The notes under the pieces: generated by a model
Told to the model about the DNA's origin: nothing
Databases searched by the model: none
The model's input: the letters and a program-made list of their open reading frames with translations, nothing else
Assembly: GCA_037379345.1 (NCBI GenBank)
Contig: CM074516.1
Location: forward strand, 5,518,001 to 5,582,000
From: Perna viridis
Lineage: Eukaryota
DNA: 64,000 bases
Direction of reading: 5' to 3'
Program-made: the position numbers and the translations under genes
Shown here: positions 1 through 64,000 of the stretch, piece after piece
Layout: every line of letters starts with the position of its first letter
Position numbering within the stretch: position 1 is the first letter of the stretch

Positions 1-80
1 ATGCTATTGTTTTCATATGTTAATTTGCTCTTAACTGAAACAAACACTCAACCCTCGAGGTAAAATAAGAAGGATAATTA

Positions 81-160
81 TCTGTATAATACTAGGTACA
101 TGTAATGTGCTAGTGTGTTATAAATCAATTAGCACTTACATGTGCTTGGAATTATGCAGA
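81..160 (+). ncRNA. pre-miRNA-like hairpin, type A (predicted 5p 92-114, 3p 130-151)
   Basis: TCTGTATAAT-A-CTAGGTACATGTAATGTGCTAGT-loop-ATTAGCACTTACATGTGCTTGG-A-ATTATGCAGA; CTAC at 169-172. Confidence 0.75.
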
Positions 161-238
161 TTTTCTTTCTACAGTTAACCCAACTTTCATTTTCTTTATT
201 TATTTTCAATTTTAAGTTAATCATTTATGAAGCATCTT

Positions 239-314
239 AAAGTGTTCTGCTTTTAGTACATGTTAGTGCTAGTGTTGGACTATACCACTAGTGCACCAAT
301 GAGTGGTTCATTTT
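239..314 (+). ncRNA. pre-miRNA-like hairpin, type C (8-nt deletion in 3' arm)
   Basis: 5' arm CTTTTAGTACATGTTAGTGCTAGTG; 3' arm lacks the ATTTCTAT seen in the copies at 1455 and 2254. Confidence 0.55.
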
Positions 315-406
315 GGAGCAAACACATCTATGATTACTGAATTTCTCATTGTTAATTGAAAAAAATAATTCTTAGCTTTTTTATCACCAAGTATTTTCTA
401 CAATTA

Positions 407-488
407 GCTCTTGACATTTCCAAGTACATATAATGTGCCAGTGTATATAATGCTACTAGCACTTACATGTGCTTGGAAAAGTGTGGGC
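407..488 (+). ncRNA. pre-miRNA-like hairpin, type B (predicted 3p 457-478)
   Basis: TTTCCAAGTACATATAATGTGCCAGT-loop-ACTAGCACTTACATGTGCTTGGAAA; CAAC at 494-497. Confidence 0.75.
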
Positions 489-713
489 ATAAACAACTCT
501 CTTTAACAAGCTTTCATTTAGAAACACACAAACACACAGGGATAAATTTCACCAGTGATTCTACTTTGTACCATCATCTATATGTCAATGTCTATGTAAG
601 CGTTTTTTGTATGAATGATTTTATGACTGCTGAGTTATGTATGTTTTAATCAAAAACTTCCTTCTATCATTTGTTTTGCCCTATAAGCACATCGTAGATA
701 ATGTGATTTGCTT

Positions 714-791
714 AGTGTACTGCTTTTAGTACATGTAAGTGCTAGTGTTTAATTAACCACTAGTCCTCAGGTGTACAAAAAGTGTTGCACT
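714..791 (+). ncRNA. pre-miRNA-like hairpin, type C'
   Basis: AGTGTACTGCTTTTAGTACATGTAAGTGCTAGTG...CACTAGTCCTCAGGTGTACAAAAAGTGTTGCACT; CTAC at 798-801. Confidence 0.65.
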
Positions 792-918
792 TTAAAGCTA
801 CTGATTTCAGGTCATCTTTCAACATTTGTTTTTTTTTTATAATATGTTTATTTGCATTCCAACTTAACCATTTACTCCCCAAAATATCAAGGTTGCAAAA
901 GACCATATCTAAAAATAG

Positions 919-998
919 TCTGCATAATTCTGGGCACATGTAATGTGCTGGTGTGCAATTAATCAATTAGCACTTGCATGTGCTTGGAATTATACAGA
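919..998 (+). ncRNA. pre-miRNA-like hairpin, type A
   Basis: Paralogue of 81-160; GGCAC replaces GGTAC (U:G to C:G pair). Confidence 0.7.
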
Positions 999-1088
999 TG
1001 CTCTTTTTCAGAAATCCAAACTTAACTTTGATATTCTGTCCTTCAACTTGTTTTTCATGTTGCTCTTCATTGATGATTCAAACATCTC

Positions 1089-1175
1089 AAAGTGCTCTAC
1101 TTTTAGTACATGGTAGTGCTAGTGGTGAAATATATCACTAGTATTTCCCTGCACTCATCATGAGTGGTTCATCTT
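1089..1175 (+). ncRNA. pre-miRNA-like hairpin, type C
   Basis: CTTTTAGTACATGGTAGTGCTAGTG...CACTAGTATTTCCCTGCACTCA. Confidence 0.6.
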
Positions 1176-1253
1176 TTAAGTTATTCCATGACAAATATCA
1201 TACCAAAGAAAACAGTGGTTCAGATTGGTATTTTAGAAGTATATTCTTCAATG

Positions 1254-1334
1254 GCTCTGACATTACCAGGTACATATAATGTGCCAGTGTATATAATTCT
1301 ACTAGCACTTACATGTGCTTGGAAATGAATGTGC
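1254..1334 (+). ncRNA. pre-miRNA-like hairpin, type B
   Basis: CCAGGTACATATAATGTGCCAGT...ACTAGCACTTACATGTGCTTGG. Confidence 0.7.
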
Positions 1335-1454
1335 TATGTAAGAAATGTTCCACTGACACTTGTATGTAACATTATGTATGTGATTTTCTTTCTTAATTTT
1401 CAATTCTAACAAGTTTTTTTAATGTAGCTAGTCATTTATGAAGCAAGCATCTTA

Positions 1455-1537
1455 AAGTGTTCTGCTTTTAGTACATGTTAGTGCTAGTGTTAAAACATAC
1501 CACTAGTATTTCTATGCACTAATGAGTGGTTCATCTT
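1455..1537 (+). ncRNA. pre-miRNA-like hairpin, type C
   Basis: AAGTGTTCTGCTTTTAGTACATGTTAGTGCTAGTG...CACTAGTATTTCTATGCACTAATGAGTGGTTCATCTT. Confidence 0.7.
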
Positions 1538-1621
1538 CAAAGCAATTCCATTTTTATCACAGCATGACAAATTTCATATCAAAGACCACAGATATGTAGA
1601 TCAGTATTTTTTTCTACAATG

Positions 1622-1702
1622 GCTCTTACATTTCCAAGTACATATAATGTGCCAGTGTATATAATTCTACTAGCACTTACATGTGCTTGGAAATGAATGT
1701 GC
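1622..1702 (+). ncRNA. pre-miRNA-like hairpin, type B
   Basis: CATTTCCAAGTACAT...ATGTGCTTGGAAATG. Confidence 0.7.
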
Positions 1703-1878
1703 TATGTAAGAATTGTTCCACTGACACTTATGTGCCATTATCTATTGGTAATGAAGCATGTAACACTTTGCCTGAATATCACTTTTATCACTGCTTAATA
1801 ATGCCTATTTTTAACATCAAAAACTTTTTTCCTATATATATATGTCTGCCCTAATGAGCTTCTTTTGAAAATATACTT

Positions 1879-1953
1879 AGTGTACTGCTTTTAGTACATG
1901 TTAGTGCTAGTGTAATAGACAACTAGCTCACTTGACCAAAATAGTGTTTCACT
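1879..1953 (+). ncRNA. pre-miRNA-like hairpin, type C' (diverged 3' arm)
   Basis: Invariant 5' arm; 3' arm AACTAGCTCACTTGACCAAAATAGTG. Confidence 0.55.
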
Positions 1954-2062
1954 TTAAATATTTTGATTTCAGTTTTCTATCATATTGTATATTGCCTTTA
2001 CACTTCAACCATTTACTCACCTCAATACTAAGTTGCAAAAAGATCATTCATCTGAAAATTTG

Positions 2063-2142
2063 TCTACATAATACTAAGTACATGTAATGTGCTGGTGTGC
2101 AATTAATCAATTAGCACTTGCATGTGCTTGGAATTATGCTGA
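2063..2142 (+). ncRNA. pre-miRNA-like hairpin, type A
   Basis: CTAAGTACATGTAATGTGCTGGT...ATTAGCACTTGCATGTGCTTGG; CTAC at 2150-2153. Confidence 0.7.
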
Positions 2143-2253
2143 TTTTTTTCTACAGTTAACTGAATTACACAACAACTTTTTCTTTTTTAATTTTCAATTG
2201 TAAATTTTGAAGTTTTTTTAATGTAGCTAGTCATTTATGAAGCAAGCATCTTA

Positions 2254-2336
2254 AAGTGTTCTGCTTTTAGTACATGTTAGTGCTAGTGTTGAAATATACC
2301 ACTAGTATTTCTATGCACTAATGAGTGGTTCATCTT
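2254..2336 (+). ncRNA. pre-miRNA-like hairpin, type C
   Basis: Near-identical to 1455-1537 except in the loop. Confidence 0.7.
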
Positions 2337-2634
2337 CAAAGCTATTCCATTTTTATCACAGCATGACAAATTTCATATCACAAATTTCAAAAGACCACAG
2401 AAATATAATCCTACTAGCACTTACAAGTGCTTGGCAAAGTGTGAGCATAAACATGTACATAACCTCACTAGTTTTTACCAGCTTATTGAAAAAAAAAACA
2501 TAAGCTTCTGATAAAATATGCCACAACGCTTTAATTTTTGAAGATCATTAAAAACTTCTATTATTTGTTTTGCCCTATTAGTGCTTCTAAGAAAATGTAA
2601 TTTGCTTAGTGTACCGTTGTTAGTATATAATAGC

Positions 2635-2712
2635 CTGCATAATACTAAATACACGTAATGTGCCGGTGTGCAATTAATCAATTAGCACTAACATGTGCTT
2701 GGTATTATACAG
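2635..2712 (+). ncRNA. pre-miRNA-like hairpin, type A (3p UAGCACUAAC variant)
   Basis: CTGCATAATACTAAATACACGTAATGTGCCGGT...ATTAGCACTAACATGTGCTTGGTATTATACAG. Confidence 0.6.
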
Positions 2713-2809
2713 ATTCTCTTCTTCAGAAATCCAAACTAAACTAGAACTTTAAATTTCTTTCAACCAGTTTTTCGTGTTGCTCTTTATTTATGATTCAAAC
2801 ATCTCAAAG

Positions 2810-2884
2810 CACTTTTAGTACATGTTCGTGCTAGTGTTGAAATACACCACTAGTATTTCTATGCACTAATGAGTGGTTCATCTT
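2810..2884 (+). ncRNA. pre-miRNA-like hairpin, type C
   Basis: CACTTTTAGTACATGTTCGTGCTAGTG...CACTAGTATTTCTATGCACTAATGAGTG. Confidence 0.6.
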
Positions 2885-3262
2885 TAAAGCTATTTAGTTT
2901 GTATGACAACATGACAAATGTGATATAAAACACAACAGGAGTCAGATTGGTATTTTGTAAGCATATTCTACAATGGCTCTAAGTACATGTAATGTGGCAG
3001 TGTATATAATCCTACTAGTGCTTGGAAATGTATGGGCATAAACAACCACTCAACAGTTTTCATTGAGAACCACATGATTAGAGCAGGTTGATTCTTTTAT
3101 TTAATCTTAGTGTTTGGGATAAATCAGTAATACTTGTAATGCAATTATTCATTCTCCGCTATATTTTTTTATGACTGCCAAGTTTGCTTGCTTTTAACAT
3201 CAAATCTTTCCTGCTTATATTTTACGCCTTCTTTTAGCATTCTAGGAAAATGCAATGTGCTG

Positions 3263-3341
3263 AGTGTAATGCTTTCAGTACATGTTAGTGCCGGTGTAAA
3301 ATTGGACCACAAGTACTTATGTGTATTTAAAGTGTTTCACT
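3263..3341 (+). ncRNA. pre-miRNA-like hairpin, type C' (diverged)
   Basis: AGTGTAATGCTTTCAGTACATGTTAGTGC...GTACTTATGTGTATTTAAAGTGTTTCACT. Confidence 0.55.
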
Positions 3342-3504
3342 ATAGACTGATTCAATTCCTTTGTTAATTGTTATCTATCATTTGTTACTTGCCTTTATTT
3401 GCATTTAAACTTCACCTTTTCTCATCAATATGGTAACATAAAGATTACCATTTGTATAATATTAGGTACATGTATTGTGCTGTTATGCAGCAACCAATTA
3501 GTAT

Positions 3505-3735
3505 TAACATGTGAATGGAATCATGTGGATTCTTTTTTACATATCCTAATTAGCATATGCATTGAATCATGTGGATTCTTTTTTTACATATCCTAATTAG
3601 CATGTGCATGGAATCATGTGGATTTTTTTTTTACATATCCTAATTAACATATGCATTGAATCATGTAGATTCTATTTTACATATCCTAATTAAGATGTGC
3701 ATGGAATCATGTGGATTCTCTTTTACATATCCTAA
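3505..3735 (+). repeat. ~46-47 bp minisatellite, 5 copies, arising from the 3' arm and flank of a decayed type A hairpin
   Basis: Units CATRTGCATKGAATCATGTGGATT(C)TnACATATCCTAATTAR; the CATATCCT motif ends at 3547, 3594, 3641, 3687 and 3733. Confidence 0.9.
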
Positions 3736-3771
3736 CTATACAATAACTTTTCATGATGTTCTTCCTTCTAA

Positions 3772-3850
3772 AAGTGTTCTGCTTTTAGTACATGTTAGTG
3801 CTAGTGTTGAATTATACCACTAGTATTTACATGCACTAATGAGTGGTTCA
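3772..3850 (+). ncRNA. pre-miRNA-like hairpin, type C
   Basis: Invariant 5' arm; 3' arm CACTAGTATTTACATGCACTAATGAGTGG. Confidence 0.7.
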
Positions 3851-3917
3851 ACAAAGCCATTCCGCTTGTATGAGAAAAATGATTCAGACTTGTATTCTGT
3901 AAGCATGATCTACAATT

Positions 3918-3990
3918 GCCCTAAAGTACATATAATGTGCTGGTGTATATAATCCTACTAGCACTAACATGTGCTTGGGAAAGTGTTAGC
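3918..3990 (+). ncRNA. pre-miRNA-like hairpin, type B (lower stem shortened)
   Basis: AAGTACATATAATGTGCTGGT...ACTAGCACTAACATGTGCTT. Confidence 0.55.
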
Positions 3991-4282
3991 ATCTACATGC
4001 ACATAACTCACTGGAATAATACCAGTTTTTAAAAGAAAAAAACACTAAACAATATAGAGCTTTATATCTTAGGGTTATTGATCAACCATACAACAGAAAT
4101 TGTTTATGCTACTAGTTTTTTTATTGTTTTTGATTTTAGTATAATAACATTGTATGTACAACAAAGTAATTTGACTTTTCTATGCTGATTTATACACGTT
4201 TTTAAACCAAGAACTTATAAAATTTCCCTCTTCTAACTTTATCCTTTTCACTCTGAATAAAGAACATGCAATTTGTGTATGC

Positions 4283-4356
4283 GAGACACTTTTAGTACAT
4301 GTTAGTGCTAGTGTAAAATTGGACCACTAGTACTTATGTGTACTAAAAAGTGTTTT
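4283..4356 (+). ncRNA. pre-miRNA-like hairpin, type C' (near-perfect stem)
   Basis: GAGACACTTTTAGTACATGTTAGTGCTAGTG-loop-CACTAGTACTTATGTGTACTAAAAAGTGTTTT; CCAC at 4366. Confidence 0.7.
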
Positions 4357-4478
4357 ATTTTGAAGCCACTGATTTCACTTAAATTGACACACATTCTCAT
4401 ATTGTGATTATCTCACTATATATGTATTCCTCCCACAAAAACTACCCTCATCCACAAAGTAAAATCATAAAAAATAAT

Positions 4479-4556
4479 CTGTATATTACTAGGTACATGT
4501 AATGTGCTGGTGTGCAATTGATTAATTAGCACTTACATGTGCTTGGAATTATGCAG
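4479..4556 (+). ncRNA. pre-miRNA-like hairpin, type A
   Basis: CTAGGTACATGTAATGTGCTGGT...ATTAGCACTTACATGTGCTTGG; CTTC at 4565. Confidence 0.7.
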
Positions 4557-4971
4557 TGGTTCAACTTCAAAGCTATTGCATTTTTATTGCAGCATGCTGA
4601 TTCTTTGTAAAATTGTGTTTTTATTGGCATATTATGCATGAGCTTTGGATTATTTTCTTGAAGATTGAAATTGTTCTGCATTAAAATGAATGCATAATGT
4701 GACTACATGTATAAACATTCTATCATTTACATGTGCCAGGTGTAAGTTTGGAACTTCACTTGCAAGAAAGTTATCTTCCACTACTCTTGTTGCTTCATTT
4801 CAATCATCTTGAGTTTTGTTAATACACAGTATATTGCCAGTAATAGATTGTACCAATATTACTTTATTTGCCAATGAGCGAGTCATCAAGTTATTGATTT
4901 CAAGAAAACTTAAAAATGCTTGAAAAAATGGGCATTAGTATAAGCTCTCATTTGTTTTCCTTGCCAAAAAT

Positions 4972-5051
4972 AAAGCTCTGCTCTTAGTACATGTTAGTGC
5001 TAGTGTTGAATTGTATCACTGGTAATTATATGTTCTAAGAAGTGGTTCTTT
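4972..5051 (+). ncRNA. pre-miRNA-like hairpin, type C
   Basis: CTCTTAGTACATGTTAGTGCTAGTG...CACTGGTAATTATATGTTCTAAGAAG. Confidence 0.65.
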
Positions 5052-5130
5052 AAAAGCAACACATTACTCACTTCTGTCACTGTAAACAGTTGGTACAACA
5101 CATCTGTATTAAACATGATTTAATTCTGCA

Positions 5131-5260
5131 GCTCATACATTTCCAAGTACATATGCAGTGCCAGTGTGTATATATGTTCTAAGAAGTGGTTCTTTAAAAG
5201 CAACACATTACTCACTTCTATTGAAAACTAGCACTTACATATGCTTGGAAATGTGTGGCT
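5131..5260 (+). ncRNA. type B hairpin with a 49-nt insertion in the loop
   Basis: Both arms intact; 5171-5219 is an exact copy of 5027-5075. Confidence 0.5.
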
Positions 5261-5476
5261 AGAAACTACAAATGAAATCCATCCACAAAAATCTAAAAAA
5301 ATGAGCACACTGGCCCATCTATTTTTTCTTCTTATATCTCTCTAGCATGAATTATCTCGAAAGGTTTCACAACCATTCGAAATGCTTTTTATTCTTAAAT
5401 AGAGAAGCAAACATCCTTACTCTCACAAATATACCTTTCCAAGGTGGAATTCAATCCAGTGAAGTGAAAGCTTTGA

Positions 5477-5553
5477 TGTTCTGCTTTTAGTACATGCTAG
5501 TGCTAGTACTAAATTGAACTACTAGTTCTTACATGTCCTTAAAAACAGTTCAT
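5477..5553 (+). ncRNA. pre-miRNA-like hairpin, type C/C'
   Basis: CTGCTTTTAGTACATGCTAGTGCTAGTA...TACTAGTTCTTACATGTCCTTAAAAACAG. Confidence 0.55.
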
Positions 5554-5755
5554 ATAAAAGCAATTCAGTTTTAAGTCATTGTTTGCATAGGTAGTGTGCA
5601 ACTTGTACATGCTTGTAGTACATGCTTGTGCTACTGTCAGATCTATATTGAGGTGTTCATTTCAATGATTTTCTCTTTACTGTCATATCTATTTTAAATT
5701 GATATGCAATGAACAATTCAAAAGTCTAGTATTTTCATCTACACTATAAATTTAA

Positions 5756-5835
5756 CTCAAACATTTCCAAGTACATATTATGTGCCAGTGTATATAATCG
5801 TACTAGCACGTAAATGTGCTTGGAAAAGTGTGGGC
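5756..5835 (+). ncRNA. pre-miRNA-like hairpin, type B (3p UAGCACGU variant)
   Basis: TTTCCAAGTACATATTATGTGCCAGT...ACTAGCACGTAAATGTGCTTGGAAA. Confidence 0.65.
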
Positions 5836-5997
5836 ACCTACACATAAGTATACATTAAATTCACTTACTTTCCCTAGTTAATTTGTTTTATTCAGATTAT
5901 ATTGATGGGTGCTCTACCTTAAGTACATGCTTAGTAATCATTAGGTCTTTTCTTTTTTGACTAAATGTTATCCTTCTTATGCTTTCTGAGCTTCTAC

Positions 5998-6085
5998 ACT
6001 GTATAAAACTAGGTACATGCTGAAATATGTGCTTTAGTGCAGTAAAAAATCAACTAGCACTTACCTGTGCTTGGTGTTATGCAGT
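5998..6085 (+). ncRNA. type A hairpin, 5' arm with insertion
   Basis: ACTGTATAAAACTAGGTACATG...CTAGCACTTACCTGTGCTTGGTGTTATGCAGT. Confidence 0.5.
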
Positions 6086-6360
6086 CATCTATTATCAAGA
6101 CTGGACAAATACAAGTATGGATCTAGGCCAATAGTACGTTTCACAAATTTGCTATCACTAGTTCTCTCATGCAAGGCACCCCTACTATGATGGTTCAAAC
6201 AGATATTCAGTGTTCTACTTATAGTACACATTAGTGCTAGATTTGATTTGTACTATTAGCACTATTTAGTACTTGTGATTCATATGAATCAATTCGAACT
6301 TCGAACTACAGAACACGTCTTTTGTTTTCTTTGATCTATTTATGCTATTGCAAAAAATAC

Positions 6361-6443
6361 AATCTATATAATGCTAGGAACATGTAATGTGCTGGTGTGC
6401 AATTATCAACTAGCACTTACATGTGCTTTGAATTATGCAGATT
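6361..6443 (+). ncRNA. pre-miRNA-like hairpin, type A
   Basis: AATCTATATAATGCTAGGAACATGTAATGTGCTGGT...ACTAGCACTTACATGTGCTTTGAATTATGCAGATT. Confidence 0.65.
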
Positions 6444-6696
6444 CTTTCTAGGAAACCAGGGAAGAGTGAGTGTCTGTCACTGTTTTTCTCAGTTAAATAC
6501 ATCACATTTTACAGTTTGTACTAACTTTTCTTAAAATACATACCATGGCAGTGTATATAATCTTACTAGCACTGACATGTGCTTGATAAAGTGTACTTTT
6601 GAAAAGTTGGTCCTTATACCAGAAATACTTATGGATGCAAGTAATTTTGGGGCATTTCTTAACTAGGGGCCACAATGATATTTATAAGGACTAGCA

Positions 6697-6778
6697 ATCC
6701 TTACCTTTCCAAGTATAAGTAATTTGCTGGTGTGTAAAATATAACTAGCACTTACATGTGCTTGGATAGGTCTGGGTT
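6697..6778 (+). ncRNA. pre-miRNA-like hairpin, type B-like
   Basis: ACCTTTCCAAGTATAAGTAATTTGCTGGT...ACTAGCACTTACATGTGCTTGGATAGGT; 3' arm invariant, 5' arm diverged. Confidence 0.7.
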
Positions 6779-7117
6779 TGTCTCTCTTCTACATCACCAC
6801 TAAAGTACACATTTCAGCAAATGTTGTGGATAAACCTTTAGTCAAAAGTCAGAAGTACTTGTTTATTTATACAATATTGAATGAGGGTTCCACATGTATT
6901 TCAAGACACATTACATCATTGCATCTCATCTTAATTTAAGGACTATTGTTCTGGTCAAGTTAATTATTGCTGAACATTCCAAGCATATTTTTCCAAGTCA
7001 ATTTGAAATCCAAATTCCAAGCATAAACTTTCATAACACAGATAGTGTGCTGAAGGAAACAAAATGAACTAGCACTAACCCTTGCTCTTTAACACTCTTT
7101 TTCCACCATTATAAAAC

Positions 7118-7200
7118 ACATGGTCTGCCTTTAGTACATGACAAGTGCTAGTGTTTATATATACTACTAGCACTAAGCATGTTCTATAAGTATGTCATGT
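7118..7200 (+). ncRNA. pre-miRNA-like hairpin, type D (3p UAGCACUAAGCAUGUUCUAUAA, 7168-7189)
   Basis: ACATGGTCTGCCTTTAGTACATGACAAGTGCTAGTG...TACTAGCACTAAGCATGTTCTATAAGTATGTCATGT; CTTC at 7205. Confidence 0.7.
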
Positions 7201-7385
7201 TTCACTTCTCTGGGTGTTATATACTATCTCTTATGTCTTAAATATCTGAAGCAAGCACTTGTTATGTCCTCAGTTGTTGGTAATGTAGAAATTTACCCCT
7301 TAATAAGTTGATACATACGATACTGGTAGTTCTTGACACATGTTGGATTTAATATTTCAACTGTCCAGCTGGTAAAGTTTACTTA

Positions 7386-7460
7386 TCTGTATAATTCCAA
7401 GTACATGTGCTGGTGTGCATAAAAAAATTTAGCACTTACATGTGCATGGGATTATGCTGG
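7386..7460 (+). ncRNA. type A hairpin, 5-nt deletion in 5' arm
   Basis: TCTGTATAATTCCAAGTACATGTGCTGG...TTAGCACTTACATGTGCATGGGATTATGC. Confidence 0.5.
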
Positions 7461-7618
7461 TAACAGTGCACTGTTCTTTCATAACAAAGCACGGTCAACT
7501 ATAGTGCTTGTTTACATTAACTATTAACACCATGTATGTTCTACTAGGAAGTTGATGCACATCTTCCACTAAATGTAAATTACCATTTTTACACTATTAC
7601 TACTATCATTAAAAAAAA

Positions 7619-7700
7619 GCATAGCCTGCTTCTACTACATGACAAGTGCTAGAGTCTATATTTCCTACTAGCACTAAGCATGTTCTACAAGTATTTCAAG
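7619..7700 (+). ncRNA. pre-miRNA-like hairpin, type D
   Basis: TACATGACAAGTGCTAG...CTAGCACTAAGCATGTTCTACAAG; CATC at 7706. Confidence 0.6.
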
Positions 7701-7870
7701 TTTAACATCTTCCATTTATAAAACTAACAATACCTTTTCTTTAACAATGTCTTTGGCACTAATCAACTTCATAATATTTAATAACAGGCAAATCAATCTC
7801 TGACTGAGTATGCACATTTTTTATTCATGCTACTGAAATGTTGACTTCAGCAGTTCAGTTGACTTTCTAA

Positions 7871-7948
7871 CCTGTATAATACTAGGCACATGTAATGTGC
7901 TAATGTGTTATCATCAATTAGCATTTCATGTGCTTGGAGTTATGATGG
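7871..7948 (+). ncRNA. pre-miRNA-like hairpin, type A
   Basis: CTAGGCACATGTAATGTGCTAAT...ATTAGCATTTCATGTGCTTGG. Confidence 0.6.
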
Positions 7949-8287
7949 TGACAGTGCAGTTGCAGTTTTCCATCATTCAAAAAATCTACTAGAATTACCA
8001 CTAGTATCACTGTATCACTTCTGTATTTTGAATTACTCAAAAATGTATGGTATGCTTTTAGTACATGACAGTATCTTACTAACACTAAGCATGTTCTACA
8101 AATATGTCAAGTTGCAATTCAGAAGAATACTTAATTTCTCCACTATATAATTCTTTCACAATCTTTATGTATGTAAGAATATCACTGGCACTAAGCACAC
8201 TCTTCTAGTAAACTACAAAGCACACCTTCACCTTACATAAACAGTGATTAGATCTTTTTTTCAATTTTACAATTTTATCAGTTTCTC

Positions 8288-8370
8288 TATGATGTATTAC
8301 TTAGTACATGACAAGTGCTAGTGTTAACATATACTACTAGCACTAAGCATGTTACTACAAGTATGTCATG
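8288..8370 (+). ncRNA. pre-miRNA-like hairpin, type D
   Basis: TATGATGTATTACTTAGTACATGACAAGTGCTAGTG...TACTAGCACTAAGCATGTTACTACAAGTATGTCATG. Confidence 0.65.
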
Positions 8371-8499
8371 ATGTAATCCTTCTACTCAGTGAAACTTCCT
8401 GTACAGAATTCTCAGTACCTTACTAGCACTAAGCATGTTCTATTAACTATACCCAATTTACAATTTTATCACTTTCTTCAAAATGTATCACTTAAGAAT

Positions 8500-8582
8500 G
8501 CATAGTCTGCTTCTAGTACATGACAAGTGCTAGTGTTTACATGTATTTCTAGCACTAGGCATGTTCTACAAGCAAGCCATGT
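8500..8582 (+). ncRNA. pre-miRNA-like hairpin, type D
   Basis: TGCTTCTAGTACATGACAAGTGCTAG...CTAGCACTAGGCATGTTCTACAAGCA; CATC at 8587. Confidence 0.7.
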
Positions 8583-9212
8583 TTCTCATCTTTCACAAGT
8601 AAGTATGTGACAAACACTGGTGCAAAAATAAACTATTAGCAGTTAGCATGTTCAAGAACTATGACATGTTCATCTTCATCAAATATTTCCCCATTTAACC
8701 TCACTTTTTTACATTCTTGTAGTGAGTTGTCTCAATGTCATTATCTTGCTTATTGTGATAATGCCATGTTAGGAGTGTGTGGTACATATTTCATTTAATA
8801 TGGAGTTCGTGGGATTCGTTTGGAAGTTGTTTGACTTCTGTCGACTAGTTTTGTCATACTTGGAGTGTCAGTCAGGGTTACATGATCTTGACAAATCATT
8901 GCACTTCTTTTGTTATCCCCTTATCATTGCCTGTTCTATTTATAGAACTGTTAAAAATAAAATAGTTGCACTGTGAGAGTTCTAACAATACGATATTTTC
9001 ATTTGTATTGGTGATTTTAAATGTAGAAAGAGTAACAGTCAATGTGCTGTCCTTGTAAATCACAAAATAAATGCTTTCTGCAAAAGTATGTAAATTGTGC
9101 TAAAGCACTTGTTTTGTGCTTATATCCAGTCTGTAATAAATATACTTAACTTGCATGTGTGATTTTCATGTCAAGTGACCGAGGAATACACCCAATTTCC
9201 ATTGTTAATACA

Positions 9213-9296
9213 TTCTCTTTACTTCTCCTGGTACATTATAGTGCTGGTGTGTAAAGTTTTACTAGCACTTACATGTGCTTGGAAAAGTTTGGGATT
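9213..9296 (+). ncRNA. pre-miRNA-like hairpin, type B-like
   Basis: ACTTCTCCTGGTACATTATAGTGCTGGT...ACTAGCACTTACATGTGCTTGGAAAAGT; CTTC at 9301. Confidence 0.7.
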
Positions 9297-9404
9297 CCTG
9301 CTTCATTTTCCAAATCTGTGATGGTGTTTTTCTTTCTTGTGCACCTGGTGCTGAGTTATCTTTTAGTCTGGTTCATTTATTTTGGAAATTTGACCCATGA
9401 ACAG

Positions 9405-9628
9405 TCTGGAACTGTTGTGATGATTTGTGTTTCTAGAAGCTATCAACTGGTACTGTTACAATGATGTGTTTCTAAAATGTATCAACTGGGACTGTATGGA
9501 TGATTTGTGTTTCTAGAAGATATCAACTGGGACTTCCGTGGTGATTTTTGTTTTTAGAAGCTATTAACTGGGACTGTTTGGATAATTTGTGTTTCTAGAA
9601 GGTATCAACTAGGACAATGATTTATGTT
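9405..9628 (+). repeat. ~41-bp minisatellite, ~5.5 copies
   Basis: Repeated CTGGGACTGT...GATTTGTGTTTCTAGAAGNTATCAA. Confidence 0.85.
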
Positions 9629-9660
9629 CCTTAATGTTCATGTGCATTTCAACATAGTTT

Positions 9661-9746
9661 TATTGTGTTATGCCTTTAGTACAAGGTGAGTGCTGGTTAG
9701 ATGATATAACACCTGCACTAATCTTGTTCTGTATGTATGACAAATA
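9661..9746 (+). ncRNA. most distal, diverged type D-like hairpin
   Basis: TAGTACAAGGTGAGTGCTGGT...ACCTGCACTAATCTTGTTCTG; CATG/CATG replaced by CAAG/CTTG (compensatory). Confidence 0.6.
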
Positions 9747-10179
9747 AAGATCATCAAGCTCTTCTATTATTTTTGGACATGTTTGTCTTGTTTTAGTTGG
9801 TATAAGGGTTATCTTCACTGTTCGATCTTAGTATGTTTTATTGCTTTTAGTATTGAGTTTCTTGATAATAAGTTAAATATTAAATACTAACTATACTATT
9901 CTTCCTACCTTCTTTTTATCTGGGAATTAAGACCTTGTTTTTGTTAGACATGTTTTGATATGATTCACTAAATCCTGTTAGAAATATTTTTTCAATACTT
10001 TTATCTGAGAAAAAGAGGTGTGCTTATCAGTTGCTTTTGGATTTTGAATTAGCTTACAGAAACAATTAGTACTCTTTCCAGGTAGGTACAGCTTGTTGTT
10101 AAGGTGTTTGTATTCTGTATCTACCTCAAGAGTTTGAATTTGACAATTTTTAGCTTGTTTAAATGTTGTATTTACCCAC

Positions 10180-10460
10180 ATGTCCCAGGTTAGGGGAGGG
10201 TTGAGAGCAGAAAAACTGCGCCACATACTTTTTGTCCCTGTCTCAAGCCAAGTAGCTGTCTTTATTATCCGTTCAATTTTTTTCTATAGATTAGGTAGAT
10301 TTTTGTCAAAGTTTTACACTGGGCCTTTTAAAGCTTGCCTTATGCTATAGAATGATGGGTATTGTCCGTTAAGACCATTTGGTGACCTGAAGAAGTTTAG
10401 TTGTTCGGTGCTTGTAATTTGGTGGAAGACCATCTCATTAGCAATCATACCACATTTTTG
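10180..10460 (+). mobile_element. Degenerate bivalve interspersed repeat (Mg1-like)
   Basis: Motifs GGGCCTTTTAAAGCT, GGTGACC and CTCATTAGCAATCATACCACAT resemble a common mussel dispersed repeat (recalled, not searched). Confidence 0.5.
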
Positions 10461-13400
10461 TAGAACTTAGTTTGGGTTCTGGATGCTTCCTTAATTTCTC
10501 ATGCTTTCAATATATTTTACTAGAAATTAGCAGATTGTGTCCAGTATTAAATTCAGAATAAGGTATTTTTGCCAATATTATTCCTTGCTACATGTATTTA
10601 TGACACCACAGATAAATACAGTTGCATTTGATGACTCTCGAAGAGTTTAATTAAAAGGGAGAATTGGAATTAATCATCCACTGTTCTTTTAAACTGTATT
10701 CAAGTAGGACTGAGTCCTAGTTCATGTCTTCTGTACAAGCTACTTCAACATACATGTATTCATTTTTCACTGCAGAACATTCTACTGACAAATGATCAAG
10801 TACTGGGAACTTGCATTCTATAAGTGTATGTTGTGGTTATAGTAAGTGTTAGTTGGACTTACAATGTCCTTTGTGTATTAATGAAAACTGATCACTCAAC
10901 AATAACATGATTACTGTTTATAGAAATGCAAATGTCTTATATTACATTCAATGATCAAAACTAATACAATAACAACTTTTTCTATGGTAAAACAGTATGT
11001 AAACCTGAAAATTATAACCTTTTGCCATTAAAATTTATGAAATACAATCCCTGAAGATTTATAACAACATGAGGTTCAGTTAAAATAGGTTTCTCTGTAC
11101 ATGATATAAATTACACAGGTCACATGTCTTACCTTTACTTTTCTTCTGTAGCCTTCTTTCTCTTCTCTGCATGCATGCAACTTAGGTTAGACTTAAATTT
11201 AAGGAAAAGGCATAAAAATCTTAATGGTGTTTTCTTCAATTTTGAAATGCATTATTTCTAAATCAAGATTGTACAACATCTTGTTATTCTGATCTTCTTT
11301 ATAATTTACATTTTATAGAACTAGAAATTAGATGTACAGTGCAGAACAATGGTGTACACTTCATTACTTTTTGTTCATTTTCAGACCTGTTAATGCTTCT
11401 TTAAAACAAATCATGTTTTTTTGTCATAATAAGAAGATGATTTGTAAAATTTAGAACATCATTTTATCATGGGTATTGTAGACAGATTCATAGCATAATT
11501 TGCCGTCAAATTTTGTAGGAACTACGGCAAAACAGTCATTGTTAACACCTCCAAAGTTTGTATAACATTATCACAAATCCAAGACAATACAGATATTCTG
11601 ATCATTCTTCATAGCAATATAGATTTTTTTCATGGAGTAGTTATTGTTCAGTTACTGCATTAGAAATTTATTATATTACATTGTCATTGGTGTATAAATA
11701 TGATGTATAATAAGGAAATCTCTTATGTAGCAGTCTTTGTAAGAATCATGCAAAATCTGAAAAATGTGATACACCCCAAAAGGCTACATATTTTTATTTT
11801 TGTTATTGTTTTATGGGTCTATACTTTGAAATGTGTAATTATTCATTCAAATCTGGCTGCACTTAGAAGATAATCAACATTGAAAATCCAATAGATTCCA
11901 TTGTATTTGAGTGTCATTTACTGAGTATCTCCCTTAATTTTGAAATCTACAGTGCATTCTATATACTCTTTATCTCCTAAGAACACTGGATATATGAAAT
12001 ACTGAATGCTAACTTCTGTTTACAATGGCAATTCAAACAAAATGTCAAAAATAAAAATATGTAGGCTTTTTACCCATAAATCACATTTTGCATGATTCTT
12101 AGCTACTTAAAAGTAAATTGGAGAGAGTGAAAGTCTTTGAAATTGGGACCAACCCACCAGCCAATGGTGGTAAAAATAGTGGCTGGCTTGCAGAATTTTT
12201 GCTTCCAAGCCAATGTATCCTATATAAATCTCTTTTCAGATTAAGGGTACGGGCTTGTCTGAAATTAAGATAACAAAAACTCCTTAAGGTTACATTTTTG
12301 TTTTTTTAAGCCATGTGTACAGGTAAAATAACTGTGCAATAAGTAGTATATCATGTAATATTTACATGCCTTACCACTTGTAATCTTCAATTCATTTTTT
12401 CACAATCTAAAAAAAAAAGAAATAGTCACAATTAAAATGAGTCTAATACACAGAAATTGCCAGTGATTAACAGTGATTTTCCAACCCTGGTTTTGGGTAC
12501 GAAATCCCGCCCCATTCTTAAAGAGAAATATGTCCAACTTTTATCATCAAAATTCCTATTTCACTTCATCTCAAGATTTGTACTTGTACATGTACATTAT
12601 TAAAATGGAGATTTTTAAGTGTACCAGTGATACACGTGATGCAAGTCTTCCCTGCAATCAACCGTTTCAAATTTGTCTTCCAGGGGTAACCACATGAACT
12701 ATGGAACAATACAATGGAAACTGCAATGGATCACTGCAAGGATTTTAATTGTATGAAAAATTCTCGACCTTGTGTTTATAGATGTTCATCTCCTAAAGTC
12801 ACTATTTCCACGCTCTTTCTGCCAATTGCATGGGTTGGGACCCCTTCTCCAAAGCATGAATTTTATTGTAGGGGTGAAACAATTCCACAAGGTACCGAAA
12901 AACAATAAAATTTTTTCCCTTTTCAGTGCACGGTGCAACTTGTCAAGTTTCCAATTGGGACCAGATGTCATTATATTTGGTAGTTCCCAATAAATCTTTA
13001 ACACAGAGGTTAGAACTAAGTTCATTTACAAAATGTTGTCTACATGACATGGAAAATAACAGAAAATTTAGATTTAAGCTTAACATATTACAATGGTAAC
13101 CAACATTTAATATTTTCTATCTTTACTTTCTTAGATACACGAGTATCTGCTGGTCCATATCATGTATAAAGGCCACTATAAAATTATATGCACCCCATCA
13201 CTTTCAAACTAAAAATGTGACATCATGATTTTAAAAGTGCCGTATAATTTTCTCTTTTCTTCCACATGATAACTCCAGTGTAAACTACATTTGAAAACTA
13301 AAATATAACAATTTGTTCATGATACAAATGGATGGGTTGATAGTCTCTACAATTACAATGCCAAGTCTAAATAATTTTTTGACACAAACAACTGGTATAT

Positions 13401-14156
13401 ATATACATGTTTTGTCATATTTGCTAATTTTACATGACTACTACAACTAAATTTTTCATAGTGCAATAGAAAATCAGGAAATAATGCCATAACTGGTTAT
13501 GGTTTAAATATATACTGGTACAGGGTACAGGTCACATTTTGAAAAACTCCTACAAAAAAAACTGGTCAATTAAGCAAAGATATGGATTTTTTGGCAAAAT
13601 ATTATGTTCAGTTTGCAAATAAAAAAAGAGATGTGCAGTATCATGTACATGTATGTATGATTTTTTTTTATCAAAGATCTTCATGTGTATGATCTTATAG
13701 CACAAGATTTTTTCTCTGGTTACAGGGTCAGAGGTAATTTGAACTAGCATTTTTCAAGTCATGTTTGTATTAAAAGCTATTACCATATCTTTTTCACAGT
13801 TCGTTCATTCAGTAGTTTTCAAGCTGTTGGAGTATGTCGGTATTTGCTCCACTCACTGAAATGATATTAAAAAAAAGAAATGTGATCTCTACAATTGACA
13901 TAAATAATGATAATAAATGGTCCTTTTGGTTTGATATTGAATATTTTATCCACTAAAAAAAATTATGATATTTATAGGGTTTACATTTACTGCGAGTTGT
14001 TAGGGATCTATGCAGACCCTCTGTCAAAACATGACCAGATCCAAATCTTTCAATAAGAATGATGTATGCAGTTAGGATGTGATTGTATGAACTTGTAAGG
14101 CAGATATACAACATGTGTTGAAAGAAGTGTTCATATTCCTGATGTAACCGCAAACA

Positions 14157-14562
14157 ATTAGTCATTATCAAGTCTGAATCACACCTGCGTTTGATCAGAC
14201 GCATTTTTTGACATACTACAAATTTTATTAATCAAGCGCTGGAATGATAAAGATCAAATTTCCTTGATAAACATTTGAGGAAAATATTGTTGCTCAATTA
14301 CAATTTCACAGTTAAAAAAACGCAGAAACGAAAAGCTGATGACAAGGCATCAGACCTACTGATTAGTCATCATCAAGTCTGAATCACACCTGCGTTTGAT
14401 CAGACGCATTTTTTGACGTACTACAAATTTTATTAATCAAGCGCTGGAATGATAAAGATCAAATTTCCTTGATAAACATTTGAGGAAAATATTGTTGCTC
14501 AATTACAATTTCACTGTTAAAAAAACGCAGAAACGAAAAGCTGATGACAAGGCATCAGACCT
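14157..14562. repeat. Recent ~201-bp tandem duplication (period 205)
   Basis: 14157-14357 and 14362-14562 differ at only a few positions. Confidence 0.95.
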
Positions 14563-15681
14563 GGAGACGGAATCAATTGACACGGTGTCTTCTTAACCAG
14601 CAAACAGAATTATTCATAAGATTATCAGATAACAAAATTGCATTTATATCAATTGGGACTTGACACATTGTCCGGGCTTAGTGTACAAAAGGTGAAAAAG
14701 TCCAGGGCTCAGGTCTTCCAAAAAAAAATTTCAACCCCTGACCACTTGATGGATTTTGATGAGTGATGTACCAAAAGATATAAGATTGTAGAATGGCAAC
14801 ATATACATGTATTTAATTGAAATGAGAGGAATATTAATATTTTTTTTAAATTAGGTCTTAATAGACAACTGACCTAAAAAATTCACTTTTTTACAGGTTC
14901 ATAAAGGCTGATTTGTCATTGAGTGTTTGTGAAAATATTGCACCTATTAAACTGAAATTAACATCAAATGAAATATAAAAATCTGCTGAATAGCTGAATT
15001 GATAAATGTGCTCTGAATAACAAAAAATGACTAAATGAATGTACCTATGTCTTGAGATAAACAAATTTTCAATTTCAAAAACTATACTCCAGTAAACTTT
15101 TAATCATTGTGTCATCCTACTCATTAACCTTTTGAGTTTACTACCAATTAAAAATATAAAGAAACCTCTTTAAAATGATATAATTTTTATTGCATAATAA
15201 TTTGTTTGAAATACTGTTACAGTTAGAAGTTGACCAATTTCATTAATTTTCTTTGGGGCAATTACCGATATCTAATAAGTAATTCTTGATTATTACAGGT
15301 AATTTTTTTTACATTTTTATTATATTTTAGTGTTCTGAGAACACATCCTACATCAGTATTTTCATCAACTTTTTTCAAAATTAATTTGTTAATTCTATAT
15401 TTAAATGACTGAAATCCTGCATAGAATAATTTACCTTTCCCAAGTATGCATTAATCAAATATAAACTTGATAGGCTTTAAGTTTATCCAGTATAGAGACT
15501 AGGGAGGCAGTTATTTTTGTACATTATACAGACTTTGTTAGGAGTGACTAGTCCCTGGTTAAATATAATTAGAATTCAAATAGTTCCTTCCCACCAAGGT
15601 AAAATCTAAATGATATAAATGATTTGCATATATAGGAATACACTAACATGAAAGGTTCAGAAGTCTTATCATATTATAGTG

Positions 15682-15759
15682 GATTCTGTGTCCGGGGGTG
15701 TTTTCTGATTTTGGCCCATTTAGTGGGCCAAATCAGAAAACAGCCCCTGACACTGAATC
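15682..15759. repeat. ~36-bp-arm imperfect palindrome, probably subterminal in a decayed DNA transposon
   Basis: GATTCTGTGTCCGGGGGTGTTTTCTGATTTTGGCCCA / TGGGCCAAATCAGAAAACAGCCCCTGACACTGAATC. Confidence 0.75.
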
Positions 15760-17096
15760 AAAAAAGGGATTGTACATGTGATATACTGGTCAAAAAGTAG
15801 TTCAATGCTGCCAAGTAATTCTCACCAATTTTTCGTTGATCAAAATTTAAGGAAAAACGCCTATAAGATTGCTGATATTACGCTCTCAAAAGTGAGCTAT
15901 CATACAACAATTTTCATTGAAAATTTTGGTGAGCATATTGGGAAGAATCGTTTCGGTCTCAAAAGTGGTCTTCTCTCTGACCCGTACTGGTAGTAGCAGT
16001 GTTTTATTAGCTGTGAAACGTAGTCTAACTATTTTTTTTTTATTTTTGAAACGTTAGATCGAAAAATCAAAAAGAAAGATCAAGAGCTACTATTTGAAGT
16101 ATTTCGCAGCTATGTTTTTATAGGAAAATGAAAAAAAAATGTCACTAGCAAACAATGCTTTCTCTTACTCAAGAATATGAAACATTTTTTCATTTGGATA
16201 CTGTTTAACTAGATTAGGATTATAGTGTCTCCTATTTTTTCATGTAATCATTGTCTTTTTTGTATTTTATGGATTATTTACATTTTCTAATCTGGCGCCT
16301 TCTATGTAATGCGCATGCGTTTCATGGCACAATAACCATCGAACCAACAACGGAACGACCATGAAATAATTCCCTTTCAATTTATATCGATTGTTTGAAT
16401 TATTACGACTCAAATAATCGTCAAATCTGCAAAATGAGCTAAAAGGGAAAAACCTGGATCGACTTAAAACATATCTAATCAAATTCAAGCTTGTTGTAAA
16501 TTGTTAACATATAACTCAAATGACATTCAATTTATTTTTAAAATATCACACAAAAATTCGCTTTCGGTTTACTTGGAACACATAGATATACGAACACAAA
16601 ACTCTCTGACATCCTACATAATTGAAAAACAAAGATTTTTATTATTGTTATCTAGTTGGTCTTTTCCAGTTTCTAAATTTTCAAATTAGCGAACTTCATG
16701 TCAAAACTGCCTGTCCATTCGAAAACTTGAGCCACAATTGTGAAACCGACCCTGCCCTTAGATGTACGTACCTCTCATCTAGCTATACAGCTATTTCCTA
16801 GTTGATAAGCTAAAGCCCGCGTTGCATAGACATCTATGTGTCACGTAAAAGTACACTGACATAAACACTGAAGTCTCAGAATATGATTTCAACAATAAGG
16901 TCTGATGAAAGCCATGCTCTTCTAAGTCTCTTGTACTCCTACAATATAATAGAACGTATACCCTTTCGAATTAAGGGTGTAATGAAGTTTATCTTAATAA
17001 TTTATTTTAATAAATGCTGCTGTTCTGGCAGTTTATTGACGTTATTAACATGGAATTTAACTTGATATTTAAAAACAACTGTAAGGAGACCTAAAT

Positions 17097-17245
17097 CAGT
17101 GGCAGATACAGTCGGGGGCGTGGCGGGCGTGCACCCCCTCCTAAAATTTGCAAAGCATGGGTTGTCAGGGGAAAATTTAGGCGGTTTTAGGAAATTTTAA
17201 CTGTGCCCCCCCCCCCCCCAATCTAAAATCTTGGATCCGCCCCTG
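17097..17245. mobile_element. Short MITE with CAG(G/T)GGCGGATCC-type termini (relatives near 22310-22446, 46720-46850, 54826-54947, 63585-63705)
   Basis: CAGTGGCAGATACAG...CTTGGATCCGCCCCTG with G/C-rich subterminal tracts. Confidence 0.65.
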
Positions 17246-20200
17246 ACCTAAATGTTTGGATTTGAAAGTTAACGGAGAATGCCAAAATGGAACTATTTTC
17301 CTGCGGCTGTGTAAGAGATAGTTACAGATACTAAGAGGCTTTACAAATCTAAAGGCTCTGGCGATTGCTATATCAATTCCGATCTTCGATCTTCGATCTA
17401 AATTGATAAAAAATAGAAGGTTTTCTTTACTGAAAGTTAACGGGTTCTGTACAATGAGAACTGATCTGCCTCCCCGTCCCTAAAATAAACAAAAACAGTC
17501 CCTAAGGCTACCTTTGGAAAGGTGTATAATATTCTCAGTAATTAAATAACAAGTATATTGAACCCTGATTGATCTTAAATTTTTTAATATAAGTAATAAT
17601 TTAAAGCAGAGAAAACTATCAAAAGCTTGCTTTGGTTGTCCATGTTAAAAGATAGATGACGTCTAACGTGATCCCGAAAGTAAGCAAGGCCACATTAGAA
17701 AAAAATACAAAAGCCAGATTCAACATATTATTCATAAGCTAAATTTTATAACTATTTTTGTTGCTGCCTAATGTACATCAATAGGATGGAAACCCATGAT
17801 AATTCTTAACAATGTCACGAGATGTTGCAAAGCATCGACTTCTTTCCCGGTCAATTTTGAGAGCTCAGTAGTAAAAAAATATTGTTTTTGCTTTTGTGAC
17901 TTATAACTGATAATTTTAACATTTGAACATTGCATTAGCATTTTAGTAATTTAAGTCGTAACCTGAAGCAAACCTGACTAGAAATGAAGCACAATTGGGC
18001 CTCCGATCAGGTACGTCGAGTACGCCTCCTTGAAGCTCCATATAACGTAACATTCCCCTAGCTAAAATAATTTCGTTCCTCTGATTATTTATTCCTGACA
18101 ATTCTACAAAGAGGTCTCATTTCCTCGATTTCCTCGGTTAATGGTATTCCAGCTCAGGCTTTTGAAACTAACATCATTATCGTTAAAACATAAGTTGTCA
18201 GCCAAAACAAAGATACATTCTTGAAATTTTCTTCTAGCCTTTGAGCTATTCAAAGCTCTACATGAGATCAGAATCTACATTATAATAGCTTTCAAATAAG
18301 ACACCAAATTTTAGAAAAAAATCGGAGTCAGGAAAATTCAATACTTTATGTTAATTTAAAACATCATTGTAAAGAAAAAAGAGATACCAGATGGTAGTTA
18401 GACACGGTGTTAGATTTAACTTAAAATATATTAAAGGACACCCATCACTTTCTCTTTTACGGTCTATAATAATCTAAGTTCAGAAAAAAATTGAGCACCT
18501 CCGCTGAGGGATGATTAAGGCTGCACAAATTTTGGTCTTCATTCTTGGGTATGAACCCCTTTTTTCATACATTTGGGTGCTGTCCAACAAGGCGACGTAT
18601 TCAGACAAAAATGAAATCGATTTTTCCTTATTTAATGCAATTGTTTCCAGAAAATTACAGACATGATTTCTGTATGTACCCATTTGAGAAAATATCAAAT
18701 TATTAAGTTAAGAATCAGACATCTTTTTGCGTTTCAATAATCTTGGGGTGGTGCACAATGTGTTTTTTCAAAATATCACCTTCGTGGTAAAAAAAAAATA
18801 TCAGACGGCTTTAGGAGTAAATGGACAACGCCAAAACTGCATGATACGCCAGTTCTCCACAGGACTATAACCGCTTCCTAATTCGCCACGACGTTGCGTA
18901 TGTTGTTGGTGTCACATTCGACTGAACCGGGGCTGCTATTAGAATGTGGAGTTATCAAAGGCAATATAGATTTTAAAATATTCGAAAATGGTTGCTGTTT
19001 CAGGATTATGATCATAAATCTTTGAAAGATACCATTAATTGTGGAGGGAAAGCACTATTCGGTCACAAGAACGTCCATTTTCATATGTGGACGGGTAACA
19101 TTAAGAAATGCTTGCTTCCTATTTCACCAATATATCTAAGTTGTTTCTTGGCGTGTTTTGATCAAACAAACTTTTTTGGAAAGAGCAGTTTGTGCTGCGG
19201 ATGATGTCATATTTTTCATGACGTAATGATAAGATCAAAGCGTATTACAATATCACAAAAATGTCCCCTCTTTGGTGTGGACATTGTAAAATGGAAAGAA
19301 ATCGATTTGAAGACAAAATGTTAGACATTTTTTTAAGTTATGCGAACAGCTTTTTTTAATCGGGACTTTTATTAACTATATTGACAATTTATTACATAAC
19401 CCCAATGAAAAAATATATAAAATGTTCAATAAGTCTTTTTGTTAAAAGCCTTGTCCGTATTTCAATTATATCTTACTTTTTTCGACGTTGGCCATTGGCT
19501 GCTTTCTTGCTTACCGTTGTAAAATATAACAACGAATAGTATTGTTATCAAAGTATATTCACGCTTAAAGGACTGTATAAATATTCAGAATATCATGTTT
19601 ATTCTAAAAAAAAAATAACGAGTTTTATTGTTTATTAGTAGATAAATACGCACATATGTTGTGATGTCACGTTGTCTTTTTCACTTTTCTACACGTTGCG
19701 TGCTACCTGGTCTTTATTAAAAGCATTTTTTTCGTTAGCTTTGAGTGAACTAATAACTATGAAATTTTGAGTTTTACATGTGTATGTGCTGCCGATAGTA
19801 TATTCTAAAAATAATGGTACTTGGTTGAACATGTATCTTAGCGTAACATTTTGTCTGTGTCTAACCAAAATGTCACGACATCTGAAATTTGTACATTTTA
19901 TTTATTCACGTGTACACCATGCGAAATTCGAACGAATTTTTCAAAAGGGCAAATGGAGTCGACTTCTTCATATACTTAAAAATGTATTCATTCTCCTCTA
20001 TCACTCTGGGGCGTAGCGCCTAGCACGGCTGGTACTGTTAGGTACTGAGTGTGGCGTAGGTGTATAAAGCTTTGAAATAGCGAATGTACCATCTGCGCAG
20101 GAGATTGGTTCAGCGTGTATTAGTAGTACTGTAACCTGTAACGGTCTGTTTGATGTCATCGGGTGCATGTGTTTTTTGTTTGTTTGTCGTTTTTTGTTGT

Positions 20201-20264
20201 TGTTTTGTTTTTGGGTTTTTTTTGTCAATTTATTTTCCCTTATTTGATAGATTTGGAAATTGCC

Positions 20265-20830
20265 ATGGCATAGAATTGGGAGCAAAACTTTACTATTTTC
20301 AATTGAATGTTATACATGTATTTTCTATTCAATCGGTACATTTTTTTAATTTAAATGTAATTAATTGGTATATTTTTTCGTTTAAATGAAATATATTTCA
20401 TTCGATTGGAATAATTTTGTAATGTAGTGCAATATTTTCATCAAATTGGAATATTATTTTTTATTTGAATGTATTCTATGCCAATAATGCATAAATCAAA
20501 TATATCAGTCAAATGATAAATATCGCTTATACCGATGGAATGAAAAATATATTGAAATGAAAAATTATACTAACTGAGTGAAAAATATTGGATTGAAATG
20601 AAAAACTAAACCAACTGACTGATAAATATTGCATTTTTAAAAATGAAAGTTATTCCAACTGAATGCAAAAAAAATGTTGCATTATGAATATATAATATAA
20701 AATTATACCAATTGAATAAAAAAAAAATTATTGGAAAATATTGCATTCGAACGAAAAAATACACCAATTGAATAAAAAGTATTACATTCAAATGAAAATT
20801 ATTATATTTTTGCAACCAATACCATGCCAT
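20265..20830. mobile_element. Foldback-like element: ~565-bp imperfect palindrome
   Basis: TIR ATGGCATAGAATTGGGAGCAAAA / TTTTGCAACCAATACCATGCCAT; internal T-rich ATTGGWATA modules on the left are mirrored by A-rich TATACCAAT modules on the right. Confidence 0.7.
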
Positions 20831-20976
20831 ATTATGTAAAAATAATTTAAATTTTCGGAAGCAACACGCTTTCTAATTGGATACAAACGTTTGTCCATCA
20901 TCTTAAAATGTGACTATGACGTCATCAACCTGTTTTAATAATTTACTCATTGAATTTTGATACTGAAATTGAGATA

Positions 20977-21130
20977 TTAGGAATGACTGCATTATTTTTT
21001 CGGTCTTTTTGGAATAATATCAATGCCCGTGGTGCATACGTGAAAATAGCCTGCTACGCAGCTTATTTAGTGTACACCACGTGATTGAGGTTATTTCTTC
21101 ATAGACAAAAAATATAACAGCCATTCCTTT
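20977..21130. mobile_element. Palindromic MITE-like repeat
   Basis: AGGAATGACTG...GTGGTGCATAC...GTGTACACCAC...CAGCCATTCCT. Confidence 0.6.
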
Positions 21131-22786
21131 ACAAAATCTGGATTAACGATAATTCATTAGTAATTGAAAAAAAAATGCTGCAGATTTTGAATTGATCAGT
21201 TCCCACACCTCTAATTATTTTATTCATCATAACCTTCAATGCATGTCAATACACCGACATTTGCATCAATAATCTTTTGCACTATGCAGTCAGGTGCTCG
21301 TCACGATTTTAAACACTCTCTGATAAAAATATTTACGTGAAGGTACACCGCAATTTTCCAAGTTCATTCATGGTCTACATTTAATAAGTGTTTTGAATAA
21401 TTAATTAATACAAATACTTTTGTGTGTCTAGAAATGCTAAGATACATAACAAATAAAGCGATAGTTTTAATGATTTTCATAACTTTTATCAAAACATAAA
21501 TGATTTCCATTAAAATTGAACTAAAATATCCTTTTCAGTACAAAGGCAAGAGAGGCAGTATAAGAGCCGAGAAAAACCTTTGAATTTCAGGTGAAAATCA
21601 AGTTTTGAGAGGGAGAAATAATCTTTCTTTTAATAAAATGCTTCGCGGGGTGCAACTTGATACGACCGCAGATGTCAAACCCTTGACAGTTGTGGTAAGT
21701 ACGGACACACCATTCAACTTGATGCAGCTTTGAATTTCGATTACAATTAGATATTTGACACAGCATATTAATTTGACCAGAAATAAGTGGTTACTTTTTA
21801 GCCACATATTCTTCAATACTTCCAGTAAAAATCCTCCAAAATCAAGTTATCATCCAGAAATTGTAAAAAAAAATGTTGCTTCTGAGCCCTCACTCTTATT
21901 TGGCTCAACCCCAGTCTACTTTTTTTGTGGCATGGCATCTTGTAGTAAAATTTAAGAGATCCATTCTCTTTTACTCAAGCTATTGTCTGGATACTAGGAG
22001 ATTGTTTGTTTCAAGCCCCATTTTGGTCCCTTAATTCAATAAGTTTCAAGTAATAACCCCACAAATCAATCTCAATCCGACCATTGTGGTATAGTATACA
22101 CATGTATTGTGGAACAATATCATTGACATTCCTATGCTCTTACTGGAGTTAGTAAGTTTCTATGAAACGCTTTTCTTTGGTACCTTTTGGCTCCTAACGA
22201 AGGGTCTACGACGATGTCCAGCGGTCACACCATTATACGACCACAATCTTTTTTTTTTTTTTTTTTGCGGTCGTATAAAAACGTAATTTGTAGAACAGAT
22301 AGCAAAAACATGGGAAGGAGGATTGCAGGGATCGGACCCCCTTTTGTTGAAAATTGTGTTAATCTGGTACAAAATTTTGACAGAATGGGCAAATTATAGC
22401 AACTTTTAAAATCCCCTCTTTTTGTAAATTTGTGGATCCGCCACTGCTTTTTATTCATATGTTCAATGCAATCTCTTCACATCTTTGAGGAGGATCCATA
22501 GATTTTCAAAAAGGGGAAAATCATTTCCAGAGCCCAGAGATTTTAAAAAGAGGTTCCAGAAAAAATGAATTCTAGGCTATTATTTGCTGATTTTTGCAAA
22601 AGTTCTGCACGATTTAAAAAAAAAACACATAAGGGGTTCCTATCCCCAGCAACCTCTCTATATATAAAAACACTTCGTGCTAAAATAGCAGACATATTAA
22701 CACGTTTTTACCTTAAAGGAAGCAAATGTCAATGCATTTGGCACAAAAGTGAAAAATACTGAACACACGTATCATTTAGCTGACAA

Positions 22787-23671
22787 TTACAAAACAATAC
22801 AAACAGCTGAGCCGTCCACGGAATCTATAGTGTCTGACGGTCTTTTAATCACGTTACGACGATGCTCTCCGACCAATTCCTCTGGATTTTTTAGCAAATG
22901 GAGTATGTGCTTATGGCCATACTTGATGGCAGCACCATAAAGAGTCAAAGGCGAATAAGGTTCAAAGTAACTCTCTCTGTGTGAAAGGTCAGACGTTGCA
23001 AGATCTACTTCGTGGTGAAGTAACAAATAGCGCATGCGTTCCTCATCACCTGCTATGGTCGCGTGAGCAAACTCAATGGAAGCCTCATTTTGCAATAACA
23101 TTTTAACAATTTTGTCACATGCGTTTTGTTCCTTGGCGTATTCAATCAGAGATTTGTTATTCCTAGAAATGTTAATCCTGCACCACGACTTGACTAGGAC
23201 GTTCGTTTTGAAAGCTTTGTCATTTTCAACGGCATCCCAATACCCTGGCGCGAATTTTTGATAGGCGCTGGTTAATTCAAAACCTGATGGCCCACTGACA
23301 CTGCGGAGTAATTCCAGTTCGACTTCTTTATCACAAGAAGCGCCGCATTTTACAAGTGCCAGCATAACTTCCATCAGAGCCTTACCGATAGCAAAGTGAA
23401 GAGGTGAGATTCCTTTCATGTCTGGTGTATCTAGTTTTGCCCCCGCGTTTGACAATTGATACACCATTGGGATATATTTTCTTTCAATACCAAACGAGGC
23501 AAATGCGCTAATCACGTGCAGGAAAGATTGGCCAGTTTTAGAACATGTTCTGTTAACATCCTCACCTCCTTTGATGCTAGCTAGAAAGACTAGACTATCC
23601 TTGGACAGAATTCCTTGGAAAAGCTTCGTTTTCACGAATTCCTCCTCATAATCTCGAAGTATTTTATCCAT
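22787..23671 (-). CDS. Intronless ankyrin-repeat protein (294 aa) with C-terminal CaaX (CIVL)
   Basis: Uninterrupted ORF; ANK motifs GEDVN..GQSFLH, GAKLDTPDMKGISPLHFAI...LVKCGA and LYGAAIKYGHKHILHLL; ends SAVCIVL*. Confidence 0.85.
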   Translation of the reverse strand: MDKILRDYEEEFVKTKLFQGILSKDSLVFLASIKGGEDVNRTCSKTGQSFLHVISAFASFGIERKYIPMVYQLSNAGAKLDTPDMKGISPLHFAIGKALMEVMLALVKCGASCDKEVELELLRSVSGPSGFELTSAYQKFAPGYWDAVENDKAFKTNVLVKSWCRINISRNNKSLIEYAKEQNACDKIVKMLLQNEASIEFAHATIAGDEERMRYLLLHHEVDLATSDLSHRESYFEPYSPLTLYGAAIKYGHKHILHLLKNPEELVGEHRRNVIKRPSDTIDSVDGSAVCIVL

Positions 23672-26600
23672 ATAGTGTCTAATGGAACCACTACGGTACC
23701 CATCGGTACGCCAAAATCAACCTGCCACCATAAAACGACCTGCGGTCGAGTTGTTTGACGACTGATAAAACACAGTCGTTTAGATAGATGTTAATTGAAT
23801 AGTGCCAATATCACACTCAATTAAATAGTTTTCATTAGGAATTTCTATTAAGTTAAACTGGCCTTATTTAACATATCAATATTGTATCCAATTAATTAAA
23901 TTCACAGACAAATAATTAAACATCCCTTCAGTTAAACACTAACACTTCACATTTCATTTTGTTCTTTACGGAATCGCATGTCAATTCAAACTGAAGAACT
24001 GCTACCGAACGAAACAGACTTAGATATTTTGGTAGTGAAGTTTCCAATATACATAACAGTAAATACACAAACAATGGAAAATATTTCAACTGTACGATGT
24101 GTACATATAGGTAAAGTTATTTAAATCTATTCACCGCGTATTTATACATTCAGGCCTGTACAAGCACACTTCTATAATCAAATTTAAAACCCTATTGAAA
24201 AGAACAACGGTGAAAGATTGTGGTATATGGAAGATTGGTTGCCTTTTCAATATAAATTTTTCATAACTTTTCTCTAATTCGCTTTCTGTCGATATCTCTG
24301 CTATTATGTTCAGTTTTTGCCATTCAGAGAAGCAATTCTTCTCAATAATTAATCATTTACGCTAATTTGAAGCAATCAAATAACCAAAGAAAGTATCTTT
24401 ATATAGCTCTAATTCTCCATAGTTATCTTAATTAACCCCCAATTTATCATTCGTTTGGTAATACAAACGTGCTGAAATCAAGAATTTTTTTTTCTCCAAG
24501 GAAATCTGAGTCATTGCTCTATTAAAAAACAGCATAGTGAACTTGTTTTCAGTTGGAAATTGCGGAACTATTTTGTTTTGGGCTTTGCATGTTTGTGTGA
24601 GGGGGTTAAATTGATGTGCCACTTGTCTTGGATTCCATTTACATATATTACATAAAAGTTGTGCCACAAATCTTGGAATTGTCTTTTTTAAGACGACTGT
24701 ACATCTAACACATCTGCTGTGTGGAAATATAGTGTTATTTGGTCAATTATGTAGTGTAGGATTTCAGTAAGCACGAAAGAGGCATGGAATCCAGTTGCAA
24801 ACTCAACTCGTTTCATGTGCTTTATGTATAAACGTAACAGAAAATAATGCTACGGTGGGAAATGAAAAACCAGAAAACTAGTATCTTCTGGAGGACTAAA
24901 TCGGACTATCAGTCCTAACCACCTAACACTATTTTCTCAGAGTTATTGTGTATATATGCATGTATAATACATCACTTTCTTGATAAAATCGCGGACACTC
25001 TCCCCCAAATAATTAAAAGCTGGGTGCAGACGTAGGCTAGCTAACTCATCGCAGACAACACTCGTGGTCAGTTCACCCACCATTGGCTGTTATAATCTAT
25101 CGTTTTGGTGTTGCTTAGAGTTGTAAATGTGCTTATATATGTCGGCCAAATAACTTCAGAGCTTACCTTAAGCGCCGATCTTAAATAAACTTTATTCTTG
25201 TTACCCCCCCCCCCCCACACACACACACTTTTGCGGGAAGTGTATACAGATCACACCCGTAGTCAGGACCCCTCCCCCTTAAAGTCGAAGTTCTGTTTGA
25301 TTTGTGACGATTAAAGTCGAGGTGTAGGACTCCCTCCGCGAGTCTAAGACCCCCTCTAAAAATTCATGCCTACGGGTCTGTTGAGATCGTGCCGTACGTC
25401 CGCCCCAAGATTCAAATTCGGCCGCAATGTTTTTTTTTTATTGTTCAGTTATATTATTATTGGGTAGTATATTCCCACTAGTGTACAAGATCGTGTGTCA
25501 ATAATTATAGAAAACCAATAAACGACTAGATTCATGACAAAGGTTAAAAAATGTAGACAAAACATTGACAAAGTATATACTCCTTCAGTAAACAGTAATT
25601 ACGATCATTATTTTTTGTTGTTGGTGTCTGTATTAACTAAACCGTTTTCTACATATTTTAATATTTTAATACATAAGTAATACTCAGATCTGATAATATT
25701 CTGTCCTTGTCAACAGAAATTTCATTTATCGTACAAAATTAATGCCATTTAAATATCTTCAAACTAAGAAAATATGCGGATACATCACAAGGAGTTCGTG
25801 AATTTAGATATATGCCGAAAATTCGAAGTATAAACTTTTATCAGCATTCGACCTTAATTTGTTATAATATTTATAAAATAGAGAAGTATTGGTAAACGAA
25901 GTTGCATTGAGGCAAGAAAGTCCCTGGTTTAGGGCTGATTGCAAAGCTATGTGAAGCGCAGAAGATCAACAGTAATGAAATTTGACAAAACTGGATATTT
26001 TTGGCCTTTAAGAGCAAACCAGCTAACATCATTGACTTTAATAGCCATTTTAATGATTTGTACTATTCAAGTAATCTTTAAACCATAACTGGTACATGAA
26101 AGATTAGTGTCAAGGTGAAAGTTTAGGTTAAAAGCATGCATCATTCATTTTGCAACATCCATGTAAAAGCTATAGAATCAATGGCCTGTTTTTGTAACGC
26201 TAAACGTTGAAGTTCGGGGTCAGAGGTTAAAATGAATTCGTCAAATTTTCAAACAAGGAAATTTGTAAGGACTTAGGCACCGACCATTTTTATATTGAGG
26301 GGGGAGGGGGTAAAAAAATAATGTTGTATTCTGTTTTTCATAAGAAAAAGTTTAGGAATAAAAAAAAAGTAGAAACAAAAGGAAAAAGGAGAGGAGAGGA
26401 ATCTCATGTACATATAGTGAATGTATCATAAACTGCCATTTAACGTGTTAAATTATGTAGAAAGAAGAATGTAACAAATGTCTTTAATATCAACATTTTA
26501 CGGTTTATAGTCGCAAAATTCATGATGTTATAATGAGCAACTAAATGGATATCAAAATGCTTAAGGAGGGTAGCCCTGCTTGATACAAGTTTCCAGTTAC

Positions 26601-26879
26601 ATGTATGCGCACCAACTCTGATAATTACAAAAGGCCCTACATTACATTTTTAATTATACAGATACTATTGTTTTATATCTATCCAGTATGTTAAGCTTTT
26701 AAGAAGGATGTACAAAAATACACGAACTTCCACTAAACATGATAACCAATTTAGATTTTATCTCCAACAGAGAAAAGATAAGAATACCAGGCTGTCCGAT
26801 TATTTCCCATTGTGGTTCTCCAACGCATTAATTGTGTAGACTTTTTGACTAATTTTTGCAACCTATATTTAAACACCAA

Positions 26880-28175
26880 GGAACTTATGTACGAGACAGT
26901 TTGGAACTTTAGCTACCATAGGAAGAACACCATGGGACATCTTGATTGTAATGGGTGACATGAATGCCAAAGTCGAAAAAGATAACACAGGGAGAGAACT
27001 CATCATGGGGAAGGAATTGGTAACAATCAGTTGGAGAACTCATTGCAGATTTGTGCTCCCACAACGATCTGGTAAGAGGTGGTACAACTTTCCCTCACAA
27101 GGATATAAACAACCTGGGCGTCTCCAGACATGAACACTAGAAACCAGAAAAAGCGCATTACAGTCCCCAGGAGATGGAGAGAGCATGACAGATGTTAGAG
27201 CTTATCAAGGTGCTGATATAGCATCCGATCATCAATTTGTGGTGGCTTAATTTAAGATCAAGATAGCCAGGGCAAATAGACAATATCAGATTAGAAGCAG
27301 AAAGTACAGAATAAGGAATAAGCACAGTAAACAAACAATGGGAGAGAGAGTAAAATCCACAGATAACACCACATGTCAAGAAGACAAGAAGAGCTTTGAT
27401 TTACAAAGAAGGTATACAAGATGTGGTTATCTGACGATACAATCGAGACTACTGAGAAGTGTAGGTCTGTTTAGATAAAACTTAACCAAGTCAAGACAGG
27501 ATTGAAGAAAAAATAGTCGACGAGGTAACACATAAACATTAGGAAAGAAGTAAAGCGAAAGACCAAATAGGATTTAAAAAAAAAACACAAGAAGCTCGCT
27601 TCCAGCATATACAACTGAGGACATCGGCCTTGTGCGAAACAGTCAAATCAACTAGTCTAGAGAGAAACACCAATAGACACTCAAGAGTTAACACACATAA
27701 CATAGCCATCATGCTAAATGGTGATTCCATTGAAGACGTTAGCAACTTCACCAACCTTGGCAGTGTCGTTTCAAAGAATTAAGGCGCCGATGAGGACATC
27801 AAAGCAAGACTTGGAAAAGCCAGAGAAGCTTTTGTAACCCTAAAACCAATATGGAGGAACAGAAACGTCAGCCTCAAAACAAAAATCAGAATATACGAGA
27901 CAAATGTCAAGTTAGTTCTTTAGTATGGATCGGAGACTTGGAAACAGACAATAAAACTTAACATGACCAACAGGTCTTCGTAAACAAATGCCTCAGACAG
28001 ATTCTACATACCAGATGGCCTGATAAATTACCAGAGCTATGGGAACATACCAACCAAACGCCCATTACTGACACCATCAAGAGGCGTAGAGAGAGATGGA
28101 TAAGCCTCATATTAAGTCGCATAGATAGCAACATCACCAAACACTCTCGGGAGTGGAATCCGCCAGAGGAAGCTT
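26880..28175 (+). mobile_element. Decayed, internally deleted RTE-clade LINE
   Basis: APE endonuclease motif IVMGDMNAKV; post-RT motifs F.NLGSVV, DEDIKARLGKAREAF, SLKTKIRIYETNVK and YGSETW, with stops and frameshifts; most of the RT core is missing. Confidence 0.85.
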
Positions 28176-28200
28176 CCCGGACTGCACCTGCACGAGTCCC

Positions 28201-28728
28201 AGACTTTCTCGTGCTTTGTTATTGTTTATAAAAAAGAAGCAGCTCCTTGTCCAATTCCTGGCTACAGACAAGGCATTGTCTTGTTTGGGCCAAGTAAATT
28301 TCATCCAACCCTCACTAACTATATGGGGTGGTTGGCAGGATTTTATTTTTTATTCCTTATCAAATGTTTGCAATCCTTATTTTAGCTATTTGATGTAAAG
28401 GCATGTTCTAAATCCATAATCACATCAGTTTCAGAGAATAAATATTATTTTGGTCAACAAGACTTTCTCGTGCTTTGTTATTGTTTATAAAAAAGAAGCA
28501 GCCCCTTGTCCAATTCCTGGCTACAGACAAGGCATTGTCTTGTTTGGGCCAAGTAAATTTCATCCAACCCTCACTAACTATATGGGGTGGTTGGCAGGAT
28601 TTTATTTTTTATTTTTTACTCCTTATCAAATGTTTGCAATCCTTATTTTAGCTATTTGCTGTAAGGGCATGTTCTAAATCCATAATCACATCAGTTTCAG
28701 AGAATAAATATTATTTTGGTCAACAAGA
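28201..28728. repeat. ~260-bp tandem duplication
   Basis: 28201-28459 repeated at 28460-28728. Confidence 0.95.
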
Positions 28729-29138
28729 ATTGAAATATTTGTATGTTATAAGGCCTAAATACAAGAAACTGACGTGAATAAAAATCCTGATTTTGAAATT
28801 CCCGTCCCATTTTTTGTTAAAGGATTATCATTTTTATGGGCGGGAGGGGATGCAAATCCGCTAATTTATTTTATTTAGTCTTTACGAGAATAAAACATTT
28901 GATTGAACTGAATCTTTTATATGCACTCATTTGATATCTATATAATATTTTCCATTTATTGTTTATCGTAAAGTTGACTGGCAAAAAAATTCTGCCATAT
29001 TCCTGAAAAAAAAAGTATAATTCATTTGCTATTGAAAAAATAATAGTAATAATTTTATGTAGAGTAGAAAAAAATTATTTAGCGACATTGAAAATCCCAG
29101 CCCCCCCCCCCCCCAGTAAAAAAATGGTCGGTGCCTTA

Positions 29139-29368
29139 GGAAGCAATTACTTGATTTCTATGGGGGACCAAATTTTGTGTTCAGGATTTTTTCCAACTAT
29201 ATTTTCAGACCTGACTTCTTATTTTTTATTCTAGCCTGTCCTGGACTTATCCAATTGTTCACCCTGGATACTTTATTCATACATCATCATCATCATCATC
29301 ATCATCCAAAATGCATTTCAAAATGGATTCTAGCCCCTACCATTAAAATTAAATGGATGATCCTTTAT
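29139..29368. mobile_element. Degenerate Harbinger-like MITE containing (CAT)n
   Basis: GGAAGCAATTACTTGATTT...AAATTAAATGGATGATCC between TTA triplets; (CAT)8 near 29282-29306. Confidence 0.5.
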
Positions 29369-31950
29369 TATTATCATTGAGGTCCACTTTGGTCCCATTT
29401 GATTTTGCGGTTTACAACAGACTCAAAGTGATACCAGAAGCTAACAAGGGCAAAAAATAAATGATAGAGAAGTACTACTTAACAGATAACTTTAATATAT
29501 GAAAAATATATGTAAAAATAAAAAATAGAAATAGCAACAAGTCACAATTTTAAGTTAAACACAGCAATTATACATTAATTTCCACATTCCAAAAAAAACT
29601 TAGTCTTATTAGTAAGAGATCAAAGTTCATTTACAATCAATTAAACCAGTCAGAAATCAATACACAAATCTGGAAATTGAAATATACATCGGAAGTGGTT
29701 CCAGAACTGTAACCTTGCCATGCATCTACTAGAGCTGGCATGGAAGAGACCAATGCTGCAGAAATATATACTTTTGTTAAGACCAAAAATTACACCTCAT
29801 TTGATGCTTCATAGGCTCTCTTTTCAGAAAATAAATTTGTCCTATAAAATTTTTTAATGGTTCTGAATTTTGTCTTAATATCTACTGGTAAAATTAATAA
29901 CTGTGATAAACCAATCTTCACATCATTTTGTATTTTATAGCTACATTTTGTAAAATACAAAAGTTCCTATACATAAAGGTGATGGGATAGTGAAGAGTTG
30001 GCATCATCAAACAAAATATTTAATGTTGACCCCATGCCATAAAAAGTTCCATATTTAAAATTTCAGAAATATTTCATTATGATAGTGAGATAACCTACTC
30101 TGAATAATTGGACCAATACAAATAATTTCAATAATTTTTCTTCAAAATTTTTAGCAGTAAGAAAAAAAATTCTCCTACCCCTTTATTCAAAACCATTATG
30201 CTTAAGATGGTATTAGGAAAGAGATTAAATTTATTTAGTTCACTTTTAATTTTTTTCCAAACCATCCCTAGGAGAGTTGAGTTGACCTTAAAAATGGATG
30301 TAAGCAATTTTTGTAATTAAAGTATATTTACTTAGAGTTTAGAAAATATACCTATGTTGTATTGGAGTGATTAATCCTGACAATTATTGAAGCATAAAGC
30401 TGATCAAAATGTAACTACCTTCTAAAATATAACCTAAAACTAAAAATAGGTTGTCAAGGTAACACATTGAGAAACAAAATAAAAAAATGAAATGAAACGT
30501 AACAATAGCAACCAAGAAAAAATAAAAAAGAGAAATTTGAATTGAAATTTTGAATCATCAGTATTGTGTGGTGAAAGCACTGATTCTGATTTGGTTTGAT
30601 TTGGAATGTTTTAGTAGGATATTAATGCAAGGTTTTCTTAAAAATACAAAAAGGACTACTGTTACATAAAAATATAGCAAAGGAAGACCAAAAAAGAACA
30701 TTATTTATTAGGTGAGGTTTTCTACACCATGAATCATCTCTACCATAGACAGTATCTGATTTTTATGGACTGGTTTTCTATAAAAATAAACAAATGTGAC
30801 CTAATGGTACAAGTCTATACTAATAGTACATTCTACATACCTACCCATTGCAGTACCAACATATCTCCTCATCTGTCACACATCTGACAAATATAATTCA
30901 CACACACAAAAAAAATACAAATTCATGTGCTTTTCAGAAAACATTGTTACAGATGCACATGGAAACTTATATTACAAGTGGTGGATCAAAAAGGGGTGGG
31001 GTGTTCAGCATTCCCCATTTGTGATTTTTTTATTTCTTGTAAAATTGAGGGCATAAAGTAATTATGGCCTGGACCTCCCCCTTTTTAAAATTTACGGAAT
31101 GACAACTGCTTAGAGTAAAAAAAATCTAACTGAATGAAATCATCAACACTATCCTAGACCCTAGCACAGTGGTAGGTTCCGAGGGAATGTTCATACCCAA
31201 CTAAAATTTGAAAAGAAAAGACAAAATGTATTCATGAAATCTCAATTTTCCACAAATTATACATGTAAATATTTCGTCCTCTCCACAATAAGTTATATTT
31301 ATGCCCCAACCTCAAATCTTGGAATGGATCCAGCCCAAACACATATATTAAAGCAGGAAAAAATATTTAGATGAAAAGGACAAAACATTTTGTGTTGGTG
31401 TCTATTGGAAGCATGGAATACATGTCAAAGCCTAATCTTTTCCATCTGTGTCCCACTATCTTCATATAAGAGAGAACAGAAAAGTAGTCTATACAACTAT
31501 TATAAAATGAAAAATTCCATGCACTCTTTTTTACACAGTTTCTGTGCTCAATCTACTTTTGTAGAGTTCTAAATTGGCAAATGTTCCTCAAATTGTAATA
31601 TAATGTTATTCAAGGAAAATATTCACAACAATCACTAAGTAAATTTCACGTTACTGTTACAAACTAAGGTCTGACCTTAAAAAATAGTTTACTGTATTGA
31701 ATACAATGTCATACACGAAACACTCCATTTACATGTACAGATAATGCTTTTGCTAGTGAGTTACTCTGAAATTTACAAATATTGATACATCTTATTCTTC
31801 TTATATACCATTTTTTCTTGTCAATGAAGACAGAATGAAATAAATGGGATGAGATGATTTGATGTTTCCATTCAATTCTTGTATATAATATACAATGTAC
31901 ATAGTATCATACCAGACAATCGCAATGACATATACATCTCTGTTAACCTT

Positions 31951-32150
31951 TGTAGGAGATTCTCCCTCATTGTGCTGTCCCATGTAGGCGATTCTCCCTC
32001 ATTGGCAGTCTCATGTAGGAGATTCTCCCCCATTGGCACTGTGTCATGTAGGAGATTCTCCCCATTGGCATTGTCTCATGTAGGAGATTCTCCCCTTTGG
32101 CACTGACTCGTGTGAGAGATTCTCTCCCACTAGCACTGTCTCATGTGGGA
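31951..32150. repeat. ~32-33 bp minisatellite, ~6 copies
   Basis: Repeated CATGTAGGAGATTCTCCCCCATTGGCACTGTCT. Confidence 0.9.
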
Positions 32151-33502
32151 AACGTTAACATAAAAGCAAATTTTTTTATGTAAATATTGACATCACTGTT
32201 TACACTTGTTTAAACACTGAAGTATACAGTACATGATCATAAAATATATACATAGCACAAAATATTGTTAACAGCAATAATGAACAGATGTGCTAAAACA
32301 CATGAGAAAAGAGTCTTGTGTTAGGGATTACACAATAGACTAACATGGCCTTTTTTGGTTCAGCCACACAATTTGAGACATTATTTTTTTCATAATAAAT
32401 TCTTGTGGAAAACCCTTTTAACGCCTTGTTCAATTGTAAAACAGTATAAAATCAGAACTGACACAACCTCTCTCCTATTGAAGTCCAATAGAAAATATTC
32501 AGTTTCAAACGATACAAAATTATAAAGTTAAAAATTCAATTAAGGTCGATAAAGTAGTATTATTTTGTAACACTTGTAAAACATACCCCAGCAACACAAA
32601 ACTTTAAAAAATACTTAAGTCTGAGAAAATTTTTAACTGTCTGTAACATCATAAATTTAAAAGTCTTTATTTAGAGTTACAATGAAAGTTAAGAATATCC
32701 TCAGACTTACTGGTAAGTATCTTTCAACTTATGTGGTGCCAGGCCAAGTAATTTTAATATTCAAGGCAATTTTGCAGCTTTTTTGCCTCTAACTCTTTTG
32801 TTCATTACATGAAATTGAGAATTCTTTTCCCCCTGTAGGAAAATATTTATGGCATTATATGAAAAAAAGGATAGATATGGTGAAGCACAACAAATGCTCC
32901 AGTATATACCATATATTGGGTAATTTTCATGGATGCCAAATTTTGTGATTGCTCAATGAATTTTTTAGGTCATTATTTGTTGGGTCTTCATATTTTGATG
33001 AAATGGAAACTGACCTCATACATATAGGGAAAATTAGAACCTAGTAAAAAACTTTTGTTATACAGTAACCTAAAATAGTAAATACCTTCAGAAGTCCCCA
33101 TAAGGTATTTAATTGGTGGAAACAAGACATTTCTCTCAAAGGTTAACTTTTGTGTTAAGCCCAAAACTCAAAACAATAAAAATAAAAAATGAAAAAGTGG
33201 ATATTCAGCAAAATTTTGCATGAATAAATGTTAAAGTTAATGGATTAGGTTAGTAGTTACCAGTAGAGAGGTTTTTTTTAGCAAGTAGTAGCACATACAA
33301 TAAAGTGTAACGCAAAAGCCATATTCACAGTAATAACTAACATAGATAATACTGACAAATTGTTATCCATGACTTACTCCCCATCAAGACAGAATGATTT
33401 ACAAGGAATAAAACTAAATAAAACTCTTCATGGCTTCCCTCAGTGAATATATTACACTTTTGATATCAGATTCTTCTGTTATACATCAACATCAACTGGA
33501 TT

Positions 33503-36500
33503 CTATCCTACTTGCCACTGAAATGATAATGACAATAAAAGAACAGTGTTCCAATGTCTCAAGCATAAAAAGATACATTTCAAACTTTAAATTCACTGAA
33601 ATTTCAAAGTCTGAGGGCTATAACTTCTGTAAAAATCATTCAACCATTACCAGAGTCAAACTTAATCTGTAACTTCTTATTGTAAGACTACATACAAAAG
33701 ATAAATCAAAAGCATTATAAAATAAGTGCAGAAAACTTTAAATTCACTGAAATTTTCTGTCTAGGGTCCGTAACTTCTGTGAAATCATTCAACCATAACC
33801 AAAGTCAACCTTAATCTGTAACTCTTCATAATAAGGCTACATACAAAAAAACAAACTTATTTGGTAGGAGCATTACAAAAAATGTGGCAAACTGGACAGA
33901 CGGACACCCGGCATTTCCATGTCCCCTAATGATGCATTGTGGGGGACAAAAAAATAGAATACTTGTGCGTTATGAGTCAATGTGTTAAAGTAATAATAAC
34001 TTATAAGTTACTGTAGTTATAAGTTTCATAAAGCAAATATTTTTTATCATATGAACAGTATCAAAGTGTCAATATTCAGTATGTTACAAGAAAATCATTA
34101 AAGGAGGAAAAGTCTATATGATGTCACTATTTACTTAGTATGAAGTTTGACAACATGCCACTATATCCAAATCTAGGTATACCTCAACTTATTTCACAAC
34201 TACACTAAAATAAAAAGCAGTTTACTATATGCCAAAACTGTCACAAATAATATTTAAGAAATTGTCTCCTTCCAAATTTGCTACAAAAGTAAAAAACATC
34301 ACTGCTTTTAACAGCACATTTTTTTCCCAAAATTTGAAAAAAAAATCAGCCAATAAACTCAAACCCTGTCTGAAAATTATGCTCATAGCTCTAATTTCAT
34401 ACCTTAAGTCCCCCTTCACCAGGTGATTGTGCATCTGCTTTCTTTTCTGCTTCATCTCTTCTCTGTTGTTTTCTTTTAACACCTTCTGGATCTTTCAGGC
34501 CTCTTGCTTCATTTGCTTTCTGTCGCTGCTGAGCAGCTTCTGCTTGTTGTCTTCTTCTTGTTTCCTGTAATAAATCAAAACATTAAGTGCAGGGATCACT
34601 TTAGGATGGGGTCATGGGCCATTAGCCCCAAGAATGAAAAAATGATCCAAAAAGATAGGTCAATGCCCCACTTATTAATTTTTTTTTTGGGAGGGGTTGA
34701 AATAATATTTCAAATCACACACTGCATGTCACAAGAATGAGTCATTGACCCAATATGAGAACTCAGAAGTGAATATAACTTTAAACTGTATAGACACACA
34801 TGTAAACCATCTTTAAAAAACAACACTTAGAATAGATGAAAATGATTTATTTAATTGTGTAACATTGAACAACATCTTCCAAATATGGGTTAGTTCAGTT
34901 ATTTAAAAAAATGCTTCTTTTTTTGCATGTACTCATTGACAAAAACTAGAGGCTCTAAAATGCCTGAACACTCACCAGGCTCACTAAACAACATTCTATT
35001 TTAGTAAATGCTGCCATGATTTTCTTGGATAAAAATTCCTAACACCAATACCTAGGGAACAATAATATCAATTTTCATTAAATTCTGTCAATTGTTTCTG
35101 AGAATTTTAACAACATTAAAAATAGCAAAAGATGTTGAAGAAGGGCAATAACTTCAGCATGGCTGAGCAGATTTACACAAAAATTTGACTACTGACCTTT
35201 ACTGAACTTTAGTCTGACCCTATGTTCTATTTATAGAAACAGGGTCTTTATTTTACAATGGATCAAAAATACCTATAACAGTTCTATGCAGAACACCCCA
35301 AGAAATATACCAAGTTTGGTTCTAATTTGTCTAGTAGTGTCAGAGGAGATTTTTAAAAAAAAACATAAAAATAGTGAAAAAAAATGTTGAAAAAGGACAA
35401 TAACTCCAACATGGATTAACAGATATACACAAAAATTTGACCACAGATAGATCTTTATACAGTATTATATACACGAGCATGTTACCTTCTTTAATGGAAC
35501 ATGTTACTACCAATATATAATTGAATACATAAATAAATGTTTAGCCTTATCAATTAAATAAAGTATTAGTTAAAGACACCTCCGCTCCAGTTTTTCAACA
35601 TGGTTACTGTTAGAACTGTCGTTTCTTTTATCTTTGGATTTGTGTATTGTGTCATAACCACTTATTGTAAATGTGTTTGAACAAATAAATATTTGTATTT
35701 GTATTTGTACTATATTATGCAGTAAAATTTTATAATTATCATCGTCTCATATACTAGTTATCACATCAGTCAAAATAGACAATTATAATTATGACAACAC
35801 TGCAATAGCCCTTATGATGATGGTCAAAAAATTATTTCCAGTGCCAAATCCAAAAAGAGATTATGACAGCCTCAAGCTGTCCCACATTTTATGGTGGTAT
35901 AAAGAAAATAAAGCATTAATGGAGCATTAAGTGTTACCCCACCACATAATGGTGAAAAAGGGGCATGTCAAAGTGTTCAAAATAGCCTCAGCATATGTCA
36001 TTGAAATTTGAAAACTACATTATGTATTATGCTGAAAATTGAACTAACTAAACCTGTATTTTATGGAACAAAAAACTGCAAATTTTTTTTAATCATGGAA
36101 ATGTTCCAAGGGGCTGGACAGACTGACTCAACTACTTGGAGGGTATCATATAATACATTTATAACAAGGATGCAAATATATTATTATGGGTGTAAATCAA
36201 TGGCAGTGCTGGCATTTGGCCACTTGCCTGTAGCTAGTAAAAATTTATTCTGCTTAGTGAAATGATGTTTACATAACTTTTGGGCTAGTTGAATCCTATA
36301 CAGTCCTCTATTATTCAGGCTAGTCATTGAGAATTTTGGAGTAAAGGACTGTAATGGTCCTATTTTTATTCTTTTCAGAAGGAGATCACAAATATTATTA
36401 AAAGAGCTAATGACATATATCTGTATATGACCACTGCAAAGCTCTGTCATAGGTCATGATAGGAATTGGATACAAAGTCAAAGATTTTTTTAATAGTAGT

Positions 36501-36639
36501 TTTAAGTTCCTTGGGCAAAAAAACTGAGAAAGTGTTGTTGTTTTAGAAGCAATATTTGTAATGAAAGAAGTGTGTTTACTGGTGATGGCTGGTCGTAGTC
36601 ATCAGCTTGCCCTCCAAGACAAGGCAAACACAATCCCAT
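33503..36639 (-). CDS. SVIP: Small VCP/p97-interacting protein (78 aa), 3 coding exons: 36639-36580, 34564-34403, 33517-33503
   Basis: GT-AG phase-0 joins give MGLCLPCLGGQADDYDQPSP|ETRRRQQAEAAQQRQKANEARGLKDPEGVKRKQQRRDEAEKKADAQSPGEGGLK|WQVG*. It has the MGLC..C acylation start, VIM R-x5-AA-x2-R and the EGGL.W.V C-terminus of SVIP. Confidence 0.92.
33530..33955 (+). mobile_element. Helentron/HINE-like (pearl-like) non-autonomous element in SVIP intron 2
   Basis: Two ~150-bp core repeats (AAATTCACTGAAAT...CTTAATCTGTAACT), a GGACAGACGGACA microsatellite and a short terminal palindrome TGTCCCC...GGGGACA. Confidence 0.65.
34943..35455 (+). mobile_element. HINE-like element fragment (same family as 57990-58516, opposite orientation)
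   Basis: Start AACTAGAGGCTC...GCCTG...CTCACC matches the reverse complement of GGTGAG...CAGGC...GAGCCTCTTGT; shared CCAAGTTTGGTTCTAATT core. Confidence 0.6.
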
Positions 36640-37598
36640 ATTTTCTGAGAAGGTACTCCTTTGGACAATTTTTTCAATGATATAAGCATTAAGTAAATCC
36701 AAAGGATCCTATAGAACGTTTCAGTACTTTACGAAAATATGAAAAATAATTTGTGACTTGCATTTTTCTAATGAACGAATTATACAAGAAATATATTTTA
36801 AAACACGAAGTTTACTATCAGAATGAATGAAATGAATACGTTATTGTAGTTTTCGCCCCTTACAACATCAATGTTTATGACAGAATCACTAAGCGTGACA
36901 AGTGGGATTAGTAGATGTTCTACATATTTTCAGATTATACATAGCAGTAAAACTATTCCTTGTTCAATTGTGAGCTTTTCAAAAATATCTCATGAACCTG
37001 ACTTCTCGAATTTCAGAAAATATACTGTCATTTATTGTCATCGCGCATTCAAAATACACCATCCAAAAGAAAATTGTGGATGGATTTAGACCGGAAACTA
37101 AAATGAACTAATATAGCGCATTCCAAATCGTTTCAGTCTTACGATTTTAAAACTACTCATTAAAATAATATATTTTACATGTATAGTTGAAATTGTTTGG
37201 ATCGAATTTTTTTCATTCGATATCTTGGTGTTTCTGGTACATGTATAATTGTAGAGTCCAGGTACATGTACATTTTTTAAGTGTACATTCCCATTGGCCT
37301 TAGTGTCATTTTCTCTGAATTTACAAGGCTGTAATTCAGTTATTTCACCTTGTTTGTGTTCCTCTAAATAATTGTCCGTACTGGAATGTAGGCGAATTGA
37401 CCTTCTACCATATTTATATGTATTCCATAAGCGTGCATGCATCAGACTGATGATCAGTTATATATATCGTCACTTATTTATTTGTTAAACAATATTTGCT
37501 TAGACTTCACTGTTATTTCATATATTGTTTCATAGATGAGTCAGTTTAAAGCAAGATGTACTTGAGAGGCGTACCAGTTGTTATGCATTTCATAAAAA

Positions 37599-40500
37599 AT
37601 GCTGCGGCACAGTAAATATAAACAGAATAACAGGTATGACATGGTATGACTACTAGTGATGCACTGATCATTTCAACCACAAACTTATCAGTTCCTTTTT
37701 CTCGATTTGGTCATCAAATTTCAGTTTAAGGCGTAGCTTTGTTCTACCTGTATATTGTGCATTTGTTTGATGTATAATTTCATCCATTTTAAAGGTGTAT
37801 CCCATGATTAATTGGGGTGTAAATACATAAGAAATTGAAAGTTTATGTGAACTATTTGAGTTTTCAGCATTGACATATATGAAATAATGTAAATTTAGGA
37901 AACATACATGTATGTTCTTATATCAATTTTTTTACAGCTGTCCATCCCCATCAACAGTAGCCATGAGGCGACCTTTCATAATAGATTCAGTCGATCAATG
38001 GCTGTTAGATATTCAGGGGGCAGTGGAGATGGAATGTATGTCTGTTTTACAGGGAAAGTCTATACTCAAACACATGGACAAGTATGCCATCAACTCAGCT
38101 GCTATCAGAAGTATGTATTTGAATATAGCTAGAAGAATCCAACTCAGTTTATACAATTGCTATTAACTGCTTTTACATGAAGTGCATTGCAAACAAGATA
38201 TTAAATGAAGACTGGTTGACATTAAACCATAGTCATGTTTGAGTCCCTGATGAAAATTTTGGAGTGAACATGAATTTTGTCTTTCTTAGTTCAATTTTTC
38301 AAAAAAAAGAACAAAAAAACACTGAGACAAAATAAGCAGGAAGTATTGTAGATTATAATCATAAGAAAATAAAAAAAATTATATTTATTATTTCTATAAT
38401 TTCAGGTGCTATCAATACAATCAGGAATGAATCTCATCTTATTAGTGGAGAATTTTCTAAACTTTACAAGTAGGTGCATGCATTCTTATATCAAGTTTAC
38501 CAATATTTGGAAAGTAAGATATGACACACAATGTACATTTAATTTATAGTTAACACATGCCAGAGGTGACATATAATATTACAGCATTATGTTTAAGTGC
38601 AGACATGATTTTTTTTTCTGCTTTAAGCGGAATTCCGCTATTTCAAATTCAGAGTTTATCATTATGATTCTTTTTTTACTGTATATTTAGTTCCGATTTT
38701 GCCAATTTCCACTTTGTTGATGTTGTAAAAATCACCTCTGTGTCAGTCTCTGCAAGAATCAGGCAGTGTGTGAAACGTATGAAAAAATCCACCATATTTA
38801 AAGTTGAATTTGACTATTTGCACTATCAGAATCAAGGAAAAGAGACAAGATTTTCCATATCATTTTGGTAAATTGAGTTATAATTTAACTCGTATGCACA
38901 TAAAATGAACATTTCAAGGGCAGATAATTCCGTCAAAAACCTCATTTTTTTACATTCTATTGAAAATTTCTGAGCAAATCCAGTGATGCAGAGATCAGAT
39001 AATGGTCTTTTCAAATAGAGAAAGCATCCTTAAGTGAAATTGTATTGTCAGATTGGTGGGTTTTTGACATGCATGTTACTGAGTTATCCCATTTTGCTTG
39101 AATACATTAACACACATATTCCATTCTTCCTTCGTATACTTAACATCTTATCTAAGGCCACATCTCCTGTAAAATCATTTTAAAGTTCAAAAAGGTAGTC
39201 CTCATACAAGGGAATACTACTGCCATCACGCAACTTATGATTTTTTTTTATACAGAAGTGTGAATGGTGAAAAATGGAAGAATGTGTACCCCTACACAAT
39301 TCAAGTTACCTGTCACATCCGTTCACTGATTCATGAATGTAATGAGACGATGCCTAATGCTCCTACATACATTTTGGAGGTAATTATATTGAAGAATCAA
39401 GTAGAAAATTAGATTACTATAATCAAGCAGAGAACTTGAAATAACATAAACAGTACATCCAATGGTAATTTACTCACATAATGATATTTAAATTGTGATT
39501 GCAGCTGTAACACTTTACTTAGATTTTTATTTTGCTGTCATCTATTTTTTTAAGCATTAAATTGATGCACACATATTCATTAAAGATGTTTACTATATGA
39601 CTATAAATAACCACATTTTTGATTGGTTCAATTGGTACTTAATGGTCCTTTGCAAATTATGATGATCACTATGCAAAATGGCATGTGAGGTATCCATCTT
39701 ATATGAAAACTTCAGTGTGTACCCAAATATAGAATCAGCTTAAGTCCTATAATTTATTTTTAAATCATTATTTTTGATTGGTTGATATATTAAGAATTTT
39801 TTTTTTGACAATGGCCTCTCTCCTTACTTAGTGTTTATGTTCATTCAACAATGACATTTTTTTTATTAGGGAAAGACTGAAAGAAAAACACACACATACA
39901 AAAAAGTTCAAACACACTCAAAAAAGTAAACAATTGATGAATTCCTTATTGAATTTAGCCGTTTAGTATACTATTGTCATTCTGAAAGGTGTGGATGGGC
40001 TTGTTGTAGATGGAAGCATTGGGACAGATTAGTCATATGATTAAACAATTGATAACTTTGGATTTCAGTTAATATCATGATTAATCAACCCTCACGATAT
40101 TGTGGCCTCAATCATTATTAGCTCTCTCTAGTTGATAAATCATGATATTAACCTCATCCAAATTCATTAATTGTAGTGTTCTTTTATAGTTCTCATTTGC
40201 AAGTGCAGAGTGTTGTTTCAGATCATTTTCTAGATGTGTAATTAATGTCTTTTGCAGCAACAAGAGGTAGTGATGGGGGAGTGTGCAAAGCTTGCTCAAC
40301 TGGTGGAAAAGTAAGTTTATATATGATATTATTGTTAACTTGCCTTCCTTTATTGGCTTGCTATGCTATGAAAACTATGCTAAACTGTAGTAAGGTTTTT
40401 AGCAGAAGATATATAACAACGATAACAATGGATAATCAGTTGGCTCACCTTTACTTATTGGAATAGACAATCAGTCGCCCCCCCCCATTAACCAATGGTA

Positions 40501-43500
40501 ATAGATAATCAGTTGACAATTTTAACTCATTGCACAACACCAATTTTATGTCAAGATAATTTGAGCACAAGTTGTTGTATAAAACACCATCAAGATTAAT
40601 TAATGGGATACATGTTTCATCCAAAAAAAAAAAAAAAAATCAACAAATGCAACCTGAGGAATGAGAACTGAAAAATATATTCTTAAAGCCTTCCTATATT
40701 TGTAAGTAATTTTTCATTCTTTATTGCAGATTTTTGCAAGATTTTGTTAGACATTTTTGTATTGCTTATACATTTACAATTTCATGTTTACTGTCTAAGA
40801 TGGCATCTTCAATTTTTTTTTAATTGCAATTTGTACCTTACAGTACCACTGCCAAGTCAGAAGAGAATCCATCAAGGATACCTGTAGTCAACCAACTAAC
40901 CTTCCTTGGTCAGGCCTTCAGCAGAATGGTGGATCTTTGTTTAGGACATATGACACAGGTTTGTTAGCATTATGTTAGTTTTTTTAGACATACAGTACAC
41001 CTTGGCTGCATCTTGCCTTTCCCCACTGTCCACGATGGAAGTGGATACATAACTTTCTATATTTGGTAACATATATTTGGTTTACATTATTTCTCCATAA
41101 TTATTTATTAAATTTAAGTTAAGATTTCAACATGACAGCTTTAGTAAGCATGTTCAGATCTTAATTTTAGCATAGAGAGTGGTGACTTAATTTAAGTCAA
41201 GAATACGCTGAAATAGAATCAGTTTTTCTTATGAAATCTGTAGAAACTTGGAAAATGTTAAATGGTTGGAAAAGTCTCACAGAAATTCAATCAACTCCCA
41301 GTTTTTAAAAAGTCAAATGCATCTTTAATCACCAGCTTTGAAAGTAAGAAATTGTTATTTTGTTGCTTTGACATTTAGACTAAAGAAATGTTTCCCCACC
41401 AGGATGAAAAATGTCAACTCAAGACCAAGTGTATGTAATGCTTGAGAAGTGGAAAAATATTATAGTAAACTTAACTAAAACATGAAAAAAGTCAAAAAAA
41501 TTATCACATCTGAAGCTGATATTACAATAACTGGAATCTGGTATCTTTGTTTATGTCTGAATAAGGTCTATTGCTGATGTCTACTACAGTATGCCTTGCA
41601 GTGACCATCTTTCATGAATATTAGGAATAAGTATGACCAGTGTAATGTTAATCTTTTATTTCTACATTTCAGAAAATCATCACTACATTAGATGAAGCTA
41701 ATGAACCAGCAACATTAGCTACAGCAATGAGAACCATAGTTACTCTAGGGTTAGAGGGAGAACATATGTGTTACATTATTGCAAGGGTAAGCTTGTAAAT
41801 TTAGGACGTGGGTGTTATAATATCGCAAAAGCATGGAAAGCACAGTATTATATCAGAGTGGGGAGAATACTGCAACTTATTCATGATTATATCCTCTATT
41901 TTTGTTGAAAAACCAAATTATCTTGCATGTCACCCAGCCTTACAGCTAGTTTCTTTTAATGAATGATGAATTTTTAATTAATATCTCCTTTATTTTTCTA
42001 ACACAGGAAGGAGGAGTAAGAGCCTTGTTAGAAATCTGCAGGACTGAATCATTAGAGTTTGCACATTGTCAAGCACTGAGAGCTTTAGCCACCATATCAT
42101 GTGTTGCAGAGAGTCTGTTTGAAATAGAAAAGGTAACATGTGCATTAATTTACCACATGTAATTCTATGCTCTAAACCTTGTTGTGTCTAGTTTAATATT
42201 CATAAATGAGTTCATTTAAATAATTAGAGAATAATCCCAACTGTCTACACCAGACAGGAAAATTTAATTGTTTACAAAATCATACTATTTGTAAGCTAAC
42301 TATATGAAGTAGGTTTCTTATTTTAAAGTTTTTTGTCTTTCCGAAGTTTTGTTACAATGGAAATATATTTGCTGTGATAAAGTTTTAGTTTATTCCTATA
42401 TGCAGGAAGGTGGTGTAGAGACATTGATAGAGATTTTATGTGACACTACTGTAGGAGAAAAGGTCAGAGGTGAAGTAGCAGGTGTTATTGCACAGATTAC
42501 TTCCCCTTGTTTAGAAAATTACCAACAGATGTCAGACCTAGTTGACAATTTAGAGGATCTTCTCAGGGCTTTATTAGGTATTTTTATATTACAGTCGAAC
42601 TTCACTCGCTCGAACTCAGATGGCTCAAACACCTGGGATTTCTCGAACACAATCCAAAGTACCAAACTTTTATACTATATAATTAATAGAAATAACCTTT
42701 AATTTCTCGAACACTTGAACCAACTTGTCAGTCCGTTCAGTAATAAATCTTAGAGAATAACCCACACTAACTTGAACTTGTCAGCTTGGGTAATAAAAGG
42801 TGTGCAAAACTGAAACACTATCACTAATCAAAGTGTCATTTTAGTTAATTACAGGTAATATTTTGTTTATCACTAATTAGGTAGTTTTAATATAACATAA
42901 TACTGAGTGATGTTGGAGAGTGTTCCAAAGTTGGCATAATGTAAGCATAAAAAAATTAGATGGAAACAAATTATTGACCAAGGAACTTTAACTCTGAAAG
43001 TTTTTCAAAAGCAAACACATCATTTTTAATGTCCATAAATCAAAATAACTATCCAAAAACTTATTAACAGAGAACAAATAAAACCTTTGTAGAAAGTATG
43101 CAATTTTTAACTATAAAGCCAATGTCCGAAAGATATCCAGAAAAATAATGAACTTACTTAATGAACTCCCAGTAACTCTAACACATTTCAATGATCCCAT
43201 GGAGTTTGAGCTACCAAGGTTTGACTGTATATATGAAGAAGAATTAAAATAAAAATAATATTTGAGGTTTCTTCTTATCTGGCATAGAATGATTTGTGCA
43301 ACATTGCATATTTTTGGTGAGAGGTACAATGTAACATGAAATTTCCACATATTTGTCTTCACAAGTAAATATCAAACTCCTCATGAAAAAGTACCCATGG
43401 GACAATAATGCAGCGTTGAATTTCTGTTCAAAATAAATTGAGAGAGCACACTCTAGCATTGATTCTGTATAGGACTGGGGAGCACACAAAAAATTTAAAA

Positions 43501-46500
43501 TGAGCTCTTTTCTATGAAATCAATGAACCGTAAGATGGACAAAAATAAATAAGATAACCACCAAACATTGTATCTGCTATAAAAGTACAGTGAAACCTGT
43601 CCAAACCAAACCCTGAATAATCCAAAATCCTGTCCAACCAGACCCTGAATAATCCTAAATCCTGTCCAAACCAAACCCTGAATAATCCAAAATCCTGTCC
43701 AAACCAGACTGAATAATCCAGAATCCTGTCCCAACCAAACACTGAATAATCCTAATTCCTGTCCAAACCAGACTGAATAATCCTAAATCTTGTCTAAACC
43801 AGACCCTGAGTAATCCAAAATCCTGTCCAAATCAGACTGAATAATCCAAATTCCTGTCTAAATCAAACCCTGAATAATCCAAAATCCTGTCTAAACCAAA
43901 CCCTAAATAATCCAAAATCCTGTCCAAACCAGACCCTGAATAATTGAAAAAATGTTGTCCAAACCAGACCCTGAATAATCCAAAATTCTGTCTAAACCAA
44001 ACCCTGAATAATCCAAAATCCTGTCTAAACCAAACTCTAAATAATCCTAAATCTTGTCTAAACCAGACCCTGAATAGTCCCAAATCCTGTCCAAACCAGA
44101 CCCTGAATAATCCCAAATCCTGTCCAAACCAAACCCTGAATAATCCAAAATCCTGTCCAAACCAGACACACTTCAAAGTCCCTTTTAAAAATGTATTTTG
44201 AACCTGGGTAAACCATACTGTCAAAACCAAACAGATTTTAAAGTCCAAAAGGTTTCATTGTATATACCTCTTAATTTTTGGGTGGAAACTCACAATTTTA
44301 CAAGTGAGAATATTGAACTCTAGTATATATTGAGTACATGTATTTATGATTCAGGTTTGGCCAGTACAACTGAGTCTTATGAGATATTCCTGCTATCATC
44401 GGCAGCTATAGCTAATATTACATTCATGGACAGTCTTGGCTGTGAAATACTAGCTCAGTATGAAGCCCCTAGGATTCTTATAAAGGCATGTGGAACTTCT
44501 ATAGCTAAATCTGTATTTGCTAAAGACCAGGTATGTAAAAAATTACAAGTGGTACTATTTTATTACTGTGAAATGTGTGTTGTAACATTATGAAAATTGT
44601 CATTCTGCTGCATGTTTTGTAGATTCTTCTAAATCTTACAACATTTCTTTCGTATGAAGTAATAAAACTATAAAAAAAAAACCTGAGAGGAGGTGGTGTA
44701 GTTCAATGTCTACAATAATAATTTAACTTGATTTATAAAAAGCTTTCTGATTGGTTGGTTCTCTTTGAGCAAACCAAATTATTTTGTATAACCTGGCTTG
44801 ATACTATGACGTTGATTGATCCACACTGCTATTCAAATAATGCCACACAAAAAAAAAACAAAAAAAAGAAGCATTTTGATCACAAATCAATTATTAATAT
44901 TTGGACTATCACTCATTAGAAATTAAAGCAGAAACATTCTTTAAATAATTTAATCTGATTTGTAAGTAGCATTCTGATTGGTTGGTTCTCTTTGAGCAAA
45001 CCAGGTTATTTTGTATAACCTGGCTTGGTATTATGACATGTTCAAAAATTAGAAACATTCTTTAATTAGAGTAAACTGATGTGATGTGACAGCAATGATT
45101 GGATAATGATCTGAGGGTGTCAAAGTCGTCCGTATATGAACAGGGTAAAATATATAATGGATTTTGTTTTTGATAGAACAACAAAATGTCATAGAAATCA
45201 CTATACTTTACATCTTTTTCTTAGGTTGTTACTGTTTTAGCCAATATGGTGGCAGTTGACATGTGTAGACCTAGTATTATAAACAGTAATGGAATCAGTC
45301 TATGTTTAGAACTTTTAAACATCTGTCCATCAAATTATAAATCGGCACCAGAGATATCAGCTTGTGAACGGGTACAGCAGAAGGCAGCCATTGCTTTAAC
45401 AAGGATGTGTCGGGATGAAGAAGTTGGCAAAGTCATAGTATCATCCTCAGGTATTGAATTGATCATTGAACTTTTTAAGGCTTACTTAAGAAAACTTCTT
45501 AGTTTTCAAAGCGCAAAATATTCCAGGTCTAAAAATGGCACTCAAGCAGGTTAGGGGCAAATTTAAGGGCACTTCATGCAAACATTAACATCTATTTAAG
45601 AAAAGTTGACAGAAAAGGGCAGGGTGTTTATAAAATCCATGAAAAAAGGACATGGCACCTGTGCCTACCCCAAACTGTCTGTCTAGAACACTATCTCAGA
45701 CCCTCTATAAAAAGCGAAAGCACTGGACATAAACTTCCTAAAACTGGGAAAATGGCTGTGATCCAAGAAATGTTGATTTAAGTCAGCATTCAAAGATTTC
45801 AAACATGAATAATAAATACAGATTATTTCATGTCATGTTCATATTTTCATATTGCATGTTTTACAACACTAAAGTTTTTGATATTGAGAGCTTCAAGGCA
45901 TTGCTTGAAAGCCATTGATAAAGATGTAGAAAAGCATGCAGTAATAACTCGTAGCAATGAATACTGTTACAAACATATGCAGTAATTTCATTACAACCAG
46001 ACCAGATTCTGTTTTGCTATTTTTTATCCAGATTAATCATTTACTGTTCATTCGTTTCTGGTTCTGTCACTTTCTGCTGATGGCCTAAAATCAGTTCAGA
46101 ATTTCGAGTCAAAAGAATGTATCTGAATGGGATAATATGCCTTTATTTGGTCTGTTATTTGTGCTTCAGACTACAAAGATCATTCAATCAATATGATTTT
46201 AGGTATACCCAGACTGGTACAGTTGTGTAGAGATGCTAAGGAAAGAAACAAAAGTGAGGCAGTATTAGTGGCCTGTTTAGTAAGTATTTATTTAAGTCTG
46301 ATGATAATGAAAAAAAAATTATAAAAGAAATCAGTTTGTACTTATAGGCATTCCTCAACCAGTACAATTAAAACATTTTAAATTAACAACATACTGTAAT
46401 TTTTATGCCCAGCTACACAAATTTACAAGTTGTCATGTGGTACTCTCTGTCTGTCTCTTGGCGCTTTATTTATTATAACTTTAGAAGATACCAGATGATT

Positions 46501-47042
46501 TTTTTTTCTTCACAATTTGTATAGTTAGTAAGTATAAAATACAGATCAAGTTCAAATATCAGTTTGATTGGATAAATAAATCAAATGTTTCAAAAATTTT
46601 TGTCGATGAAGTTTGCGTTATGGTTTCACCATTGATCTCCAGCTGTGATTGCACAAAATATAGAATGAAGGAACCATGAAACTAAATACTAGTTTGGAAA
46701 AGCTTCAAAGAATACAGTGACTGTGGGAGATCCAGGGGTTGGATTTCCCCCTTTTTGGAAAGAATTTGTTAGTATTGTGCAAACCTTTGGCAAAAATGAG
46801 CATATAATAGACTGAATTCTGCTTTTTCAAAATCTGTGGATCTGCCCCTGGTGAATGCTTGGATCCACTGTCCTTTCACTTTCAATGGTTTTCTTTTTTT
46901 TCTCTCTCAGGCAGCATTAAGGAAGATCAACTCACAATGTCAATCAACCAACATCAGCCCAGTGGACTATCAGCAATTAATACAACCCAGGCTAATGGAC
47001 TCATTTCTTATCTGCACAAACACTGATGAAAACTTTGTATGA
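37599..47042 (+). CDS. INSC: Inscuteable homolog (~528 aa), 13 coding exons: 37599-37633, 37938-38110, 38406-38469, 39256-39379, 40258-40310, 40844-40958, 41673-41786, 42007-42132, 42406-42577, 44355-44530, 45225-45450, 46203-46279, 46911-47042
   Basis: All introns are GT-AG with consistent phase (1587 nt). LGN/Pins-binding peptide DSVDQWLLDIQ...MECMSVLQGKSI; ARM-like repeats (EGGVRALLEIC, ACERVQQKAAIALTR, ERNKSEAVLVACLAALRKI); C-terminus LMDSFLIC...ENFV*. The first exon/start codon is the least certain part. Confidence 0.92.
42592..43227. mobile_element. Tc1/mariner-type MITE (TA TSD) in INSC intron
   Basis: TA|CAGTCGAACTTCACTCGCTCGAACTC ... GAGTTTGAGCTACCAAGGTTTGACTG|TA. Confidence 0.75.
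43588..44260. mobile_element. Tc1/mariner-type MITE with expanded 28-30 bp subterminal tandem array (~19 units, 43595-44167)
   Basis: TA|CAGTGAAACC...GGTTTCATTG|TA; unit CCTGTCCAAACCAGACCCTGAATAATCCAAAAT. Confidence 0.85.
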
Positions 47043-50000
47043 CAGATGTTTAATGAACTATCAGATATTAAAACAGCCATAACTTAGTGAACAAATATTG
47101 ATAAAATGTTTGGTATTACGGACACTCAGATACATTGCAATATGGGGAACCAGACCCTGAAAGTTTGATGGGAAAGAGTTCATGCAGTTCAAATTGGCAC
47201 AAATCCTTATATCAAGATCATATGGCTGAAAATTATTGCACAAGCTCATCTTATGTAAATTTAACCACTGCAAATTTTAGTTTTGGATTTGTTCAGTCTT
47301 AAAGTTTATCAGAAAGGAAAACTAGTAATATGTCTAAAATTAGAGGGCAAAATTACAGTATTGTAATGGAAAGGTAGCCTTTTTTAAATTGAAGTGTTTT
47401 ATTTATGTTTAGATAAGTCCTCAAACTCAGTTGCAATTTATATTTTGCATTATTTTAACCCTACGATCCAAGAAATTTATCATGATTATTATGTGTTGGG
47501 CAAAACTTAGTCACATGAAATTATTGTTTGTGTATGTTTATTTCAATTGAAACTACAAATTTACCTTCATTTGTGATTATAAGGCATTTCTTTGTCACAA
47601 ATGATGGATTTCAAAGTATTATACAGATAGCAGTGATTTATCAAATGTTCCCTTTGTAAAAATTTTAATTATTCACACTGTGAAATAAATTGGGTAATTT
47701 CGCTTTCAGACCTATTCCCACCAAAACAGCAGAAGACAAATATCATTAAGCCAATCACAAAATTTTTTGTTGAAAACAGCAATAGTTTATGGAGGAAATT
47801 TATGTAATGAATAGGATAATCAATTAGTTTTCGTGAATAACCAGAATATATTCACTTGTGCCAAGAATACTTGATTTAACTTATGCACTGCACTTGTCAA
47901 AATTAGGCATTCTTCGACACTTAAGATCTTATTTTGTTTATTCACTCTTTCCAACTAATTATCCTATTATTGGCTTTAAAATTCATCAGGTTAATTTTAA
48001 AGACCAATCTCAAGAATCTAATTTTTTAATAAGAACCTAAATAAATTATTGTATGTGGCTTTACTATTGTGAATTATTTATTTTATTCACCTTGACCCTT
48101 AAAAGTGCCTTATACTTCATTACGTTTTTCTAAGTCAGTGTTTAATGTGATTTTTGTTATTATTATGATTGTTTATTATTGTATGGTTGTGATTAAACAG
48201 ATTATTTTTTTATTTGATCTGTAAGATAGAAATAGACATTAAGCAACTTCCCCTTGCTGTTGAAGGCTTTGTTTTTGTTGGTTTTGAGGTTTGATTCTTT
48301 TGAGCAGCAGTCCATTTAGAAATCAGGCAGATCTATGATATGGGTGATACAAGGGTAATTTTATCCTACCAAATTTTTGTTCCAATGTAATATCATTATG
48401 ATGTAAGAAAGGGATTTTCTGTGCTGAAACTGGATGACTCAGAATATATATGTTTGTTCAAAGTTCCCCAATAAATCTGCTAAATTTTGAACAAATCAAA
48501 GAGTTATTTCCCTTTATCTTAAATTGTGTATTGCTTTCTATATAATTTATTTCATTCTTTTCATTTCAATGAATTGCAAAACAACACTCAGATTTTTTTT
48601 AGAATACATGAGTTAGTTATCTGAAAGGGATAAAAAATATTGTGAAAACAAAATTTGGCATGTACCACCCTGTGTCTGGGTCTTCCAGGGACAACCTCTT
48701 AAAAATTCTTAACTGAAAAACTGAGTAAAGGTTACTAAAGGGTACCCATGCTCTCCATCCCAGTAACCACATGTTCTAAATATAAACATAAGTTGTCAAA
48801 CAGAAAGTTGATGTTCCTTCAGTATGAAATCAAAACCCATGATATGTCATACGTATATAAAGCTTCTGTCAAATTATTAAGTGGATGTAATATTTAAAGT
48901 AGTTGCAGAGGAAATTGTAATGAAAGTTTTAGGGATTGATGATTGAGGGTTACAAAGCGAGGTGTGTAATATATAATGAACCAAGATACAAGAACTTCTC
49001 TAATCTTTGAACAAACAACCATGTATTTTTTCTTTTTAACCAAAAAATCTGTATCCAGGAATACATGTAGGTAATTTGGCAGTTATTCAAGAAAATACTG
49101 AATAATTTCTTGTAAGCTGCTGTCATGGTAAGGAAAGTTTAGAAAAAAAAAGTTCTCTTGAGATTTCAACATATTATTATTAGTCGGTTAGCTCAGTGTA
49201 AATTTCTATCTCAGTATCTTGATTTATTGTTGTTTCCTGTGATCTGTTGTTTTGTACTGTACTTTTGAACCTGTCTAAAGTGAACAAAACCTGTGGTTCT
49301 ATTTAGACAGGTTTCACTGTAGTTTCAAGGAGTGGCAATGCATCACTGTTACTATGGCAACATGTAAATACTGATAGTAGTACAAAATCACCTCCACCTA
49401 ATACATGTATATGAAGCCCATCACACACCAAGAAAATATATGATTTATGTAGCTTACTTCAAATGTGGGCAAGAGGAATTGAAAAATATCTTTAGAGATA
49501 ACATGCACACTTACAAGTACATTTTATATATTCAATTTTTTATATACATGTATCTATACACTAGTACAAGAGATCTTGCCAATTTCATATCAGTTTTGGA
49601 TATTGCGGTTATAAATCTTTACAATTTTTAGTTTATATACTTTTTCATTTTTTTATATCACATTTTAATGTATATAAGAAGTGTCAGTGAATAATAATGA
49701 TTGTGAGGTAATGATCTTTTGACAAGTATCCATTATCTACTTGTTTTGTTTACAATTTATTGCATCTTGTACATGTATATTTGAGAATCCTTGTGTAATA
49801 CATCATTTGATTGATGCATAAATTAAGCTATGTTGCAGTAGAGATATGATTCCCCATTGATTTTCTTGTGAGAAATCACAATCCTGCCTTCACCCTAGCC
49901 CCCTGATAAAAATCAGTTGATAGTTTCCTTAAATTATTGGTACATATATAGTCAAAGCTACCACATGTATGTAGGAATAGCCAGTCTTAAAAAGCTTTTA

Positions 50001-51472
50001 TCTAGATATTCCTGTGTAGTAAATTCAAATTAACCTATATATAATGTGACCATATTTTGCTCTCCCTTAGATGGTCACTGAAGACAGGTTTATCTGGTTT
50101 CTGTTTCAGATTAATATTTAGTGTTGGTGTACCACTCTGTGTGATTTTAGTGCTGTTTTGTTTGTTCGTGTTTGTTTAATGTTTTTATTGTGTGTGTGTT
50201 TGTGTTATTACTCTCTTTGTTTGTTAGTTGTTTGTTGTATATTTGTAATGTCTCATGTTAGATATATTAGTGGTCAATGGTTTTATTTTTATCTCTTCAT
50301 TTTTGTAATCAATTCGTAAAACACAATTTGAAGAAAACTACATGTATTGTTCTGTGTTCTTTTATACCCTGAAGCTGCATTCAAGTGGTGAGTATTTAGC
50401 TAAGGTCACGAGGTATTAAGTACTATTCTGTGTGAGAGTCGGGCAAAGGGTGCACCTCCTTCTCAATTTGGTGTTTTTTGCTTCAGTGATATTCAGTACA
50501 TCTAGAAAACAACGGCAAAGCTATTTAGATAAATCCTAAAATAACTATTACATAGATATATTTACCACTTAAATTGGAGAAAAGGTAGTGAAATTTTCCC
50601 ACACAGTGCATTTCAACAAAATTTGACCTGTCAAATATTGGTTATTTCTGGAGGTGATGAGGTATAAAAATTTGTATAATGCTATAAAAAAACTCAGGGA
50701 AGGTACCACACCTTATACACATTTTGCCTGATTCTTAGACAGAGAAGAACTTAAAATGAAAATTTGATCTGTCAAGTCTCACCTAAATTAACAAAAAAAT
50801 TTTTGGCAAGTTTCAGTTGGGCTTGCAGCATGTTGAAACTTGGCAGTCTTTATGAAAACTGAGAAGATTGTACTGATTTACTTGATGTTGTGAGAGAGTT
50901 ATTATTCATTGATAACAAATTTTTGTTGTTTGGTCAAATCACTATATATGAAACCAAACAAAATGCTGACTTTATGTTAACTGGCATTAAATTTGCACAT
51001 TTGAATAAAAAAAAAAAATAAATAAAAATACAGTGGAAAATAAATTAAAGCACATCCAGTGAAAAAGGATTTCTATGAATATAATTACCTTCATAGTGCT
51101 AAAAATAGCCTGGTTTAAACAATCGGACCTTTTATTTTGATGTTTCTAACAGGAAATTTTTATACCCCATGCAATAAATGTTTTTGATGTGTCCATTTTT
51201 CTGTCGGTCACCTTTTTGGCCCTGTAATTCTCTTAAATCTCTGAATAGAGTTTCATTATTACACATTCCATTTTATTGATATTTTAGTGTATTGATATTT
51301 ATATGGTTGTTTATTTTATATATAGTTTATGCATATCCAATATATTACACTGTTTTTTTGTAAGAGCATATGATCATTTTTATTAATTTTTTTAATGTTA
51401 ATTTTATGAAATTTCAAGACATGTCAAGAAAATTTGATTTTTGCAAATTTCACTGTTGGAGAACACTATTAA

Positions 51473-51684
51473 GGAGGTAGACCTAGGGTAAGGGACATAA
51501 CTTTTACAAATCATTGGAACGTTTGTATTCAGCATTTTACATCAATCTCATGTAAGCATATAAGTAACCTGGACTGATTTCATTCTTTTTCAAATGAAAG
51601 CTTGGTAGGCTTTGGTTAAATTGATTATGATACAAACCTATTACTGATTTCAAGAGATATGTCCCTTACACTAGGTCTACCTCC
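51473..51684. mobile_element. Kolobok-like MITE (TTAA TSD, 27-bp TIR)
   Basis: TTAA|GGAGGTAGACCTAGGGTAAGGGACATA...TATGTCCCTTACACTAGGTCTACCTCC|TTAA; empty site present in the duplicate copy near 59325. Confidence 0.85.
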
Positions 51685-52882
51685 TTAAATCTCATTAAAA
51701 TTAATGACCTCAAAATAATTGCTCCTCTTTAATGATATTACAAATGTTGAAATACATTCTAGTATGACATGCTTCAAAGCCACAGTCATGGTAAAAAAAA
51801 AGATAAACACCTTTCATGCAACTTATAGGCCACGTCTGTTCAAAAATATGAATGAAGAAACTAGTCCTGTTAGATATGTGACATAAATGGACAGTCCATG
51901 GTAAAACAGTGATAAAATGGAGTTTCCATGATTTATTTCTTAACTATGCCATTACATGTAGACAAATATCAACAAAAGCAGTCTGCCATTTTTTTAAATT
52001 TTTGTAAGATATTGTCAGGAAATCATTGTTTTGTGTTAATTGCTAATTCCCACCTAAAAGTGAGTCAAAACAGCAGAAAATCAAGGATTAGAACTCCTAC
52101 TGGGACTTGTATATTTCTATGCAGATAGGCCAATGCTATATGCATTCTGTATGAAGAAAAAAAGTATGTTATTTACAGTAAAACCTGTCTAAACCAATCC
52201 CCTTCGACTGTAGAGTTTGTTTGGTTTATCAAGATTCAAAATTTAAACTGTTTTGAAGAGACTGAACAGATATCTGGTTTGGACAGGATTTTTAGTTAGT
52301 CAGGGTCCAGCTCGTATATGATTTACTGTATTACTCAATACAAGTATTAGGCAGAAGTTGATATATTAATATTGTTGTTAAAAATATATAGATGGAAAAT
52401 TTAGAACAACTTTAGAACTGTATGCATTTCATTATTGTTGTAATTTATAAATAGAAGAGGTTAACTTGTTCTTATTGATTGTGCTTAAAAAGCGATTTGC
52501 AGAAACAATTTGTGAACTTTAAATCATCTTAATGCAATCCAACTATATCATTTTGGTAATATCTGAACAGAATAATTTTGGTTGTAAATGATAATTCTTT
52601 TGGTTAGTGAATTAAATCTGTATACACAAACACACATGTAAATTTAATGGAGGATTGCATGTGTTACATCTTTTCATTACCAGTAATTCTGCCAGATTCT
52701 TAAATGGAGAAGTAAAATTAAAAAACTTGCACTATATATTTATATTTGTTTACAATATATGCCTTACTATTACCATGTTATTGCTTGACCAATAAACTAT
52801 TTGTTATTTATACACTTTAGATTGTTAACTTTTAAGCCTTAGTTCTGATATCATTCAAAGAGACATACCAAAGAGTACTCTT

Positions 52883-53332
52883 GGTGATCTCAGGTTAGCG
52901 TGCTTTCCTCAAGTGTGTAAGGTTGTGGGTTGGATCCCCAGCCAAGTCACACCAAAGACGTAATAAAATTGGTAGTCACTGCATCTCCACCAAGCATGGG
53001 AAATTTAAGGCGATAGAGGAATGACCGGTTGACTCAGAGTTCAAATAAAATGTCCAACGATGGTGACATGCCTTCCTGTGGGCTGTTGATTCTGTGAGCT
53101 AGCTCAATGAAAATTCTGCTCAGCCTGTCAGACCAGTACACTACAGAATAATGTGTCTGAGGGTGGAGACATGCCTATACCTGTGGGCTGTTGTTTCTGT
53201 GAGCTAGCACAATAAAAATCCAACTCAGCCTGTCATACTAGTACAATGGAGATCTGTACGATATTTAATCGCTTTCGTTCAGTAATGCATGAAATATCTG
53301 CCTATGAAGTTAAACCATGATCAATCAATCAA
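52883..53332 (+). mobile_element. tRNA-derived SINE with V-domain-like core
   Basis: Degenerate A/B boxes (GGTTAGCG; GGGTTGGATCCC), CACCAAAGAC...AAAATTGGTA...TGCATCTCC core and (TCAA)n tail; deleted paralogue at 60555-60786. Confidence 0.7.
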
Positions 53333-54954
53333 CTATACCAATTGTAAAATAAGGACCTGGGAGATGGTTGAATTAGAGATGGTCCAATATCTGAACCAGA
53401 CACTTTGGATTCCTTTTATATAAGTCATGGATCTTCAGTCTGTTACAACTTACAATTTGTTGAGGACCTGTCATTTTCCTGAAGTGTCGTTTCGCTTGGC
53501 GTTTAATTCTATTTACAACCCTCTCCACTAAAACGAAATCTCGGATCCGCCAATAGGTCAAAGAGTTTAAATTTGCGTTGACAGTACAATTAAGTTGAGC
53601 TTCTACTAATATATACGCAGACAGTTTTTCTTTTAAACAGGCTAAACTAACCGCAATTTGTTCACGTCGGAATGACGGGGCGCCGTATTGGACTTGATCT
53701 TTTTGTAATCAATATAAATTTTGCGAGACAAACGTCTATTTTGTGTCACAAAAGTCAATTCCGTGTAATGAATAATTTGTCTCAATCGGCGCCCCGTAGG
53801 AATAACTAGTATGCGAAACTTATTTAAAGGTCTTTGTCCTGTTTATTGCACCAACAGCCAAGATAGCTCGGTTACTTCTAGTTTGTGTGTCGTGCCTATG
53901 GTGTTAGTTTCTATAATTTTATATACTTAAAATGCTTGAAATATATAATAAAATGCAAAACTTTTTAAATTGTTCGTGGAAATATGACGCATTATTCCGT
54001 ATCTTTCGCAATTTTTTTTGACATACATGGGTTGCTAGTAAAATCGCTGTTTTGGTGATTAACGAAAATTGTCGTTCGCGACCATTAATATCCTCATCTT
54101 CCGCTAACAAACAAACTATAATAATTGACGTTCGTTATCGATCTGTTCAATGTCATTTCACTCACTTGACAATATGACGGGGGTGTTCGTATAATTTTGT
54201 GTTGCTCTTTTATACCGTTGTTACTTTGTATTCACTTTCAGATCATTTTGTTAGTAATTCTTACCCTTTAAACGCAAATTTTCACAGCTTTTCTGTAAAA
54301 AAAAGTATCACAAAGAACGTATCTGTTCTCATGACCCTGGTTTAGAGTAAAGTTTTTTTTACACAACTTACAGTTGCAGATGTAATAACAGAAGACAATG
54401 TTATGGTACTCTTTTATTTGTCTTTATTCACTTGAAAAAAAAGACTGGAAACAACTAAAAATACATAAAATGAATGAACGTTCGGATACACAGAGACAGT
54501 CTTCATAAAAGAAAAAAATATTTCGTCGCGATTTAAGAAAATAAAACTACGTAACAAATTGCCCCAACTTCACTGGGCTCTAACACAAATGTTCTCCCGA
54601 ACGATACGATCATCACAGAGACTAATAGAAATATTCACCCGAACGATCTGATAATCACATACTGATGTAAATACCTTTCCCGAACGAAATGATATTCATG
54701 AACTAATATAAATATCTGTAATCAATAACCCTTCTAGAAGTTCAATTTCCAAGTAAGTCAACACGCTCCAGTTTTTGTTTTTTGTTTTTTTTTTTGTGTC
54801 TTTGCCATATGAGTTTACATGCACTCCTGGGGTGGATCCAGAAATTTGAAATGGGGAAGGAGTGTGTAAGACTATCATTTGCCCCAATTTTGCACGAAAT
54901 TAACAAAATTTTCCAACAAAATACGGACCACCTCAGATCCACCACTGCACTCTA

Positions 54955-55950
54955 TCATTCCGAAAAAAAAAATGTTTTGTACAATTTCACATTATCTTTG
55001 CTTTCCAGTAAACCAAGACATCCAACGTAAGCCGTTTTATCATCGGTGAAGGCCAGGTAACCAGGATAAACAATTCCAACTGATGCTGTGTTGATGGAAG
55101 AAATAAAGCACCCCGTATTGTCGAGAAAGTGGAAAATATCGTGACTGTGATCGCCGACTAAAAAACAATCGGACGGAGTCCTGGTTATAAAGGACGGCCA
55201 AAACTTCACTTCTCTTTTATTATGAATGCTTGGATGTCCGTCGTATGTGTTAATCTTACTTCCGTCTTAACCCAACACAATCAGTCTTCCTGCCTCCGCG
55301 CCAAAAATAATGTCAGTTATAAAATGTTTCCATTGAGGCTACTTGAAATCAGTCGTGGATTCGAAAATATTTTTTGCTTATTTTTATCATATTCCCACTT
55401 CTTTATTTTTTTGCCATTCCAATTAAACAAAATGACGACGCCGCGACATCGCACAGTGCCTTGCATTTCCGAATTCCTAGCCCCAAGAATCAATTTATTA
55501 TCGTGGGTTTTATGTACAGAAGCGACTAGCAAGGGCCCAGTTTGGTACTTCGATACACTAATTCTCCCGGTAGTTTGATTAAAAACTTTCAACCTGGGAG
55601 TTCTATCAGCTAAAAAAAAGTCGGTCGTCCGATAGATTTTCAATACACATAGAATTCCTACGTGATGTTGTTTTCGAGATAATCACTTGGAGAGAAGACT
55701 TCAGCAGTTTGACATCTGAAGCGTAGAAGTTTTGTTGTTGTGTGAATATAAAATCCATAGAGAACCATCAGAACACGGTACCAAAAAGTGACAAGACGCG
55801 ATGTCGGTTTGGTATTCTTGTGCTAAATTGAGTTGTAACTTGCTTCTTATAAATGCGTCTGTCTTTGTTTTCTTTCTACCTCCCGTGTTCGCTGTCTTGG
55901 TCGACTTACAATCGTTTACATACTTAGAAATCTTTCCAAAACACGGGAAA
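54955..55950 (-). pseudogene. Frameshifted NHL-like beta-propeller (B-box/TRIM-type family) pseudogene
   Basis: Consecutive broken ORFs: KLQLNLAQEYQTD..CHFLVPCSDGSLWI; THDNKLILGA...VILFNWNGKKIKKWEYDKNKQKIFSNPRLISSSLNGNI; FWPSFITRTPSDCFLVGD...FHFLDNTG. Confidence 0.65.
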
Positions 55951-57910
55951 CGCAATGAGTAATTGTAAACACCACTTTTTCTTTTTGAACGTGTACCTGT
56001 CTTACACATTTTACAAGTAAGAATGTTTTTTTTTGCAGTGATAATGGACATTATAAAGCCAAGCTCGTTCTTATGGTACCACAAATGATCACCTTTATCC
56101 ACATGCTAAGCGATGCACTGGCTGTGTTATTCTGTTGCCAAGCATTTATATACATTTGTATAGGTAGATCAATTTAAAAATAAGTTTCTGCTATAGTTAA
56201 ATACACATATTTGTTGTTTACAGTATTGACTGTCTTTTAAGTTGAACGAGATTTGTTTGACAGTTTGAACATTTGAACAAAACACTAATAGCACCTGATC
56301 TGTTTATTAATGATAATACAATTCTAAAATACACTGTCTTACACATTTTGTAAGTAAGAATGTTTTTTTTTTGCAGTGATAACGGACATTATAAAGCCCT
56401 GCTCGTTGTTATGGTACCACATCTTGGTGTATCAGATTAGCTCTGTACTAACTATGTTAGTCCGTTGCCAAGCATTTGAATATTTATAGGATTAATATAA
56501 GTTATAAGTTAATAAAAAATTTAGTTCAAAGTATTTGTTCGTAAAAAAACGTGTCCTATGGATATTATCAGTAAAAAAGTGGTGTCCTAACAAAAGCATT
56601 ACATCAAAAAAGTATCTGTCCTACTGCTATTTGCACCGGTCCTGTGTGGCGATAAATTTTGACCGGTCCCTAAAAATCGTCAAATTGCAAAAATATGGGA
56701 TCAGGATAACCCCCCATGAGAAATTATTTCATCACTTATGAATAACATTTCTATTAGTACTGACTGTAAAATTTGAAATTTGATTTCCAAAGTGTTTATT
56801 TTTAAGACAATATTTTATCAATAAAATGATAACAGTTGTCATATACATACACTCTTTAAAAAGGAAATATATCTAAAAACAGTCATTTTGTTTCCTTTTC
56901 TGGCAGCTTTTCATATTTCATTAATGAAATTTCAAATAATTCTGGTAATAAGAAATAGAATATTAAATATAAAACGAAATACCCTTGAAAAAAATACACT
57001 GGACCATATTATTACACGACAGAAACTTCCTAAATATACTAATTAGAAATGAAAAAAAGTACAGAAATAAAACAAACAAAACAAAAATGGATAAAAACAT
57101 ACACAGAAATCGAACCATTTTTAATTAATACAAACAAAAACTTTCTAAATACACTGAACAGAATTGAAAAATACACACAAAAAAAAGACAAACACAAATA
57201 AAATGCAATACCAATATAAAAGGAACAGTCACAACAAAAGAAAAAAAAAGAAAAAGATACACAAAAAAACCTAACAAACAAAAATAAACAAAAATAAATA
57301 TATATTTGTACATTAACATTGAGCTTATTATAAGATGGGGACTTTTGTCGGGGGGTGGCGGGGTGCTTTTGTTCTGGGGCTTTTCTCTGGGGGGGGGGGG
57401 CAAAAATATTGGTAAGATAAAAGACGAGGACCAGAACCGATTTCTATCGTATACCTGAAATCAAGTTTGTTGTAAATTGTTAACATTTAACTCTGATTTA
57501 AATTAACCATTATAAATACGAATTACATTCAATTTATTTTTAAATTATCACACTAAAATTCACGTGGCATCGTAGCAGTGTGCAAGTTTCGTAAAGTTTA
57601 GGATACTTGTCACCCAGACGAATAAAGAAATCCTGCATAACTGAACTACCAACAACTGGTTCGCCATTTCCAATTTCTAAATTTTGAAGTCGAAATTCAA
57701 TTAAGCGAAGTTTAAGTCGACACTGTCTGTCAAATCATTTAAACTTGAATCACAATGCTGTCGTTAGAAGCAGTACCTCTCTCTATATACACAATGTAGC
57801 TGAAACATTCTCAGTTGATCAGCCATAGCTTAAGTGCTAAAAATTGTCACTTAAACCCCTTTGTGTCTTGTAAAACCACTTAGTTTCTGGGTACAGAGTT
57901 CTGTAGGTCA

Positions 57911-57994
57911 ATGAGTGTTAATGCTACATCAGTTTTCAAAGACACCGATGTGGCTAAAAGATTGTCTACTACACATGACCAATATGTTGTCGTT
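57911..57994 (+). mobile_element. Fragment of Penelope-like RT ORF
   Basis: SVFKDTDVAKRLSTTHDQYVVV resembles the segment preceding the PADKA motif of such elements. Confidence 0.4.
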
Positions 57995-58516
57995 AACAAT
58001 TTTTCAAAACTCTTCTCCTCTGAAAGTACTCAACCAATTAGAACCAAACTTGGCATGAATGTTTCTTGGGGTATTCTGCATAGAACTGATGTGGGGATTT
58101 TTGATCCGTTGAAAAATATGGCCGTTGGTACTAAAAAGAACATAGGGGTCAAAGAGTAGTTTTTCGCATATATCTCCAAAACCTTTAGGTTTAGCCAAAT
58201 TCTGACGTGAGATAAAAGTGTTCAGCATGATGAAATCTATGTCTTGAGGCATAAAATTTGTCAGACGCTTTCTTATAAGAGTTATTGCCCTTGACTGGAG
58301 AAAATGACAGATTTTTCTTTTTTTTTTTTACAGTTTTCAGCCAATGTCTTGAAAGCTATGATAGATTTAGACTTTCATTTACTGAAATGATCCTTATGAT
58401 AAGTCCAATTAAAGTTTTCTTGAGTCAAAATTGTTGGACAACTTCTTGTTTAACTATTGCCCTTGGAAGGCAAAATTCAACCAGGTGAGCGATTCAGGCT
58501 CCTGGGAGCCTCTTGT
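57990..58516 (-). mobile_element. HINE/Helentron-like element
   Basis: TCTTCTCCTCTGAA...CCAATTAGAACCAAACTTGGC core; terminus CCAGGTGAGCGATTCAGGCTCCTGGGAGCCTCTTGT. Confidence 0.65.
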
Positions 58517-58517
58517 C

Positions 58518-58760
58518 ATGGGCAACTCGGCGTGTGTTTCTAGAGAAGCAGAGGACGCTTACCAAACCGGTGCACCTGGTCCATGCTCACAGTTTTTAGT
58601 GGAGTCCAAGTTGCTCATTTGGTATTTTTACTTTGCATGTATGATTTTAGTTACTCCATGTTCTTTGTTGTGTATGTCTGTTTTCCATGTCTGGTCTTTG
58701 TCCCTGGATTACATTCTTTTGATTACCGCTATAACTTTGGTTCCCTTCTTTACCCTTTCA
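58518..58760 (+). mobile_element. Solo 3' terminal repeat of the Penelope-like family
   Basis: Reverse-complement match to 62170-62410. Confidence 0.75.
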
Positions 58761-59631
58761 ACAACAAAGTATGATAAAGGAAACAGTAAAGCCATTCACT
58801 TTTAATTCCCCTGAACAACTACAGCTTTTTAATCCGGTTTAATCCTAGATACAATTTATAGTTTTAGAATAACAACGAAGTTTCTTCAAACATGGACAAA
58901 TAGAGTGATTATTACGAATAGTAATAACGCAGGATCACAGATTAACACAATTACTGCATGGAAAAATTGCAAAGAAAGGCTCTGCTTTATGAATGCTGCT
59001 GATCTGAGAAGCACGAAACAGTTACGGATACATGGGGATGGTTTTAGGGTTTGGGTGGATACATGAGGATGGTTTCAGGGTTTGGGTCACCCTTTGGTTT
59101 ATTATTTTGTAAAGAATTTGGCAAAAATTGAGCTAATAGTAGACTTAAACCCCCTTTTTCATCACTACCCCATTTAGTCCCACGACTCAGCATTCGTTTT
59201 TAAATTTTCCCTCTAGGACTGATGACATTTTATAATCTCATATTGTTCTTCTTCCTAGCTAAACATAAAATGGCTTACTAACAACACTTTGATTGTAAAT
59301 TAAATTTCACTGTTGGAGAACATTATTAAAGTTCATTAAAAATAATAACATCAAATATGTTCCTCTTTTACAAATGTTGAAAATAGTCTGCCATTTTCTT
59401 TAAATTCCATAAGATGTTGTCAGGAAATCACTGTTTTGTGTTGTTTGATAATTCCCACCTCAAAGTGAGTCAAAACAGCAGAAAAACTCAAGGATACGAA
59501 TTCCTACTAGTACTGGTTTAATTCGTATTTCTATGTAGATATGTCAACGCCATATGCATTCTGTATTAAGTAAACAAATATGTTATTTCAAATACAGTAA
59601 AACCTGTTTAAACCAATCTCCGCTGCCTGTA

Positions 59632-59890
59632 CACAGACAAATGCGAAATTTATGTTAATCCAGCTTCACATTAAATTCATGTGAACTTAATATGAAATTA
59701 ACATGATTTTACATGAAATTCAATTAACACAAATTTCATGTAATCAATTCACTTGAATTTATTTGAAGGCTCGATTTAACTGAATTTCATTTGAACTCTG
59801 TCACAAAGTTTATTTGCTCAATTCAGGTGAAAATCATGTGAAATTCATGTAAAAATCATTTAAAAATCACGTGAAACAATTTTGCCTGTG
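59632..59890. mobile_element. Tc1/mariner-type MITE (TA TSD) nested in an older MITE
   Basis: TA|CACAGACAAAT...TTTTGCCTGTG|TA; absent from the paralogous site CTGTAGAG at ~52209-52216. Confidence 0.85.
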
Positions 59891-62096
59891 TAGAGTTTGT
59901 TTAGTTTAGATAGATCTTTTGTTTATATAGATTCAAAACACATTTAAACTGTTTTGAAGAGACTAAACATATGTTTGGTTTAGACAGGTTTCATTGCATT
60001 ACTCAATGCAAGTATCGGGCAGAAGATGACATATCAATATTGTTGTTAAAAAATTATATAGATAGAAAATTTAGAACAACTTTAGAACTGTCTGCATTTT
60101 AATATTGTTTTAATTCAAAAATAAAAGAGGTTAACTTTTTCTTATTGATTGTGCTTAAAAAGCGATTTGCAGAAACAATTTGTGAACTTTAAACAATCTT
60201 AATACAATCCAACTATATCATTTTGTTAATATTTGAACAGAATAATGTTTTATTGTAAATGAAAGTCCTTTTGCTTCATGACTTTAATTTGCATTTACAA
60301 AACACATGTAAATTTAATGAAGGATTACATGTGCTACTTTTTTTTTGTTACCAGTAATTCTGCAAGATTCTTAAATAGAGAAGTAAGGATAAAAAAACTT
60401 GCACTATATATTTATATTTGTTTACAATATATGCCTTACTATTACAGTGTTATTGCTTGACCAATAAACCATTTGTTATTTATACACTTTAGATTGTTAA
60501 CTTTTAAGCCTTAGTTCTGATATCATTCAAAGAGACATACCAAAGAGTACCCTTGGTGATCTCAGGGATAGAGTGACGATTGGTTGACTCAGAGTCAGAA
60601 TAATGTGTCCGACGGTGGTGACATGCCTACTTTTGGGTTGTTGCTTCTGTAAGCTAGCTCAATGATAATCCAGCTCAGCCTGTCAGACTAATACAATGCA
60701 GATCTGTTCGATTCCTCAATCGTCCCAGTCCTGAAATGCATGGGATATATGCACATGACGTTAAACCATAATCAATCAATCAATCACATCAATTGTAAAA
60801 TAAGATCCCGAAGAGGTTTAAATTAGAGATGGTTCAATATCTGAACCAGAAACATTTAATTCCTTTTATATTAGTCACGGAGCTCCAATTGATTGAGAAC
60901 CTTTTATTTTTCCAGAGGGGTTGTTGAATTAAATAATAACATTCAAGAAGTCTTGGATCTATCATTGTTGGGGGATAATTTAAATCCTTGATCTGAGAGC
61001 ATACAAAAAAGGCAACTGACAAATACGAGTCATAGTTCTAGTGTGTTTTAGTTACAACCCATACAGTGATTTAATACAGGAGATATTAATCAAAGGAGCC
61101 AAGATTCGAGTGGGTATCAGACGAATATATTCCAAGAATGCAGACTAGACAGGGAAAACAGTCACACACAACAAAGCACATGAAATAACCAACATAACAC
61201 GTACAAATAACACAAGAAATGAAAAACTCTACTAAACACTGCGACCATGAATCGGTTTCCCTTGTTCAAATGACAATGGTGATGAATGGTAGTTAACGGG
61301 ACAATTGACAAATGGAATTTGAGCTTTTGTCTCTCGTGGACATCATTATTGTATGGGCTGTAAAATTTTAACACTTAGTTCTTTTCAGTAATTATATATC
61401 ATGCCAAGAAATCCTCAAGAAAATTTTCAATCTGCCCCTACGGCACTAAGTACCTTTGGTAACGGGGAAGTGCAGATAAAGAGGTAATAACAGTTTATTA
61501 ATCTCCAATTTACTCAGAAAGTTCCCTTCACTTATGGAAGGAGCGAATTTCTTGGCATGGTCATCAGTGTATATTTACATGTACCCTTCTGTCCACATGT
61601 GCTGTATAATGTTTTTTTCTGCCTTTAATGTTTTTGGTGTTGAATTTTGCACCAGGGGCTTCATTGCATACAAGTACATAGGTTTTCACCAGTATGTTTT
61701 CTTGCCTCCCCGAGTGGCGTTTAATTCCATTTACAACCACCACCCCTAACACGAAATCCTGGATCCGCCTATAGGTCACAAAGTCTAACTTTGCTTTGAC
61801 AGTACAATGAAGTTTGACTTCTATTAAATATATATGTACAAAGTTTTTTTTTATATAAACAGGCTAATAAAATGTAACAAAACTAAACGCATTTGTCCGT
61901 ATGTCGGAAAAAATATATTAAGGTCTTTGATCGGTTTTATTTTTTCCAGTAGCTAAGGTTCAATGCTCAGATACTGTCATTTTGTTTGTGCGCTTTTATA
62001 TCGTTCATACCGTGGTTACCTTGTATTCACTTCCAGTCCATTTTTTATTAGTAATTCGAACCCTTCAAACACAAATTTTCTCAGATTTTCAGTACA

Positions 62097-63145
62097 ATGA
62101 GTAATCAAGGGAACCAAAGTTCTAGTGGAAATCAAAAGAGTGTTATCCAGGGACAAAGACCAGACATGGAAGAGTAATCAAGGGAACCAAGGTTATAGCG
62201 GTAAACAAAAGAATGTAATCCAGGTACAGAGATCAGACATGGAAAACAGACATACACAACAAAGAACATGAAGTAACTAAAATCATACATACAAAGTAAC
62301 AAAAGTAAATGAGCAACTCGGACTCCACTAAAAACTGTGAGCATGGACCAGGTGCACCGGTAGAGTAAGCGTCCTCTGCTTTTCTAGAAACACCCGCCGA
62401 GGTGCTCATAAAAAGTCAAGTCCGGGGTAGACAAACGAGGAAAGGGAAACTATGACCCATTGAATAAATCAGTTTTCATGATGCAGATGGATACACCATG
62501 ACGATCCACGAGTTCATGATGACGACCATAAAACTTCTGTAGTGATGACTTCAATCTTGTATCAACATAACTCTGTTCCAGAAGCCTATTTGTTAGAGTT
62601 CTAGTGCGATACAAACAGTCTGTGTAGTTTCGGCAAGCTCTGGCATAACGTATGAGTTGTGATATGAACACTCCATACTCAGGTGCTGAAGGGATGTTGC
62701 CACAGATGAAAGGAAAGTTGACAATTCTGAATGAAAAGTCATCACGTTTGTCGTAAAGTTTGGTCAATAGTTTTCCTTTACCATTGATTAGGCCAATATA
62801 TGAGGCTGACTTCACAGTGTCTGTAGTATCTTTTATCTCAAGTTCTTTTGGGTAGATGCGATGTATCAAATCCCCGAAATTAGGATTATTTAAAGATAAA
62901 ACGTCATCTATATAGCGGAAACTGAGATTGAAGGATCTAGCCAAACGATATTCTTTCTTTCTGATCAGATCAGCTATAAAGTCAGACACTCAACAAAGAC
63001 CAAAATAATACATACAAAGTAACAACAGTAAATGAGAAACTTGGACTCCACTAAAAACTGGGAGCATGGATCAAGTGTTCCTCTTCTTATCTAGAAACAC
63101 CCGCCGAGTTGCTCATAAAAAGACAAATCCAGGGTAGACACCAGG
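62097..63145 (-). mobile_element. 5'-truncated Penelope-like retroelement (RT C-terminus 62989-62450) with partial direct terminal repeats
   Basis: FRYIDDVLSLNN...IYPKELEIKDTT...KLYDKRDDFSF.IVNFPF..NIP...YGVFISQLIRYARAC; 62990-63140 repeats 62257-62432; absent from duplicate copy 1. Confidence 0.8.
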
Positions 63146-63713
63146 ATTATACCACAAAAACCGTATCTGTAATTGTGTTCTCATGATCCTGATTAGGGAT
63201 AACACAGTTTTTTTTTTCACATAACTCACAGTTGCAAGATGTTAACAAAGGAAGTGTTATGGTATTCTTATATTTGTCTTTATTTACTCGAAAAGACTGG
63301 AACAAATTGCCCCAACCCCAATGGACACTGACATAAATGTTCTCCTGAACGATACGATCACCATAGATACAAATACAAAAGTTCTCACGATCGATCCGAT
63401 CATCATAGACCGAAATAAATGTTCTCCCGAACGATACGATCACCACAGATATTAACGCAAATGTCCTTCCGAAAGATACAATCATCACAGAGACTAACAA
63501 ATGCTTATGCTAATCTATAACCTTTCTAGATCAATTTTCAAATAAGTCAACACGCTTCCGCTTTGGCCATAGAAGTGCGCTTAACGGGTGGATCCAGAAA
63601 TTTGAAATGGGGGGTGTTTATTTGCTCGCTTTAGCCCAAATTTTATACGAAATTACCAAAATTTTACAACAAAGTACGGAACCTCTCCCCCAGATCCACC
63701 ACTACACTCTATC

Positions 63714-64000
63714 ATTCCGAAAAAAAATGTCTTGTATAATTTCACATTATCTTTGCTTTCCAGTAAACCAAGACATCCAACGTAAGCCGTTTTATCATCG
63801 GTGAAGGCCAGGTAACCAGGATAAACAATTCCAACTGGTGCTGGGTTGATGGAAGAAATAAAGCACCCCGTATTGTCGAGAAAGTGGAAAATATCGTGAC
63901 TGTGATCACCTACTAAAAAAACAATCGGACGGAGTCCTGATGATAAAGGACGACCAAAACTTCTCTTTTATTACGAATGCTTGGATGTCCGTCGTATGTG
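63714..64000 (-). pseudogene. Second copy of the NHL-like pseudogene 3' end
   Basis: Highly similar to 54955-55250. Confidence 0.6.

Follow-up and report, generated by a model that had tools for sequence, protein, structure and literature searches.

A tandem array of pre-miRNA-like hairpins in the bivalve Perna viridis is enriched for CNNC motifs past the predicted Drosha cut

In human pri-miRNAs a CNNC motif acts at +16 to +18, counted past the Drosha cut, by way of SRSF3, and a UGU lies at 5p position 22–23; CNNC is found in about 60% of representative human pri-miRNAs (Kim 2018, PMC6004053). Binding of SRSF3 and DGCR8 has been shown in human only (PMC6004053). MirGeneDB 3.0 describes the Microprocessor motifs as already present in the bilaterian ancestor, so that finding them in a bivalve is confirmatory rather than new. 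The closest described hairpins are 11 from the Pacific oyster (m0214, m0215, m0314, m0316, m0317, m0338, m0341, m0342, m0345, m0347 and m0348), given in Tables S5 and S7 of the supplements to Xu et al. 2014 (PMC4138081). They too lie in tandem, in groups on three scaffolds, and ten of the 11 listed 3p arms begin one base before AGCACU. Processing and timing have been observed directly in the oyster: on each arm of m0214 most reads share one 5′ end (3p, 194 of 203; 5p, 801 of 831), and reads run from blastula to D-larva, with 0–3 in egg (a shallow library, in which one read equals 14 RPM) and 0 in all eight adult organs (PMC4138081). The paper lists these hairpins as novel oyster-specific or rejected candidates and, in the portion available to us, does not treat them as one family and terms the clustered novel miRNAs unrelated (PMC4138081). 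Further afield, Capitella teleta has a tandem, embryo-expressed cluster on CAPTEscaffold_488 which its authors compare to miR-430 (PMC8915122).

The window analysed here is a 64,000-nt stretch of Perna viridis contig CM074516.1 (assembly GCA_037379345.1, positions 5,518,001 to 5,582,000). On its forward strand it carries 33 paralogous two-armed hairpins and 12 partial 3′ arms in tandem, with a median spacing of about 250 nt between the two-armed copies. The hairpin count is a lower bound, and the array likely continues to the left of the window. A preliminary description of this DNA had placed the cluster at 81..9304; that description is confirmed, and the cluster extends beyond 9304 to a distant last copy at 9675–9734, grouped with class D. 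The features are as follows.

92..9734, + strand: tandem cluster of pre-miRNA-like hairpins, from copy listing and fold comparison
92..151, + strand: class A example, predicted 5p 92–114, UGU at 114, predicted 3p 130–151, seed AGCACUU
930, 2074, 2645, 3462, 4489, 6374, 7882, + strand: other class A copies
1467..1525, + strand: class B1 example; others at 252, 1102, 2266, 2814, 3784
725..782, + strand: class B2 example, altered 3p seed; others at 1890, 3274, 4291, 5486
420..478, + strand: class C example; others at 1266, 1634, 3922, 5767, 6709, 9227
7130..7189, + strand: class D example, seed AGCACUA; others at 7631, 8300, 8512
2415..8658, + strand: scattered partial copies, both 3′-arm blocks and 5′-arm-only pieces
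2415, 4721, 5229, 6055, 6567, 7070, 7430, 7525, 8080, 8186, 8424, 8637, + strand: partial 3′-arm blocks
near 2983, 5147, 5618, + strand: 5′-arm-only pieces

Compared by eye, the oyster arms are alike in a 3p arm of the form N-AGCACU(U/A) and a similar 5′ arm ending in a UGC core. The window differs in holding at least 33 copies within less than 10 kb and in that the seed is altered in 16 (AGUAUUU in five class B1 copies). The new part is the family itself, a cluster with a 3p AGCACU seed common to this bivalve and the oyster. Our literature search found no paper naming such a hairpin family; MirGeneDB and miRBase lay outside that search and may already name oyster or Capitella members. Full-text searches with the arm sequences returned only unrelated human primer papers, and no matching arm was present in the supplements of PMC11067994, PMC11701709 or PMC9699675 (its file 2 excluded). 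Metagenome contigs extend the comparison: 27 loci matched, of which 23 were set aside because the match stood alone and no hairpin of the family surrounded it, and the remaining four (L001, L010, L014 and L020) are homologous arrays that also bear CNNC. Each of these arrays is homogenised and was taken as one or two observations, and L014 and L020 may come from one species.

A duplex of at least 16 pairs is predicted in 29 of the 33 copies, and the same 29 have folding z-scores of −3.4 to −11.4 (the hairpin at 92..151 reaches −11 against base shuffles); the four copies with fewer pairs have their 3′ arms at 289, 1924, 3499 and 6257. Predicted pairing in the lower stem is 0.5–0.7 at +7 to +10 and drops to 0.3–0.4 from +11 on, and mean predicted pairing falls past +10/+11 in the window, L001, L010 and L014 alike, giving a lower stem of about 11 bp. 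When 16 copies chosen from the window and the four outside loci were aligned, 72.6% of cells paired against 30–47% for slid partners, counted on a structure set from the first copy, which favours that structure. The covariation score of these copies was matched by 1 of 500 shuffles, and two of the five measures used, pairs with a double change and pair types, showed no excess over shuffles. An RNAalifold run that included one incomplete L010 row predicted the upper 8 pairs only, and the rows were realigned before pairs were counted. As structure alone left the cut ambiguous by 1–2 nt, we took the register from the sequenced oyster homologues (Xu 2014 supplements) and not from the motifs: a 22-nt 3p arm that starts one base before AGCACU.

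On this register, 13 of the 33 two-armed copies (39%) carry a CNNC at +16 to +18, all on the + strand:

169..172, +: CTAC at +18
494..497, +: CAAC at +16
798..801, +: CTAC at +16
2150..2153, +: CTAC at +17
2721..2724, +: CTTC at +17, absent from the preliminary description
4366..4369, +: CCAC at +17
4565..4568, +: CTTC at +17
5057..5060, +: CAAC at +16, absent from the preliminary description
7205..7208, +: CTTC at +16
7706..7709, +: CATC at +16
8587..8590, +: CATC at +16
9301..9304, +: CTTC at +17
9752..9755, +: CATC at +18 past the last copy, beyond the range first described

The ten sites reported initially all stand as written and all fall at +16 to +18. The copies named there as negatives, near 1455, 3918 and 6361, do lack the motif, but 'several' understated their number, as 20 of the 33 are without it. 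Nor is the background C-poor, as had been stated: C makes up 17.0% and G 15.4% of positions 1–9800, so the region is AT-rich and not specially short of C. At a background chance of 8.2% per 3-nt window, 2.7 copies would be expected to carry CNNC. When the flank of each copy was dinucleotide-shuffled, the comparison proposed in the initial account, the expectation was 3.3, and none of 200,000 simulations reached 13. The count is 13 at the oyster register, 12 and 9 when it is shifted by −1 and +1, and 5 at +3; the peak coincides with a register fixed independently by oyster reads. CNNC shows no significant tie to an intact seed (9/17 versus 4/16, p = 0.10). It is present in 4 of the 12 partial copies, in none of the six core class B1 copies, and in the related copy at 4983.

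Since all copies are paralogues, it has to be asked how much of this signal is ancestry. When copies were collapsed by average linkage on hairpin identity, with the CNNC zone excluded, the median p was 8e-7 at 28 groups, 0.001 at 16 and at 11 groups, and 0.015 at 7 groups, with 90th-percentile values of 0.056 at 11 and 0.11 at 7 groups; at 5 groups the enrichment was not significant (median p 0.057). The enrichment therefore survives correction for paralogy down to about 11 groups and weakens at the coarsest levels, and CNNC is found in six of the seven coarse groups. (Single linkage on the 3′ flanks chained the copies into 3 groups at 60% identity and was replaced by this scheme.) The fading at 5 groups, together with the 20 copies that lack CNNC, is what one would expect if these were real microRNA hairpins in which CNNC and UGU were merely inherited from a founder with no continuing selection. 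We regard this reading as improbable, if the best placed of the alternatives. It predicts no preference among spaced base pairs, whereas CNNC, a motif and a place both stated beforehand, ranks first among 2000 motif-by-position tests on spaced dinucleotides (p = 2.3e-6, Bonferroni 0.005). The bases between and around the cytosines have also diverged, as first noted: five NN forms occur (CTTC in 4 copies, CTAC in 3, CATC in 3, CAAC in 2 and CCAC in 1), and identity among the 18 bases around the motifs is 32% (78 pairs), close to the 29% expected at random. Between arrays, moreover, the offset shifts among +15 to +18 and yet keeps to this narrow zone. L001 has CNNC at +18 in 11 of 17 copies, L010 at +17 in 11 of 12, L014 at +15 in 13 of 13, and L020 at +15 in 3 of 4 and at +18 in one (one duplicate and one incomplete row excluded). 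Selection on a positioned CNNC is thus supported.

The apical motif is a different case. UGU starts at 5p position 21–25 in 27 of the 33 copies (UGUG in 9), so the claim that it is widespread was sound, but as a sign of selection it is weaker than had been argued, since it forms one inherited column set across copies, bases one and two of the motif mostly pair within the upper stem, with probabilities of 0.89 and 0.72, and by eye it is missing from 6 of the 11 oyster hairpins. Among these is m0316, which has the most 3p reads of the 11. At its third position, though mostly unpaired, 30 of 33 copies have U, and loop column +5 is likewise A in 28 of 33; L001 retains UGU in only 5 of 17 copies. 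That UGU alone was simply inherited from the founder hairpin seems to us about evenly balanced. The original proposal of selection for Drosha cleavage is accordingly supported in part, by CNNC and less so by UGU. Of the remaining motifs, basal UG at −14/−13 occurs in 2 of 33 copies only and was counted as absent, a difference from human pri-miRNAs, as is the lower share of copies with CNNC (39% against about 60%). A C at −5, scored by eye for CmR/mGHG, is present in 19 of 33 window copies and in none of 46 outside copies.

It may also be that the positioned signal is real and serves another RNA-binding protein, or serves to hold the 3′ flank in an unpaired, pyrimidine-rich state, SRSF3 not being the reader in molluscs. 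The next-best signals, CT, TNNC and TNC at +17 to +26, point in this direction, and two arrays use +15, an offset at which human SRSF3 had no stimulating effect on the full Microprocessor (PMC6004053); our literature search found no mollusc biochemistry of a CNNC reader. CNNC nevertheless exceeds the next motif about 50-fold in significance and tolerates five NN forms, as the SRSF3 motif predicts, and we give this account a small chance, below that of founder inheritance. The enhancer roles cited at the outset for apical UGU (DGCR8) and CNNC (SRSF3) hold in human, and for the mollusc they would apply by extension.

Very unlikely, in our view, is an array that is no microRNA gene and represents a palindromic repeat, either a satellite or the relic of a miniature transposon. 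Many copies are broken, the arrays are homogenised, no array hairpin matches Rfam at its gathering score, and the cluster drew almost no reads in three raw RNA-seq runs whose stage is not given, with a mean depth under 1 once a known repeat is set aside; contigs from 4 of 18 presumed-RNA runs covered only a repeat near 5297–5351 and are uninformative on expression. The oyster homologues, with reads from both arms and sharp 5′ ends, largely refute a repeat, and further evidence against it comes from the conservation of arms but not spacers between distant arrays, and from the strand asymmetry in both folding and CNNC. That asymmetry also makes a functional − strand transcript scarcely credible: the reverse complement does fold into hairpins at many copies, but the + strand fold is the more stable in 27 of 33 (mean −28.5 versus −21.0 kcal/mol), the antisense control has CNNC in 2 of 33, and the oyster reads fit the + orientation.

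We therefore favour, with good though not complete confidence, the reading that these at least 33 + strand hairpins, with CNNC enriched 16–18 nt past the predicted cut, form what is likely one polycistronic early-embryo microRNA gene, in which CNNC is likely kept by selection because it would recruit an SRSF3-type protein. Such a protein would place Drosha at the hairpin base, with the cut falling some 11 bp up from the basal junction and 4 nt ahead of a GUAC conserved in the 5′ arm. Subsequent cleavage by Dicer would free a 23-nt 5p and a 22-nt 3p RNA, the latter with the seed AGCACU(U/A) in 17 of 33 copies, and the high copy number could deliver a fast pulse of one seed once the zygotic genome is on. 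For the window species, expression and targets are inferred, as are the parts played by SRSF3 and DGCR8. That bivalves share this cluster as an embryonic one is likely, since in the oyster the matching hairpins give rise to microRNAs almost exclusively between blastula and early larva.

The cluster is possibly shared with annelid worms as well. It resembles the Capitella embryonic cluster, a candidate homology judged by eye only: among the 15 rows available from that report (PMC8915122), 3p arms start with UAAGCAC in nine, the precursor starts with CC(U/C)GGUAC in six, as in L010, L014, L020 and the oyster, and in most rows the 5p end has UGU. Against L014-type copies, by eye, the 5p start and the 5p end each share 8 identical bases, and the 3p start shares 7. 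The seed is not the same in these rows, however, as the Capitella 3p arm starts one base earlier, which gives AAGCAC(C/U) and not AGCACU, and the arm middles differ. Zebrafish miR-430 and related vertebrate clusters, as described in abstracts, are likewise high-copy tandem arrays of one seed family with early-embryo onset; the oyster expression, unlike that of miR-430, lasts through D-larva. The AGCACU seed of the window presumably differs from that of miR-430, which makes the cluster a miR-430 analogue at most. As a tentative proposal, which we hold to be possible and short of probable, the AGCACU-seed arrays of the window, the oyster and the four contigs would be homologous to that of Capitella scaffold_488, the seed having moved by one base between the two phyla. 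They would then constitute an ancient, repeatedly re-amplified embryonic cluster of bivalves and annelids, a trochozoan counterpart of miR-430 that clears maternal or early zygotic mRNAs from blastula to first larva.

The motifs back the array as a real microRNA cluster and fix its cut site to about one base. As a single locus in which 13 paralogues carry CNNC and 20 do not, it offers a natural series for studying SRSF3 enhancement in a lophotrochozoan. The clearance of early transcripts is little studied in molluscs, and for testing it the cluster supplies a specific seed, the coordinates of the copies and a developmental stage. The wider distribution of the family was missed by the preliminary description, which stressed the motifs; if the Capitella link is true, the family would be older than the split between molluscs and annelids.

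The window carries 33 two-armed paralogous hairpins at a median spacing of ~250 nt, with 12 partial 3′ arms among them, and further protein-coding stretches to the right:

92-9734, + strand: tandem hairpin cluster
22787-23716, − strand: ankyrin-repeat reading frame of 309 aa, with its best named relatives in bivalves
42313-45554, + strand: inscuteable-gene exons (Pfam Insc_C matches, E 4e-11 and 4e-18)

The ankyrin frame shares 74% identity with a protein cluster containing Mytilus proteins and about 50-56% with scallop, clam and pearl oyster sequences, which points to a bivalve, probably a mytilid other than Mytilus itself. At least 16 positions are paired in 29 of the 33 hairpins (z-scores −3.4 to −11.4 for those 29; −1.2 to −1.7 for the remaining four), and the + strand folds lower than the − strand in 27/33. 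The 3p seed is AGCACUU in ten copies and AGCACUA in seven, and is changed in 16, five of which carry AGUAUUU. An Rfam search of the window gave no match. The cluster seed (130-137 and its paralogues) is the reverse complement of the miR-430/302 seed, which is probably a coincidence.

The cluster is likely to extend to the left of the window (1-500), since DNA contigs of run X1 join hairpin classes in orders absent from the window, namely the end of class A to the start of class B2 or class A (160 to 4286, 163 to 6380) and the end of class C to the start of class B (485 to 2265). At the other end, an AATAAA at 9743-9748, 9 nt past the last hairpin and the sole + strand occurrence in 9700-11500, is a possible poly(A) signal. 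Within the array, a 46-47-nt tandem unit occurs in five copies at 3503-3770, starting within the 3′ arm of a damaged hairpin (3462-3520), and a short ~46-nt tandem repeat lies between the last two hairpins (9400-9620). The five copies with the differing seed AGUAUUU belong to class B1 (1102-3842), in which the 5′ arm is better preserved than the 3′ arm and none of six core copies has a CNNC at +16 to +18 from the predicted 3p end; arm switch or decay is possible. By eye, the class A copy at 4489 has a class B1-type 3′ flank (4548-4600), apparently gained through a deletion that shifts its C-N-N-C words from +7/+10 to +14/+17.

From structure alone the Drosha cut can be placed only to within 1-2 nt. 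An oyster small-RNA study lists 11 hairpins of the cluster's kind in its supplements. Apart from the eleventh, for which there are no reads, their listed 3p arms begin a single base ahead of AGCACU and measure 22 nt in eight cases and 23 nt in two, while 5p arms begin 4 nt before a GUAC-like core (PMC4138081). For oyster hairpin m0214, 194/203 3p reads and 801/831 5p reads, summed by hand, share the common 5′ end (PMC4138081). The oyster-derived register was placed on every window copy blind to CNNC; the oyster precursor entries are themselves too short to cover their own CNNC zone.

This register confirms the observation: all ten CNNCs that the preliminary description had listed as Microprocessor signatures fall at +16 to +18. 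In total, 13/33 copies have CNNC there, against 2.7 expected from background and 3.3 in shuffles of their own flanks. Shifting the register from −2 to +2 gives counts of 10, 12, 13, 9 and 6, with the maximum on the oyster register; the antisense control gives 2/33. The strongest control for paralogy is a scan of 2000 tests, in which all spaced base pairs were tried in each 3-nt window between +12 and +38, because common descent would raise any motif. CNNC at +16 to +18 ranks first (p 2.3e-6), followed by CNNC at +15 to +17. Collapsing paralogues at successive levels of hairpin identity, computed without the CNNC zone, gave a median p of 8e-7 for 28 groups, 0.001 for both 16 and 11, 0.015 for seven and 0.057 for five; the enrichment persists down to about 11 groups and weakens at the coarsest level. 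Bases flanking the 13 CNNCs are 32% identical, versus 29% at random. On the other side, CNNC is missing from this position in 20/33 copies, shows no significant link to an intact seed (9/17 versus 4/16, p 0.10) and is present in 4/12 partial copies.

One metagenome scan listed 27 loci, of which 23 with single matches only were dropped and four, tandem arrays of this hairpin, were kept. CNNC recurs in these at +18 (11/17 copies, contig L001), +17 (11/12, L010) and +15 (13/13 in L014, 3/4 in L020). The arrays are homogenised and therefore provide only three or four independent observations, each with a chance of ~10% in a 4-nt window. Among 16 chosen hairpins, pairing is preserved through two-sided changes in 50 cells, a value reached by 2/500 shuffles; two other covariation measures on the same hairpins were not above shuffles. 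L014 also has an exon-like stretch resembling ATR kinase (2872-3033, − strand, E 0.003) 1.4 kb beyond the array 3′ end, a possible synteny marker. L020 seems to include the 5′ beginning of its array, preceded by ~1.7 kb of sequence; its stretch 1600-1770, where inspection by eye shows TATA-like words (near 1628 and 1700), is a candidate promoter region.

The reading of CNNC as selected for Drosha cleavage is supported. According to MirGeneDB 3.0, motifs of the CNNC/UGU type probably go back to the last common ancestor of bilaterians, so CNNC is to be expected in a mollusc cluster. The same reading is uncertain for UGU, which does start at 5p position 21-25 in 27/33 window copies and occurs in 12/12, 13/13 and 4/4 copies of L010, L014 and L020, but in only 5/17 of L001 and 5/11 oyster hairpins (by eye). 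Its U and G are mostly predicted to pair with the 3′ arm, so much of the UGU pattern can be put down to constraint on the stem and to shared descent. Retention of the third base in 30/33 copies, though mostly unpaired, lends mild support to a motif. Basal UG was looked for in the hairpin copies and is absent; a C at −5 occurs in 19/33 window copies and 0/46 outside copies (by eye).

The motifs are known biology, while the hairpin family is less known. The oyster members are filed as oyster-novel or rejected candidates, ungrouped in the portions of text consulted (PMC4138081). A further comparison is with an embryonic tandem cluster in Capitella, described as ‘reminiscent of miR-430’ (PMC8915122). 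Among 15 supplementary rows listed there, at least nine 3p arms start UAAGCAC and at least six precursors start CC(U/C)GGUAC; by eye these arms are near the bivalve arms, with the Capitella seed shifted one base. Judged by eye, sequence likeness makes homology of the bivalve arrays to the Capitella cluster somewhat probable. The supplements of PMC11701709, PMC11067994 and PMC9699675 gave no match to the cluster arms, and searches of the openly accessible literature listed no paper that gives a shared family a name.

We propose that all cluster hairpins would lie on one transcript, with Drosha-DGCR8 cutting each ~11 bp above its base and an SRSF3-type protein aiding cleavage of CNNC-positive copies; Dicer would then free 3p RNAs with seed AGCACUU (ten copies) or AGCACUA (seven). 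In human, SRSF3 acts through a CNNC lying ~17 nt away from the cut (PMC6004053). Almost no cluster reads occur in three raw P. viridis RNA-seq runs, stage not given, and nearly all RNA reads on 1-12000 come from high-copy interspersed repeats at 11720-12000 and 5297-5420. Oyster family reads run from blastula to D-larva, with 0-3 in the egg and none in eight adult organs (PMC4138081), from which, by analogy, an early zygotic pulse would be the likely role here; the near-absence of RNA-seq reads fits this idea without testing it. As to targets, we infer that the cluster may take part in maternal mRNA clearance. It is plausible that the cluster is linked across bivalves and to annelids.

Follow-up and report, generated by a model that had tools for sequence, protein, structure and literature searches.

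The first 9.7 kb of the 64,000-nucleotide Perna viridis window consists of an array of hairpins encoded on the + strand. A covariance model trained on the hairpins themselves (R1) matched 38 copies at window positions 76–9748, each of which scores higher on the + than on the − strand. The original prediction of ~40 same-strand paralogous hairpins is thus borne out in number; 30 copies are strong (R1 score ≥50 bits), but 8, roughly one in five, are weak or decayed, and several 3p-only fragments are also present. R1 found no match in the other 54 kb of the window or in L011, and a search of the cluster for inverted copies found none. The 22-mer UAGCACUUACAUGUGCUUGGAA, with ≤3 mismatches allowed, has 18 occurrences, all of them on the + strand (0 expected by chance), and a sliding 80-nt fold gave 30 + strand minima of ≤−22 kcal/mol in 81–9746, compared with 5 in the next 6 kb. 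The array was originally put at ~10 kb; it is real but was incompletely delimited, as the window carries only the 3′ 9.7 kb of a one-stranded, 17.7-kb cluster of ~74 hairpins (C6:5,510,024–5,527,746; window −7976 to 9746), of which a further 8 kb lies upstream of window position 1.

Five types of hairpin (A, C, B, B2 and D) have different lower-stem sequences, all of them pairing-competent. Type A opens the array at 76–165 (90 bits; MFE −42.3 kcal/mol, z −9.45; −22.7 on the − strand; predicted 3p guide at 130–151) and recurs at 914–1003 (83.4 bits; MFE −42, z −7.4), 2058–2147 (89.9 bits), 2629–2718 (73.4 bits), 4473–4562 (83.6 bits; z −6.3), 6358–6446 (85.1 bits), 7381–7465 (57.7 bits, z −5.1, with a 5-nt deletion in the 5p arm) and 7866–7953 (66.2 bits; z −5.0); a further 3p product is predicted at 4527–4548. 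Type C, first seen at 404–492 (74.5 bits; MFE −35.1, z −5.9), has the 3p of type A (457–478) on a different lower stem. Other type C hairpins lie at 1250–1338 (73 bits), 1618–1706 (78.5 bits), 3905–3994 (60.2 bits), 5751–5839 (66.8 bits; z −7.5), 6693–6781 (71.1 bits; z −7.0) and 9211–9298 (71 bits; z −5.8), the last with the exact 3p at 9263–9284.

Type B hairpins, with a conserved 5p arm at 709–795 (57.7 bits; z −4.7), are also found at 3258–3345 (58.9 bits) and 4275–4363 (72.8 bits; MFE −35, z −6.3), and a B-like hairpin at 5470–5558 (53.7 bits). Type B2 occupies 1086–1177 (52.1 bits), 1451–1539 (72.3 bits; z −3.8), 2250–2338 (74.4 bits), 2798–2886 (59.9 bits), 3768–3856 (73.7 bits) and 4967–5055 (68.8 bits); its copy at 236–316 has a weakened 3p arm and a branched fold (34 bits), and a type B 5p product is predicted, for example, at 252–274. 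Type D, in which the 3p starts with UAGCACUAAGCAUGUUCUA at 7114–7202 (64.8 bits; z −3.5), is also found at 7615–7705 (50.7 bits), 8284–8374 (62.9 bits; z −4.0) and 8496–8586 (64.5 bits). The last hairpin, at 9659–9748, is D-like and contains AATAAA within its 3′ lower stem (42.7 bits; z −4.4).

Other weak or decayed copies are type A at 3446–3534 (45 bits) and 5993–6090 (35.7 bits), type B at 1874–1957, where the 3p arm has decayed (35 bits), type C at 6516–6602 (28 bits), a weak D-like copy at 6204–6292 (36 bits) and a type D copy without its apical part at 8041–8116 (25.9 bits). Sequence inspection further revealed a type C fragment at 2395–2440 that has the 3p motif (2 mismatches) without a 5p arm, and a type C copy at 5127–5264 that is probably dead, with a ~50-nt insertion in its loop (51.5 bits over 138 nt). 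A dead 46-bp tandem repeat of 5 units at 3503–3735, identified by TRF and sequence inspection, originated in the 3446–3534 copy, from its 3p half and adjoining 3′ flank.

Sixteen representative hairpins have MFEs of −26 to −42 kcal/mol, with z-scores of −3.4 to −9.5. As originally claimed, the stems rely on strand-specific G:U pairs, and the + strand is the more stable in 15 of the 16, the sole exception being 8496–8586 (−29.7 on + versus −33.5 on −). The anticipated geometry (~11-bp lower stem, ~22-bp duplex, 10–13 nt loop) was likewise recovered, with a stem of ~33 bp, loops of 10–15 nt and a lower stem that extends 9–11 bp beneath the predicted cuts. Pairing holds for 18 positions outward from an ACAUG/CAUGU anchor and is at background level from the nineteenth onward; the 5p arm is predicted to start at position 7 and the 3p arm to end at position 9. 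By MirGeneDB-type criteria, the 30 window copies of ≥50 bits have ≥16 paired nucleotides between ~22-nt arms and a loop of ≥8 nt, and the stem agrees with the expected ~35 bp and single-stranded basal junction ~11 bp below the Drosha cut. Some young copies have almost perfect stems.

In the hairpin alignment, 76.7% of cells are paired, compared with 26–44% when partners are slid. The covariation score of 0.260 (shuffled, 0.195) was reached by 0 of 500 shuffles, and 14 of 15 lower-helix pairs show changes on both sides. Lower-stem pairing, compared among the five types and the foreign contig L013, is 0.72 with a stem's own partner, 0.48 across types and 0.38–0.41 beyond the junction. In most types of the C6 cluster, the predicted 22-nt 5p arm is followed by an apical UGU; in 25 of 51 copies, which are not independent of one another, CNNC begins 13–19 nt past the predicted end of the 3p.

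Among 17 old copies, similarity is limited to about −40 to +40 around the hairpin centre. Pairwise differences per site in types A and C follow the MirGeneDB-type order of guide, star, lower stem and flanks (3p 0.096, 5p 0.249, lower stem 0.46–0.49, flanks 0.67–0.71), and the arms are reversed in types B and B2 (5p 0.061, 3p 0.315); the types were assigned by eye, which could inflate within-class arm contrasts, although an arm-versus-arm contrast inside one class does not hinge on this classification. Also independent of these classes is the invariant 3p of five unlike hairpins in one C7 monomer. The conserved blocks are 22–23 nt long and begin with U; seed positions are almost invariant, and variation falls at positions 9–10 and at the 3′ end. 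Stem pairing, strand bias, hairpin-limited similarity and arm-specific conservation therefore indicate selected, pri-miRNA-type hairpins, not a satellite or MITE.

A genome search for other loci, which the original prediction had proposed, found ~1,500 sister hairpins on C7 and C12. The family amounts to ~1,600 hairpins in the genome, mostly in these two giant tandem arrays, which appear to be unreported so far. The hairpins alone are common to C7, C12 and C6, and nothing else is shared among the arrays. The 3p variant of the C6 cluster reads …CUUACAUGUGCUUGGAA, and the UAGCACUUACAUGUGCUUGGAA-type 3p is restricted to a single locus and a single strand of the genome. C6 behaves like a polycistronic miRNA cluster and is a minor member of the ~1,600-copy family. 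Outside this genome, L013, a metagenome contig from a second organism, has ~15 clustered hairpins with the same 3p/UUACAUG variant as the C6 cluster. Its lower stem, loop and spacers are unlike those of C6, it lacks the apical UGU, and it matches the genome only at the ~55-nt upper stems.

Unnamed relatives exist in Crassostrea gigas, namely the novel or potential miRNAs m0314–m0317 (cluster20, scaffold370) and m0338, m0341, m0342, m0345 and m0348 (scaffold392), several of which Xu et al. (2014) filed as 'potential' for having few reads or no 2-nt overhang (PMC4138081). As these are in the Xu et al. supplement, the family is not wholly undescribed, contrary to the original prediction; neither is it lineage-specific, because the variant recurs in L013 and an oyster sequence, m0342_3p, matches the sister 3p of C7/C12 at 22 of 22 positions. 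The window 3p is identical to m0316_3p at 19 of 22 positions, sharing nt 1–11, the seed AGCACUU and the register (PMC4138081). The oyster homologues have reads from both arms with 2-nt 3′ overhangs and uniform 5′ ends, subject to the flags that Xu et al. set on some of them. Oyster homologue reads are 21–23 nt long with a single dominant 5′ end at the U of UAGCAC, and the predicted 22-nt, 5′-U 3p product has the register of the dominant reads of m0316_3p, m0342_3p and m0345_3p (PMC4138081). In seed, arm, register and guide identity, both the window 3p and the C7/C12 3p belong with the oyster UAGCACU family, and hairpin design and one-stranded clustering are also shared. However, the oyster clusters (2014 assembly) contain 3–5 hairpins, compared with ~74 in C6 and ~1,500 in the C7/C12 arrays.

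Oyster homologues have ~0 reads in the egg, hundreds to thousands from blastula to D-larva, and 0 thereafter and in adult organs. For m0316_3p, the counts are 3 in egg, 290 in blastula, 1802 in early trochophore, 789 in trochophore and 1236 in D-larva, with 0 in all later stages and adult organs (PMC4138081). Expression was measured in oyster only; transcription and processing of the C6 locus, its timing and its targets are inferred. The suggestion of early-embryonic expression fits the oyster profile.

Rfam gave no family at the gathering score, the best being mir-1271 (34.7 bits; threshold 80.5), and MIR-29 (seed AGCACCA) was rejected on its seventh base. In the zebrafish miR-430 and Xenopus miR-427 clusters, tens to hundreds of paralogous hairpins that share one seed family are lined up in tandem on a single strand; their expression is zygotic and reaches high levels early in embryogenesis. 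The array layout resembles that of C6, and the oyster homologues show an equal temporal profile. The sequences are unrelated, however: AGCACUU and AAGUGCU are distinct seeds that are reverse complements of each other. Membership of the miR-430/427/302 seed family was rejected, as the guide seed is AGCACUU and AAGUGCU occurs only inside the type D 5p arm, off its 5′ end. Large miRNA clusters that are amplified in tandem, restricted to a lineage and limited in expression to certain stages or tissues are also known from primates (C19MC) and the mouse (the Sfmbt2 intron-10 cluster); they lie within Alu or other repeats and are imprinted and placental. The likeness to C6 is that of a large, tandemly amplified miRNA cluster, and the differences are the unrelated seeds, the repeat embedding, the imprinting and the placenta.

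Copies of miR-430 are arranged as interleaved sub-types within a higher-order repeat (PMC10417697). On scaffold_488 of Capitella teleta, tandem miRNA duplicates, plentiful between the post-zygotic and larval stages, were likened by the authors to miR-430; the precursors start CCUGGUACU and the 3p is UAAGCACUAAGAGUACUGG[A/U]AG (Khanal et al. 2022, PMC8915122). These sequences resemble the C7/C12 sister hairpins (CCUGGUACUUGCU… / UAGCACUAGCCUGUGCU[A/U]GGAG) and oyster m0348 (AAGCACUAGCC…), but have a 3p start offset by a single base (seed AAGCACU) and unlike 3′ halves. Judged by eye from the printed sequences, the Capitella cluster is probably homologous to this family.

The C6 array is likely to be a one-stranded, multi-hairpin, miRNA-type gene cluster of a bivalve. 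It is unlikely to be instead a relic paralogue array of former miRNA genes that is now silent or marginal, the output of the family being supplied by C7 and C12, which are homogenised. Such a state would fit the 8 weak copies, the fragments, the loop insertion and the 46-bp repeat, as well as the absence of the exact C6 3p from the published oyster and Mytilus lists searched. In three RNA-seq runs of unspecified tissues (~36 million records), the 6 kb at 4201–10200 were essentially empty, with a single fragment, which also fits a relic, but a stage-restricted pri-miRNA is not expected among arbitrary RNA-seq. Moreover, 8 old A and C copies keep the arm constraint (differences per site of 0.166 in 3p versus 0.364 in 5p), a 1.7-kb higher-order unit upstream has recently been duplicated (three units at 95–97% identity), and the UUACAUG variant is retained in the clustered array of another organism.

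Bivalve genomes are rich in satellite- and MITE-type repeats, and the tandem, partly higher-order organisation of C6 and the 97–99.8% homogeneity of C7/C12 over 150–260 kb have a satellite-like look. Homogenised monomers are indeed present in the upstream 1.7-kb repeat and in the C7 and C12 arrays, yet old units and different arrays share the hairpin and not the monomer. Dispersed copies, which with TIRs and TSDs would mark a MITE and which were raised with the original prediction as a possible outcome, were not found: the copies are confined to a few tandem loci, each on one strand, and 36 of 38 3p-motif matches in the genome are at the C6 locus (the other two have 2 mismatches). With the G:U-dependent stems, covariation and arm asymmetry, and with homologues sequenced as discrete 22-nt RNAs in oyster, the reading of the array as accidentally palindromic satellite or MITE DNA without small-RNA function is already disfavoured and very improbable. 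It is scarcely credible that the hairpins feed an endo-siRNA or piRNA pathway, for which the near-perfect stems of some young copies and the abundant somatic piRNAs of molluscs (PMC11067994) might speak, given miRNA-type stem lengths, loop sizes and bulges, U-initial conserved blocks of 22–23 nt, and oyster reads of 21–23 nt with one dominant 5′ end.

As a miRNA-type cluster, C6 would be transcribed by Pol II into one or a few + strand RNAs, in which Microprocessor would cut each ~33-bp stem 9–11 bp above the basal junction and Dicer would take off the 10–15 nt loop. The strand then retained by Argonaute would be the 3p UAGCACUUACAUGUGCUUGGAA (seed AGCACUU) in types A and C, the 5p UUUAGUACAUGUUAGUGCUAGU in types B and B2 and, in type D, a UAGCACUA variant. 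Tandem duplication would enlarge the cluster, and decay would remove copies from it. Because the oyster relatives are strictly zygotic (blastula to D-larva) and ~1,600 hairpins are present here, the most likely role is to supply the early embryo and larva with a high-dosage burst of a single seed family.

The hairpins of the window form an array of paralogues on a single strand, as the original prediction had held. The predicted 22-nt 3p product matched the + strand 18 times with at most three mismatches and the − strand not once, with 0 matches expected by chance. A sliding 80-nt fold placed 30 + strand minima of −22 kcal/mol or lower in positions 81–9746, as against 5 in the following 6 kb. 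R1, a covariance model trained on 51 distinct hairpins, returned 38 + strand matches at 76–9748, 30 of which scored at least 50 bits; it found none in the other 54 kb of the window and none in L011, the 10-kb stretch further upstream. Matches of R1 on the − strand at cluster positions always scored lower than those on the + strand. The minimum free energies of 16 representative hairpins were −26 to −42 kcal/mol, with z scores of −3.4 to −9.5 relative to dinucleotide shuffles, and the reverse complement folded more weakly in 15 of the 16, which bears out the proposal that the stems rely on G:U pairs and favour + strand RNA. No ORF of at least 120 aa was found within the cluster.

Alignment A1, on which the model is built, traces all hairpins to one ancestral stem and distinguishes five types. 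Types A and C have a common 3p arm, UAGCACUUACAUGUGCUUGGAA, and lower stems that bear no relation to each other. In types B and B2 it is the 5p arm, UUUAGUACAUGUUAGUGCUAGU, that is common, and the 3p arms diverge; type D, at 7114–8586, carries the 5p sequence …ACAUGACAAGUGCUAG and a 3p arm starting UAGCACUAAGCAUGUUCUA. Predicted 22-nt 3p products of types A and C lie, for example, at 130–151, 457–478, 4527–4548 and 9263–9284, and predicted type B 5p products at 252–274 and 4291–4313. Counted without gaps outward from the ACAUG/CAUGU anchor, pairing was 72% up to position 18 and ~40% from position 19, compared with 35–47% when the partner was slid by 1–3 positions. The drop after position 18 implies a stem of ~33 bp, with the predicted cuts 9–11 bp above its basal junction. 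Scored against the named structure, 76.7% of cells were paired (26–44% with slid partners), and the covariation score of 0.260 exceeded the shuffled value of 0.195, none of 500 shuffles scoring as high. Both partners had changed in 14 of the 15 pairs that make up the lower helix. Lower-stem pairing was 0.72 with a hairpin's own partner, 0.48 with the partner from another type and 0.38–0.41 in the background; such own-partner pairing across unlike lower stems indicates that the lower stem was rebuilt several times yet kept helical. Two further features are weakly informative: a UGU, which most local types carry after their predicted 5p arm and the foreign relative L013 lacks, and a modest enrichment of CNNC 13–19 nt downstream.

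Constraint is concentrated in the arms. Among 17 old copies (136 pairs), similarity extended only from about −40 to +40 around the hairpin centre, and the spacers could not be aligned. In 27 distinct A and C copies and 19 B and B2 copies, assigned to types by eye so that within-class contrasts could be inflated, pairwise differences per site were 0.67–0.71 and 0.61–0.62, respectively, in the flanks, and 0.46–0.49 and 0.38–0.49 in the lower stem. The arm contrast was opposite in the two classes: the 5p arm differed at 0.249 per site in A and C but 0.061 in B and B2, and the 3p arm at 0.096 and 0.315. Typing by eye leaves this within-class arm contrast unaffected, and likewise the invariant 3p arm in five unlike hairpins of one monomer on genome sequence C7. 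Variation in the conserved arm falls on positions 9–10 and the 3′ end; positions 11–16 and the seed are nearly invariant. This profile is the one expected of guide strands, with a putative arm switch between sub-families.

The register of the predicted product is borne out in oyster. Xu et al. 2014 analysed 21 small-RNA libraries of C. gigas, and their supplement holds unnamed relatives of the hairpins (PMC4138081). Oyster m0316_3p, UAGCACUUACAGAUGCUGGGAA, shares its seed with the A/C-type 3p arm of the window and is identical to it at 19/22 positions; m0317_3p is a close variant of m0316_3p, and m0342_3p is identical (22/22) to the 3p arm of the hairpin arrays on C7 and C12 of the present genome (PMC4138081). 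This 22/22 identity indicates, at the level of sequence, long-standing constraint. Further relatives are m0345, m0341, m0348, m0338 and m0215, and the oyster relatives cluster on scaffolds 370 and 392 (PMC4138081); the m0341/m0348 and m0146 variants were not found in the P. viridis genome, an absence that sets it apart from C. gigas. The P. viridis genome does contain an exact match to a mollusc-type miRNA sequence, miR-1985. Oyster reads start at the U of UAGCAC and their dominant forms are 22 nt long (PMC4138081), in agreement with the 22-nt, 5′-U 3p product that had been predicted. Reads of m0316_3p numbered 3 in egg, 290 in blastula, 1802 in early trochophore, 789 in trochophore and 1236 in D-larva, and 0 in all later stages and adult organs, female gonad included; the other oyster members follow the same stage profile (PMC4138081). 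Xu et al. accepted some relatives as novel miRNAs and listed others as 'potential', owing to few reads or the overhang rule (PMC4138081). In the annelid Capitella, Khanal et al. 2022 described a tandem cluster of early stages as 'reminiscent of miR-430' (PMC8915122). Its precursors, CCUGGUACU… and UAAGCACUAAGAGUACUGG…, look homologous to the UAGCACU family when judged by eye.

The cluster extends beyond the window. A search of the 723-Mb genome placed 36 of 38 matches to the 3p 22-mer at 5,510,024–5,527,284 of C6, the sequence holding the window, all on the + strand, and the type B 5p motif occurred only in the same stretch. The C6 cluster is 17.7 kb long, with 36 R1 matches upstream of the window in addition to the 38 inside it, and no inverted copies were found. 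Its upstream part consists of a 1.7-kb unit repeated three times at 95–97% identity, with inner sub-repeats of ~0.85 kb at ~91%; by this measure of sequence divergence, the upstream part is young and the window part older and heterogeneous. A promoter-like stretch precedes the first hairpin by about 1.2 kb (L012:600–780; C6:5,508,600–5,508,780; window −9400 to −9220). It has two CCAAT boxes, one inverted and one direct, TTTATAAA and, ~60 nt further on, CAAG|GTAAGC, motifs that include a TATA-like box and a GTAAGC donor. As a candidate, it could supply the first exon of a putative non-coding host transcript.

Much larger sister arrays lie elsewhere in the genome, where the sister 3p sequence UAGCACUAGCCUGUGCU[A/U]GGAG has 1,534 matches. 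At 5 of 22 positions the C7/C12 variant departs from the C6 variant, enough to distinguish the loci. On C7, sampling showed a one-stranded array that begins at 12,524,519 and ends somewhere from 12.76 to 12.80 Mb; its 1,006-bp monomer, 97–99.5% identical throughout, carries five unlike hairpins. The array spans ~240–275 kb and holds roughly 1,300 hairpins, with the 3p arm UAGCACUAGCCUGUGCUUGGAG in every monomer. CCAAT-like motifs and the donor AAG|GTACGT lie in a 431-bp gap of each monomer. The whole-genome R1 search also found a strictly periodic array on C12 (3,605,133–3,755,744), which sampling resolved into a 1,450-bp monomer repeated ~104 times with two hairpins each. In the C12 monomer, a TATA-like box and a CCAAT box precede hairpin 1, and hairpin 2 is followed by the donor CATG|GTAAGT. 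Each array is internally 97–99.8% homogeneous, and hairpins are the sole sequence that the two monomers and C6 have in common; an 11-nt motif upstream of the hairpins, CAATCATGACA, is common to the C7 and C12 monomers and, at an E-value of 0.69, is a weak lead. Two smaller loci on C7, at 11,879,001–11,885,000 (−) and 11,928,001–11,934,000 (+), are six-hairpin copies of the C7 unit, mutually inverted, ~45 kb apart and each split by a reverse-transcriptase fragment in opposite orientation; both are members of the UAGCACU hairpin family. A three-hairpin locus on C9 (7,394,048–7,396,849), whose 3p arm UAGCACUUACAGAUGCUGGGGA is nearly identical to oyster m0316/m0317, is probably orthologous to oyster cluster20. 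In total, the genome holds ~1,600 copies of the family, ~1,500 of them on C7 and C12.

A relative was also found on L013 (CAJHWL010003263.1), a 3,815-nt contig from a metagenome collection carrying ~15–21 hairpins of the window variant at a spacing of ~150 bp. Some 15 are good hairpins with the 3p arm as in the window (…UU[A/G][C/U]AUGUGCUUGGAG), whereas the lower stem, loop and spacers differ. Within the P. viridis genome, L013 matches the C6 cluster alone, and there only over upper stems of ~55 nt at 76–87% identity; this restriction to upper stems implies that L013 comes from another organism. Though deposited in a metagenome collection, L013 is animal DNA. A second repeated element in the contig gave no convincing fold, and its terminal ORF had no Pfam match. 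Thirteen of the 14 metagenome-collection loci were chance matches without hairpins, as were both matches from a scan of bacterial genomes.

Messenger RNA gave no support for a pri-miRNA over 4201–10200. Among three mRNA-seq runs, X4 yielded one cluster fragment, near 6100–6400, and X5 and X6 had no reads on the cluster in this interval. Since the tissues of the runs are not stated, this blank is no evidence against a stage-limited pri-miRNA. In a fourth run, searched as Logan contigs, the only match was 42 nt at 10021–10062, outside the cluster. Spliced-looking RNA reads and one contig with unrelated flanks on both sides match these 42 nt at 95%, and probably derive from another transcript, through a paralogous exon or repeat at a different locus.

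Rfam 15 gave nothing at gathering score across the whole window, and a permissive scan of 1–10000 returned only sub-threshold, structure-driven matches to unrelated families. The mature sequences occur in no main text, full-text searches having retrieved only unrelated primer matches, and the UAGCACU family is absent from supplements on C. gigas OsHV-1 miRNAs and Mytilus hemocyte miRNAs; these two blanks say little, because the material was adult.

Elsewhere in the window, a near-perfect 80-nt palindrome at 15681–15760, unlike the cluster hairpins, shows no strand preference in folding (−55.6 and −50.8 kcal/mol) and is probably a transposon inverted repeat. The closest recognisable coding sequence to the cluster is a 294-aa ankyrin-repeat ORF at 22787–23671 on the − strand (Pfam Ank_2/Ank_3). 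The window also contains a 205-bp direct duplication of 98% identity (14157–14562) and a 33-bp minisatellite of 17.5 units (43596–44167).

The array is real and, on its predicted processing, is probably a miRNA cluster that belongs to a conserved bivalve family with zygotic expression. That the cluster was undescribed, as originally proposed, holds in part: unnamed oyster relatives have been in print since 2014 (PMC4138081), while the size of the C6 cluster and its sub-types with arm switch, and above all the C7 and C12 arrays of ~1,500 copies, appear unreported in the literature searched.

A broader and distinctly tentative reading makes the UAGCACU/AAGCACU hairpins the spiralian counterpart of vertebrate miR-430/427: an old annelid and bivalve family, switched on at zygotic genome activation and amplified, in the present genome, to ~1,600 copies for maternal mRNA clearance. 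The 1.0- and 1.45-kb monomers, each with its own promoter-like stretch and splice donor, would yield one seed in very large amounts over a few cell cycles, and maternal mRNAs would thereby be cleared. The solution would be convergent, its seed being unrelated to that of miR-430/427.

If processed as predicted, these hairpins would be among the largest miRNA gene families in any animal, with oyster relatives that are purely zygotic. Beside the homogenised arrays, the C6 cluster contributes a diversity of sub-types, an arm switch among them, that those arrays lack. With the predicted processing, the family would provide an independent case, beside miR-430/427, of copy-number amplification for a fast small-RNA burst. 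In spiral-cleaving animals, the maternal-to-zygotic transition would then become open to direct testing, with the seed AGCACUU/AGCACUA, defined loci and the interval from blastula to D-larva as handles.

Follow-up and report, generated by a model that had tools for sequence, protein, structure and literature searches.

Opposite arm conservation among interleaved copies of a microRNA-like hairpin array in Perna viridis

The window analyzed here (64,000 nucleotides of Perna viridis contig CM074516.1, positions 5,518,001 to 5,582,000) raises the question of whether copies of one ancestral hairpin can come to supply two different microRNAs from opposite arms. A first-pass annotation of window positions 239..5553 had proposed such arm switching, with C/C' hairpins conserving the 5' arm, A/B hairpins conserving the 3' arm, and the two types in near-strict alternation. 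The sequences and coordinates it quoted are correct. The array extends beyond the end of its range, and two of its own A/B examples (6697 and 9213) lie outside that range. The tandem array of a single pri-miRNA-like hairpin spans 79-9745 (+) with 37 full and 9 partial copies and may continue upstream of window base 1. Up to ~5550 the repeat unit is A-C-B-C', such that every second copy in the first half of the array lacks the family 3p seed on one arm, while beyond this point there is a mixed A/B/D/E tail. The copies are as follows.

92..151, +, A hairpin (5p 92-114, 3p 130-151, seed AGCACUU)
252..310, +, C hairpin (5' arm 252-273 has the modal sequence; 3' arm with deletion)
420..478, +, B hairpin (3p 457-478)
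725..782, +, C' hairpin (5' arm 725-746)
930..989, +, A hairpin
1102..1160, +, C hairpin (3' arm with insertion)
1266..1324, +, B hairpin
1467..1525, +, C hairpin
1634..1692, +, B hairpin
1890..1945, +, C' hairpin (modal 5' arm; loop and 3' arm deletions; poor fold)
2074..2133, +, A hairpin
2266..2324, +, C hairpin
2400..2436, +, partial B copy (reduced to loop and 3' arm)
2604..2632, +, partial C' copy (5' stub joined to the flank of A 2645; typed by eye)
2645..2704, +, A hairpin (seed AGCACUA)
2814..2872, +, C hairpin
2979..3037, +, damaged B copy (3' arm with deletion)
3274..3332, +, C' hairpin (sole C' with altered predicted 5p seed)
3462..3520, +, degenerate A copy (3' end seeds a 46-bp tandem repeat, 3503-3735)
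3784..3842, +, C hairpin
3922..3980, +, B hairpin (seed AGCACUA)
4291..4349, +, C' hairpin (best pairing among C-type copies)
4489..4548, +, A hairpin
4700..4742, +, A/B-type remnant (typed by eye)
4983..5041, +, C hairpin (5p first base C, facing G)
5143..5250, +, B copy (loop carries a 49-nt insertion)
5486..5544, +, C' hairpin (final C-type copy)
5614..5636, +, remnant 5' arm, C-like
5767..5825, +, B hairpin
5920..5935, +, short 5' arm remnant (typed by eye)
6009..6076, +, A copy (5' arm with insertion)
6220..6278, +, E hairpin (22-nt 5' arm and flanks C-like; 3p seed AGCACUA retained)
6374..6432, +, A hairpin
6545..6588, +, partial B copy
6709..6767, +, B hairpin (the annotation's 6697)
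7130..7189, +, D hairpin (5p seed UUAGUAC plus 3p seed AGCACUA)
7397..7451, +, A copy (5' arm with 5-nt deletion)
7631..7690, +, D hairpin
7882..7940, +, A hairpin (deletion within seed)
8054..8100, +, partial D copy (internal deletion)
8300..8359, +, D hairpin
8410..8442, +, partial D copy (reduced to the 3' arm)
8512..8571, +, D hairpin
8618..8657, +, partial D-like copy
9227..9284, +, B-type hairpin (the annotation's 9213; 5' arm start of the oyster/L009/L013/L018 type)
9675..9734, +, divergent D hairpin (final copy of the array)

The copies fold as canonical animal microRNA precursors do, into imperfect hairpins with two 20-24 nt arms, an 8-40 nt loop and a lower stem, and their arms are conserved above the loop and flanks both here and across species. 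In 34 of 37 copies the arms lie 14-15 nt apart. The view that all derive from a single ancestral hairpin with plus-strand precursors was supported: folding is better on the plus strand for 17/19 A/B and 11/12 C/C' copies against a background of 49% of 150, with D/E copies having no preference (3/6). A UGU/GUG apical motif occurs in 32/37 copies, but overlaps the conserved arm end, and a CNNC motif is found in 19/37, a raw count without a background rate.

The same hairpin forms tandem arrays in 4 of 25 metagenome loci (L001, L009, L013 and L018), with 3p AGCACU in 12/14, 11/11, 11/12 and 2/3 of their full copies and both arms about equally conserved; none of the four contains a C-type class. 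Relatives are also found among Crassostrea gigas hairpins, namely m0314/m0316/m0317 on scaffold370 ("cluster 20") and m0338/m0342/m0345/m0347 on scaffold392 (Xu et al. 2014, PMC4138081). The m0316 3p product matches the A/B arm at 19/22 bases when compared by eye. In the supplements of that study, m0314, m0316 and m0317 have 3245, 4919 and 2941 3p reads versus 421, 227 and 334 5p reads (sums of supplement rows, with the m0317 totals also printed in the paper), which upholds the view that A/B produce the 3p AGCACU(U). At the second oyster locus, 5p reads are near or above 3p reads in 3/4 hairpins, albeit at low counts (52/0, 79/25, 9/30, 52/64); 3p use is thus not strict across the family, and any "switch" may be a matter of degree. 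Sequenced products of the oyster AGCACU hairpins are reported from blastula to D-larva only, and m0314, m0316 and m0317 have none in 8 adult organs. Products of both arms with uniform 5' ends and 2-nt overhangs are documented for oyster homologues, although some of these failed the overhang or read criteria of that study. Since the 3p seed is kept in oyster, in all four metagenome arrays and in A, B, D and E, outgroups identify 3p as the ancestral arm.

A search of the window against Rfam yielded 0 matches at the gathering threshold. The best score was 34.7 versus a cut-off of 80.5, and the weak sub-threshold matches were to mir-12 (28.1 versus 55), mir-1271 and mir-96. The mir-12 match is absent in the four metagenome arrays, and mir-252 is absent from the Rfam matches at E up to 10. 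With scores far under the gathering cut-offs, assignment to an Rfam family, including mir-12, mir-252, mir-96 and mir-29, was rejected. The seed of miR-252b (UAAGUAC, PMC4238352) gives it a similar 5p start, the C seed being one position different, and one A copy has UAAGUAC at 5p positions 2-8. MirGeneDB covers two bivalves (PMC11701709), and a name for the hairpin family may therefore exist there.

The claim that C/C' hairpins conserve the 5' arm and vary the 3' arm was strongly borne out, and all six of the quoted 3' arm variants were located (3p starts 1139/1504/2303/2851, 761, 1924, 4328, 5523 and 5020). Parsimony over a flank-plus-loop tree of the 12 copies counts 8 substitutions in the 5' arm versus 42 in the 3' arm (binomial p 1e-6), or 7 versus 25 (p 0.002) upon removal of the three copies with 3' arm indels; 5' arms have no indels. 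Relative to the modal 22-mer, six of the 5' arms are identical, five are one base off and one is three off. Mean pairwise distances are 0.060 in the 5' arm, 0.299 in the loop and 0.375 in the 3' arm, with outer flanks (0.49-0.51) and unrelated 22-mers (0.586) as yardsticks. Between C and C' the corresponding values are 0.064, 0.36 and 0.43, with 0.50-0.55 in the flanks. The duplicated blocks of the array are mostly 66-80% identical (one is 94.6%), and thus these 22-nt islands have been held against old divergence. C copies 1467, 2266 and 2814, the three most alike, have identical 3' arms and a 5' arm one base different; the asymmetry is therefore visible only across older duplicates. Across the 12 copies, one change in the 5' arm fell in positions 2-8 and four in positions 12-14, which resembles the profile of a guide strand.

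None of the 12 C/C' copies has AGCACU at 3p positions 2-7. As relatives retain this seed, its loss in C/C' is derived, and C/C' belong to the oyster AGCACU family by descent without its seed. By the oyster 5p register, the predicted C/C' 5p seed is UUAGUAC and the first base is U in 11/12 copies, although the start sits in a U run and 9/9 copies also share two invariant upstream bases, so the register could be off by one. We infer from conservation alone that 5p would be the dominant C/C' product. Predicted duplex-end stability favours 5p in 11/12 C/C' and likewise in 10/10 A copies, and so cannot discriminate A from C. With one arm stripped of the family seed and the other nearly unchanged, C/C' probably encode a second microRNA with different targets.

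The arm asymmetry of A/B is modest and weaker than that of C/C'. Among 14 intact copies, 28 substitutions fall in the 5' arm versus 12 in the 3' arm (p 0.018), whereas with all 19 copies, five of them damaged, the counts are 47 versus 32 (p 0.14, not significant). The 3' arm is less uniform than the "nearly invariant" that had been described: 6/19 are identical, 9/19 differ by 1-2 bases and 4/19 by 3-13. The A versus B distance is 0.15 in the 3' arm and 0.53-0.60 in the surrounding sequence. AGCACU is present at 3p positions 2-7 in 15/19 A/B copies, AGCACU(U/A), the oyster-family seed, occurs in 20/25 A/B/D/E copies, and the 5p first base is C in 17/19 A/B. The alternation of types is near-strict up to 5600, where 25 of 26 neighbours switch type (24 full copies plus 3 partial copies typed by eye; shuffle mean 13.5, with 0/20000 shuffles reaching 25), and decays beyond. 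It arises through duplication of the A-C-B-C' unit and, as a by-product of this, is not separate evidence.

A third hairpin class, D/E, had been overlooked. It combines the 3p seed (AGCACU in 5/6 copies) with a C-like 5' arm, and D keeps both arms equally (9 versus 13 substitutions). The p-distance to C/C' outside the arms is 0.37-0.52 for D/E and 0.62-0.71 for A/B, while D/E group with C/C' at 98% ultrafast bootstrap (98 columns, arms included). D/E are thus likely to represent an intermediate state. L001 is not close to C outside the arms (0.60-0.63), and its placement beside D/C rests on the arms. The 5p seed occurs on hairpins still having the 3p seed in 3/5 D copies and 14/14 full copies of L001, which fits a partition of arms among duplicates better than a sudden switch. 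Of the proposal that one hairpin gave two seed classes, the frozen 5' arm and derived seed loss of C/C' stand, but the 5p seed did not originate in C/C', being already in D and L001.

Several other explanations could account for some of these patterns. C/C' may have two active arms, or a new 3p as the main product (AGUAUUU in C, AGUACUU in some C'), with the 5' arm held by dual use and pairing as the 3p seeds diversify. C/C' 3p arms start with U in all but one copy, and the 3p shared by C (AGUAUUU at 2-8 in 5/7 copies, starting with U) could itself be loadable. The identical 3' arms of the close C copies, the oyster second-locus hairpins yielding both arms and the evenly kept D arms point the same way. 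However, there are seven different 3p 2-8 sequences among the 12 C/C' copies, 3' arm indels occur in 3/12 with none in 5' arms, and a common C 3p seed is expected given recent descent, making this scenario unlikely. Alternatively, the C/C' 5' arm, being near-complementary to the A/B/D 3p, could be a target or decoy by which the cluster regulates or destroys its own microRNA or transcript. A C 5' arm and an A/B 3p arm are predicted to form a duplex of -23 kcal/mol with an intact seed match, C/C' are strictly interleaved with A/B, and weak folds are seen in several C copies (C 252, C' 1890). Yet arms descended from one hairpin are complementary in any case. Positions 13-20, which would match the seed, changed 4 times versus once for 2-8, and the 3' arm still pairs (each G facing a C is unchanged, and at 4/4 sites facing a G the change is C to U); this pairing, together with the kept arm spacing, would hide the site. 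We consider this quite unlikely.

It is also conceivable that C/C' lie in inverted orientation and are expressed from the minus strand, so that their conserved arm is an ordinary 3p with AGCACUA and no arm switch took place. The reverse complement of the C arm indeed starts with the seed variant of D, L009, L013, L018 and oyster, whole-hairpin alignments of C to A, B or L001 score about the same forward and reversed, and a single inversion before amplification would suffice. This scenario is rendered very unlikely by the better plus-strand folding of 11/12 C/C' copies, by an excess of G-U over A-C pairs (24 versus 7 in 9 copies, which are not independent) and by the forward alignment of C to D and of D to A, B and L001; site-level wobble changes agree (6/13 sites for plus versus 1/7 for minus), though weakly by themselves. 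Lastly, the asymmetry could be neutral, if duplicates are recent, gene conversion has acted in patches or dead copies are decaying. The nine partial and five damaged copies do indicate fast turnover, one block is 94.6% identical, and the A/B test loses significance with all copies. Against this stand the C versus C' and A versus B distances, which are low in one arm and high around it, and conversion tracts would hardly be expected to stop at the arm boundaries, and to do so on a different arm in each of two lineages. A neutral origin is therefore very improbable.

We instead favour, with a probability of roughly 0.65, a ~40-hairpin early-embryo polycistronic cluster in which A/B release the ancestral 3p (AGCACU) and C/C' release a near-invariant 5p (predicted UUAGUAC) instead. 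The ancestral hairpin would have had a 3p guide and a 5p first base C. UUAGUAC would then have been acquired on the 5' arm with the 3p seed still intact, the state in L001 and D, and the 5p first base of the D/E/C lineage would have become U, giving a two-armed hairpin. A first-base U favours Argonaute loading. The 3p seed of C/C' presumably decayed mostly by G-U-preserving changes, leaving a passenger strand, and a pair of one 3p copy and one 5p copy would have doubled into A-C-B-C' and been amplified, providing two seeds at roughly equal dose from one transcript. By analogy to the oyster, expression may extend from blastula to D-larva, and the products might clear maternal or early mRNAs as fish miR-430 does. 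More tentatively, bivalves may possess their own miR-430-like early-zygotic system, with the AGCACU hairpin independently arrayed in several lineages. The mussel would have gained a second seed via arm partition between alternating copies, keeping all stages (3p only, both, 5p only) and making near-complementary products at a fixed ratio from one transcript. The hairpin family is a concrete candidate for a maternal-transcript-clearing microRNA in bivalve embryos, for which the papers searched contained no mollusc report, and it offers two predicted seeds to seek in decaying 3' UTRs of these embryos. These papers likewise contained no report of this hairpin family, its miR-430-like organization or a staged hand-over.

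Studies of arm switching usually compare read ratios before and after the change. With 37 paralogues plus outgroups, its steps can here be ordered and tested base by base. The closest known relatives, the oyster hairpins of PMC4138081, share the 3p seed AGCACU(U/A), a similar 5p and clustering, but number 8 listed hairpins versus ~40 here, and none of the oyster rows examined has a lost 3p seed with a fixed 5' arm as in C/C'. That study calls them oyster-specific and describes clustered mature sequences as differing and of different origins. Fish miR-430 clusters (PMC10417697) similarly consist of many tandem copies of a multi-hairpin repeat, which turn over and evolve in concert; they also have seed variants at position 8 and early zygotic timing (a timing predicted for the mussel from the oyster). 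The resemblance is one of workings: no homology to miR-430 was found for the mussel hairpin, and membership in miR-430/427/302 was rejected, as neither predicted product has AAGUGC at 2-7. The miR-430 seed is a different one, AAGUGCU, the reverse complement of AGCACUU, and miR-430 a/b/c have one common seed, whereas in the mussel the predicted product comes from the opposite arm in every other copy. Switching of the dominant arm among paralogues is itself already known, as in spider mir-3791 and mir-11942 (PMC4987109, citing de Wit 2009, Marco 2010 and Griffiths-Jones 2011), where duplicates of one hairpin likewise favour opposite arms. The spider cases described there rest on read ratios of single paralogues and the mussel case on sequence conservation. 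In the mussel, a whole 12-copy sub-lineage has lost the ancestral seed, the array itself contains the intermediates, and one repeat unit combines both types.

The family of microRNA-like hairpins, as delimited by motif search and folding of the window, is restricted to approximately 79-9745 of the + strand, where 37 full and nine partial copies form an array that is a real feature and, with high likelihood, a microRNA cluster. In 34 of the 37 copies, the arms are 22-23 nt long and lie 14-15 nt apart, with a lower stem. Copies were assigned to classes by eye from their flanks, and the assignments were afterwards checked on trees. The sequence AGCACU occupies 3' arm positions 2-7 in 15 of 19 A/B hairpins, five of six D/E hairpins, which join this seed to a C-like 5' arm, and none of the 12 C/C' hairpins. 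The predicted 5p seed UUAGUAC occurs in 11/12 C/C', 3/5 D, and 0/19 A/B hairpins.

The first-pass annotation had proposed that C/C' hairpins keep the 5' arm while the 3' arm varies, and a per-arm substitution count, made on a tree of flanks and loop, bears this out with 8 substitutions on the 5' side and 42 on the 3' side (p 1e-6); omission of the three copies with 3' arm indels gives 7 versus 25 (p 0.002). Six of the 12 C/C' copies have exactly the same 5' arm, from which 11 in all differ by no more than one base. The companion claim of a preserved 3' arm in A/B holds for the 14 intact copies (28 substitutions in the 5' arm versus 12 in the 3' arm, p 0.018), but weakens to 47 versus 32 (p 0.14) across all 19, when the five copies set aside (2979, 3462, 5143, 6009, and 7397) are counted too. 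Between subclasses, C and C' differ by 0.064 in the 5' arm versus 0.36-0.55 in the loop, 3' arm, and flanks, while A and B differ by 0.15 in the 3' arm, 0.28 in the 5' arm, and 0.53-0.60 elsewhere.

Relatives of the array establish the direction of this change. When metagenome contigs were scanned once with the A/B 3' arm, 25 loci matched. In four of these (L001, L009, L013, and L018) the same hairpin is repeated in tandem, with spacers that are unrelated. The remaining 21 gave a single match without the family hairpin and were taken as chance, although no judgment is possible for L025, which sits at the edge of its contig. Among the full copies, drawn respectively from 21, 13, 14, and 5 matches, the AGCACU 3p seed is present in 12/14, 11/11, 11/12, and 2/3; conservation is similar for the two arms, and none of the four arrays contains a C-type class. 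Since every outgroup retains the 3p seed, its loss in C/C' is derived, whichever tree is preferred. All 14 full L001 copies carry UUAGUAC with the 3p seed kept, and 13 of them begin the 5p with C. In a tree of 45 hairpins, C/C' is sister to D/E (98) with L001 next (91), a partly circular result given that its 98 columns include the arms; six damaged window copies were excluded and at most four copies were taken per other locus. Outside the arms, p-distances to C/C' are 0.37-0.52 for D/E and 0.62-0.71 for A/B.

The L013 array adjoins exons matching ATR kinase (2083-3033, on the strand opposite to the array), which makes this locus eukaryotic, and its resemblance to L018 suggests that the four arrays may represent three lineages. 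The minus strand of L001 also carries a second repeated element in five copies (near 272, 589, 1322, 1978, and 2309, minus-strand count), located directly before some of the main hairpins. The end of its 5' arm and the beginning of its loop match the family, but the outer stem is short and the inner pairing weak; the element is possibly a decayed or re-purposed copy, in parallel to C.

The window hairpins are likewise homologous to sequenced microRNAs of the oyster Crassostrea gigas. According to the accessible portion of PMC4138081, the scaffold370 hairpins m0314, m0316, and m0317 gave 3245, 4919, and 2941 3p reads versus 421, 227, and 334 5p reads (row sums), with reads from blastula to D-larva; the egg yielded one to three reads and the eight adult organs yielded none. 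At a second oyster locus, four hairpins had low read counts without an evident preference for either arm (5p/3p 52/0, 79/25, 9/30, and 52/64). That study, in the same portion, required unique precursor mapping, so that shared 3p arms may be undercounted, and it places the scaffold370 cluster antisense inside the host gene CGI_10025557. The 5p starts of these relatives set the register for C/C', whose 5p would begin UUUAG; this agrees with the seed UUAGUAC, one of the two 5p seeds that the first-pass annotation gave, of which a shift by one base within the U run is a possible variant.

The + strand folds better in 17/19 A/B, 11/12 C/C', and 3/6 D/E copies, against a background of 49% of 150 windows. 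In the C/C' 3' arm, two G opposite C are invariant and all four C opposite G have become U in some copies, which preserves + strand pairing. The 5p begins with C in 17/19 A/B and with U in 11/12 C/C' and 5/6 D/E copies; Argonaute prefers a 5' U and passenger strands a 5' C, according to the available text of PMC12802958. Duplex-end stability favors the 5p in 11/12 C/C', 10/10 A, and 2/9 B copies, and thus the end energies do not distinguish A from C. In the C copy at 4983-5041, 5p position 1 is a C opposite G; this paired substitution may shift loading back again. The D copies (7130-8571) fold about equally on both strands, either of which would yield an AGCACU-type 3p, and their 5' arm contains AAGUGCU, the miR-430 seed string, at positions 13-19.

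Several alternatives to 5p use in C/C' deserve consideration. These could be inverted copies whose conserved arm is an ordinary minus-strand 3p, and indeed the C arm, when reversed, looks like a typical 3p of the family, carrying the AGCACUA seed; the + strand folding preference argues against this, as do the forward-orientation resemblance of C to D and, weakly by itself, the wobble direction (6/13 sites on the + strand versus 1/7 on the minus), while whole-hairpin alignment to A/B, forward versus reversed, did not discriminate orientation. C copies could also load a 3p product instead, given that one loadable 3p start is common to five of seven. A role of the C arm as a decoy for the A/B product is possible in view of their predicted pairing at -23 kcal/mol, but the hairpin would hide the site and the seed-matching part is conserved no better than 5p positions 2-8. 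Neutral conversion does not account for conserved islands of 22 nt that lie on one arm in one lineage and on the other arm in the second.

The near-strict alternation noted in the first-pass annotation is evident up to 5550, where the copies follow a repeated A-C-B-C' order with local losses and doublings and 25 of 26 neighbors differ in type, a value reached in none of 20000 shuffles. However, this order was inherited from an amplified unit, as shown by duplicated blocks 200-990 bp in length; among the 18 listed, 17 are 66-80% identical and the remaining one is 94.6% identical. Alternation can also arise without arm partition, since the two hairpin variants of L009 alternate strictly and both keep the 3p seed. 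Smaller rearrangements include a 46-bp tandem repeat at 3503-3735, whose five copies grew out of the degenerate A copy at 3462 (from its 3' arm and flank), and a loop insertion (5168-5220) in the B copy at 5143, which is a duplicate of 3' arm and flank sequence from the C copy at 4983.

The surrounding DNA is AT-rich animal sequence (GC approximately 32%) with the following features.

Features of the window outside the hairpin family
22787-23716, minus strand: single ankyrin-repeat ORF, a mollusc-wide uncharacterized protein of ~290 aa
42313-42702 and 45225-45554, plus strand: exons, presumably inscuteable-like
62450-62989, 54955-55682, and 63653-63967, all minus strand: a reverse-transcriptase-like ORF fragment and two mutually similar ORF fragments, the latter two of which we take to resemble bivalve TRIM/beta-propeller pieces
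9406-9615, 14157-14562, 31951-32150, and 43596-44167: ordinary minisatellites with periods of 41, 205, 32, and 33 bp, respectively

All named matches of the ankyrin-repeat ORF are mollusc, the closest being from Mytilus (~74%), which points to a probable origin of the window in a mussel-family bivalve outside Mytilus. Exon 42313-42702 has no match among solved structures. The window shares no neighboring genes with L001, L009, L013, L018, or L025, and no ATR exon was found in it.

Rfam returned only sub-threshold matches over the window, none at the gathering score. Descent from mir-12 was rejected, as the likeness appears in one alignment and L001, L009, L013, and L018 have no mir-12 match; a likeness to miR-252b has one seed mismatch and no Rfam support. 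A search of the literature, covering mostly open papers, gave no report of the family across bivalves or of this arm partition. The arm sequences matched no literature text, no mollusc microRNA paper was among the matches listed for short seed strings, and none of four motifs was present in the supplements of PMC7773633, PMC11067994, and PMC12750733. Zebra mussel preprint supplements could list the family, which may already be named, since MirGeneDB includes bivalves according to the part of PMC11701709 available.

Most likely, the array would be a polycistronic early-embryo cluster, presumably processed from a single transcript in P. viridis, with two products: an ancestral A/B 3p and a derived, probably dominant C/C' 5p. 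D hairpins would use both arms, and we speculate that the cluster might clear maternal mRNA. The predicted arm partition has, in our estimate, a probability of roughly 0.65. The accessible portion of PMC4138081 regards the oyster copies as oyster-specific and mutually unrelated. Fish miR-430, from which the window array differs in seed and to which no homology was found, forms tandem early-zygotic clusters from multi-hairpin units, as the available part of PMC10417697 describes. Arm switching between paralogues is already documented in the portion of PMC4987109 at hand, and for the window array the partition of a two-armed hairpin among duplicates is the better description.
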